Shown here: piece by piece, positions 1 through 64,000 of the stretch
How positions within the stretch are numbered: the first letter of the stretch is position 1
Layout: every line of letters begins with the position of its first letter
Assembly: GCA_001600695.1 (NCBI GenBank)
Contig: BCKQ01000007.1
Span: 784,387-848,386 of the forward strand
DNA: 64,000 nt
Direction: 5' to 3'
Source: Ascoidea asiatica JCM 7603
Taxonomy: Eukaryota > Fungi > Ascomycota
The notes under the pieces: model-generated
Told to the model about the DNA's origin: nothing
The model's input: only the letters and a program-made list of their open reading frames with translations
Databases searched by the model: none
Position numbers and translations under genes: made by a program

Positions 1-306
1 TCGAGTTTCCAATTACCTATTATAAATAGTTTACCCATCAAAATTTTTCCTATTACAATTTTTGTTGATAATAAAGGTGCTATTTATTGGACAACTGATA
101 GTGGGAAACTTAAAGCTAAAGCTCATATCGAACAAAGGTTTTTATTCATTTCTGACAGAATCTATAAAAAAGAACAAAAAGTCGAATATGTTAACACTTT
201 AAATAATATTGCTGATATTTTTACAAAATGTCCCACTCATGCAACCTTTCATCATTTAGCTCAATTCATAGTTTCTAAACCACCAATTAGAATTCCTGAA
301 ATTTAA
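1..306 (+). CDS. pol: C-terminal RNase H of a Ty1/copia Pol polyprotein (5' part outside window)
   Basis: Frame 1 reads ...IFVDNKGAIYW...KAKAHIEQRFLFISD...VEYVNTLNNIADIFTK...*, matching the copia RNase H motifs DN..AI, KHI..R and ADIFTK. Confidence 0.9.
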   Translation, partial: SSFQLPIINSLPIKIFPITIFVDNKGAIYWTTDSGKLKAKAHIEQRFLFISDRIYKKEQKVEYVNTLNNIADIFTKCPTHATFHHLAQFIVSKPPIRIPEI

Positions 307-981
307 TATTTATATGCCTGATTAGACTGGTTTATTGATAGTTGTCTTCTGGAATCGCTACATGTTTATTTAAATGCTCTGTCAACCTAAGTGCAATTCT
401 TAACTTCCTACTCAATTCTGAAATAAGACTGTTTTGATAAATTGCTTCAATGCTTAATAAAAAATTTAAGTTTTAAATCAGATACATCTACAAATTAGAT
501 TAATTTAATAACTATCAGATTTATCTAATTATAATTTGTTTTTCTGTTAATGTTCTGATTTTGAACTTATTACATTTGGGCTTATTTATGTTGCTCCACC
601 ATAGCTTATCACCTTCTTCTGGCTCTTGTCTCTTCAACTATTGTTTAAAAAATTTAATGTTCTCGGTTTATGGAGGTGCATTTCAATTCAATCTCAATTA
701 AGTTTTTTCCTGCTTATATTTATTTTAATCTTCTTTGTTTTTGCTTCAATTCTTCTGCCTTCTTATTTCTTTTTTCTCCTCAGTTGTTATTTACTGGTAA
801 AGAAAGATTTTCTATTGTTTTACTATTCGCATGATTATTTGTTGCAACAACCCTTACTCCATGATATATTCCTTATTAGAATATGGAGGTGAAGCTCATT
901 GAGTAAGGCACACTACTTTACTTTTTAAAAGCTCACTCTCCTTAACTGTCATCATCCACCAAAAATTCCTGTTTATGGAGG

Positions 982-1213
982 TGAATTAAATTAGGCTAAG
1001 CAAGCCTTTGTGTGGCTAATGAAGTTTACCTAAATATGAGATCTTTATATCATGTGACATCTGTTAGAATAGTCACATGATCACCTAAAACATGCTCGGT
1101 TTATATTTTAGGTAATTATTTAAGTTGTCTATCCGCAAAGATGAAACTTAGTCATCTTCTTACCACTTTTATAGTTAGTAAGACAAAATATACTTATAAT
1201 TCTTATTAAACCA
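982..1213 (+). repeat. Probable 3' LTR of the copia element
   Basis: Follows a short purine tract (ATGGAGG) and starts TG. It ends about where homology to the integrase element begins (~1206). The partner LTR is not in the window. Confidence 0.3.
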
Positions 1214-2930
1214 CTGGATTTCTGAAAAGCTATTCCTAGGAAGATGTTCAGCCTCAATAAAAGATTGAGACTCTCGGAAGAAGCATTAGTCACTACTGAA
1301 AATATGTTTATTACGAATGCTGCTAGCTAATTCGTAGAAAGGGTACGTAGAATACATGAAAAGTATTTCGTATTGGCAACCAGTTATTTTGCAAACAAAA
1401 ACGGTTACTTCATATTTACGAAATAGCAGAGGTAACACTTCGGTTCCCTCAGCCAGAAGGAAGGTGTAACAAGATATCCCAGATTGTTGGAACGGGCTGA
1501 AACAAATGTTTTACAATGTTCATAATAGATTTTTAAACTCAAAAAAACTTCGCTGCTGGATATGCCTATAAAAGTCGGTTTTTAATGCAGTCGGAGAGGT
1601 AAACTTTATTAAGTCTTCCCAAAGCTTTGAAGTAGTACAGGTTGTCTTAATGGATATGAGAAGCAGTCGGTCAATTAAAGAATATCAGTTATTGCTTCAG
1701 CCAAATAAGTTGTTTGCAGATATTAGCCGCAAAAAGAAAACTATATTATTGAAATCATAGATCAAATTTGAAATTCTTACACAGAAAAATATATTGAGAA
1801 CAAACATCATGATTCAAAGGCATATAAGTGTGCTGCATTGGTGGAACAGATTATGCGTAAGCTTTTTAATAATGTTAACACAACATCAATCCTGCAACTG
1901 AACAACAGTGCAGACTTTAGTAATAAGCAATTCGACGATCAAGGTAAGGAACATCAAAATAAGTCCAGTACGAGCAAGAAATCCAAAGGCGAACAGGTTT
2001 ATCAAAAGTTTACCTCCTATTTAGAGTAGAGATAGGTAGAATAATCAATACCTATGAAAGTAGCAATTGGTCTAGATTTCTTGATGATGCTGTGTATTAG
2101 ATAAATAACAACTATAGCGGTCCAATTGGTGTTACACCGTCTCAAGCTCTATATGTCCATCGCCAAAAATTATCCTATATCAATTTTTGCAAAGAAAAAA
2201 ACTAAAAAAACTCGGTCAATCTGTGCTACTGAACTTCGAAACAACTCGGAAATGTATTCCTCAGAAAATTGATCTAATTCCCCTATAATTATTACTATAA
2301 ATAACAGGTACATAATGCTATCAGATAAGCAAAGCAATGTTCCAACTGCCAGGAAAACCATCTGTTTATATGAGAAGGTAAAGGTGACATCCAATAAACA
2401 AGATACTGCTGTAAGAATATGTGACAATCTTGATTTGGATATTTGATAAAAATTATGCAGAGTTCCCAAGAGGAAACAAAAATGTTTTAAACAGTTGCAT
2501 ATAGAACCGGAATCTCAGAAAATGCTTTTATGTACTCTTAAATTGAAAAGATGAGAGCGGACATGGATGTTGGTTTTTCTCTATCGGCAGATGCGTTTAC
2601 ACAAAATGTCATTTGACGAAGTGTTACGAAACGCATTTTACTTTCCAATGAATTGGATTCAGGTAAACTTTATGTTCTCCAAAAAGAACCAAAAAATTTC
2701 AAAATAATTAAATCCTATGATTGTGTTTTAGTGTGCAGAGAAAGATGTGGGTGCAGAAAAAAAAAAGGTCGAGTACTCCTTACTATACAGTAATCAGAAC
2801 AGCATGGATCCAATCAATTGTCGGCATTACAAACCTGGTAAGAAGGTATTTACTTCCGATAGGGTGGAGGTTGTTGTTAATAAAAGGAACAAAACAATTT
2901 TCAGTGTTAAATTCTCCTAGTAAAAGTTAG
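1206..2930 (+). pseudogene. Decayed Ginger-like integrase with C-terminal CXC domain
   Basis: Fragments VGEVNFIKSSQSFEVVQVVLMDMRSSRSIKEYQ, NVNTTSILQLNN, RNPKAN, IGVTPSQALY and RCGCRKKK parallel the ORF pieces at 54780-59836. Many stops and frameshifts. Confidence 0.85.
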
Positions 2931-3092
2931 ATGATTTGTATGTACGAGTTACCTATAATTTTATAACATGTATACAAATAAAGCCAAACGGTAGCTTTAC
3001 CGTTCATACGTTTAACGAGTTCTCGTTACAGAGACGAAACAAAAAAATGATTCTAGCAAACCGGTACTAATAAGAGATATTGTGCAAACATA

Positions 3093-3880
3093 ATGTTCAA
3101 TCTATTTATGTATGCGCCTTTCCTAAATTACTTCGAACAAATGTTATTTGAAATTCCTATCGCTTTAAAAATCGAAACTGTCTACTAATCCAATCAGCCC
3201 AAGCCCATAATATAAGTGCTCACTTTTTCCAGGTACTGCCTAAACAGTTGCCCACGAATGTTACTGATAGTTAAAAAAGTGCTTATACGATGAGTGGGGA
3301 AGATTAAGGGCAAAAAGCTTCGCGCTGGCTCATTCGGTTGAAAAATTTTAAGAGTTCTGCTTACGAGGTTCCGGTTTGTGTACGTTTGAATATTTCTTCT
3401 ATCCTGAATTAATTAAACGCGGCTCAGTTAAAGTTGTATCCCAGTGATCAGTATTAGGTCAATTCTTTTGGGCATAAGTTTCCAAGGATATTACAGTTCT
3501 GAGTTGGATATATAGTGATTGCCAATCTAGGCTCCTCCCTGAATGTCCTTACGAAACGCTTTGTTGTTCTGGAAGTTCATGTCAGCTGACTTTCACTTTT
3601 TTAACATTAAAGACTCGCAGTATTTCGAAGAACGGAACAGCATTCCAACTGAATAGGCACGGGATTTATGAGTCGGTAGATGTTCTAACCGTTTGGATCT
3701 AGTATGATACTGATAATTCACTGCTTGCCCAACGCTACTATGGAAACGAATACTCCCGTGAAGCTGTAGTTCGCGACCACTTGATTATTTTCTTGAATTA
3801 TTTTGAGATCCCGATTGGAACCGGAGCTTCGTGGTTAGACACGAGAAATTTGTATTACCTTGAGATATTGAGTGTCTGCA
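3093..3880 (+). pseudogene. Unidentified second gene of the Ginger-like element (copy 1)
   Basis: Homologous to 54610-53845 (minus strand): MFNLFMYAPFLNYFEQML vs MLNLFTDGPYLDYCNQFI, with synonymous codon differences. Confidence 0.45.
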
Positions 3881-3889
3881 TTAGTCCTG

Positions 3890-5900
3890 TACCAGCTATA
3901 TCCAGAATGAGTTATCAGTGTAATTCCCCTCCAATCATAACCTGAATGTTGTATGTTTTTAGGTCATTGGATTGGGGTACACAGCAATAAGGCTGCTTAG
4001 TTAAAATATCTTTTAATTTTTAAATGTTTTTAAACGAATAATCAGTATGGTTAAGGAAGCTTAACCGCTCCGCTTGTACTAACTCTATGAATTTTGGTTA
4101 TTTAAGATTGTCCGAACGGATTTAAACCAAAACATGATCACAGCATCATAATGGATGTGATATGGACATGTTTTTCGCAGTAAATTTTGAAATAAAATTT
4201 ATTATACTATTGAGCTGCCGGCCAGCCTCAAGTTTTGTCAGACCTTTATATATATGGCTGGTTACGTCAGTAAAGGTATTAGAAATACGCATATAAATCG
4301 CCATATTCGTTATATGGTTTCAGGTCAAGCAACAGCCGATTAGAGGGATAATAAATATGTCACACCTGCAATATGATGTTTTTATTTTATGAACAATATG
4401 AACTGTTTCTATCAATGAATACTCTTCAATTTGGGCACGTGCTATAGAACCTCAGAGCAGCAATGAATAAATAAATCTGCTTCACTAATCAATTATAATG
4501 TAAACGTCGCAATGTTGGAAAACTACATTTCGAAATTTGTACCTGGAAGTATGATCCCCCTCATACTGACTTCCCCCGGAGACACCAGTAATGGCTATCT
4601 AAAGTTTGAATTATTTTAGGGGAGAAAGAAGTTTTCTCAAAAGTTAACTAATGGTAGCAAAAACAGCATGCTATTTAAAAATTTGGTAGCTTATTATGTT
4701 AACAATATGAAACAATTGTCAAAACTTTGTGGAATTTTTGTATATCTGTCAAAGTATTATGAGACCAAATTTTGTAGCTATTCAGGCGTAAAAGGCATAG
4801 ATAATGGTTCACTGAGTACGTTTCCAGGTTTTATTGTAAAAGCGTTTTCCTATTTTTCGGTAATCCACACCCATGTGGTATCAAGTTCTGTTAGGGCCTT
4901 TGTTTCAGTTCGTTACCCTTCAATTCCCCCCAAAAGGGCTTAAAAATTGTTGCGTTTTATTTTCTTAGCAAAACTGTGGAGTTTTTAAGCAGAAGGTATA
5001 ATTGATTTTAGACAGTGATTTCATGCAGGTAGGCTTCCTGAAATGGAAACATACATAGTCTCTCGGAGTAATCACGTAACCGTACCGACATCATTGAAGA
5101 CAATTATGCATAAAAACCGTTTGTGGCCTGGAAAAGGCAAGTTTTTACTTTATTAGTAGCCGGTGAGTACGGTGGCTTGAGCGATGCTCAAAATTCATTC
5201 GTTAACAGTTAACACATTTCTTACCATATTTGGGATTCCTGCAGCATCATATGTGGTTTTGAATCCTTGAAATTAGATTTGGAGCTTGGTCAATAACTTT
5301 TGTCAATCCCTTAAGATATGAATGGTACTCTTCAGACATTTAAACGGTTACTGCTGTTTTCCATGAGATTTATTCAATGAACGAAACTTTGTTCGTATAG
5401 CGTAGCGGTAAAAAGCTTCCTTGCCGAGTCAATTTTGGACGAGTTACTAATCCGGTTGGAACTGGTATTCGCAGTTTTTGTTATTTTGGACATTGATGAC
5501 AATCCAGAAACCAACTTTGCCAAAATAGTAACGGTAGCCTTATAAACTGGGTTTTCATCGAACTGTACGTCACATGAAACTATTATCCTACTACGAGAAC
5601 CAGAATTTAGGCCAACTGACTTAAGTTGTTTTCTCTTTAAGTACGTGGCGGTTTTAACTGCGATATAAATGTATTGCTGTACTTTCAGAACTTTGTTTAG
5701 TGCTATCCCTTGATTTGTTGTATTGTACATACTTTGGACATTTAGTGAAGTACGATGCATCCCAGACTTTGGAAGAGTAAGGTGCTATCTCAAAAGCTTC
5801 AGCTAAAATAATTCAGGTACAACGTTTTGAACGAGAATAATAAGGAATTGCTCATATGTCCTAAAAATTATAACCCCAGCAAAACTTTTTTCTAGCAAAG
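3890..5900 (-). pseudogene. Heavily decayed Ty1/copia pol fragment (integrase C-terminus to RT)
   Basis: IIVSCDVQFDE (copia SRDVxFDE) in ORF 5374-5760. Weak RT-like remnants near 3900-4260 (MIGG...LDIA). Confidence 0.4.
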
Positions 5901-7550
5901 TACAAGTTTGCTTCTTCACGACCTGACATTTGCATTCAAAAAATCAGATATAACCTGACGATGCTAATTGAAGTGTTATTTTATGCATCAATGTGATAAT
6001 GAAAAACATTCATGGTTTTAAGCAAAAAAGGCGAAGAGGATAATAGAATATTATGTGCAATAAACAAAACCGATTCCACACAGTATAAAAAAGTGAATTA
6101 AATTAAAGCACTTCATGTACCGTCATGTTTCTCACTGTCAATTAAATATACATTTATTAGATAAAACGAGATCTTGTTTGTCAGAATCAAAAAAAAAATT
6201 TAATGGCGAACATTCTTTATGGCAGGTGCAATAAAAAGGGGGTTAACTGAACAAACGGACTAACTAAACTTGCGAAAGCCTTTACCACATCGACAGCTGC
6301 CTAACTGCAGGTTGAACTCAACAACATGCGAATCGAATAATGTTATTACAGAGTAACTGTAACATTGTCACTTGCCAATGAAACTTAGGAACCGAGATTT
6401 GGTGATACTCTGTGAAAAGTATCTTTGATATATATATACAGTTGGAAACCTACCTACTAGACTGAATGCATATGTAACCTGCTCGCATCACATAATACAC
6501 AAAGATAGTTGTAAATCTATTGCACTTCATAAATATTAGGGGAAAAAAATGGGTTAACTTCAAAGTGTATTAAACATATTGAAAAATGCTTTTGACGGTA
6601 GCCCATAAATAGGAAAATACAAGCATCTGAATATGGGATCTGAAAACGTTTGACTAAACATTCGGAAAAAAACGGTCAAATATGAATGGTAAAGTTACTT
6701 TAACTTTCAAGTCCAGCATCATATGTTTGAAAAATTAGATGAAATATGGAGTTATGTACTTGAAATCAGGTTCAGGAATATTGTTTTAATAATTACGCAT
6801 AATATAATAACAATTTAGCACTATTATACCCGTTTTCTAATCAACTTCTGTGATTAAGCGGAGCTTTGACATGATGATATTTTTCCAATTCTTGCATACC
6901 AATCCTACGAACTTTGATGAGTTTACAAACTTGTACAGCAAGTTTAACTGTACTTGCGTACATTAATGGTATTGACTATTATTGCTTACAGAGGTAAAAC
7001 TTCTGCACTCCTTCTACCAATTTGTGGTTGACTAACCTGGGGTTATTGAAAACCATGGTGGTCTGATGACGACGTGAAAAAAAAATATATTTTCATATTG
7101 CTTTTGGTAGGATCTAACATTCTATTTTTACGTCATTAACTTTAGATTGCTTGTTTTGATATTGATTGTAATTGTATAGAGTATCACCACATAGTAAAAA
7201 TAGTATATGTTTATAGATTAGTAAATTATCGTAATGAATGAAACATAATTACAAGGTACACTATATTTTGATAAACCTTTCTATATATTTATAAAAATTA
7301 CTAGATTATTTTACGGATTGCGATAACGTAATAAGGAGTAACCCTATTTTTCAGAATTGTAAGTTCCGTAGATTCAAGTGATGTCCATAAGGTTAGTGAT
7401 ATTTACTCCTGGGAGCCTTAGGTACTAGACACAGTGAGCTTTGGTTGTATTTACATAAATGAGCGTTTTATTTTCCAAAAACCAGTAGGAAGCCGCTTCT
7501 AATTTTCTATGGTCAACTGATCATCGTTCCCTTTATCAGGTGGAAAACAA

Positions 7551-7986
7551 TTGCCGATTAAAAAGTCAGGCGGCAGTCTTAGGCTTTCGCTTTCAACCCT
7601 CAAAACTCGTTGGCGCACAGCGCACGAAGCGATCAGTGCAATGAGCCTCCCGAGAATATTGCGGAAATAATGAGCCGATACAGTGCCTTTTGTTGAGTAC
7701 CTGTGCTATGAATTGTCCATATTTCCAAAGGAAAACACTTTTTTTACAGGACCCTTGATTCAAAAAACCGGTTGTTAAGTTTGAAAAGGTTTTCATCACG
7801 GAAGAATTAGCTATAAGTTGTTTGAACCTCATGATGAGATACACCAAATATGACTTATATCCATATGTCTCGGTCAAAAACAAAGTATTTTTTTAGTTGG
7901 GGAAGATCTCTTGATCATATAAAATAAAAAGTCTTTTAGTTCACCCTGTCTCGCTCAAGTAGAAGTGTCGCTCAGAAACAACAACA
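7551..7986 (-). repeat. ~435-bp terminal inverted repeat (end A type) of the Ginger-like element
   Basis: Homologous to 50044-50481 and 63181-63615, with the same inner and outer boundaries. Contains TGAGCG/CGCTCA motifs and a CAACA terminus. Confidence 0.75.
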
Positions 7987-10900
7987 TATCTATACCGTGG
8001 AGTACCTTATATCAATCGAGACGAATAATTGTAGTTATGTTTGAAATTATCGATACTATTAAATTTTATTCTAATGAGAATTATTTGAGTCTCAGTACTA
8101 GCAGAAAATGACATGGCTAAAAGACTCCATCGTGGATCCCAGAAACACCCTTTTTTACTCCATTTAAAATCAGGGTAATGTAGGACTACACAGACGCCGG
8201 ACTATAATTATTTGCAGTGTTTCACTGAACCACACCACGGGTATTGATAATTTGGATTTGAAGATAGAATGATCATTGCATATAGTCCAGCAGCAAATAT
8301 GCGTACTTTAGAATCTGAATTTCACCACCCTTTTTCAACTTTCGAGTTTTGCTATTTTAGTAACAAAGTAAACCAAAAACAAGAATAAAGCCACGCTTTT
8401 GCCATATGCGCCGGAACTGCCAAATTTACCGAACATGGCATCTTTAAAGTCGCCAGAAAAGGCAGGTTTTCAATTACTTTCTCAAGCCGATTTTTAATTG
8501 CTGCCTCAATAAAGAGATTAGAACCCATGGTTCCTGGGACAATTTTGTGGACTTAGATGTCCGACGGTTGAAATCTAATTGATTAAACATTTTAAAGAGA
8601 GTTTTTTCAATGCAATTTCAATCAATATTAGACTAGTTAATTATATTTCAACTTGACACATAAAATAGCAAGTTAAAATACTCGAACAGAAACAGTATAT
8701 CACTAAACTATTAAACAAACATTTATCCAAATGAACTTCCGCTTTACACAATAATAAGAAAAACAATTTGAAATACAATATCACAGTAGAAAAAAAATAC
8801 AGTCAATTAATTGAACCAAGAAGAAGAGTTTGACATAGAGCAGCAAAAAAAATTAAAAAAGGATAGTCCATTCAGTCCAGAAAAAAAGAATAAAAATGAA
8901 AGGAAATAACGTGCTTAGTATGAAGCAATTCAAAGTATTGGATCCATTAGGGGTACGTTACAAATGCAAATCAAAATTATTTTCTGAGTCATTTCCGTCA
9001 CTTATAATAATGATTTTAACATTTTCTGGAATAAGAAATTTATCTTGTTTTGGCTTTTTTATTTTTTATTTTTCTTCCCATCTTGATTTTATTTATTGTT
9101 CCGTTTGCTTATTGGTTATTTGTGTTTTGTTGGGTGGATTCATGTCGAATTGTTGCAATAATTATTTGGTTACATTTTTGCTATGCCCCATGGTTCTAAC
9201 TGGTATCAAGTCTGTAAGGGTTGTTGACAATGAATCGGAAACGCTTCTTTTATTTTAAATTCTATTATCATCCTTAGTTTCAAGATTCCATAAATAATAT
9301 TGAAGGTTTTCAACACAAGCGGTCGTCGAGGATTGGGACCTGTGCTTAATGGCTTGGTGGATGCTGAAAGTGGACAAGATTCTTTCGGCGATTGTGCAGA
9401 TAAAGGTCTTTTACTAGCTCTGCCATTAGAAATATCCGTAAATTTAAAAGTATATTTAGAAAGGAATTAAGAAATGGATATCACACTGGTGTGCTTATTA
9501 TATGTTCAATTATTGGTAGATTTTCTTATTATAAAATTAAGGTTTGGTGATACCCTTGCAATTTTCATTTAAATTTTGGGGTTGAATTAAGATTTTATGT
9601 AAATTTTAATCCCATTTTTATTTTCCCTTGAAAGTGGATTGCAATTTGAGTGGAATTTCAATTTCAATTTTTACTATAATTTGTATTTTCGTTTGCATTT
9701 TCATGCGAATTTTTATTTTGACTTGAATTTTTGATTGAGTCTTTAATTCAATTTTCCGTCTCTTTAATTGAAGCAAAATTTAAAGTTTTATTTTGACTTG
9801 AATTTTTGATTGAGTCTTTAATTATCTTCAAGTTTGTATTTTTGTTTTTAAATGAATTTTTAATTGAACTGTACGTATAAACATGTCCATCATCTACAAA
9901 GACTGCTGAATCTTTGAAAAAAAAATTATAATCCACAGTTTTACTTGATTTATTGTTGTTTTAATTCTCTTTCTCCAGTTTCATATCATTTTTTTACGTG
10001 AATAACTTTGAATTATCATTGAGGTAACGATTTTAGTTGATTAATTTTACTCCTTTTTTTAAATTAAATTCTTCTAAAAAATTATTTGTTTTATTATATC
10101 TGTTTAAAAAAACATCTTATATGTCATATTTTTGATTTGATAAATCTCATAAAACCTTGAGTCTCGCAAATTTTTTTGATTACATTCTAATTGTTTCATT
10201 GAATCGCAAATATTTTGCATAGAAATAAATAGATTTAATCTATATGAACTATTATTTAAATAACCTTTAAGATCATGATCGAGCATACATAAAACATTTC
10301 TTTTTATTTTACTTTCCGGAGCAATTGGTCGTAATTTTTTTTTGCATTGTTGTTTGCAATCCTAAAATTGTCAAATTCTATTATTCTGCTTTAACTAATG
10401 CCTTTTTAACATAGTCCTTATTTCTAGAAACATTTACAAGTTTCCTAAAAACTGCAGTGGATAATCCAAACTATTTTACTTTTATTTCCATGTAGCATTT
10501 TTGTCTGATTTAACTACTTCTCATTTCGTTTGATTTTATGTTCCAATACATAGGGAAATTCCTTTCGTATTCGTTGAAGATGAGGAAAATTCTCTTTTTT
10601 ATGTTTCTTGCAAACAGTACTAATTTTATACTGTTTTCTTGCAAATGGTTTTCTGCTCTGTTTGATATGTTGGAAAATTGAAAATTTGAATATCTTCCTA
10701 TTGATAAAGGGTGAATGGATAGTCTGTTGGTAATAAAATAAGGAGATTCATAGTTGTAGAAGAAGATTCAACATTAAAGGAAAGATCATGAACATCAGTC
10801 CATAATTCTGTTTAAGTTATATATTGAATAAAATTAGTATTTTTCGACTTCTTTATTGGATTTTCAAAACCACTATCATCCGGCGAATATTTGAGCTTCC

Positions 10901-13900
10901 CGTGAAGACTATAACCTAAAAGCAAAAGTAACATTTAAGAAAAGTAAGCATCCGAGTTCAATGGCTATTTTATATATACCTTATTATAATGTTTTATTAA
11001 TGGCTTTTGCGTTCAAGTTATTGTTAAAGGTTTATCATTGAAACTTCTGTATTCGATGATTTATTGAACAACGTTTTCAGTAGCATTAAAAGCTATCAAA
11101 AGTTTAATGAAATACTAACAACTTGAACATTTGTTTGATAGAAAAACATCACCAATATATTACGACCTGTAAAAATGGACAAATCAACCCAAAGCTCCAA
11201 GAATTGAACAAAAAAGTTATTTACCAAACCGCCTCTGAATCAATACACCGCAAATGATCTTTAGGAATCTGCAGAAGAATTCAAGTAAAGAAACGAAAAG
11301 TAGTCTCTTTTCTAACCGTTTCTGGAATGATATCACCCTTTCCAGATTGATCAACTTGAACATATGGATTTATTAAGAAACCTTTAGCAATTGTTTCATT
11401 TTTCTCTTTTTTATATGAGTCATTTTAAAGATTTTCCGACGAAATGTAAACACTCATAGTAGGGGTGAATAATGAAATTTTTTTTTGGTAAATTTGATGA
11501 TAATGGACGCGCCAACTGTTAGTTTTTATTAGTAGAGCAGAGTAGCTCTTTGGTTGCCGACAAAGCATCTTGATTAGTATAGTTATTATCATCTTGATTC
11601 ATCATATATTTATTGTTATCATGTTTATGAATATCGTCGTTATTATCATATTTAATATTAAATTCGTTAACAACCTCTTTATTATAAACAGCAAGTTCAA
11701 GTTTATCAATAAGTACAACGTCATTACGATCTCCAAAGATAGCTAGTATCTTTTTCAGATCTTGATTACTAACATCATTTTTAATATTTGATACATTTAT
11801 ATTATTATTATTTAACTTCAGATTATTATTAATTCTACTTTTTGTTGGGAATGATGTAGACTTATTATTATCTTTATTATTATATGATAGATGCTTATCC
11901 GCTTTATTATATGATAGATTATTATCTTAATTATTATTGGATTGCTTAGTGTTTTCATTATTCTGATATTAATTGTTGTTAGTTTGATCAGATTTTGACC
12001 TAGGATTATAATTATTATCACCATACACTTTATTTGTTTTAATCTGTTCTTTGTTTTTTTGTTCCCATCTGCGCAATCGATATTACACTCATGTCCCATA
12101 CTCGGCGCAACAACGGAGGGAGACAAGTTATTGGAACATTCAGATTAAAGATATTGATTTTCACAACGAATATCAATGATATCTTCAAAATTTACAGGAA
12201 GCTCCTATATTAGAAGATTCAACTTTTCAGCAAGGGATTAAGGTCTTGGATTCTTATCAGTGTATTTTGCCGCACCTGAAGGTACTTCAGATCTTGTTTC
12301 ATCCGAAGTACCAGCAAACTCTACCGATTTGAATGTTTTTGTTCCAGGACATTTTATATTTTACTAGGAGCTTCAATTTGTTTTGTATCAAAAACAAGCA
12401 GTCTAACCGCAGCATCGTCATAAATAGTTGAAGGTGCAATAAAATACTAAGTATTGTTTTCGTATTTATGTGAACTTAATGGACTAAAGCTGGAATTTTT
12501 ATTTTCCCTAAATTATTTGACTAAATTTCATTTTCAGTTTTATAATTTTCTAGTTTATTTTGGTGAAATTCCTTTTTTTTTGTTTCAGCCTCTTTACTTA
12601 TCTAATGGGAAAGTCCCTTGAATATTCCTTGAATTTTTTTTTATCAATTGTTTCTTTTTGTTTGTTTTTGTTTTTTAGTTTTTCTTTTTCTCTTATATTT
12701 GGACTATCCGCAATATTTCCAGGATTATTGTTTTTGAATTCTTTAAAACCAACTTTGAAGTGATTTTAGTTAAAGAATCTACATCTGAATCAGAATCTAT
12801 ATGAGAATCAGAATCTGAAAAGGATTCTACACCGAAAACGTATCTCAATCAGAATAAGAATATTAGTTGAAATTCAATTCACAATTTTCTATAACCGGAA
12901 TTGGTTTATCATATTTTTCTTTCTTTTTTAAATTCTTTTTTCCTTGATTTTTTTTTGGTCTACATCATTTTGCAAAGCTTCTTCTGCATCTAAATTTCAA
13001 TATCCTTTTTATCAAAACATTAGAACCGACCGTTATCCTTTATTTGATTTCATTGTTTTTATAATTTTAAAATCCGAATTTCTTTACTTCTCTTTGTCTC
13101 TTAATTTATAATAAATTTATTTTTATTAATATTTTAATTTCTGATTCTCGAATTGTATCAATAGTTAAACTGGTAATTCCTTTAATTTATAATTATTCAA
13201 TTACTTAAATTTAGGATTCTCAAACTGATAATTTTCCTAGTGTACCTATCCGCGAGCTTCTATTGTTTTATTTGAATTGGATTTCTCTATGATTAAAACT
13301 TTATTATTAAGGTATTTAATGATATTGCTCCAGTTTTACCTAGTTCAGGGATAACTATACCTATTTTATATAGTTCAGCAACAGCTTGGTTTCATAAGCT
13401 CTCTAAATTAATAAAGCACAAGTTTTTGGTTCAAAGCAATTTCATTTCTATCAATCCTTCTAATATGAAGAGAAATAGACTATTGATTATTTAGTGACCC
13501 TATCTAACTGTAACTTCAATGAATAACAACGAATAAGTTCTTATATTTGATTTATCAACTTTTATTAAAACTAAGTTAGAATCGTTATTTGTTAAATTCT
13601 AAGATGAGATTATAAAGATCAGGGGATCGTAAGCATGTGACTTACACTCTTTCAATAGAAAAAATATTTTTTTTGAATACTAAAACCAGGTGACCCACTT
13701 AATGACAGTGCAAATCTATAGAACCAATGGTCTGTTAAAAAAAATAACTCTTCCATCCATTATTGACACTCTTTCTCTCTTAATGGTTTAATACCGTAAT
13801 AAAGGCCTCCTAGATTTATGATTATTTAAACATGTTTTAAAAATCTTTTAAAACAAACAGGGCAATTTTTGACATGATTTTGTATGCTGTAAAAAACATT

Positions 13901-15253
13901 CGACACGTCTAAAAAAATACAGAACTTCAATGATAACTTAGACAATTAATTCTCAATCAACCGTTTGTAGAAAATTTGAAAAAAATTGACCTAGATATTA
14001 CTGTTTAAAGATCGCTTTGTGACTTTTTGCTAAAAAAAACTTTTATCAAAAACTGTTATCAAAAACAGGAATATTGAAATCATTTGGTAAAGAACATAAG
14101 TTCAGTTTAAAAAGAAACGTTTTGGGGTTAACATTAACGACCTGTTGTATATTTTGAATTATTTTATGTTTCAGAAACCTACTTTTGTTTTAATTTCAAG
14201 GTTTTATCTTTCATTGAATACATTTCGAACTGCTGAATCGTTTTTCATAACTCTACTAAAAACTAACGGTCCCTTAGGTAAAACAAAGCGATAACTATTA
14301 AACTATAAAAGCTCGTGTTAAACCAGCATAGTGAAACGAACGGTGCTTTAACACCACTTTTCAATTCACAAAAACGTGTAGGCCGCTCCGGTTATGGCAG
14401 GTTATTAACTGTAGAAAGGGAAAGTTTAGATTAATTAACTGCGTTTTCAAATAGAGTTAAGTCGTAAAAGTTTTCCATAGATTTTAAAACTGTACAGTAA
14501 AGTAAATATACTACATGAGCAGGGTAAAAACCTAGAACTTAGTTTCACTCAAATCTGAATAATTACTATCATCGGACAACAATAGCAAAATAAACAACAG
14601 TAGGAGCATACATTCCCGTTCCATAGCTATCAATTTTAACTTCTGGGATTCCACAAAACAAAGTACTTTATTTACTTAATCCAAGGTTAACGGAAGATAT
14701 TTGATTCGAAATCTGCAAGAAATGTAAAAGAATATTTCTGTTTACCTCAGTTAGGTAATCTTCTAATTGATGCTTGGTGTTAATGTTGACAAATGAAATT
14801 CATGATTATTTTAACATCCCTATAAATGGCGCCACTGGAATATTAGAGTACATTTATTTTATCAAAATTTGATACCCCTTAAATTTTGAATTCATAAGAA
14901 TTCGTACGTTGTCAATTTCAAAATACTCAAAGCGGAGAGCCATATTTTAAAAGTTAGTCGTTTGCAAGTATGTTTAAAAAATTTACACACTAATCAAGAA
15001 TCCAAAAAGCAATAATTATACTGAAGAAATATGCTACTGGACACGATATTGGTAGTAAAAGAAAAGGTACAGGACGACAAATTAATGATATATAATACTA
15101 ATAGTAATGGTATTAGTAATAGTTGTTGGAATTATTAGAGATCTATGCTAGCGCATATATTTAGTAGAAACACCATAGGTGCTGCAGGTCTAAAAGACAC
15201 GTATCGGCAGTACACGTAACAGAATTATGTACTACACAATAATGTGTGGACAC

Positions 15254-15291
15254 TATGTATAATTATGCATCTCTATGCATAATTATACATA
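15254..15291. repeat. Perfect 17-bp inverted repeat with 4-nt loop
   Basis: tatgtataattatgcat-ctct-atgcataattatacata. Confidence 0.9.
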
Positions 15292-17439
15292 AATATACAT
15301 ACTGTTGCATGAAGTTGAATTAAGTTTCCCGAAGAATACATCAATTTATATGACCTTGCATGAGTCTGCGTACAGGAGCACAGATAGCCGCATGTCAAGT
15401 GATACTATACTCACATCGAACACGTCATGTGTGGTTAAGTTAGATATAGCATACAAAGTCGAAAAGAGACTTTGAGATTTGTACCAGCCATATTCGTGGA
15501 ACCTTTCTAGAGCATATTAAAGCTAAGCCAGTAGCTACGAGCACAATAAAAGAAGAGTTAAGATTTAGTATCTATGCGAATAGAGGTGAAATCCGAAAGG
15601 CCATTCGGATCCAGGCTGGGACGGCTTCCGGATGGCTGGATTGGTTAAGCGTACTTTCATGTCAGATTTGGTATAGTTCTCACAGTGTATACCGCATTGT
15701 CTCGGAGTAAGAAGGAGACTAGAGGAGCTAGTCCCATAAGAATACAGTCCGACCACGGGCTACGGGATTAATGATTATTCCTGCAATTAGTTTTATTGCC
15801 TACCTCACTGGAAAATGGGCTGACATGTTTTACTATGGTAAAATTGGAATCTGAATTGGAATTGATTTCTAGTCAGGTTTTTTTTTTTTCAACCCTTTTT
15901 ACAAGGTAAACTAGATTCCCACCCTGATTCTGCAAAGCAATCCTGGAACTATTGAGAGTTTTCGAGAATTATTCTTCTGCGGGCGCGTACGAATCCACAA
16001 TTAATATAAATGGAATCAATCTCCTTTAATGTTTTTATATATTTTATTTAGTTTTCTTTTTAGACCATCGAGTAGCATGAGTTAACTGATTAATACATAG
16101 TTTGTAAGTACGTAAAATTTATATATATGATTTGTAAAATGAATCAAAATTCACAACAATAGTAATATTAATATTAATAGTAATAGTAGTAGTGACAGTA
16201 AGGTATTATTCATAATGATAGGTAGTTATTGTTTTTCTTTTCAACTTGATTAAAATCACTATTGAGAGTAAACTTAATGAGTTTTTATTTTTTATCAAAC
16301 CTAGTAGATCTTTAAAATTATCATTATTATTATTGTGATTATGATCTTCAACTTGATTTAGATTTTCCTTTTCCCTTGAATTTTCATTTCTGTTTGCAGA
16401 TCAAATGATTTTAAACTTATTATTAATTATAATTAAATTATAAGAAAAATTTCAATGATTTTTAATAAATAAGAATGACTCAAGTAGTTTAATTGTTTTA
16501 TATGTACTTTTAGAAGTTGCTGAATTTAAAGAAGGTGTGTGAGATAATAAAAACATAGTTGCAGGACAAATCGAAAAAAGAGTAGAAGGACGAGGAACAA
16601 CCATTTTGTAAGCTTGAAAGAGGTCTACTGTGTTTATTATTATGAGTTGAAATTTCTTTTTATTTTCGAAGTGACTATTATCATTACCGCGAATACTAAA
16701 TGAATATTTGAATCGCTAAATATTAAACTAAATGGTGATATTGCTGGCGATATAGCTAGTAATCTTGCTAGTGAAATAAATGTTTATATTAATAGCAATA
16801 CTTCAAATACTAATTATATTAGTTTTTCATATAGTAATGTTGAATATTTGCTGAGTATAAGATGATTATATGTTTATCTTGTTGCTAAAGGTGATACTGA
16901 TGCAGATTTTCATGATATTTTTGATGGTGATATTGAAGATAATGATGAATGATCATAAAAATAATTCTTTTATTTAATTATTAATTAGAAGTAAACCGTA
17001 ATTACCACAAATTTTAAATTTCTAATAAATATACAGTTCTTCTGAAAGTTTGTGGGTCGGATGAATGTACTGTTTGACAAAAACAATTTTTGTACTTTTT
17101 GTTTTCAATAGTGGAAGTCCCATGGTTTCCCATACAACGATTTTTATAATATGATCTCCGAATTTAACAAATAACTATTATAACTTAATTTCGATAAGAG
17201 AAAATATATCAAATATAATAGTTGCTTACTGTGAATTGAATGTAGTTATACCTATTTCTAAAGAAATGAATTATAATAAGACAATATTTTACTGAAAATA
17301 AAGCTGCTATATTTTGAACAATGGTAATTAGATATGTTTCAGCAAAATAAACAAATCCTTTTTAATAGATAAAGAGGTTATTTGGCTAATTGAGACCAGG
17401 GATAAATATAAACCACAAAATCAATTAAAACGATCAGCT

Positions 17440-17850
17440 GAACTAATTGCTAATCCCAAAAAAAATAATGGGCCAACTGATAGTTTCAATGATGATGATG
17501 ATAATAATTAAGATAATAATAAGGATACTAATTAAGATAATAATAAGGATACTAATTGTCATGAATAGAAGGAGCCTTATTATGACAATAACTACATTCA
17601 TAATAATAATTACATTAATAATAAAAATCATATTAATAGTAATGATCAGCCTTATAATAATGAGCATCCTTATAATAATAGAAATACTCATGAATGTACC
17701 AGTAATAATAATAACTATCATACTAAGAATATTAATAATAGTGATACTGATTTTCATGCAATTTCAATTTTGATAATGATATTGGTCATGGTGCTCTCTG
17801 TAATAGTGATTCCTATAATACTGAAGAAACTGCTCTTATAAGCTATGATA
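17440..17850. repeat. AAT/GAT-rich low-complexity tract, probably a decayed Asn/Asp-rich coding region
   Basis: Imperfect (AAT)n with internal duplications such as aagataataataaggatactaatt twice. Confidence 0.6.
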
Positions 17851-18967
17851 ATAATTTGATTAACCAAAATTTGAATATTCAAAATTTATGTTTCAAGATA
17901 AGTGAGCAGGTACACTTCATAGAAAATTCTCTCCTATTTGCAGTTAAGCTTTTTTATGATCAAATGCAAGCAGAAAAAATTTATTTTCATCAAAACAAAT
18001 TAGAAAGTAAAAATATTGAGTTCATTATGAAAAAATTATCAAAGAAATTAGAACCAGTTCACTGTATAACTTAAGAATATCAAAAAACCTTATCTGTTTT
18101 GAATTTTTTACATGTCTCGTTGTTATTGTGCTTAGTTGAGTAGAGGAACAGCTTATATTGCATTTGGTTGTACTGGTTGTATAATGCGTTTACTAAATGT
18201 TGAATACACAAATGAGTATTAGGTTTTTCCATATATTCAAAAGCGTTTACTGAATGAGCCCAACTGATTTAGTTGAATAAAATTAAAAAATTTTCTTGAA
18301 AGTTAGCTAATCAAGTATAAACTATCACTAAAAAAGCTATTACTCATACTAGGCTCGCTTCAAAAAAAAGAAAATGAAGAAATAAGTAAAAGAAAGAAAT
18401 TTTACGAAATATTAGATCAATTCTTCCTTTATTGGCAAAATACCTTTCCGGTTATTTTGATGACACTGCTACTGAAGTTCTTAAAATGTACAATAAAAAT
18501 GTAAATGCTGATGATGTTGCTAAAGGAAATAAAAAGGTAAGCAATGATAATATAAGATACTGAAAAAATATTATTAATGGAGTTTTTTATTTTGTCTTCT
18601 CTTTTGTTGCTGAATAACAAAGATCTTCAAGAAAAAAACTTTACTAGACTTTAATTTAGATTCTGCAGCTTATTTCCTTGCAAATAAAATTACTTGAACC
18701 AAATTCCATGACTTAAAAGTAGTGAATAATTAATAAGGTATTTTATCAACCAACCAGGTTGAAAAATCCGGCCTTGACATACTATGTTAAATATATAAAA
18801 ATATTGGTGATTCTGTTTCTTTGCTTAACTATAGAAATAAAACATTCGAAAGAAAGAATGGGAATAAAATTTCTGAAAAGTCTTTTAGGCACAATATCCT
18901 AATTATAAGTAATAATACGGAGAAAAATACTGAAAATAATACTGAAATCCACTATAATGATACAAAC

Positions 18968-19003
<36 letters not shown>

Positions 19004-19999
19004 ACTTCTTTAAGACTGAAAAATTCTAATTTTCAATCAAGTTTTTCTAAAATATTCAAATTCGAACAAGTTTATTTCAATAGAATTTTTGTTTGTCTTC
19101 AATGGGAAGCTTCGGCGTTAAATCCATTACTTTAGGCCCATGTATTGCCATTAGATGGAAGATATTCCAAAAATAATCAAAGTAGACGTCAAAGAGCAAT
19201 ACGTTTTTGAAAATTTGCTGCAGACCATATATTAACAGACATGTTCTATTAGCATGTTTAACATGTCAAGGAGCTTACACTAATAAATGGAAAAACTTGT
19301 ATTAAATCTTTCATTTCGGTTTTGCCGTTTGATCTTCAAGAAAAATTAAAAACTAAATTATTATTGCTGATAAGGCTAAGATGATTTGAACTGTATTAGA
19401 TTCTTTTGGATTTAAAAAACGAAACTTTTGTACTTTCCTTGAAAAACGATGGGTTATCAGCATTAGTAGGATATCAAACCATTACATTATAAATGAAAAG
19501 GGCCGATTAAATAATAGAACCTCTATGCTTTGAAAAGTTGCACACTTTAATAAATATTTTTTAACTAACATAAGAACAACTGGAATGAATGATAGAATCC
19601 AAAATTATACAGGTTATCTAGCTCATTCCGTTTCAATTTGGATATAAAGTTCCTTCAGGATTATTTGAAAACCATATTTCAACATGTAATTAATGATGAA
19701 TAGAACCAATCAAATAATAATAATATTCCATCAAACAATAAAAATATTTGATCAAATAATAATAATAATCAATTAATATTATTCGTTCAAAGGTAATGAT
19801 GAACTCAAAACTAATAATAGTCAACAACTCAATAATAAGAATCACACAACTGAACCTTATAATGGAATAGGTGATGAAGAAGTTGTTCAAATTGAAGGAA
19901 ACTCGTCACATATAACTTCTTTTGTTGTATATTATAAATCACTTACTTTCAAAGATTTTCATACCATCGAGCTACCACTTTGTGGGTGGAATGTCAATG

Positions 20000-20480
20000 T
20001 AAAGGGCAGAAGGAAAAAGTGAATCGCATATCCAGTGTGGCCTTTCAATTCAGTTCCCAATAATATTTGAGGTCATTAAGGCACAAATAATCGAATGAAG
20101 ACGGCAGGACTGAATTTCGTGAATTCCTGGGCTAAACAATTTTAAGGCCCAAAATATGAACACGAGGATTAACAATCCACTGAGTGTACATAATGGGTGC
20201 TCGGTAGTGAAGGCATTAAAGGAAATAGTTATTACATTTTCGCAATTGATATACATTTAGCTCATCTTTTTGAAATAGCATTAGCTTTCAAAGGAAGCTT
20301 TCGGAAACTTAGTAATGCCATCAGTACAGATGCATTGAAAATGTCTACTTTATATTTTATGAAGTTCCAGCACTTTATCTGCGATGACAACAGTCTGACA
20401 TTATAAGGTCTGAATTCTTACAGTAGTGGGTAGCTGAGCGGGTGCATACTATAGAAGGTGCAATTATCAGTTGTTATTGT
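20000..20480 (+). pseudogene. Possible LTR-retrotransposon integrase fragment
   Basis: GIKGNSYYIFAIDIH...K followed by G.AERVH-like remnant, resembling the integrase core. Very degenerate. Confidence 0.35.
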
Positions 20481-21359
20481 TGTTTTATTCTACAAAGCCA
20501 GCAGTATTTTGTATTCATATAATGAAATCCATTCTCAAAGTGCGAAATATTTCAGTCCAGGGGACCAATTGGGACTTGCGGCCTTCAAAAGCTGCTTATA
20601 TAGATATGCTCTGCTCTAAATATTAATATTTTGAAAGATGAAAAACTGCATCCCGGGACTTATTGCCAAAATAGATTTGTCGATATTGAGGCACTGGATT
20701 TTAATCAAGTATCAATTTTTCAAATTTTATAATTAAAGAACCTTCACAGGTGGTCTACCAACTAAGGGAGCAAAAGGGCCCCAATCAAAGGCAATTCAAT
20801 AATTATGCGCTAGTTTTACTTTACTTTTCATATTTGTTTTCAAACTACTAAATAGTACAATTAATAAATTTTGCTTATCATTTACTGGAAATATTTTTTC
20901 TGATAGTTGGGCGTTTTTGTCAAACAGTTGATTTTAACAAGAGTAATAAGTCCATAAATTAGCTATGTAAAATCAATGTATGTATTTTATTTCTACTTTT
21001 TTGGTTAGATTTAAGTTTCTTTTAAATTTAGTTTTCTAAACTGATTAGGTTGTTCTATTGGATCGCAGTCAAGCAATTGGAAAATCGATTGTTCAATTTA
21101 GAAAAAATGGCGTGAGTGAGGTTAGGGCAAATATTTCCTAGGCTCCAACGCGTTTAATGGCTATTATCAGGGATCTATTAAAACGCCGGTGCCCAAAAGT
21201 CTTTCAAACTGCTTGTTGGCAGGCCATTTCAAGAGTGCCGTTTTTAAAACTTTTTTTACCTCCGACCCCCATGGAAATGCCTTGCTTTATTGTCTTTATT
21301 TTTTTGATTCCGTTTTATACAAGCGACATTAAAGTCTGTATACTAATAGTGAGTTCCGT

Positions 21360-21672
21360 AACTATGAATATTTCATTCTAGAAAATCGCCCGCTCGTTGA
21401 CTTTTACCATTTATAAAGCTGGTTGCACGTAGTTTTATTTTAATATTATTACGTTGGAACATGCAACTTTATTTTACTCTTCTTAAATAATACTCTTTTA
21501 TATAGGTGTAATATTGAATATAAAATTATATATTTATTTGGTGATTCAATGTTAATCGTATGCAACTAAATAAAATATATTTATATATTATATTTATATA
21601 AACCTGAAATTAATAATAATTTGTTGAAAATTTGGTAAAAGTCGATGATGGGATCTATAACAGATAATCTGC
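21360..21672 (+). repeat. 5' LTR (approximate) of the gypsy element
   Basis: Aligns with 27475-27797, e.g. aataaaatatatttatatatta and ggatctataaca(g/t)ataatctg in both. Clearly diverged. Confidence 0.6.
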
Positions 21673-22958
21673 CAAAGGCAATCAGTACAAACACTATATT
21701 TTTTAAAGAGAAGTATGTTCACGAATCTACATTAAAAAAAAACATAAAAAATGCTGATAGATTATTGCAAAAATTGCTTATTGTCGTGGACCCATTAAAA
21801 GAAAAAAGGCATTCCCGGTAGACGTTTATCCAGATTGCATAATATTGATACCCAAACTGTTGAATTCACAAAAGATATTTTGTTGGTGATTCAGCGAGCC
21901 CAGAACATTTATTTGTTTTAATTTATTTAGTAACTGCTCGTCAAGATTTCATGGATTGGAAAATGTCAGGATTTCTAGGTAATACCAAGTGAGGTGTGGT
22001 GCTATAGTCTAGCACAGGCGTGCAGCTATGAATATGGGTGACAGCCTAGTAGTGCAAGCCCTGGTGATAAGCCCTTGTAGGTATCATGACTACAGGACAA
22101 GGGAATACCTCTTGGGATACTGTCTGGGCGATCGTATTCTGTTAGGGCCAAACAAAGGGGCTGAGTAGTCCGGCTGTAGGGGTTTACACGTTCGTTTGTT
22201 GATCAAATATTCACAACAGAGGTGTGAGCCTTAACGTTGAATATGGGCTGCCTACATACATGTGACGAGATGTAACCTGGAGATACTTGAGGTATCATCC
22301 TGGTACAATGTGCCATGCCGTTGGTCAGATCCACTTGCTGGTCCCGATCAGGTAAGTGATTAGGTAATCAGGAAGACCGGAACCTGATTGCGGTATACTC
22401 GAGTGATTCTGATATAGGGACAGCCGAGAGAGCTGGTTTCACGTTCCAATTAGTAATGGTACGAAGCAGTTATTAGTTCATATTTTTATGTGACGGGCTA
22501 ATATGCCGTTGTAGAACACGTGATGTCTTGGATTCCATAACTGTTCTTGGTGTTCATGCTGATGTCATGGGGCTTGATGAGGGGTAATGTATTACTGATT
22601 AGGTTTCCGACGTTGATTGGCTAGTCGGACAGCCGAATGTAGAAACTCATCGAAAAAGTCCTTGTAGGTACTGTCAGGCAGCAGTTCTACTTGTACTTTC
22701 TATCAAATTGTATGTGGACAATACTAACTTGGAGTTTGAGATTAGAAGACGTAATTTGAACCGAAAATATTACAGGTAGGAAGTGATATCTTCCTTGATT
22801 TCGGGCTCCCAATAGCAATCATTTTGCTATACGTATACGAAATAGCTATCAAGATTTATAATATATATTTCCTGCAGATCAAGGTCCAAATTAATACAAG
22901 TAGACTTTGATTTCTCAATATTTTTATATACACTTTTATATAGAGATTGTAGAAATAA

Positions 22959-23950
22959 ATGAAAATCAATACTAATAATAAGAATAATATTCAACAGAAA
23001 ATTGATCCTCTTCTCAATATATATGATAAATTAAATGTTGGAAATACGGCGGATGCACTGTGTTGCGAAACGTATAACTCAATAAGAGGTGCGAATACTG
23101 CTAAACTTCGTGGAGTTTTTTCAAATAAAAAAAAGGATGAAACACTAACCTGGCTTTAACACAAAATCATCAGAATTTGATCCCTTTGTGGGGATAAAAA
23201 TACCTAGAACAATATGAGTACTACAACTTTGAAATGGAAACCTAATCTGTTAGCTTTCCCAGGTGAATCAATAACCAATTTGAAAGTTCAAGAGAAGTGG
23301 ATTTTAAAGAGAGATGACAAAGAGGTTATTCACAAACTTGTAAAAATCCAAAACCAATTTGGTTTACATCAATTTGCTTATTCAAATTGGGGAAATCTTA
23401 TGAACTCATACTATCTTCACATTATTCTGAGCAATTATATTGCTAGAAACATGGCGGAAGCATATTGGCCCAATTTTATTCAGCACATATTAACATATGT
23501 TCATATGCTTAAACTAGTGGAAGACGAATGTTAAACTATCTATTAGTGTGCTACTCATGTGTCTCTGAAACTATTTTGTCTTAACTTAATTATGGGTATT
23601 CAAGGCATTGTCCATTTACAAGTGATACAACATTTTAAATCGAAGTGGTACAAATGGCTAAGACTTTTCACCCAAAAATTTTAATTGTCAAAATTAACAT
23701 GGCTTGGAATTATTATGCTATTATTAATTTAGTTTCAGATGTTCCATTTGAATTTGAATTTTGAAAAATTCAGCGGATCGATAAAGGAAAATCTAATTTA
23801 ATTGTAGTTTAAAAGGTATCAGGTGGCCCTAACAAATCAAATAAAAGTAGTCCTTATTTCGCTTGAACTTGACGCTGTGCTCTATGTAATATTAACAGAA
23901 ACAAATGCACCTATAATAAGGAAAAGAGACCCAAATTAAAACTTTTCAAA
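22959..23950 (+). pseudogene. gag: gag-like region of the gypsy element
   Basis: ORF fragments 22959-23159 and 23214-23534 lie upstream of pol; possible decayed Cys knuckle near 23877. Assigned mainly by position. Confidence 0.45.
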
Positions 23951-24049
23951 TGTCAAACAATATAAGAGGTTTTTTTGAATTGATCCCAGAACAAATTCTC
24001 ATCCCAAGTGGCAGGGATTATTTCAGTCATCAATGGGATGCATTTTTCG

Positions 24050-27000
24050 CAGAATATACAGTACTGCTGTTCGATAAAGGTCCTCGTCAAATGCCCATGT
24101 TTACTGCGAGGTGGTTTACTATATGAATAATAAGTGTGAAACTTTAGTTTTCTGAGACACCGGAGCTTCCGCCAATTTTTTTTTGTGAAAATGAGGACGT
24201 TATTCTCAATGAAAGCATCAAGCTTGCAGAATGTGCTGCCATTATTATGACAAAATAGCGAGCTAGGAGTACTATTAACGTGAGGGGTGCTTATGTCAAA
24301 ATAATTGCTGCGGGTATGGAAGTGGTACAATCAGTAATACTAGCTGTAAATAAATATAAGTGAAACGTATTCTAATTCCATATTGCGGAAAAAATTAAGG
24401 ATTTGAAAACCGACTTTACTCGAAATGAACTATACACTAAAAGACGATAAAGAAAACATTAAAATGAATCCCCAAGAACGCGAGGTCAAGCTTATTGAAG
24501 AGGCTAATGATGAGCAATCATTATTTTTCGAATTCCACCCAAAATTTCAGCAATTTTTACTGGACTTTCAAAAGGTAGGAAAACTGATTATAAATATAAT
24601 ATTACCTTTGTTGTGTATGTTTATACCTATGTCAAACCCTTTCTAGCCAATGAAAGTCAAAGAGTTATAATTAAAAAATATTTATAAGATGCTGAGAAAA
24701 AGGGAATTATTGAAAGGGTTTGCTATATTAATAATCAGGTGTCAGTGGCTCCAAGTTACCAATATTGTCCGGGTCTAAACCCACCAGAGGGCTAGTAGAT
24801 GTCAGGCAAATCAGTGAAAACCTAAAATAGATGAACGTACCAATTCAACTAATTAATTTGATGTTACAAAATTTTGCTGATTATAAAGTCTATTACTTAA
24901 GTGATTTAGAATCAGCATTCAATCTAATTGACTTAGGTCACAATGCTGATGGTATTGGTCTTACGACTCTTTCCAATTATTTCAATTTCTGAAGATTATC
25001 TTTTAAAAATCAGGCTTAACCATCAGGGTGTTGTGATTTCATAGAAAAGAAAATAAAAGCCAAATTTAAAGCAAGAACTGCTATATCGAGAATTAAATTC
25101 ATGATATGGTTTCAGCTGTTCATAATGAATCTTAAATGATGAGATGAGTTTTGAACTATTAACTCAATTAGATACAATTGGAGTTTCAGTTTTTCTCAAA
25201 AAGCTAAAGATCATGAAGTCTACTATTAATAATTTAGGATATGAAGTTTCAAATGTGAAATTGTTTCTCCCCAGGCTTCACGAACCTGAAATTGAGAAAT
25301 CCAGATTACCTCCAAATTCAAACCAAACTAAAAATGTTTTAGGTTTTTGCAATTTTCTTTCGAAATTTGTTCCGCATTATTACGCTTTAATGGGGCTAAT
25401 GAATCACCATGCTATAATGTTAGGAAGGGAGAAAGGCAATAGGCTCTTCAAACCTGTGGCAGACTATAATAAAAATTACGAGGAATAAAATATGTCCATT
25501 ACAAACACTGGGGGTCTATATTTGTTTGATCCTTTACATCCTACTGTACTTATCCTGAATGCTTTGTAATTAGGTGTTGGTGGCATTATTGTACAGAAAA
25601 AATCAGAGGGGTTGGTTCCGATTAATTTCTACAGTAAAAGTTTTAGAAAATGACAACAGCGGTACTCCAGACTAGAGTGTGAGCATTTGGAAATTTTAAT
25701 GCGTAAGAAGGAACTCTATATAACAGTTAGTGATGCTTTGATAGTATATACTGATAATCAAGATTTTCTTTCTACTATGAATAACTTAAATTTTTTGAAT
25801 ACAAAGATTTTTAAGTATTTTGAAATAGTTTCAACCGTTACATTCAAACTCATGCATATGGAAGGAGTGAATACCCATGATGCTTTAATTAGCAGTGGAG
25901 GTATTAGTTATCAAATGTTGATGGAAATTGGTAACCAGGAACTTATTGCTGGCACGGAAAATGAGTCTCGAATTTTTGAAATAACGCTTCCTGACGGTTC
26001 AACTGAAAGTCAATCAGTTGAAACGAAGAGCTACTTAAGACAAAATGAAACACTGAATTGTAGTTTTTCTTTAAAAATTAAACATTTTGTATACTTTAAG
26101 GATACGAGTGAACTACGTTTTATACTTCCAAAATCACATTTGGCGGGGATAGTGTGAACTGAAGACGAAATTAAAAAAGAGATTGCTAAAGCGTACCACG
26201 TTAAACAACATTATGGCTCTCCTAGCACTCTCATTAAACTAATTAAAAAAGCACGGTAACTTTAATCCCCAGATACAAAGGTGATTTGTAAAAATGTGGT
26301 TCCTACATGTTTGCTTTGTGATATTCATCGGCGGTGGTTAGTTTTGGTTGTTCCTGTTCGAAAAGTGAAAATCGTGAAACCATTTGGTACTTGGCAGCCG
26401 GATCATATTCGACCACGACCAGAACCAGATGACAAATTAATTCAAAAGAATCAAGATTCTCGTTACCTTGCACACTGTGTGAAAAATTCAAGGGGATTTT
26501 TTAGGAGCATCGCTTACACGTCGTAGAAGTATCTTATCAGTAGTTCAAGTATTTTGGTTATTGAAAATGATGTCTCCCCTCGTTCTAATAATTAGTTCAG
26601 TTACTGGATCATTATTATTATTATATCGTATCAACACGGGTGCTCAACATTTTGGGTATCAGAAGAATTATAGCTCAAATTAATATGCAAAATCAAACTC
26701 CAGATCGAAAAAACTAAATTATTATATCCAGGATAATTTGAAAAAACTACCTAACGGAGGCATAAAATTTTGGCTAGATCATATATGTCAAGTATTTGCA
26801 ATTTTCAATAATCGAACAGCTCTATCAGGGTTTAGGCAATATGAACTTGCTTATGGTGTCAAAAATGGTTCATATGTTGGTTGAGATACTTCAAAGCCCA
26901 TTCACAATACTTTGACCCATTTTAGTCGAGGTGCTTCGTTATTAAAACAAGCATCTACTGGATGCAAGATACAAATAAATCACAGTTCACGCAAAAATAG

Positions 27001-27300
27001 ATCGGATAATAAGGACGTATAACAGGAATTAGAAACATGGACAAGTTATTAAATGATACAAAGCTGAGGAACAATGGCTTTCAAGTGGGTGAATTGGTTT
27101 TGTTAACAAAAAGGATAAATAAGCATCGGACAGCTCCTTCACTGGAAGGTCCTTTTTCTTATAACTCAAACGTTCAGTAATATTGGCTATAAATTAACAA
27201 ATATCAATGCCATTAAATTGGAAGGAAAGTTTTATTAAATATTTCAGACGATGCTATCAATACTACGGGTATCCTGTTCGATGAATTCCAGATCACTGTG
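24050..27300 (+). pseudogene. pol: gypsy pol (protease, RT, RNase H, integrase)
   Basis: LLFDKG (protease-like); SDLESAFNLI, NLGYEVS and VLGFCNFLSKFVPHY (RT); LGVGGII..Q..PINFYSK and YTDNQ (RNase H); H..H..CLLC, KPFGTWQPDHI and LEGPF (integrase with GPY/F). Confidence 0.9.
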
Positions 27301-27474
27301 CCGTTCAACGACATAAGGAAACAAATGTTTATCACAAATTTTGGTCTAACCAATCAAAGTACCAGTGTAAATCAGTACGAAAGGCGGAAGTATTAGTGGT
27401 GTTTCATTGAACCACACCGATGAAACTGATAACTGTAGTTCAGGTTGAAACAATCTAAGACTTTCAGCTACATT

Positions 27475-27797
27475 CAACTAAAATATTTTCTGCTTCCTAG
27501 TATGTTTTGTGTCTTTGTGTTTTAATTTTTACGATTTATAAAGCCCCCTATTTGTAATTTTATATTAATTGTATTAGGTTAGAAAAGACAGCTTTATTTT
27601 ACTTTGATTACTTATTATTATTATTTGGAAATTTAATTTTGATTATAAAACTATAAATCTAATTATAAATTCAATATGAGTCGTATATAAATGAATAAAA
27701 TATATTTATATATTAGATTCAGATAAAACTCAAAATGATAATAATTATTTGACAATATAGTAAGATTAGCTACTTGGATCTATAACATATAATCTGA
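27475..27797 (+). repeat. 3' LTR (approximate) of the gypsy element
   Basis: Direct repeat of 21360-21672, downstream of purine tract gaaggcggaag at ~27380. The true LTR may start nearer that tract. Confidence 0.6.
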
Positions 27798-29388
27798 GAA
27801 GACCTACCCCTACATAGAATGGTCTCGTGCAAGAAAATAAAACAACTGAGAAATGCAGTATTGTAACAAACTAGGAAATATCAGACACTCTGACATGAAC
27901 CTGACTATAAATAACTGTCTCAACAGTTAATAATAGTGAATAGTCGTAAAAATGATTGTGGGTAAATATACTTGTTTATATATGTCAGATCGTAACATCT
28001 GAATAATCTTACTATATATATAATCATACTATATGTATAATACTAATAATTAATTTGTAAAAAGTAAGATATATATATATATTTAAGAAACTGAGAGTAC
28101 AACTGTTAAGCGCTACACAGATTTATCAAAATATACCATGACTGCACAATATTAAACATTAATATACTGCTGTGCTACCTAAGTATTGTTGTAAATAAGC
28201 AAAAACCATTTATTGAAAAAGAAAAGCAAAATAAAAGATAGCCAAAACTGGGCCGTAAACATTATTAGGACAAAGGTGGAAAGGAAATAAACAGACAAAT
28301 AAACAGTATTAAAAAAGATTATTCGTGATGAAAGAAATAATTTTTTGTGAACACAATTAGTGAGCAGTATTGTTTGTTTTAAATGGGGTTTATAGTAACA
28401 TTAACAAATTAGCCTGCATCAGAATTAGGTTTAACCGGGTTACAAGAACACATAAGTCCATGAAAGATTGAACACTGTTACCGGAATTCACAAACGTTTT
28501 TTCCGTTCCACCTGGGTCTGATAACACTGGAGTCTTCTCACTTTACCTAACGATGGAGAAGTCATAATCAGTGAACGACCATCTGCAATTAGATGTTGGT
28601 TTGCATTTCATTTGGCAACATAATGTGGTTCCCTTAACTGGTATGTCCATTATTCAGAACTATTCAGCTAACCACTTAATATTTTATATGCTTACCAGAT
28701 AACGGCATTTACTACGGAGGTTTGGATCTAGTTTATAGTGGAGCCTGCTATAAATGAGACATTTCGATATCACGCAACTAAATGCTTACTGTAGATTAAT
28801 GGGCCAAAATCAGATTTTTGTATAATCTCTGTTGAAACAAGATGAATAAGGAATTGAGTGACTCCGTTGAGATTATCGGAAGCTAATCGAATTAAACCTG
28901 TTGCTCGCATATGCAATGATGATCATTGTTATAGCAATGTAAACCATATCGGACATTGAAAAGCAGCAATTGACAAAGAAACAAGAAGCGGATCTGTTTC
29001 ACTGTAGTTTAAGTTCACTATTTGGCACTTAAAATAACTGAAACGTCGTTTTGAGGCAGCGGAGGCGTAAATAACATTTGTGTAACATCCAGTATCCATG
29101 ACATGCTTAATATATGCACCAAATGTATCCGTGCAAATAGTAGAGTGGCTGATACTAATAAGGATTTACCTTGTAAGGAGGTAGACTCCTGTCAGAAGAA
29201 ACCAGGATATTTGCGCATCGTAATTGATTACCATCATCCAGGTTTTGTTTTCAGCCCCACATATTTTGGTTAACGCTTATTTTCATGCTTACAATTATCC
29301 TATTTAAGCTCTTATTTACACTTTTCATTTATCCGTCCTCGCACCGCGGCTCATTCCCTGTGTTAGGTCACCACATCCTCTATGAAGG

Positions 29389-29467
29389 CCCCATATCGTC
29401 AAGAGAGGCCATACTATGTTACTATTAGGACCCATTATGGTTAAGAGAGGACATACTAATTTACTAT
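29389..29467. repeat. Two-unit ~41-bp imperfect tandem repeat
   Basis: cccatatcgtcaagagaggccatactatgttactat and cccattatggttaagagaggacatactaatttactat. Confidence 0.75.
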
Positions 29468-30199
29468 GACAGTGCATTGTGGTGCAGGCAGGTGTGGCCT
29501 TATCATTATCGATTTCAAATATTTCTACATTAGTTCGTCAATATCAACTTTTAATCTTTCAATATGAATTTATCATTATCAATTCCAATTATTTCTACAT
29601 TGCGTCGTCATTATCAACTTATAATCTTTTGGTATTTCCTTATTCATATAAGTCATTATTATATGTTCATTTGTGTTGGTTGTCCTTTTGTTCTATGTTT
29701 GGGTATTGTACCCGACTAACTATGTTCACTTTACAGTTCTGAAATACTATAAATACTATTCAGTACCACTCTTTTTTATATATATATTTTTGTGTGTTTC
29801 TATTTTAAACAACCCAATTTTGACGCGAGAACCAGAAACATCTTGGTTTAAATAAGTCGCTCATACTATACAGATTTTAGTACAGAATATTCTACTATTA
29901 TTGCCTACTGTTATTTTTTTATATTTTACTTTTTTTTTCTATCTACCTATCACTAACCTCAGTCTTAGAGTTTTTAGTTATTATTTGTCTACAAATCTTA
30001 ACTCTTTTTATATACTACTATCTTCTTTTTCATTACTCCAATCTTCTAATTAATTTGTTCCTTTATTCAAAGCCTCGTTCTAGCTAGAAAATTTGGAATC
30101 CTCCTGTTTCCTTAGTGTTGTCTACCCAGGCTCACCAAGTTCTTGTTAATATTCGAAAATAGACTCAGAATCCTGAGAATTATTTGCTTGTCTTAAGGT

Positions 30200-30760
30200 A
30201 ATAAAATTAATTCTTTTTGCGGTTAAATTAGAGTCATAAGTAGAATTGTCTTCCAAAAAAATAGTTATAGCACAATTGTGCCCAACCTATTAAGTATCGG
30301 AGAGTTTAATAATCTGCGTGATTTTGCGAAGAACTAATGAATCACGTAATATGTGAAGTACTGTTAACAGTAATGTATGAATAATTACAATAGATAAAAA
30401 GTTAATCATGGAATTTTATAAGAAATAGTGAATAAAAGCATCAGATTTTTACACTGGAACTTTTGCGAAAATAAAATGCGAATTTGGATAAATCATGGGG
30501 AACTGGACAACGGTATTCCATTCACTTTTAACGCGGTGTTTTGAGGGACTTGGGATTACACTATGTGTGGTATATTCGTCTACAAATAATATTCCTATTT
30601 CGGAATAGTACGACGACTGACCATATTGGTATGGAGCAATTCTTGCTTCTAGATCGATTCTGAACTTGCGTTGGCTGTCAACCCAGATACATTATTTGCG
30701 AGAAGTCCCATGAGATCCACTAACATAGTTTACTTACGGTTTAGGCAACCCTTTAAATTT
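30200..30760 (-). pseudogene. Possible non-LTR retrotransposon RT relic (CRE-like)
   Basis: Remnants GLPKP, IAPYQYG, SDAF and FLED occur in the expected RT motif order. Very degenerate. Confidence 0.3.
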
Positions 30761-32399
30761 ATGCACTACAAAAAACAAACATACTTATTGATTTACGAAT
30801 ATTAGGCTTAGTACTAAAACCTGTATATATAGTGATCTTTGAATATTAGGCCTCTTCAACTACATGGACGCATATATTATTGTTGTTTTTTTATTCTGTT
30901 TCTATCTTTTCAATTTCACTCCCAAAATTTCTTTAAAGCGAACACGGATGATTGGTGGCTACCTAGTTTGTCAAATCCTAATTAATATTCTTAGTAGTAA
31001 CACTGTTCTGATTATTGTCAGTTTTCCAGGCAATACGAAAACATTAACTTATTCAATTAAAAGCTTGTAATTCCAGAGGATTCATTTCATTTTTAATTCA
31101 ATTTGGTTGACAAATCTTATAGCAAAATGGCTAAAAAGTATCACGATTGTTGTTGCGCAGTAGATCTGGACGGTCACTCGTAAGTTCATCAAACTAATTA
31201 AACTATATCAACACGTAACTTTCATATTTAGTCTCATAAAATGTTAGGTTTGATTGTTTTGTAGTTTACTTCATTGTAAAGGGACTACAACATTATAATT
31301 GCCTTTGAACAAATCTGTTTAAATAGATTTTTGTGTATGGCCTGCTTGTACTCAATGGCAAAATATAGTTTGAAAAAGAGAGTCGATCAAGGGTTTTCCA
31401 TAGTACCTGAATAGTATATTGATGAGTTTGGAGTATTACCAATATGTTTGCTATCATTAAAATCAAAGTGGGGACGGCGGGGTAAGGACCTGCACCTAAC
31501 CAGATATATACTGCTAAACCAACTTAGAATACCTTTCAATCAGCACTTTGATGGATAAACAAAAAGTTTGAAATCAAAAAATGCAGGCACCACCTTAAAA
31601 CTGGTTTCTAAACATTAATTGGGAACACAGTTCAGGGTTCAGCTGGTATTATTTAAATATCCTCGTAGCCGTGACCATCGATATTGTATCCCTATGATAT
31701 CTGCTTGAACAATTCGCTGTCATTGGCTTGCCACCAATAAATTTTAATCCGATCACGGTATGCGCAAAATTGGTCAACATTAGGCAGCACCAAAATTCAT
31801 TAGACTTCAAAATTGATGTGAATAACTTATATTCGGAAGTTTGTGATTATTTTTCGCTTCGGTGAAATATACCCATTGAAATAATTGTTTAGTTTAAAGA
31901 AATTTATGTGTTCTCCAATTTGAGGATTCTACCGAAATTAATTTGGAAATTTTTTAAAATAAAAAAGTGAAAATTTGTACATGTATTGGTTAAAGAGATA
32001 AGTAATAGTATTAAACAGCTATAACAAAAACAAATACTGAAAAAAAATAAGGTCAAAAATAATATCACATATATTGAGCAAAATAGTTGCTCATAAACAA
32101 AAGTTTACTTGCGATTTGCATTAATCTTGCTAATTGCCTCTAGACATTATTCTTTTTTTTTTTTTTGGTGTCACGGCTTTAGCTTCTCAAGTTTGCAATT
32201 GCTGCCATCTAGCAGAAACATTTTTTTTCGGGGTTGGTGGGAGGGGGGGGGATATTTTCAGAGCTAGTGTTTTCATGAGCTTTTTAGCTACTATTCGAGA
32301 AGCCTTTTTTAGTTTTCGGTTTGGCAAACAAATTCGATTATTGCCGGATTTGCAGGATTTTAATTTAATTTAATTCACGGATAGCCGAGGTTTTTGGCT

Positions 32400-33845
32400 A
32401 CTAAAAGAATTCGTTTGTGTTTTTCCAAATTCGTTTATCAGTACGTGTATCATCACTAACAAACAACTCATCATTGGAATTTAATCGTGTTTCTACTTGC
32501 TGCTTTTTTTCATCAACATCACCATCTTCTTGCTCAGTTAGATAACAATCTTCATCATCTTCTGTGTAAAACCATGCCGCTGATCTTTTAATTTGTAAAA
32601 GTATATTCAATATTATCACTATCAGAAATATCAGTTAGCGAACCACCTTCACCACTTTTAGTGACGATTATTTTATCTGCACCATAAATAAAATGAAATG
32701 CAATAAAAACCGTGGATATTGTTATAATAGGCCTAGATTATCAATTTTTTTCTTTCCAATTATTAATTATTTTTGAATCCAATTTTTTGATCTCACAGTC
32801 GATATAAAATTTGGAGCTGGTTAATGTATTGTTCAAATTCATGAAATAATCTTGTTGGATTGCTTCTTTAGATTTTTTTTTTCAAACAAATTTTTATTAA
32901 TTTGCGATTTATACCATGTAAAATATTTGATATTATTCTCCATGTATTCTAACATATTGTAGTGATGATATTCCTCTAATCTTATGCGACTTGATATCAG
33001 GCTAATTTGCTTCAGGTCTTTTAGCATTTTGAGGTTAATATTGTAATATTTGTCATTTAACAGTTTCGTAGGTTGAGCAATTGATTGTTTTTTATTATCT
33101 TGCAGATACTCAAGAATCTCTGATAGAAAGAATTTACGATTGAAAAGTTCTTTAGGAATGTGCTGTGAAGTTTAAGTAATGATATTGTCCAGTAGTTGTA
33201 ATGACCCTTTTTTTTTTTTGAAATATTTTCAGAGATTTTGGTTTTGGTATAATCATCAGCTTCAATAGAGCTTTGTTCATTTTCCTGTAAACGTTGTTGA
33301 TCTTATAATATTTTGATGTTGAATAATGTTTTACTAAAAGTTGAGATATTTTTATTAGCTACAGGCTTTTAGCTGATGCTGAATCAAAGCTCAATGAGAA
33401 TACTCCATTATACCAAGTTTAGCATTTGTTTCTTTACAATGGGTGTATAATAATAATACTAGGATAAACTCAATTTGAAAGGAAACGTTATTAATTTTAA
33501 ATTTATTCTTCCTTTAATTATATATCCAATTGGCATCCTAGGCTTAACATCAGTCTTATTGAATTTGTATGTAGGAAGGTCAAGGAACAGAAACAGCAAA
33601 AATAATAGTAACGCCCCCTCTGTAGGTACGAGAAACGCCATCATGAACCCATCATCAACAATACATAAATCCACCCATTTGCATGAACCCATATAATAAC
33701 AATTGGGTGACCATCTGTCAACAAAACCTTGATACGTAAGACCACCAAAGTCAGGATCAGTTATGATAGATTCTCTATGACTCACACAAACAGTCCTAAT
33801 TTTGGTTTTTAGAAAGATTTTTAAGCTTTGTTTGAAATAGCTCAA
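32400..33845 (-). pseudogene. Unidentified decayed ORF(s) downstream of the CACTA transposase
   Basis: Coding-like fragments 33459-33845, 32839-33027 and 32401-32619 lie on the same strand. No motif recognised. Confidence 0.3.
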
Positions 33846-34559
33846 TGGAATCTTAATTTACCAATTTCTGGTGCTGTTCGTTGTCAAGGTTAATAACTTC
33901 TCTATTTGAGACCCATTTAGTACTTTGGTCGTTTATCAGCTGTAACAGTTTATCTTGACTATCGATGTTCAGAAACTTGCAGAATTATTCTTAATTTAAT
34001 TTTAATTGTGGAAATATAATTCGAATTTAGTTAAACCTAGCAGACATATAGTGTCAAAAAAAAAGGTGAAATTTGATGTTTACAGATCTAAAATTGAAAT
34101 AGTAAATTACAAGTCTTCGAAAGACTTTAAGATTGAATGTGGTGGTTTGGAACAAAATGAAACTGAAGTACATTTTCGGAATCTAATTAATGTTGTAACA
34201 GCTCACTGCTTATTTTTAATAACAGTTTTCGATTAGTCTAGGTTTAAAAAATACTACACAACTATTTTGCATCCCAAATTTTGATCATTCTAGGCTCAAC
34301 ACTCACTAGACGAGTATTCCCATCCTGACTTTTGATCCCCATGTTTGATCACTCTTAATCCGTTCTAGTTACTGGTCATGTTTGGATCGTGAATTGAGAT
34401 ATTTCTGTTTTGGCAAGTTTGTTGAAATTTATTTTTTATTGGTGTCTGGTTTATCTTTATCCCCAACCTAAGCTAGCCGCTATTGCGATAGCTTTTAATA
34501 CTATAGGTTCAATATTACTTTTCCATTCGTCAATATAGTTAGAATTATTAATGAAGAAG

Positions 34560-36250
34560 CTCCCATCTGGTGTTCCTATTTAGATACTTTAGTTTCCCTA
34601 GAAGAAGTTCGAGCTCTAAAAGATCATGAGTTGTATATCATACATTTTGTATTTAATATAAAAGTTTTTCATTCAAATTGTAAATTCGCGAAACCCAAGG
34701 CAATGTAGAGTAATTCCAACACCAAACGAATCCGAAATATGATTCTGGTTTACGCCAGTGGTTATATTGAATCTGTTTTTCCACCTTTATAGGTTAATTG
34801 AAATGTTCTCCGATCGTACTTGAAATTGTTCTGTTGGAAAAGGAAACATTTAATTGGGCAAACATTCCAAAAGCTTCGTAAAAAAAATGTGCAGAACTGT
34901 TTTATCTAGATTTTTCGTTGATCTTACGGTTAAGGGCATAGAAGAACCAGTATATAAAAATTCTAATCACGATTTCCAGCAGAATTCCCTGAATATCTCT
35001 TCATGAATTCCAACATTTGTCCGTCGGCTTAAAATTTATGGTAGGAAATTTGCCGCTTTTTCAAAAAAACTGTCAATGTAGACAGTAGGGGTAGTCGTGG
35101 TTACGTCTAGGTCTCGGATTGCCACAAGGCAAGAATATACCTTAAGTATTACAAATATGTTTTTCTGTGACTCATAAAACTTTCCAAATGAAATATAGAG
35201 TTCCAGGAAAGAAGACGGTGTGCTATCATGTTTTCCCAACAACTGAAAAGAGACGAAACCGACCCGAAAGTCCCTCTTTAGCAGCTACACAATCGACCAT
35301 GTAAATGTTATTTCGCGTTTGTTTGTTTAAATTTAAAAAACAGTTCTCCTTTAATATTGTAAACTCTGGAAGGACTAGTCCCAAAATTATAATTAAAATT
35401 TGTATTCAATTCATTTCACAGTTAGATGTCAAAACATTGTTTATTCAAAGGTTTATACAAATATTTCTCAAATTGCGGTACAGCAATAATATTTTAGGCT
35501 GATTAGTTTTTTCTTGAGCCGACAAATAAACATGTTTAAAGCAATGTGAGTTGTTTGCTAACAAAGGTTTTGGTTAAGTGATTGGAAACATTAACAGAAA
35601 CATAGTTTTACTCCGAACTCATTATTAGACTGAATCCACTTGAATTATCGGAGAAACTAGAAATATGTAAGGCAACAATGTTTTCCATTGAAAAGTGAAG
35701 GCGTCTGACGGCTGATAGTTAGGGAATTCCAAATGATGGAATAGCTTTTTCTGCAAAGTGGTTCAAAAACCGTGGAAGATCTCCTTTATGTAGGGTCCAC
35801 ATAAAATAAGTACCACCACTAATAGGGTTCCCCTCATGCTGACAAAACCTGAAGGATTTATACAAGGTAAAGAAATGAATTGCCATTTTGGCTTGGGCAG
35901 CGATATCACCGATAACTGAATAGGTATATATCTTATTAGAAATATTTGTTTTTCCGCATTTCACATAATCCAAAATCCCTCAGAAGCGTCTTTCAAAGTT
36001 TAAACTTAATTTTTACAATGATGGGCAAAATTTTTGTTCCTTGCCCAAGTGAAAAATATAAAGAAAAATTTTTCAATCTTGATTGCTCTGAAAAACTACC
36101 TTTAGCAGAATTTTGGTAAATTGTAAGCTCTCCAATTTCTTGAGGTGGAGTGCAGCACTTTGAATCTGCCAAAAAACCTTCAGTGTATTTTCTTTTTGAT
36201 CTGCGAACTAATAAGGCATTTTTCCATAATCGGATGAAAGATTGTGTGTC
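34560..36250 (-). pseudogene. CACTA/EnSpm (CMC, Tnp2/Transposase_21-like) transposase relic, interrupted by the copia at 36257
   Basis: YNLP, IGDIAAQAKMA...FRFCQHEG...GTYF and LHFSMENIV match the Tnp2-type motifs NLP, D.PA..K, C..C...G and D.MH...EN in order. Confidence 0.6.
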
Positions 36251-36256
36251 TAAAAT

Positions 36257-36513
36257 GGTTGGAAAACAAGGAGGTTTGGGGTTGGTTTACTAGAACTACG
36301 AAGTGTAAGGTGAGTTTTGACTAGGAAACCCTGTCGCAGACTTATCTTGCTGTAGTGGAGTGATGTTCCGGCCTCAACCTTAGGTTCGAAGTAAAAGGTA
36401 AGAGAGCCAGCTCCTTAAATATCATAAAGATACGGGAGGGTAAACCTTGGAAGGATGAAAAACCCAAGAGATTATTTATATTGGGTTCTATATATGGTAT
36501 ATCTACAGATATA
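36257..36513 (-). repeat. 3' LTR of the copia element
   Basis: Aligns with 42580-42679 plus 43018-43176 (gtgtaaggtga...atatatggtatatctacagatata). Confidence 0.85.
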
Positions 36514-37249
36514 GCCTCCGATTGCTCAGAATGGGCAATCTTCTTGTAAAAATGATAAATAAAACTAATGTTTCATTTAAGATTGTATCATCTGAATTAG
36601 ATTTTTTCATTAAGATATCTAATAAAATAAATTGAGTGTAATATCACATATAATTAGTTAATAAATGTAATAACATTTCTGTTTCTTTTTATATCATTTT
36701 TGATATTTGTACATGTAATAAAATCTAATGACATCTGTAAGTGTCTAAAAATTTTGATTAACATTTATCATGTTAATTTATTCAATGAATAAATAAAGAA
36801 CTTTTTTGTTCTACTGTTATAACAGTTAATAATAACTAATAATAATGTGTTTTGGACTTGTTAAAAATATAATATGTTCATAAAATCTTTTAGATTTGTT
36901 AAATACTGTTGTTCTGTATAAGCATTTAATTTATGTTTTATTATCTACTATATTGTTCTTGAAATAAGAATATAAATAATTTGTTTTAATTGTAAGTTAC
37001 AGGATAGTAATCTTAGTATAATCTAATATAATAATATTATGCTAAAAATATGAAAGACAATTTGTATAATGATCTTTAAACTAATAGCTTGTTCATAGTT
37101 AATTGTTAAATAAATATGTTTTAATATGTTATTATTTCTTATGAAATGTAATTGTAATAGTTTTGCAAAAATTGTTCAAAGAATGAATAAATAAGCTGTT
37201 AGTAATTTAATAAATAGAATGTAAGGTCTTACTTAAAATTGGTGTCTTA

Positions 37250-40200
37250 ATGTAATTCAATATTATCTTTTGAGTCTTTATTAATATCAAAATTGTGAAA
37301 ATTTATAACAAAATTATGAAAATCTAAATCCTCTGTAGTTTGCATATCTCCTAAATTCTTTTTGGTGTTAACATATTTGATTTCAATGAAATCTTTAGAA
37401 ATATTATTCTTTAATTTAAGTAGTTCATTTAAAGTCTACTGATTTTTAATAAAATTATTATTGGTTGCATTTCCTAACCATTTTAAAACACTTTGTGAAT
37501 CAATACGTATAATTATTTTTGTAATTGTATGATTAATTACTTTAAATAAGTTAAAATAGTATATTGAATGTGAAAATATTCTATATAAAGCTAATAATTC
37601 TGCTTCAGAACCGCTAATTGCTTGAATATGTTGTTGTGGTGAACACGTATGCAAAAAATTATTACCAATTAAAATAATACCACCATTAGTACTTTTGTGT
37701 TTAAGATTATAGTTACTATCTGAAAAAATTGTTATTATATTTAAATTATTTGATTGAATTTGTGGAAGGATATTAATTTAATATTTCAAATCTTGAAGTA
37801 ATCTTAGGATATCAGAAGGTTGTGCATTAATTGGAACTTTATGAAGCTTTTTTGTTAATATCATCAAAGGATGTTTTAAATCCATTCCAACTTTTGTTCA
37901 ATATATTAAGTGTCCAAGAATACGTTGTACTGGTTTTACATTAAATTTATAATTATTATTTAAAATTCTTGAAAATTTTGAATGATTAGGTGATCTAGCA
38001 GGTTTTATATCCTGAAAATTGAAATTATTTAAAATTTTAGTTATTTTATTTGTACCTGGTAAATCTATTGATAAATTGTGTTTATTCAATTGATATTCTA
38101 TTCCTAAGAAGAAAAATTTTGATGGATTAATTTGAAATGTAAATTTGAATATTTTCTTTAAATTATTTATAATTTGAATGCATTCAGATTTCTTACCATA
38201 TAGAACCAAATCATCAACATATATAAGTAATTGAGTTGAATGTTTTGAAAATAAAGAAACGTCAAGTCCATTCATCATGAATCCTTCATCTATTAGACAG
38301 GATTTGATTGTGCAATACCAAACTAATGGAGCGAAAGGACTTCCATATAAAAGTTTTTCATCTTGTAGATTGAAATATTAATTTTTATAAATAAATTGTC
38401 TTTTAATACGTAATCATTTTGATTAACCGCTGAAGTAAAATCTCCAATGATTAATTCATTAGATGGTTTCGATAAATATGAAATGAAAAATGTCGTAATA
38501 TTTGTCGTTATAGGACCATAAGAATCATACTCCCTTAGATAATTAGGTAATTTTCGAAAACTATTAAGTACGATTCTTATTTTCTTTTTATTATTCTCGT
38601 TTATAGTTCAAATGAATTTTGTAGATAACATATTTCTTTTTGGAGTTGATTCCCGATTTCTATCATTTGATAAAGGTATAATTGTTCCATAATTCATTAA
38701 ATTATTAATTTCATTCTTTGAGGCGATATGCCATTCTTTTTCTGAATTATTATTGAATCCTTCATCTGCCAAATCATTTTCACTTAAAATATTAAAAATT
38801 GGAATTGATTGCGATGGAATATTGATAACATTATTTAATAAAAAATCTGGTTTCATTTTTTTAAAATTTACTTTTGATTCTGTATAATTTTCTATTACTC
38901 GTTGATTGTCAAAAGTTATTTGTTTTGTAGATTCTACTTCTATAGGAAGGTCTAAATTTTTTGCATTCTTACTTGAATTTGATGTGAAATTATTATCTGT
39001 ATTTAAAACTATTGATTGATTATCTTCATTTATGACATTTAAGTCAGTAGGAATACCTGGGTATTTATGAGAGGGTCATTAATTAAACTTTTCATTGAAT
39101 TGATTGGTGATTCATTAATTGATAGAACTTTTGCCGGGACCGTTAAACTATCAGAAGAATGATATTGAAAATTATTAAAATTGTAATTTATATTAGCTTC
39201 TGTACCTGTTTTACCACTAGGTATTATTTGTTTTGTATTAATTATCAAATCTCTATTGAGTAAGTAAATATTGTACCCTCCTAGGTCAGGATGATGACCT
39301 AGAAAGATTCCAACATTGAAATGAGAAACTTTATTTGTATCATTGGGATTATAGCAATGTACACTTTCTCCAAATGAGGCTGAATATAGATGGTAACTAT
39401 CCATCGATATAGTAAGATCTATTGTAGGTATTCTGATCTTTATATTATCAGTATTGATCGAATTTAAATTATTATTATTTTGAAAAAATATATTTTCATT
39501 CATAGTAGATTTTTCATTAAATTGGTTGGTTTGATTAACTATATGCCTTTTTGGAACATTATCATTACTGAAAGGACTTATATTTGTAAATTTACAGTTG
39601 TACTTAAAGTAAATTCCCAAAAGTATGTTGAATATGCCTCGAATAATAATTTTCTAGAAAGCCGTAAAATTTGGTAGATTCTGTTTTGAATGATAGTATT
39701 AGTTGAATGTTCTAAACCTGGACTCTTCATGAGTTGAAGACCCAAATTTTTAATTTGAAATTCAAAATTTTCATTAAACACTTCAGGTGCTCTATCAGCC
39801 TGTAATTTTATAACTTTAGTATCTGGTGAATTTCTATCAGAAAATTGAATGAATTGAAAAATATTATTCTGAAATTAATTTCTCTTTTTTTTATAATAAA
39901 CTGAAGTAAATCTTGATCTTAGCTCACTAATTATGAAGGCATAATTATTACCGGATAAACTCGGAGCACAAACTTTTCCGACAGCAAAACCTATGCTTGT
40001 ACTCAATCTTGTCACTTCGAATTTGAAATTGTGGTTTTGTGGAAATAACTTTGATTAATTCTACACGTCTCACAAGTTGGGTCTTGACTCTTTATTGACG
40101 GTAGTTCTTGAGGAATTATTCCAGTGATTTTCAGTGTATTAATTTTTGAAGCAGTTAAGTGTCCATATAATATATGTAAATGATTAGCCAATTTTTCTGC

Positions 40201-42407
40201 TTTCATATACTTTAAATATTTAAATTGATTTTTATTTTCTTCTTGTAGAGCTTGTTGAGTAATATTAACTTGCTATACACCAACCATATTTATTTTTATT
40301 TTATTAAATTCAGCAGCGATATATCTACCGCTATATTCATAAATTGTATTATGATATTCTAAAATCATTTTATTATTTGGTTTAAAAGTTGTATTTATAT
40401 TATTATTTGTTAAATCAGTTATTGAAATCAAATTGTTGAAATTTTTATGATATACCATACTTATGGATAAGTGTATGTTTTTGATGAATATTTGAGCCCT
40501 GAATTTGCCATCAAATTTAATATTGCTATTATTACCCAATACTATATTAAATGGTTCACAATATTCAATTGTAGAACATTTTAAAAGTTCTAAATTATAT
40601 TTTGTTGAAATAAATGCTCCAGAACCGAGAAGACAATTTTGCAATAAACGTGACTCTGGATTTTTTGGCTCTTTTCATTTTATTATTCACAGTGTTAACA
40701 TTTATATCAATCGATTTTGATTTATCTGTAGTTTAAAATTTGTTATTATAATTAGAATTTGAAGAATTAGAAAATGAATTAACTTTATTACTTTTGAATG
40801 AAAGCCCTACATTAAATTAAGATATATTGTCTTTTGGCTGGTAATTATCATAATCGTCAAAAGCATCATAACTTTGAGGTGTGCGAACCTTCGCGTTAGT
40901 TGTATTCTTATTATTATTATTATAATTTGAATTTGAATTAGAGTTTTTGTCTATATTATTATTATTATTGTAATTATTATTTTGTTTTCTAAAGTTATTT
41001 CTATTATTATCAGGTTTTTCTTTATACTTATTATTGTAATTTGTTTTATAATTATTATTAATATTGTTATTATTATAATTCTTTCTGAAATTATTATCTT
41101 GACGGAAATTTGTAAATTTTCTTGGTTTGTAATTATTTTATTCAGGTTTAAATAGCTTGTTTTGATCTTTATTATAATTAGAATTTCAATAAGTATTTGC
41201 TGAAGTGAATTTATTATTGTTTTGATTATGATTGAATCTAGGATTAATTTCCTTTTTCCTGGCAGAATTCATTTCAAAAGATGGAACTATATTTGCTTTA
41301 AGATGATTAAAAATATTTTTAATTGCATCAGCAACTTCCTCTGATTGATAATTAGGATCTAATTCAAGTTGTCTTTTGTAAAGTGGACGCCAAGTTTGAT
41401 TTGGAATACAATAAAAATGTGTTCCACTGAATATTTTCGTAAAAATAGTTGATTCAATTTACTGTTGAATAATCAGTTAAGTCATCAGAATCATAATCTG
41501 AGTTGGTATACAACATATGTAGACAATAGCTATAATTTCTTGTTGAAGCTGGAACAGCATAATAATCCTTATACATTTATAAAGGTGTTGATAAATATTT
41601 ATTAAAAACTGCTTCACTACTTAATTGTCTACGACAATAAGTTTTTATCTTTTGAATTTGGTCTTTAGGTGACATTCGTGCAGCAATATTTTTTCAATTG
41701 GTAACGAATGTGAACATCTAATATTCGAGTTGATTATAGTAAATAAATTTTCATTTCTAACATCATCAATTTTATCTGCTTTTAAAATTGAATTTTTATC
41801 TTGTGTCTAAGCTGGAAACTCGAGTGTGAGCGCTTCTCTGAGTGGAATACAACTTAAAGAAATCACTGGTATCTTTAAGGGAATTAGTATGCTTGAATTG
41901 ATTTAAAGCTCTGGTTTGATAATTAATTAATGTAGTAGAGTTTGTGTAATTTTTATGCTCTTTTGGAATTTGCATTAGCAATACTTTCACTAGTTAGATG
42001 ATTGACGTAGTGAGTGGGTAAAGAATAGAATTGAGTTGCATTATTATTTTCAATATTTGAACTATTATTATTTGAATGATCAGTAGCATTAGAAGGATTA
42101 ATTTGATTTTCATTTCTTTCACTAGAGGAATTTGAGTCCATTAAATTAAAATTTGAATTTAATGGTGGAATTTGAAAAATATTTTCAATTTCATTATCAG
42201 ATACATTAATTGACCTAGTAGGAGTATGAGGTTCAGCTGTACCTATCATAGTGCTCGAAATTTTAGTAGGATCAATTGTCCCTGTTGCAGCATCATTAGT
42301 TGAAGCATCGAGTGGCAAATTTATTGCAGTTGCTTCTTCATCCGAAGATAACTGTGCTGGAGTAGATCTAGTGTTTCATGAATTGGCTTTTTTTGGGGAA
42401 CGGGCCA
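37250..42407 (-). pseudogene. copia gag-pol
   Basis: Asn-rich gag; LLGSGA (protease); LHILYGH..CETC (integrase Zn finger); ADRAPEV (DDE core); LIYVDDLV (RT); SDSN, SEAEL and IDSQS (RNase H). Many stops and frameshifts. Confidence 0.9.
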
Positions 42408-42579
42408 TGCCTAAATATTATTAATAATTTGTAATTTATGATTCTTTATTGTAATTAAGTAAGATTTGAATTCTGAGTTGAAAAATGTTTTATTTCATTA
42501 AATATTAGTTGTATCATTAGTAAAACTTGTTGAAAAAATGAAAGTTATTCTTCTTTTTAAGATCTGAGACTATTAATCC

Positions 42580-43176
42580 AGTTGTAAATCAAGAAGCTTT
42601 ACGCTTGGTTTACTACAATCACGAGGTGTAAGGTGAATTTTGACTTGGAAAACCTGTCCTATACTTAACTTGCTGTAGTAGAGCAATTTTGCACAACCTT
42701 TTTTTTGATAAGTGGAGCTATAAGTGGAAGCTAAGTGAGCTCCCCTTGTAAGAGGAAGACACTTAGCAGACCAGTTACGAGATAAGTGGAGCTATAAGCT
42801 CCACTTATTTGTTGAGTGCCGTTACTCTTTCCACTCAAATTCAGGTATGCAGAAAACTAAAATTTATTAATTTTTTTCTCTGTCGCAGATTTAAGGGAAC
42901 ACACGTGAAAATTTTCGTGTTATTTTTTTAAAAATTTAGGACGCCATTTAACTGGAGGCCTAACTGCCAGACCCTTAGGGCTCCAGTTAAAAAAAAAAAA
43001 CTTCTGCAAAATTGTCTTAGTGGAATGATGTTCTGGCATTAACCTTCGACTGCAAGTAAAAGGTAATCGAGCCAGCTGCTTAAATATCATAATGATAGGA
43101 GGGTAAGCCTTGGAACGATGAAAAACTCAAGGGATAACATATATAGGGTTCAATATATGGTATATCTACAGATATA
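42580..43176 (-). repeat. 5' LTR of the copia element, interrupted by a MITE
   Basis: Direct repeat of 36257-36513 once 42680-43017 is removed. Confidence 0.85.
42680..43017. mobile_element. ~340-bp MITE-like insertion
   Basis: Absent from the sister LTR. Terminal inverted repeat caattttgca/tgcaaaattg; flanking TAGT on both sides; internal repeats and hairpins. Confidence 0.75.
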
Positions 43177-46100
43177 AATCGCTTTTAAAAATGTAGCCAA
43201 ATGAGCAAGTTCAGCATCAATATCAGGCGTTTTTCACGGAATGTCATCTTCTAATTATTCCTCTTTTGTTTTTAAAGGATTGTTCAAAGTTTTGACGGTC
43301 TCAAAAAAGGAAGAACGGTTGTAGTGTGACTCTACATACTATTGGGGTGCAAAAAGCAATACCGAAGCTGGGCTTTCCAAAATAAAAATCCTAGTGTAAT
43401 GCCGATTTTTCATTAAGAATCGAAAAAATGGTGTACCCCCCGCAACTTATCAGGGGCATTTTGGAAATCGCATTAGTAGAGAGAATCCTTAAGAAGCAAA
43501 TTGTAATGCAATTCTGTCATTAGTTTAAAATTTACCAACAAATCGAGAGGGAAGAGTTTTCAGATATATTCATAGATGGTGATTGTGTGACCTTTTCACA
43601 TCCAAAAACAATTTAGAGGCCGAGGTTCTCGTCCTAATCAAAACCAGAGAGCAACTGATTAAAGCATATTTTAGGCCCTACTCGAATGTCCCCATTTTAT
43701 AAAATAATAACTCCGGTAATTAGACCTATTACTGATCATTGTGACTTCATCGTGAAGTTGCGTTGGGGATACCATAAGTAGAATCTCATCATCAGAGAGA
43801 CTTGCATTATAAGCTTCAACGTCCAAATCAGTATCAAAGGCTCTAGCTTCCCGGTTTCAGTTAGTGATTTTTCGTTCACTATAATCCCTCTGCTGTATGA
43901 TCCTGAGTTATTTGCAAAAATACTTAAACATCATACTTTCGGCCAAACTACTATACTTCTTCTGCAGCATAGGAAGAAGTACTGCTGAAGTATTTTGTGG
44001 GACGTTCCATATGGCAATCTACTATAAGACGGATTTTTTCATATGTGATTGTTTGACGGGGAAACATGTTCTCTGAAAATTCAATTTGATCTGACCATTT
44101 AGAGTACTCTTCTGAGGGAATAATACCCTTGAAAACTACGAGTGACGATGGTTGACAAATTTGATAGTTGACATTTCAAGTGTGAACACAATTTGTAGCA
44201 CCGGTTTTAATTTTCTAATACTCAAAATGCTTCTTATTCCAAAGCAACAAAATACGTAAATTTTTTTGAGATATACGCCAGATTTGATAGAATCTCCAAA
44301 ATAAAAAAAAGAGGTAGACAAAGTCTTAAAAGAAGTTTTATTTTGCTGAAATGTAGATTCGTGCCAATAAATATAGTAGAAAATCGGTATATTACTTTCG
44401 TAATGATAATTTCACGTCAATTGCTTAGGAGCACATACACGTTTGAGGACTATCCTTGAAAAAGAATATAGAGAACAATAAACACCGCCAACTTGCTAAT
44501 GAACTCAAATTTTAGTTTTCCGTCTAGAAATATTTATTTATATATATACGCAATTTGTTGGAAGTCACTGTGACTATAATGTATGTCAGGTATAATTTTT
44601 TTTTGCTCTTTGAATAAAAAAAGCAGGCAAAAATCAGGATCAAAATTTTAACGCGATAAGGATGCATCCCGTTGGTTGAAAAACGATGCTCTGAACTTGA
44701 GCACTGGAAGTTGTTGAAAAGGTGCATATCTTCTGATTTCAAAACTAAAGACCAAAAACCTGCTCCTATTTTTGTTAAGACATACCAGACAAATCTAGAA
44801 CAGAAATTCAAATCAAAAATTTAACCCTACCCTTTTCGCCTCCATCTATTAAACTGGGATGGATAAAATTGCGATGAAAAAGTTAGCCTTCCTTTTTTCT
44901 GATCCAAGATGGAAAACAAATAAGGATCAAGAAATTAGCCTTCTTTTTGTTTATACTGTGCATCTCATGGAGAAACAAAATTTAGTTTTAAAGATCAAGA
45001 AACCACAAAAAAAGTGGTAACCGGCTCCATTAACTGTTGTACAGTAAGCAATAATTGTGGAAATTATTCAAATTTCAGACCAAATTAAGTAGCGAAGGCA
45101 ACGTATATTCTGGTGGAGTTCAAGCATTAGTTACTTATTAAAGCCGACATTTTTTAAATGTAGATGTATAATCAGCGAATTTCAATCACTCGTGATAATG
45201 GTTCTCCACGCTATCTAATGTTGACTAGACGGACTGTGTTTTAGTAGCTTATTGCGCTTTAAATTCAGCTTCTGAGCTATTCAATACACATCCAATAACA
45301 ATTTTATAATTTTCATACCTATCAAAATTTTGTTAGGGTTTGCTATAAAGGTAATCTTTTCTTTCATTCTTTTATAATTGTTATTTACTTTTCTTCATAT
45401 TATTTTTCACGTTAAGTCTGTAAGTCGCATGGAGATACAAACCATTAAAATCCGTCTTTTTTATTTTGTAATTAATATCTAGCAGAGATGGTTGCTAAGT
45501 TATTAGTCATGAGTAGGCTTGGCAGCTGAATGGGCTATTATAATACGCACAAAAGCAATACTCCAAGGGTGTTGCTTAGTTATGTCAGTAATGCGGTGGT
45601 CCAGATGTTCCATTTTTTCTCCTATATGTTTGATAATAATGCAGCATATGGCTTTGAAATGAAATTGACTGGTTTTGTTAGAAAAATTAAGATGAAGGCA
45701 GTCAAAAATTGCAAAAACTGACAGTTGTTGTATAGGAATAGTTTCATATTGTGATATATACCTAGCATTTAGTGAATAGGTATTACTAACAACACTGAAT
45801 GATTAAAATTGTGAAGATGAACAATATGGTTCTTGAGTACCTTCTTTTTATCTGGGTTGTTGATTGTAGTCTTCGAGAGCTGGGGTTATATTAGTTTAAT
45901 CTATAATGTTTAAAATTCTTTTTTCGTATAGAATACTTATTTTTTTTAGTTTTTCTTCACATAAATATTCCTGGTCACGCTACCTTTTGGTTAATCCTTA
46001 AATAAAACTCCGGTTGATATTCTGGATTGTCTTTTGTGCAATAAGTGCTCCAAGGCTGGTTTTGTGGGTCAAAATACGTTCCGCTAAAAAACTAGTTTTT

Positions 46101-46258
46101 TAGGTATCCTTAAAACTGGCTACCGTGATGCACATGCTATTAATAGGGGCATCCAAATGTTTCCCGAAACAATGCAAGTGTTGGTTTAAATACGGAAAGT
46201 GATTAGCACTTGGTCGGTTCTTGGTATTATGTCTAAATGCCTGGGGTATAGTCTGCCT

Positions 46259-49200
46259 TGTTATAACATTTAAAGATTATAATAATATGTTATATAAATA
46301 TTTAAGTTACCTAATATATCTAAAGCGAATATATTTTTCTGTAAACAAAGAAAAAGAAAAATACAAAAGAGATAAAGAAACCAAAACAGGAAAAGAAAGC
46401 AATTTATCTTAAATTAGCAAAGCCGAAAGATCTTTCCAAAACAGCAGCAAATTCCAATTAAGCAAACAGTTGCCAAAGTAATTGAGAAAGTGCAAAATTT
46501 ACAGACAAGTTAAAAGATTTCAATGAAGTGAAAATTTTTCATTAAAAAAAAACAAAAAGCTTTTGGATCCCTCGTGCCAACCAGGTGACTACGCAAACAT
46601 GTGATCTGACAAAACCCAAACAATACAAATAATTAGAACGCACACAGAAGAGCCCTGGCGCATGATAAATATTAGGGTTAGCAGGCAGTACAACAAAGAG
46701 ACAAACAGCAAACAAATAATTGAGTGTTAACAGTCTTAAGTAAAACAGAAGTAATTGCATGAGAAAGTAATGGTAAACAGAAGTAAGTAATAGATGAAAT
46801 AGATGAATAAGTTATTAGGGAATGCGATCGTAAAAATATTTAATTTCAATCCAGTTGTAGAATGCTATTTGTAAAACCTTTCTCAATTGTCTGGCGGCAA
46901 TATTATGGCAAAATATATGATTCCGGTTATGTATCTCTAATGATCTACAGCTATTTATTGGAATAAATGGTGTTATATTAATCTATGGATCTTCTTGTTC
47001 CCCAGAACCAAACTGCAACGAGAAAGTGAGACCACATATGGATCTATTTAAACTATCCGAACCGCTGCAGAAAAAGCAAAGCCTTCAAGACTAATTGATA
47101 AAAACTTGAGTCAGACGGAATGAGTTGCATCACAGCAGGAGTTGGCAGATCGCAAAGTTGCTCACAGCTCATAACCGGTATATTCCACCAAACTCCGTAA
47201 TAAGACGGCAATGAACCTGTTTCAAAAGCAGGAAAAGAAAACAATCGAAAAACAACAGGTTAGATTGGAATAGTGCCCAAAGATGCCCTATTAACTAAAA
47301 GAGATAAAACGAAGAGAATCAACGATCAGTAAAGAGCTAACAGTATTTAGTTTAACAAAGCATGAATAACACAAAATACAGAAATTTTCTAAAAATATAA
47401 GGTAGGAACACAAAATAGGAAGTTGGATTACAGCAGTGGTATTATTCTGATAATACGCTGATAGGCAGCAAAGTAAACCAACCCGTGACTTATTCAGTGT
47501 AACAAAGTAAAATAGCTTGGACGAAATCCGACAGAAGGCGACGCTTTTCAATGAGTTGGTAAAATATGGATCTCATTAATGTTTTAGTAAGAATATAAAT
47601 AGTAACGTAAGCTGGCATATGCTCAAGCGTAATAGCTTGGTCCAAATTTTCTTGAGTTGTTTAAAATCTAGGATAAATAAATGGAGGCATTTTCCAATTT
47701 TCATCTTGATATAGGGAAAAACCCGAAGCTTGGTTTTCATTACATATTATTAAAAAATTATGTTAACTTTCAAATTCATGTAGTAAATATTGTTTCCATT
47801 GGCGAATACCAAATGTCATATGAATAACTTTCAGTTCAGCTGAGCAAGTTGAAGTGAAGGTAACGTTGGAATTGCACAGGTTCCAGTTAACAATGTTATC
47901 GTTGAAAAATATACCTATACCTACAAAAGCATTGCTGGTAAGTGATGTATCCGCGTGCGCTACTAATGTTTTTCCATTTAACCTGGTTGGATAAAACAAG
48001 AAGACAAATGAGAATTTAAAATTTCTGAGAATAGGTGTAAGGTTACCGATATTTATAATGGATGAGTTTTTGTTTTTTGAAGTAATTAAAGAAACTGAAT
48101 TGGAGATGTCAAATACAATTAAACAGCCAACTAGTTGAATTCCCGGTGTAGCAGTTAATATTCTTTTAAAGTATAAACTCGTTGAAACCTGTTTTGCTAA
48201 GTTGAAGGACCAACATCAAAAGGCGAAAGTTTCGGAGGATTAACATCAGGTTGTTTGGAACGTAAATTCGTTGTAAAGAATAGAGCAGACAACTTGATAC
48301 TTTTGTCAATAAAAGTTAAATCCATTCATAAAAAGTTTTTAGGATACATATGGAATTTGAGTAAAATCGTTAAGGAAACCTTGTTATAATTATATTAATT
48401 TCATCAATTGAAGCACAAAGGAAAATGTCATCGACATATGAAGAGCCTAAAATATTAAGTAGCCTAATTCTAAATAGGCAGTTATCAGCTGTGAGAAACT
48501 CACCTTCTAATTTGGTAATGACTTGTGTGATATTATCATAAAAATTATGTGGGCACGTATCCGGCCAACTATTAATTTCTTAAGCGTAGCCTTTTGTGAC
48601 TTGAACATTTCATGTAGTAAAACATAACAGTCTTTAGCATTTTTAGCCGCAAGACATGCTTTATTAATATCGAAGGATGCTAAAGACAATTTAATGAGGC
48701 TTCATAGGAAATAACTGAACAAACACTTGCACTATGGCATACCGGAGACTACTTCTCTGATTCAGTTAGAAAATGTTTATGCGAATCTCCATTACCTAAG
48801 GAACCAACGCGAGCTTTAGCAGCAGTTGTTTCTTGTTTTGAGGAGTACGTACAAATCCCTTAGCTAACTACTTTTTATCATAGTATTGTATCAACCAATT
48901 TGAAAGGATCATTTTTATTGAACATGGCAATCTCTTTATAAGTGGGATATTTAATTTCATTAAGGTCGCAACCTCTGGCAGTCATATAACCTTTTGAAAA
49001 ATATATCTGAATTAGTAATTCAGCAAACTGCGTTCACAAATATTTCTGTGCCAGTAATCATATTGGTAGATTGAAAGGATCAAAGCCAAAGACACCATGC
49101 TGTGTTCAAGAGATATGAAGCGAAGTGAAAATGATACAATTTATGAAATTCATTTGATGCAATAAGTGTGTTATGATTCTAAATAAAATCAGCCGTTTGA

Positions 49201-50043
49201 AGATTTTTGTAACCAACAAACATTAGTTGAGTTGATTATGGAAATGTACCAACTATAATAATACAATCTTCATAAACTAGAGGATGCATACGAAAATGAA
49301 ACAGTCTTTGAGACAAGGCTTGAAGTGAAATCAATTTTGAAGAAAGATTTTGAAGTCTATTGTAAATAGGAACAGAAAATGTCGTATCATCTTCAGCAAA
49401 TCTATCAACACTTGGGGGCCGAGAAATGATATTTAATCAGCCTAAATCAGCATTTACTTCAACCAACAACATCTGCAGCTAATTGTTTTGACCCTGATAT
49501 GTTGGTTAACGAACTCCTTCGCGTTCAATGAAGTAGAACTCGGTTCCTTGCTCACACCTTTAAGTACCTATACCTAAAGTTAGCAAATTGAACAATGTCT
49601 GTAAATAGACCTCAATGTTATTTATGTAAGTCTTGTTACTTCACGAAATAAAGACGTTCATCTACTAGTGAAATCATCGTTAATAGCAACACGAAATTTA
49701 TAAGTTCAATACCTGAAAACGAAAGTATCAACATGTATATGCAGAACAAGGTGAACAGATGCTTCCCCTTCCTCCCTATTGCAAGACAATTTTCTAGAAG
49801 GTTTAGCACAAATACATCCTGATTGATTGCAGCGTTGTCAATATTTGTAGGTTTAACCGTTGGGAAGTTTGAATGTAATTTTTGGACTGTACGATAAGCA
49901 AAAGATACATGTGTTAAGTAAGTTTTGGAAAGTAACTGTTCTGAAGAGCAGATAGTATTGTAGTAGTATATACTACATGATTTTCCAATCGTTGACAGTG
50001 TAGAACGGAAATGAGCTGCTTTTTTTTTAGCAATAGGAATATA
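46259..50043 (-). mobile_element. Decayed Ty1/copia element, 3' part (IN, RT, RH, 3' region); continues at 63616
   Basis: LHIHVDT and DDFTSR (integrase); KARVG, FDINKA and SYVDDIF (RT); AHADTS and TCSAEL (RNase H). Left boundary uncertain. Confidence 0.8.
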
Positions 50044-50481
50044 TGTTGTTGGTTCAGAGCGGGATTTTTACTTGAGCGTGTTTCGCTCAGATAAAAGAAA
50101 AAACTCTTTTCTGAGCGTGGGATCACGCTCAGGTAAAAAAATCGGTTGTTTCTGAGCGAGACACGCTCCGATAAAAAGAATTGCGTTTATCTCGGCGTGA
50201 TTTTTAATGCTCCTGTAGCTAGGTTGTCATTGCTCAAAAATGTTTCAAATGTGGCAAGCAGGTTCTTTGAATCAAGGGCTACTCAGGAAAGTTTTTGTTT
50301 TTTGAAAATATGGAGAATTGACAGAGCAAGTAGCTATCAAAAAACACTGTCTCCGCACATTATTGGCGCAATATCCGGACGGAGGCTCTAGGCTCGGGGT
50401 GCTCCGTGCACTATGCGCCACTGACTTTTTCTCTGTTGCGCACAAAACCACAAACCTTATACATGACCTCTTAATCGCCAA
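50044..50481 (+). repeat. Left TIR (end A)
   Basis: Reverse complement of 63181-63615, roughly 75-80% identical by eye. Contains a TGAGCG-N-CGCTCA array. Confidence 0.85.
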
Positions 50482-51999
50482 GTGTTTGTCACACGAAGCA
50501 AAATCAAAGTTCAGGTGAGTCTGAGAATTAAAAGCGCTATTCTACTGCTTTCACAGAAGTTAAAACATCCTAACTGTAAATATAACCAAGTCTCAGTGTT
50601 GCTAGTACCATATACTATAAAACTTTATATATTTCCATCCTTATCAAGCTGAGAACAGCTACTAAACCTCAATTTTCCAGATAAACCGTTATCAGCTATG
50701 ATATAGTTACAAATGTTAGAATAATTTAAAAATATTTGTAAACACTCAGTGATCTTTAACAAATTTTAGGTACCTTATTAGCATCATGTTACATTTAATA
50801 ACATTTGAAGAGACTTCATGCAAATAAGTGTTTTTATGACCTAAAAGAGATACTCAAAAACAAACCTAGATAAAAAATATAACCCTCATGAACGGTTTAA
50901 TTTATTATCAAATGAATCAAGGAAAAATACCAATAATAAAATACTAAAAAAAAAGGTGAATAAAGAATAAATCAGAATTATCTCACATACTTAGATAACT
51001 GAACACAATAAACCAATATGCAAAACGCAATAATTAAAAAAAGTCTTACTTATTTAAATTCTCTTTACACAAAAACTTATGTAGAGAACATAGGTGAAAT
51101 TAATTTGCCAGAGATAATGCACAATCAAATTAGGAACAAAAACATAAAAACAAATATAGAGGCAATTGATTCCCATTGGGCACAACCACAATTTAAATAA
51201 CATCAAGATTCGATTGAACGTTGACATAAAAAAACTAAACGTTCAGTGCCATATACAAAACCACGGGCTGATGACATTATTTTAGAGAACAGTATCAGCA
51301 ACACGTTTCTCAATTAAATACAACCATTTTATGTTTTAATTGATCAACTGAAAAATAAATCCAGTGATAGTTTGCAACAAAATATTACCCTTGTCTTCTC
51401 CAGAAATGGAATGTTTACATAGAAGACTGGCAACCGTGATACCACATGACAATTGTGGAATATGTTATTTTAATTTTCTATTTAAAGGTATGGCAATTTA
51501 GATTTATTACCAACTAAGAAACATTTGATAAAAGTTTAACTTCATATATATAGAGCCGCTTTGCTTACTTATACAGTTGGTCTAACACAAGAATGCCTGA
51601 AAGAACAACATTGAAAAAAAAGAAGTTATCACTGAAAATATCAATCAAAATAACTTATAATTGAAATTTTATAATTGCGCAAGAAGGAATATTCTTTTCA
51701 AATATTTCCGGCTCTAAACTCTAAACCGATATAATGATTTGGTTATAAGATAATACAATATACCATCGAAGTTAAACAAACCCAGACCATTTAAAGTTAA
51801 TTAGGTATAAATAGAATTTTAGTTTCTATCAACCCCAATTTAATAGAATCTTTTTTTGTTTTTTGAGCAAGCATCCCTGATTTCAAATAAAATTAATTGA
51901 GCTAACCATAGAAGAGGCAAACATTAGTAGTGATTTTACAGAAGTACTTAGTAAACACTAATGCCTTTAAGCCTGAAAAAACAAGAAGATAACTTTTCT

Positions 52000-53500
52000 A
52001 TCCTGTTCTGGTACTTGTTGAATACTTTCTGGAAATGGTTTACTGCAGATGAAAACCTATATTAAATCATCAGACTCTGATACTTAATTTTCTGCCTAAA
52101 ACTACTGTTCAATAGTCTTCTTTTTTGATACTATGGTGCGTGATTATCAACCCCAGAAGTAAGTGCCTTATTTCCAGTACAACTTAACTAGACAGTTGAG
52201 CTGCCCTTCGCAAGAGCTAGTGAGAGCCGATAGTATTAATTTATCTCACCAATAAGATCGCAATATGTTTTGGATAATCGTTTGGAAAACTTGTTATGCT
52301 GTTAAGCTGTTATCTGCTTTCTGCTGTATGGTGCAAGTTTTTGGAGCACCTTCCATAATGATTTTCTATATGGTAAGCACCGTTTGATGTTAACCCAAAT
52401 TCTCTTCCTACAAATTTTCTACTGAACTATAATAACCACTACCTTTATGGCACCTGCTGCGACCTTCTTGCTTATCCATGTACGATAGTACTTGGTTTTC
52501 AAACTAGATACAGGCCCTACAAAATTAGTGTTCCACCAATTAATAATAGCAGCAAGCCAAATTTTATCGTGCTTGCCGTAGTGTAAGGGCAGAGGGTGAC
52601 GGTCAGTGATCATTTTATAGTTGTTCTGTAAAACGCTGATTGTATTGGTGTTCTGTGGTGGTGACCACGCATTTGAGTAGCTGGGGATTTAGTAAGTGAA
52701 TTCTCAAATATTGGTTAACACCAAGTTTAATTGAAGGGAGTTTGTGGTGCAGCTGGCATAGAGTTATTTTGGGTCAATTAATTTGGTTTTCAATTTTGTA
52801 ATACTAGACTTCGTTTTATGCAGTAAATCAATATTTATTTGAAAGCGAAATATGTGAAGATACTTGAACTGCTTTACTTTATTTCGATTTTTTATTCTGT
52901 ATTATCCCAGTTTAATTTCCTGTAACTAATATTTTATTATTCTGCTCGCTCTTTTTGTGAAATCATTAATGTCCCTTATTATTTTGTTGATTAATGGCAT
53001 AACAACCTTTGTAGCTTCTTGAAGCTATCCTTAATTTTTGAAAGCAAACCTCAGATCATGAAGAAGAAAATTTGTAGTTTGCTCCAAATTGTTTTTGGTT
53101 CGGTTATAGTTCGAAGCATTCACGAGAAATTAGACATATTTCCTTTTCAAAAGGTTCTACAACTGTTTTACAGTGATTGAGTCTTCCCCATAAGGTTTTA
53201 AAGGCTTAAGGTAATTGTACTTTGCTATTTGACAAACTTTATGGACCATCCAAAAAATCAAGGGATAACCAGCTGAGATATCAGACAGTACAGTGATACT
53301 TCTCTATGCCAATTAAAACAATTACCTACGGAGTGTGAGAACAACTGAAGTCAGATGTTCCTATGAGTGGTTCTCTCATAAGAATCGTTTTAATTTTTTA
53401 ACCGTTAAAGCAAACGCTAGTTTATAAAGGTAACATTACGATTCTGGAAAAGTTGCTTTTCACATTATCAGTAGTGTGTTTATTATGGAAAACTAATGAT
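52000..53500 (-). pseudogene. Possible gypsy RNase H/integrase relic nested in the large element
   Basis: WNTNFVGPV (cf. W.IDF.GP) and LAPY remnants. No counterpart seen in copy 1. Confidence 0.4.
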
Positions 53501-53844
53501 AGAACTTCCAAGCGCAAAAGAAACACGTCTAACATTTACTCAGTAAGATAGTTGTTTACCGGAAGGCTGTACTAACAAACATTGTTAACTTAATATATTT
53601 CATTGAAAGCGAGAAGTCGCCATTTAAAGCACTAAGCTGTTCCTTGCCTGTCTTAAGAGATGGACAAAAGTTGTGCACAATGCTGCTTTTCTTATACAAA
53701 GCATCCAAAATCACATATAAGTTTTCAAATTTTTAGTGGCCGAGTAAAGGGCAGTAAATATGTTAGCTTCAAAAGAAAAAAAAGTGAGTATTCCTAGAAA
53801 CAGTATATTCACGAAACGTTTACTAAAGTAATAACTACCCGTTT

Positions 53845-54610
53845 ACCAGACACCGAACCAAAAGGTATCTAAGCATAATTTTCTTGAACTTGGTTTCTCC
53901 TTTAACACTCTGGATCCTTTAAGCCATCCAAAAAAAATTAAGTAGTCGCTAACGGTAGCTCGACTGGACGCTTCTATTAACCAGTAGCTTTCTGCTTTAC
54001 AATATATCGTCAGCAGCATGTTGGATGCAAACCGTTCAAACATATACCTTTTAATTTATTTGTTAACAAAAAAGTTGAGTGCTGGTGCTTTCCTTGAATT
54101 ACCGTTGTGAATGCTAAATAATGAAATTTAGCCAAATGGCAATTGTCGACGAACAAAATATAGCGTATTGACTTTCAGGTGGAAACCTACAATCCAGATC
54201 CATAGATGTCAACCTCCGAGCTATATCCTGAGGCATGCCATAAGCACTTTCGTTATACTTAGCACTGGATTAGAAGCTTTGCTGTACCGCTTTTGATTAA
54301 TGGAGTGGAAAAGGAATAATAAAAAGCACAGAAACCGGGAGTGCTTGATAAGAAATGTTAACTTTTTTCAACTGATTGAGGGAATGGGAACTGTTTTGCA
54401 CGTAATCATCCAAATAAATGCTATATTCGATTTTTAAATAAAGAGTACCGCCTCTCGCCAACAGTTTAGGCAGGGCCCAAGATATTAATCACGTATTTTT
54501 CGGGGTTGGGGTTTAGTTGGTTGGATAACAGTTGGAGAGATAGTGTCGTATTTTTAGATAAACTGGTTGCAGTAATCCAAGTAAGGACCATCTGTAAATA
54601 AATTAAGCAT
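53845..54610 (-). pseudogene. Unidentified second gene of the Ginger-like element
   Basis: Homologous to 3093-3880 with synonymous-type differences; starts MLNLFTDGPYLDYCNQFI. Confidence 0.45.
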
Positions 54611-55929
54611 TATGTTTGGCTATTATTTTTTATTATCCCGAATTGGTAGAATCAGCTTGGTTCGATTGTCTTTAAAAAATTAACTGGCTAACCATATGAG
54701 CAGTAACCTTAATGGCTTTTATTTGTCCACATGTTATAAAAATATAGCTAAATGGTAAATAATAATTCAAGTAGCTTTACTAAGCATAGTTAATACTCAA
54801 AATTGTTTTGTTTCTTTTATCAACAACAACCGCTACCCTGTGGGAGGCAAATTTCTTTGTACCAGGTTTGTAGTTCCGACAATTAATCTGATCCTCGCAG
54901 CTATGATTACTGCATAGTAGGGAGCACGCGACCTTTTTTTTTCTGCATCCACATCTTTCTGTACTCAGTAAAGCACAATCATATGAATTAATTATTTTGG
55001 AATTCCTAAGCTCTTCTTGGGGAACAACATCGTTTGTTAATTGCAATTCAGTCAAATGTAAAATATGTTTACTAACACTGCGTAAACTGACACTGTTGTA
55101 ACCAAATCTGCCGATGGAGGAAAACCAACATCGGCGTCTGCTCTAATATTCTCCAATTCAGAGTACATAAAAGCATTTTCTAAAATTCCAGTTTTACATG
55201 CAACTTTATAAAACTTTTTTGTTTCATCTTGGGAACTCTCCATGATCGTTATAACATAACCAAGGCAAGATTTGTCAGATATTCTCACAGCAATATCTTG
55301 TTTATTAAATGTCACTTTTACCTTGTCATATAACTTAATGGTTTTCCTGGGAGTTCGATTATTACGCTACTTATCTGTTATCATCATGTACCTGTTATTC
55401 GTCGCCATAATTTTGGAATAGTCGGAAGAACTTTGTGAGCAATACCTTTCTGAGTTTTTTGGAGAATCAGCTGCACCGTATGGACCAACTGTGCTTTGTT
55501 TTTCTTCTTTTCCAGAATTCGGAAATATTTTCTGAGCATGGAGATATAGAGCTTGTGAAGCTGTGACACCAATAGCACGACTGAAATTGTTATTTATCGA
55601 ATACACAGCATCATCTAGGAAGCTAGACCAATTTCTACTTTCATAGATATTCATTAGTCTAGCTAGCTCCACTTAGAATACGTCGTTACCGTTTTGCACA
55701 AGTCCGTTCGCCTTTGGATTTCTTGGTCTGATTCGAATTCTTTTGAGGTTCCTACTTTGCATAATTGTAGAATTGTTTTACTTATAAATTCTGCCTGTTA
55801 TCCATTTGGAGCATTGATGATGTGTTAACAGTATTGAAAAACATACACATAACCTTTTTCACCGAAGACGCACGCTTATTGAATAGAGGCGAAGACCAAC
55901 TAAATTTCCTAAAATGATCCCTGAAATGT

Positions 55930-56590
55930 GAGTGAATCTGCATCGCACCGTGTTTTGTCTTTCCAGCACCATAAATATCTTCACAGCACCGTGTTTTTAT
56001 CTTCGGGAGCACCGTGTTTCTACACAGCACCCCCTGATATATCTCACGACGGGTAACCTATTAATATAGAAAATTTTTACTTGTTTAATAGTCAAATTAG
56101 TATGTAAAAAAGAACTTTCCGAAAATTAACATTTTTGGGAAATTTGCTTAAGTATGGGTCGGACACAAAAGTAGACAATTAGTGTCCGAGTGCCCGTAAT
56201 AACGCGTTCAAGAAGCGGTCCACCATAGTTAAGACCTGAGTATTTTTGGCCGGGCCGACGATTTGCCGATCAATAAAAAAAAAGCCCATGGTAATCCATA
56301 GGGAAAAAAAATTACAAAGAAAGGGTACGACATGAGCGCGACACAAATTAAGTGTCACGTTTGGTGGAGAAGTCATGTGCTCTGTCACCTGATGCAAGTC
56401 AGGTGAGATTTACAAGATCCTGTACCATGGTGTTTGAGATGCGTGTGACCACCCCCCCCCCCGGCAGCCGAAAAACCCAAAGAAAAACCTCTAATTTTGG
56501 GGCGGGGTAAGTCGTGGCAGAACTTTTTGAGTTACCCGGCTTCAGCGCGCATTTTTGCGCGCTTCTGCGCAGTTCCTTGAAGCTGGCTTA
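55930..56590 (+). repeat. MULE left TIR
   Basis: Reverse complement of 58593-59251 with only a handful of differences. Confidence 0.95.
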
Positions 56591-56691
56591 ACGAATTATT
56601 TGCATTAAAGGGGTTACATTTAACGGATATAAAGATATGCAAAAAAATAACAAATGATTTATTGAGCATATGCAAGGAAGTATATCTCAAA

Positions 56692-58530
56692 ATGGAAGAA
56701 TATATTGAAGAAGTTATTCCAGAAATTGATAAGACTGTCTTGTCTAAAAAAGAAATAAAGACATAGATGATAAACTATTTTAAAAAATCATCTTTAGGAT
56801 TACATATAATCAGAAGCGATAGCACTTAAATAATTTATCACTGCAAATACGGAGATCAGTACAGAGGTACAGGTCCAGGTTCTTCAAGAATTTCAAACTC
56901 AACACAAGTTAAATGCCCATTCTCAATCCCATTCCCACATTATATGAAATCCAATCAAAGGCAGTTAACCAAGATATGCAGTATACATAAATTCCACAGT
57001 CCTTTGGTCCATCCTGAAATACAGCCAGTTTTAAGAAGAAGAACCCCAGAAGTTAAGCAATTTCTTGTTTCAATGTTTAATCAAAATACAGTAAAGGCCC
57101 GAATTATTATCCCATTTGTAATAGAACAATTCCACCTTACACTCATTAATAAAGATATAGTCAACGAGCTTTATAATTATCGTCAACTGAATAAAAATCC
57201 ATTATACTCAAATGCTGCTGAAACTATCAATTACTTCAAAAATGCTGGTTATAAGGTGGTTACTGCTTTGACAGAAGATAACAAACTTCAACTTTGTTGT
57301 TTTCTCTCAGTTTCTGCAGAACAGTTTTTAGCAAACAACAAACTTGAGGTGTTGTATATGGATACAACTTACAGGGTTAATAAGTTCAATCTACATTTAT
57401 GTAATTTTGTTACAGAAAATATGAATGGCTCAACCATACCATTAGCTAGTTGCTTGATGAGTAGAGAGACATATCTTAATTATACCCAAGTATTACAAAT
57501 GTTTGTCTCATTTATTGAGCTGATTGTTGGTGAAGACTATTCTATTCCATTGATTCTCACTGATAGAGATAAAAGTATAAGAAAAGCTATTGAAGAGGTT
57601 ATTCCTGACACACATCACAGATACTGTTTGTTTCACAATAAGGCTAACATTAAAGCAAATTGTTATAAACATTTTGTTACGGTTGACTGTGTGTCTGAGT
57701 GGATTGAGTTTTTACAAATGTTTGATCTGTTTTGGACTACAGTGAGTAAACCTGATACTTTGTAAATTAAAGCCAAAATAAAAGATTTTTTGGAAAAATA
57801 TGCAAATGACAGTAAAGTCATTGACTATTTAGAATCTTTCATCTATGTTGATGAAGATCATTTTGCTATATCATGTTCACCAAACGATTTATTTATTCCG
57901 TCGTATTCATCTTCAAGAATTGAAAGTTTTCATGCTGCGTTGAAACAGTATTTGTCGGGAGCCACAATTTCGTTATTGGAAATGGCCGTGAGCTACAATA
58001 CATTTATTGAAGAGTTATTCCACCAAGCTGATGTAAAAAATGAGAGTCATTCCAAAAGGTATGTTTTGCAGAAAACGTTTAGAGACTTTTGTGGCGCCAT
58101 TATAAATATGTTCTCATATCAGTGTCCATGTATTCTTCTAAAAGAATATCAAGCAGCGGAAAGAATGTATAACTCCGATGATGAAACATATGTTTGCTCT
58201 AGCTGCAGAACAACATATTGTTTAAAAACACCATGTGGACATCAAATGCTTCAGCTACTTTGCATTTCTGAAAAGCTAAAACCGGATATGATCAACCCTT
58301 TTTATCGTAAAGTGTTGGTAGTTAATACGGACGAAGATGCAGATATTGTTGCTACATTGGCTTCGATAAAAGATATTGATTTTGTTCCTCGTCGCCAAAG
58401 TGTTGCTCCACAAAAAGACGTTCGTATTCCTACCGTGGCAGAGAGAGTAGTAGAGGAAAACCTTTATGCTACAGAATCGGAGCCCCCTTCTGATGTGTCT
58501 GAGCTCATGGACACTATCGAATTTAGTTAG
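56692..58530 (+). pseudogene. MULE transposase (FAR1-like N-terminus, DDE, SWIM) with three in-frame stops
   Basis: One frame throughout: HCKYG..KCPF, LYMDTTYRVNKFNL, ILTDRD..HRYCLFH, SSRIESFH, YVCSSC..PCGH. Stops at 56764, 56827 and 57763. Confidence 0.92.
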
Positions 58531-58592
58531 ATTTTCTTAGTATATACTCTATTTAGTAAATTAAAATATCCTTTGTTTTTTAGATAATTATA

Positions 58593-59251
58593 TAAGCCAG
58601 CTTCGAGGAACTGCGCAGAAGCGCGCAAAAATGCGCGCTGAAGCCGGGTAACTCAAAAAGTTCTGCCACGACTCACCCCGCCCCAAAATTAGAGGTTTTT
58701 CTTTGGGTTTTTCGGCTGCCGGGGGGGGGGGGTCACATGCATCTCAAACACCATGGTACAGGATCTTGTAAATCTCACCTGACTTGCATCAGGTGACAGA
58801 GCACATGACTTCTCCACCAAACGTGACACTTAATTTGTGTCGCGCTCATGTCGTACCCTTTCTTTGTAATTTTTTTTCCCTATGGATTACCATGGGCTTT
58901 TTTTTTATTGATCGGCAAATCGTCGGCCCGGCCAAAAATACTCAGGTCTTAACTATGGTGGACCGCTTCTTTAACGCGTTATTAAGGGCACTCGGACACT
59001 AATTGTCTACTTTTGTGTACGACCCATACTTAAGCAAATTTCCCAAAAATGTTAATTTTCGGAAAGTTCTTTTTTACATACTAATTTGACTATTAAACAA
59101 GTAAAAATTTTCTATATTAATAGGTTACCCGTCGTGAGATATATCAGGGGGTGCTGTGTAGAAACACGGTGCTCCCGAAGATAAAAACACGGTGCTGTGA
59201 AGATATTTATGGTGCTGGAAAGACAAAACACGGTGCGATGCAGATTCACTC
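58593..59251 (-). repeat. MULE right TIR
   Basis: Inverted copy of 55930-56590. Confidence 0.95.
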
Positions 59252-61879
59252 TGAAATGTATAATCCACTTATATTCCTTTATATCATCGTCTTTGTTCTC
59301 ATTATCTTCCTCTGTTTTGGAATTTCAAGTTCATCTAAGTTTTCTAAAATATACGTCTCTTCTTCGAGCTTAATATCTGCAACCAACTTGTTTGGGTCAA
59401 CTTATAACTTATACTGTTTAATTGACCTGGTGCGTCTCATATCTTTTAAATCAACCTGTACTCTTTCAAGACTTTGGGAAGACTTAATAAAATTTACCTC
59501 TCCAACTGGCTTAATAATTGACTGTTTTAACCATATCAAGCAACGAAGGTTTATCGCATTTAAAAATCTATTTGGAACATTATAAAATATTTCTTTAAGC
59601 TCCCTTCCCACAAACTTGGATGTCTTCTTACACCTTCTTTTTGTCTGATGGAACCAAAGGGTTACCTCTACTATTTCGTCTATATGAAGTACAAGTATTT
59701 TTTTGGAATAAAATATTTGGTTCCCAATACGGGAGTAGTGTTTATTTATTCTACCTACCTTTTCTACCAATGAATTATCAGGAGTGTTGTTAAAGAAATC
59801 TTCCATAGTGGCCAATTCTTGTTCAGAAAGGCTCAATTTTTATTTAACCTCAAAGATCTTCTTATGGATAGCTTGTAAGAATTCCACCGGTTTAACCATT
59901 TCGTTATTAAAAACAAGATCAAACATTTGTTGGGTAAATGTGGTTTTATGTTGAATACCGAAACTTTCAACATCTTCCTTCTCGAACAGATCATACAAGA
60001 AACCACTAAACTTTCGATCCATGGAGTGCAAAACTAAACTATTACTTTTTAGTTTGCGATTGCTTATTTTTAATTTGACTCGGATAGTTTTTCCAGTAAA
60101 AGTAAACACGGCTACGGTCATAAATTTCGGTAATTAGATCTTTGGAAGCAACTGATATTTTTGCCTTCTTATAAGTTATTTCAACGCCGTCACTGCTACT
60201 CTCCTCAGTGAAACTTTGTTTTCCATCGGAATTGAGAGTAGCAGAATTACCGCTAATGGATTGTATTTTCTGAGAGGGTAAGTTGAAACCATTATTATTG
60301 AATCATCTATTATCTTGAGCTATAACATGGCTAGGAAATTGTTTGGTCAGTTCATTTCTGACTGAAAGGCTCTCCAGCACTAAAGGTTCGTGTCCAAATT
60401 TTTGAGAATCATTGAGTTCTTTTTTCTTACACAGTTCTTGACTAGAATAAGTGTCTGTATCCAACTCCCTTTTTGAAATATCTGCTTTAGTGGAAATGAA
60501 GTCATAGTCTATTGGAGAGCACTTTTTATTTTTTGGACGTATGATTTGCGTCTCAATGAACTTATAGAAGGACTCATGTACAGTGTCAATGGACTGTTGT
60601 GATATTTGGAAGCAAGTTTTAAAAACATAAGATCCAGTAATTGAACTTTTTGTTTGAAACAGTTGAACCACAGCGAAGTATCAGGCTGCAAAATAACCAC
60701 AAGAATAACTGTTCTTTTGACTGTCAACGTCCATAAATATTTGTTTCCTACTAATTGAATCAGACGGGCACCTGAGCAAGAATGAAAGCATCATTTTAAG
60801 ATCTTTTTGCAATTCGTCTAAAATTTTTGACCCAGACAACGAGTCTAAAATATAACAAGTAGCATCCATGAAACTGGCTTTAATTTGGAAAAACACTGTG
60901 AGCCAGTGGTTGTGGTACAAATAGGGCATAACCAAAAACAATTGCTGCAGATCATCTGTACCAAATTCTGCAGACCACTTGGAGGATTTTAGAAAATTCA
61001 GCGTAAATTCATTTAACACTCCATTGGATGAAAATAAGGGAATCATATTGGGATTCAAATACAAAACAAAACTATTGCAGAAGTACAAAGCTTGCAGCAA
61101 ATAGTCATCAGCGCCTTCTGACCAATATATATCTGGAACTGAACTTAAAAGATATTTAATTGACAGGTGAACTAAACTATCATCAAGCCAACGTTTTCAA
61201 ATTATGGTAGACAAGCTTTCCTAATAAGGGTTGCCACATGATGATCCGTTAGACTCAATCAAAGTGGTTTCCTGCATTTTAAAATCCAAAATTGTATTAT
61301 GCTGAAGAGAGCAACGCAGTAATGGAAAGAAGTAGATTTTATTTTTGAACACAAACACAATTATTGTAAAAACCTTCTTTACCAACAGTTGTAATCTTAT
61401 TAATTTATTTTCTTAAAATACAAACTAGATTTTTCTTTTGAAGAATAACTTGTAGAAATATTTTTAGCGAACATTGTTATAACAGTTTTTTTGAGTTTCT
61501 GCAAAACGATCGTTAGCTTTGAAAATATTATTTATTGAAAGTTGTATAGAAAATGCGAATATTAATATTATTAAAATTTTTAATGAATTTGCTTATTATT
61601 GTGTAATAATATTATTATATTTCGAATCAGTTTTTTTATGGTTCTGTACTGCTTTTATTTCATATGAAATTTGTTTTGCTTTTTTTAATATTAAAATTAA
61701 TGTTGTTAGTTATAGTTAATATTAAAAATTTAAGTAAGCTTACAAGTATATTAATTGAAGCTTGGATTATTATTTTTATACTTATTGTAAATATTGTCTA
61801 GTCGGACTTTTTGTACTATTATATTTATACTTATTTTTGTATAGTATAACTGATATTATTATTTTTCTTTTATTTAATA

Positions 61880-62003
61880 TTACTATTTTTGAAAAGTATA
61901 ATTGTTATGATTATTATTGTTATTATTGTTATTATTGTTATTATTGTTATTACTACTATTATTATTATTTTTGTTATTTCTTGAATTTATATTTAAAGTG
62001 TTC

Positions 62004-62034
<31 letters not shown>

Positions 62035-62060
62035 GATTCTTATTATTAACTGTTTTATTA
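61880..62060. repeat. (TAT/TGT)n low-complexity tract (poly-Asn on the minus strand)
   Basis: Long imperfect trinucleotide run; ORF 61883-62125 is mostly Asn. Confidence 0.8.
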
Positions 62061-62299
62061 CAATTATTAATTTTTCGTTTTCCTAAATTTAATTTACAAA
62101 CTTTGTTTCCTGCGTTTGTTGTCAACGTACCACCTAAAGTCTAAAAAATAGATTTAGGATATGAGTAAATTGAAAAATTTGATATGTGTGAGGAGAAGCA
62201 AAAATAAAAAAAAAGTAAAAAGAAAGAAAGTTTTTTTTCTTTTGTTGTAGGCTACCGTGTGGAGAATAATTTCCATCAGGTTAGGAGGTCGTCACGCAG

Positions 62300-62372
62300 T
62301 CCCTTTCACGTGACTAATATGCGGTTAACCTACACATTTCCTTTTTTAAACACAATAACTCCCGTATAAAAG
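62300..62372 (+). promoter_or_regulatory. Candidate promoter: TCACGTGA E-box plus TATAAAAG
   Basis: TCACGTGA at ~62306 and TATAAAAG at ~62365, about 50 bp upstream of the ATG at 62418. Motif match only. Confidence 0.35.
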
Positions 62373-62417
62373 AGGTAGATTGATATTTTAATCTGCTTTT
62401 CAGAATTTATTTATTTT

Positions 62418-63102
62418 ATGTTTATTAAGATGGAACCAATTAAAGAAGTGGTGTTACTTTTGTCGTTAGCTCAAGCAAAAGTTAAGGTATTTGGGTCACG
62501 TGCCTTTGCAAAGTATGTTTATTATCCTGATTTTAAAAGTGTTTGTAAAAGAACGCCAATTCGAGTCAGCGCTGGGAAGAATGATTTTAGGGCTCTCGTT
62601 GTGAAAAAGTTGGTCAGGTGAAAGCCGTATCTTGTCGCCAAGGTTATGGAAGATCTTTGAATTTTGGCTGAGGGTGAAGCTACATCTAAAGGTATTTTTT
62701 TTGCACCGCTGTGCCGACAAGCCGCTAACCGCTTCCGAGATAGCCGAAATAAAATATTCAAAAGAAGAACAAATTAAGATTGCTAAAAAAAAAAGGGAAT
62801 TAAAAAATAAAATATTAACAAAAGATGAGGAGCTAAACATCATTAAAAAAAATACTAAACTCTCTGTTTCTAACGCTAGTTATAACAGGTTAAAAAAAAA
62901 ACTTGATTGTAAAGCCAAGTTAAAGGTAGCCGTTGCCAACAACAAAGCAAAAGAGGTTAAGGCTTTCCGGAGTAAGATTAGAGAGATGCACCGGAAGGAT
63001 TTTAAAAAGGTTTCCTTGAAAAATCTTATTATTCCGGATGAGGACGGATATGAAACGACATGTGGAAGTGGTGACGATTGCGAATCCGATGCAGAAAATT
63101 AG
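62418..63102 (+). pseudogene. Unidentified Lys-rich, coiled-coil-like protein with acidic tail (accessory ORF of the large element)
   Basis: Adjacent ORFs 62418-62621 and 62632-63102 probably form one disrupted gene that ends just before the right TIR. Confidence 0.45.
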
Positions 63103-63180
63103 TCTTCTTCTTTTGTTATGTAGATAAATCAATTCTGTTAGCTATAAAATAAATAAGGCTTTTGTTGTTTTTCCAAGAAA

Positions 63181-63615
63181 TTGGCAATTAACAGGTCAGG
63201 TGTAAGGTTTGTGGTTTTGTGCGCAACAAAAAAAAGTCGGTGGCGCACAGTGCGCGGAGCGCCCTAAGCCTAGAGCCTCCAGGAGGATATTGGGCGAATA
63301 ATGCGCGGAGACAGTGTTTTTTGATAGGTACCTGCTCTATCAATTCTCCATATTTTCGAGAAAAAAAAGTTTCCCGAGAAGCCATTGATGCAAAGAACCT
63401 GCTTGCCAAATTTGAAACGTTTTTGTGCTGTGAAAAGCTAGCTACAGGTTCTTCAAAACTGACGCTCAGATAAACGGAATTGCTTTTGTATGAGCGTGTC
63501 TCCCTCAAAAACAAACGATTTTTTTAGCTGAGCGTGATCCCTCGCTCAGAAAAGAAAAATATCTTTTACTTGAGAGATACACCGTCAATATAACTCTCGC
63601 TCAATTACATCGACA
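63181..63615 (-). repeat. Right TIR (end B)
   Basis: Inverted relative to 50044-50481. Its inner flank differs from that of both end-A copies. Confidence 0.85.
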
Positions 63616-64000
63616 TATATTCTTCAGTAATTTGAAGACATACTTCATTATTATCATAAAGTAATTTAGCTCCCTGCAAGAAAATTGATGGTGTTGATAT
63701 AAATTTAGTGGATTTGGTAAATATAATTCAGTAATTTTCACTGCTAAACAGCAATGTCTCTGTTGATTGTACTAGACGGTGCTGCCTAAAAAACGTAGAT
63801 GTTCGAATAGGGTACAAGAATTTTGTTAACGTCGTATGAATAAAGAAAATGTAATGACTTAACAAGTGTTGAATCAGCAGCACTTTCAATAATAATCTGT
63901 ATTAATTTTGGTTTTAATATTCATTTATTTAACAAATTCGAATATACAAATTTTACTTACTACAATTTATGTATTCCAGAACTAACCGGTGCTAATCCAG
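63616..64000 (-). pseudogene. Upstream part of the interrupted copia pol (protease C-terminal region)
   Basis: KFISTPSIFLQGAKLLYDNNEVCLQITEE joins in frame through the TSD to YIPIAKKK... left of 50044. Confidence 0.65.

Follow-up and report, generated by a model that had tools for sequence, protein, structure and literature searches.

A broken 10.2-kb transposon, most likely of the Ginger2 type, with a likely Ulp1-like protease domain in Ascoidea asiatica

Background

The Ginger2 (Ginger2/Tdd) transposons, as described by Bao et al. (PMC2836005), are marked by TGTNR ends, a 4-bp (or 5-bp) target site duplication and an RTATAY target, along with approximately D35E spacing in the integrase, no conserved GPY/F motif and low copy number. 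In the account given there, their terminal inverted repeats (TIRs) measure 45-297 bp, the autonomous families of Table 2 span 2.8-6.7 kb, and no Ulp1-like domain upstream of the integrase is given for Ginger2. The related Ginger1 elements share the TGTNR ends and 4-bp duplication, but have a CCGG or CCGT target and GPY/F and YPYY motifs, and their transposases are known to carry Ulp1 (or OTU) domains at the C-terminus. The same source takes the recurrence of Ulp1 and OTU proteases in unrelated transposons to suggest that removal of SUMO or ubiquitin aids transposition. Polintons (Mavericks) combine an integrase and a cysteine protease with long TIRs and reading frames in both orientations; they are described as 15-25 kb long, with AG ends, 6-bp duplications, pPolB, an ATPase, an adenovirus-like protease and often capsids (PMC6431247, PMC6839031). 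The IS3EU and GingerRoot elements are integrase-related DNA transposons that reach 12.9 kb and may carry extra sequence, with 6-bp duplications, mostly TA ends, a WHxDxxDKL motif and no HHCC (PMC6839031, PMC10045372).

The element considered here lies on contig BCKQ01000007.1 of Ascoidea asiatica JCM 7603, in an analysed stretch of 64,000 nucleotides (the window). It agrees with Ginger2 in its ends, duplication, target, integrase motifs, approximate Asp-Glu spacing, lack of a conserved GPY/F motif and low copy number. It differs in its size (10.2 kb), in TIRs of 435-438 bp, in a Ulp1-like domain upstream of the integrase, in about 45 extra codons after the first catalytic Asp and in a probable second divergent gene. 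Like Ginger1, it links Ulp1 to an integrase-type transposase behind TGTNR ends and a 4-bp duplication, but its target is AT-rich, its core is Ginger2-like and the Ulp1-like domain stands on the opposite side of the integrase. The integrase, cysteine protease, long TIRs and frames in both orientations recall Polintons, whereas the duplication is 4 bp, the ends are TGT, and none of the further Polinton genes was seen; the duplication, ends and motifs of IS3EU and GingerRoot likewise do not occur here. The element is a real but broken transposon and, since its termini, its target and the motifs of its integrase agree in indicating Ginger2, most likely an oversized one of the Ginger2 type, which would widen the known class rather than found a new one. 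A preliminary description of the locus had rightly held that the element exceeds in size the Ginger elements in the tables of Bao et al. and had seen that it carries more than an integrase, but its view that the element fits neither Ginger nor Polinton was too strong. The literature searched yielded no Ginger2 with an upstream Ulp1 domain.

Extent, ends and target site

The element spans positions 50044-63615, or 13,572 bases including a nested MULE; subtraction of 3,330 bases (the MULE and one copy of its duplication) leaves an element proper of 10,242 bp. Its left TIR (50044-50481, plus strand, 438 bp, tip TGTTG) aligns to the right TIR (63181-63615, minus strand, 435 bp, ending in CGACA, or TGTCG as reverse complement) with 82.5% identity over 445 columns, 7 of which are flank (E 6e-124), and the outer 40 bases of both repeats are more divergent than the interior. 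Seven GAGCG/CGCTC motifs fall within the first 125 bp of the left TIR. TATA stands directly outside both tips, at 50040-50043 and 63616-63619, in the target context ATATAT. The diverged repeats, their tips and the flanking TATA had all been described before, and the earlier reading of a single Ginger-like DNA transposon, bounded by TIRs and flanked by a 4-bp duplication, is borne out.

Both tips, and that of a second copy (TGTTG), conform to TGTNR, and the target conforms to RTATAY, which has a background of 0.0023 per position in the window. The 4-base flank match has a chance probability of 0.0064 from base composition, and the duplication is known from this one copy, the only one with both ends. 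The tips and duplication are unlike those of the nested MULE, so that MULE-like outer ends were rejected, as was an LTR element, the repeats being inverted. As to tRNA-derived pieces in the TIRs, there were no tRNA genes and no B-box match, and the single Rfam match (E 0.26) fell far under its threshold.

The integrase

The integrase is encoded on the minus strand and is split by the MULE. Its N-terminal part (59251-60133) holds a partial zinc finger and the first Asp, in RVQVDLKDM at 59464; about 45 codons beyond those of published Ginger2 rows lie between this Asp and YKWIIHF. The second half of the core (55370-55929), which carries frameshifts and a stop, contains HFRDHFRKF at 55928, the second Asp in LQMDN at 55811 and RPRNPKANGLVQNGN at 55729, with about 35 codons from the second Asp to the Glu position. 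The C-terminal part of the transposase (54783-55366), which has no database match, shows what we take, from Ginger2/KRBA2-like proteins, to be an SH3-like stretch and a cysteine-rich tail. The zinc finger retains one His and CxxW in the main copy and CxxC in the second copy; a second His was not seen. A DDE integrase had been proposed at the outset, and the motifs do occur in order with both Asp residues, but the third catalytic position is Q instead of E (K in the second copy). A single GPY tripeptide near 55486 is absent at that place in the second copy, and hence GPY/F is not conserved.

The four integrase motifs, composed as patterns after the sequence had been seen, have a single occurrence each in a six-frame reading of the window, all on the same strand and correctly ordered. 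Judged by eye, they are nearer to Ginger2-1_BF, Ginger2-1_CaRog and the fungal Ginger2-1_RIr (the nearest rows in Data S3 of PMC10045372) than to Ginger1 or Polinton rows, for example in H-x-R-D-H-F and RPRHPQSQG. Comparison of the two copies showed protein-level constraint on the core (0 of 300 permutations), while a codon-periodicity test, which lacked power, gave no signal, integrase included. An unusual genetic code was rejected: in-frame stops of all three kinds occur, and one of them stands opposite a sense codon in the second copy.

Searches of Pfam, NCBIfam, PHROGs, PDB and two large protein collections left the integrase unmatched, so that its assignment to Ginger2 is a motif-based one; among these, the N-terminal part had no match to longer proteins, a 145-residue frame none among 1.84 billion representative proteins, and the second half of the core none among PDB sequences. 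The MULE transposase frame also came back blank against longer proteins despite a Pfam match at E 7e-22, and the search against longer proteins is therefore insensitive here. The Pfam scan covered 120 of the 134 frames of 50 or more codons in 47000-64000 and 1-8100, the other 14 being inside the MULE or its repeats; 6 of the 120 had matches at E<=0.05, with only those to the MULE and to C48 credible. NCBIfam (8 frames) and PHROGs (13 frames) returned weak unrelated matches only. Neither related loci (in metagenome and viral contigs) nor the TIR pattern (in metagenome contigs) were found.

A protease-like domain in front of the integrase

Upstream of the integrase on the same strand, a frame with isolated stops (60045-61592) encodes a Ulp1/C48-like domain (60684-61196) and a linker. 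The match to PF02902 (E 0.0035) scores 17.6 bits against a Pfam cut-off of 20.7, and yeast Ulp1 (1EUV, E 1.1) is one of two PDB matches at E<=10; in the alignments to both, the catalytic His, Asp and Cys and the oxyanion Gln are in place. A protein search with the frame found no match. The single-sequence structure model had a pLDDT of 43, and fold searches with it were uninformative; a second model was likewise of low confidence (pLDDT 55). The domain is likely a SUMO-cutting, Ulp1-like protease, a function predicted from sequence. An Asn-rich low-complexity stretch further upstream (61593-62290, minus strand) may be the N-terminus of a protease-integrase gene.

One fused gene is likely for protease and integrase because their frames overlap by 88 bases. 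The fusion would require one frameshift near 60045-60133, which is confirmed by no other copy; at other places, this copy commonly shows single frameshifts.

The lysine-rich frame and the 4-kb arm

On the plus strand, divergent from the integrase, a lysine-rich frame with an acidic tail occupies 62379-63102, with 165 codons at 62605-63099 preceded by an overlapping 80-codon frame. It is a probable second gene, for which no family was found, and contigs from elsewhere in the same genome (sister contigs) also cover its region. Downstream of the integrase lies an arm of about 4.2 kb (50482-54715), most of it common to the second copy (60-70% in local alignments) and to a sister contig. No coding signal was found in the arm: its longest frames were equalled in 287 and 492 of 500 shuffles, and the copies show no protein-level constraint there. 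The profile scans described above gave no match to pPolB, a packaging ATPase or capsid genes, in a setting in which decay hides even the neighbouring copia reverse transcriptase (RT) from Pfam.

Second copy and family

A truncated second copy lies at about 1206-7986 (plus strand), in the opposite orientation and without a MULE; it has the integrase, the shared arm and one TIR, is colinear with the main copy over 6.8 kb and ends at the same tip. Its TIR ends in ACAACA and is followed by TATC, a 3 of 4 match to TATA; at the other end, homology stops upstream of about 1202, before the protease region. The same genome also has diverged contigs that match the arm, both the integrase and the protease region, and 61857-63524; sequence data of two other organisms gave short matches only. 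The large family of the preliminary description is thus a family that exists, in the second copy and the diverged contigs, but that looks small, at a handful of contigs. As both copies read are dead and the family looks small, nothing is directly assayable from this locus.

Proposed mechanism and alternative explanations

We consider it likely that this broken 10.2-kb element moved by Ginger2 cut-and-paste, the most probable route, with an integrase-type transposase that likely had a Ulp1-like protease in front. In this scheme the recurrent GAGCG/CGCTC motifs close to each tip would be binding sites of the transposase. The enzyme would then cleave at the TGT...ACA termini and insert them into ATATAT with a 4-base stagger, chemistry that is borrowed from the family; repair of the stagger would yield the TATA that is seen on either side of the observed ends. 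Given the frame overlap, protease and integrase were probably a single protein of about 1,400 residues. The protease may strip SUMO or a related tag off host repair or silencing proteins, or off the transposase itself, and a similar role for Ulp1 in Ginger1 was proposed by Bao et al. (PMC2836005). The lysine-rich gene product was probably a basic helical helper protein.

The preliminary description counted at least three genes, and in that spirit the element could be a truly multi-gene Ginger2, with separate protease, integrase and lysine-rich genes and an arm that once held more, akin to a Polinton-like cargo element without polymerase or capsid. The differing frames of protease and integrase, the ATG at 60121 in the integrase frame and the retention of the arm in at least two other copies speak for this, and Polintons are described as accumulating frames in either orientation (PMC6431247). 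The overlap without any spacer, in a copy rich in single frameshifts, and an arm with neither a long frame nor protein-level constraint make it unlikely, and the count of three is not supported by overlapping protease and integrase frames plus one further probable frame. It is more improbable still that a typical Ginger2, about 6-7 kb long, received an inserted element or captured host fragment (a Ulp1 gene, the lysine-rich frame) foreign to the transposition machinery. Nested elements are dense in the region, Ulp1 domains occur in MULEs and in other transposons (PMC2836005), and no single sister contig among the matches listed spans both protease and integrase; however, the protease region is not enclosed by TIRs or a duplication of its own, its frame continues into that of the integrase on the same strand, and the diverged contigs cover it and also extend, from 61857 onwards, into the right TIR.

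Very little probability attaches to descent from a Polinton or virus-like element whose polymerase and capsid genes were lost or decayed. Integrase, cysteine protease and long TIRs do form the Polinton core (PMC6431247), and the decay noted above could conceal lost arm genes, but the duplication is 4 bp rather than 6, the protease matches C48/Ulp1, and the integrase has Ginger2-like motifs and a partial zinc finger, which Polinton integrases lack. Within the Ginger2 reading, it is possible, although we lean against it, that the element represents an undescribed 10-kb lineage in which, separately from Ginger1, a SUMO-type protease became attached ahead of the integrase, with a divergent helper gene in addition. 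If true, the position of Ulp1 at the end opposite to that in Ginger1 would mean a further independent capture, by a Ginger2, and such an element would extend the group's known size range twofold. Polintons may, according to a published suggestion, owe their integrase and protease to Ginger-like elements (PMC6431247), and a Ginger2 with both bears on this origin because Ginger2 integrases group near those of Polintons; a 10-kb protease-integrase lineage, if real, would be a living model of the proposed donor.

Host element and nested MULE

The insertion host is, by its motifs, a decayed copia pol (47766-50039, minus strand), undetected by Pfam in the left flank, in which four motifs occur in order: CxxC..K at 49477, KARV at 48817, YVDD at 48438 and STxxAE at 47852. 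We take these to represent the copia zinc finger, RT and RNase H. Excision of the element with one TATA leaves 171 codons open in one frame, of which 36 precede the junction and 135 follow it; as a test this is weak alone, since a second right-flank frame is likewise open for 50 codons. The frame had been offered earlier as a restored copia frame; the openness stands, and the right flank would belong to the same copia as the left judged only by this frame and by resemblance by eye. In tblastn with the window's other copia frames, matches stopped short of the element's flanks.

The nested MULE (55930-59250, plus strand, 3,321 bp) matches PF10551, has 670-bp TIRs that are 98.4% alike, is flanked by the 9-bp duplication CTGAAATGT, and encodes its transposase at 56830-58527 with one stop inside. 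The identity of its TIRs, compared with 82% for those of the outer element, argues that it inserted later, and two of the diverged same-genome contigs join across the empty MULE site. The copia would thus have come first, Ginger2 would have inserted into it, and the MULE would have entered Ginger2 much later. The region around the transposon is dense in nested elements.

Affiliation, ends and insertion site

A genuine transposon occupies 50044-63615; it resembles a Ginger2 element in its mode of action and is most likely one. Its inverted repeats (50044-50481 and 63181-63615) are 82.5% identical over 445 columns in a self-comparison of the window, which has a G+C content of 32% and abundant decayed transposons throughout. 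TGTTG forms the left tip and TGTCG, in reverse complement, the right, and TATA is duplicated outside both, the reconstructed target being ATATAT; from composition, a four-base match would arise by chance with a probability of 0.0064, and RTATAY occurs 148 times per 64,000 bases of the window. Self-comparison and reading of the ends thus bear out the terminal repeats, the TGTTG/CGACA tips and the TATA on both sides in the preliminary description. The seven bases beyond each tip (50033-50046 region and 63616-63622) are mutually reverse-complementary, GAATATA and TATATTC, so the target sat within a 10-bp palindrome.

On its minus strand, the left flank shows the motifs of copia pol in their proper order. 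Excision in silico of the element and one TATA yields a 171-codon open frame; an alternative right-flank frame is also open for 50 codons, so the earlier proposal of a single insertion into copia keeps the left-hand motifs and the joined frame in its favor, but the latter argues for it weakly. Among the joints listed for contigs of runs X1 and X3, none represents an empty copia site. Farther into the right flank, a 77-bp stretch at 63900-63975 recurs inverted at 16092-16167 (78%); two contigs depart from the window sequence at 63975, near which a further repeat may start.

The integrase and comparison with known families

Every profile and homology search left the integrase undetected, and its assignment therefore rests on motifs, which on the minus strand are RVQVDLKDM (59464), YKWIIHF (up to a nested MULE), HFRDHFRKF (55928), LQMDN (55811) and RPRNPKANGLVQNGN (55729). 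In the portion of Data S3 of PMC10045372 consulted, Ginger2 cores show R-x-Q-(I/V)-DL-x-DM, a strand ending DH(F/L)xKF, LQSDN and RPRHPQSQG-x-x-ER-x-N, and H-x-R-D-H-F is present in Ginger2-1_BF, -1_CaRog and -1_RIr and absent from the Ginger1 and Polinton rows compared. Four such patterns each occur once in the window's six frames, lie without exception on the minus strand and keep their order; of 150 shuffles, 23 contained LQxDN and none any of the other three, a control that overstates the case because the patterns were composed after the sequence was seen. Both Asp codons are kept, and the Glu position, about 35 codons past the second Asp, is Q here and K in a second copy. The first Asp lies about 60 codons from YKW, compared with about 12-18 residues in the published rows consulted, and this extra stretch is shared by the second copy. 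Comparison of the two copies reveals protein-level constraint on the minus strand in the integrase core (0 of 300 permutations), with borderline values in the N- and C-terminal parts (p 0.05-0.06).

The sections consulted of PMC2836005 define Ginger2 by ends of the form TGTNR, duplications of 4 bp, a RTATAY target and H2C2 plus DDE without GPY/F or YPYY; its autonomous families are 2.8-6.7 kb long, their TIRs span 45-297 bp, and Ulp1/OTU domains are listed there for Ginger1 only, at the C-terminus. Excerpts of other papers ascribe 6-bp duplications and pPolB to Polintons (PMC6839031, PMC10045372, PMC6431247) and 6-bp duplications with mostly TA ends to GingerRoot/IS3EU (PMC6839031, PMC10045372), describe Ginger elements as widespread in fungi, judged by the rve domain (PMC5751038), and place KRBA2 and SCAND3 in Ginger2 (PMC3575427). 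Relative to Ginger2, the new traits are size, TIR length, an upstream protease, the core insertion and a probable second gene. In the literature sections searched, no Ginger2 reaches this size or has an Ulp1 domain upstream of the integrase; Repbase and Dfam contain at least 30 Ginger2 proteins, and a family of this kind may already be catalogued.

The nested MULE and related copies

A young MULE at 55930-59250 splits the integrase; it contains a MULE transposase, is flanked by a 9-bp duplication and has 670-bp inverted repeats with 98.4% identity. In one diverged contig 55920 is followed directly by 59251, so that 3,330 bases are missing and nine letters fit on both sides of the junction; a second contig passes from 55890 to 59253. 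The 13.6 kb given in the preliminary description holds for the full span; a quarter of this is MULE, and 10,242 bp belong to the Ginger-like element itself. The MULE's TIRs make up 40% of its length, and its transposase frame is interrupted by one TAA at 57763.

The second copy (about 1206-7986) lies in the opposite orientation in four colinear blocks of 63, 60, 70 and 76% identity and lacks the MULE. Its alignment ends at 50044/7986, or at 50041/7989 under another scoring that takes in the ATA common to the flanks. Upstream of about 1202 no homology is detectable (score 45; 30 shuffles average 43), so this copy is uninformative on the protease. Window 1-1200, where it breaks off, holds the end of a copia RNase H-like frame (1-303) and some 900 further bases; a copia insertion possibly split it.

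The element belongs to a family. Runs X1 and X3 may stem from the same DNA as the window and are not independent of it for the locus itself; their contigs amount to about 20 million letters, which suggests a small eukaryotic genome. Diverged contigs from these runs cover 52620-53782, near which more joints lie at 51171, 51412 and 54191, as well as 60796-60878 and 61857-63524, and two to four of them represent the integrase with other letters. An equal depth figure suggests that 61857 is linked to the right TIR in these contigs; among the pieces listed, none reaches the TIR tip of another copy.

Gene content

A segment at 60684-61196 matches Peptidase_C48 (E 0.0035, below the curated cut-off), and against yeast Ulp1 the H, D, Q and C align in place (E 1.1). 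The protease frame, interrupted by isolated stops, extends from 61592 to 60045 and shares 88 bases with the integrase frame (60133-59282). The two could be separate genes, and no contig among the pieces listed for X1 and X3 spans both; since no spacer lies between the frames, it is simpler to assume a single fused gene that a frameshift has disrupted. The frame at 62605-63099, which is divergently oriented and covered by sister contigs, comprises 165 codons (31 for lysine) and includes an acidic tail; none as long arose in 500 shuffles of the region, which was picked after inspection, and a low-confidence model predicts a helical structure. The arm at 50482-54715 is homologous between copies, with alignment scores far over shuffles, and lacks long frames; five segments of it, analyzed on both strands, show no protein-level constraint. 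Given the overlap, the lysine-rich frame and an arm without coding signal, the three or more genes originally proposed become probably two, with none seen in the arm, or three should the protease and the integrase be distinct genes. Between the left TIR (50044-50480) and that of the second copy, minus-strand protein-level similarity was matched in 1 of 300 permutations, probably chance among the 18 tests run. Both TIRs contain frames of 84-111 codons.

Proposed mechanism and state of this copy

By analogy with the family, an integrase-type enzyme would perform cut-and-paste transposition with a 4-base stagger. Of the 28 GAGCG/CGCTC motifs in the window, seven lie within 125 bases of the left tip and five within 155 bases of the right tip, inside the TIRs, and the enzyme may bind them there. 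The protease, putatively fused to the integrase, may have a deSUMOylating role, and the lysine-rich protein could act as a helper. This copy is dead, as seen from its stops, frameshifts, MULE insertion and altered catalytic position.

Other repeats in the window

Direct repeats at 36258-36513 and 42581-43176 (80-85% alike) surround a decayed copia with minus-strand frames at 37436-41268 and are probably its LTRs. Another pair (21402-21671 and 27527-27796; 74% alike, 6.1 kb apart), with retrotransposon-like frames between, probably represents the LTRs of a different element. An inverted repeat of about 125-155 bp (13511-13666 and 17093-17248; 75% alike, 3.5 kb apart) is possibly another old TIR element.
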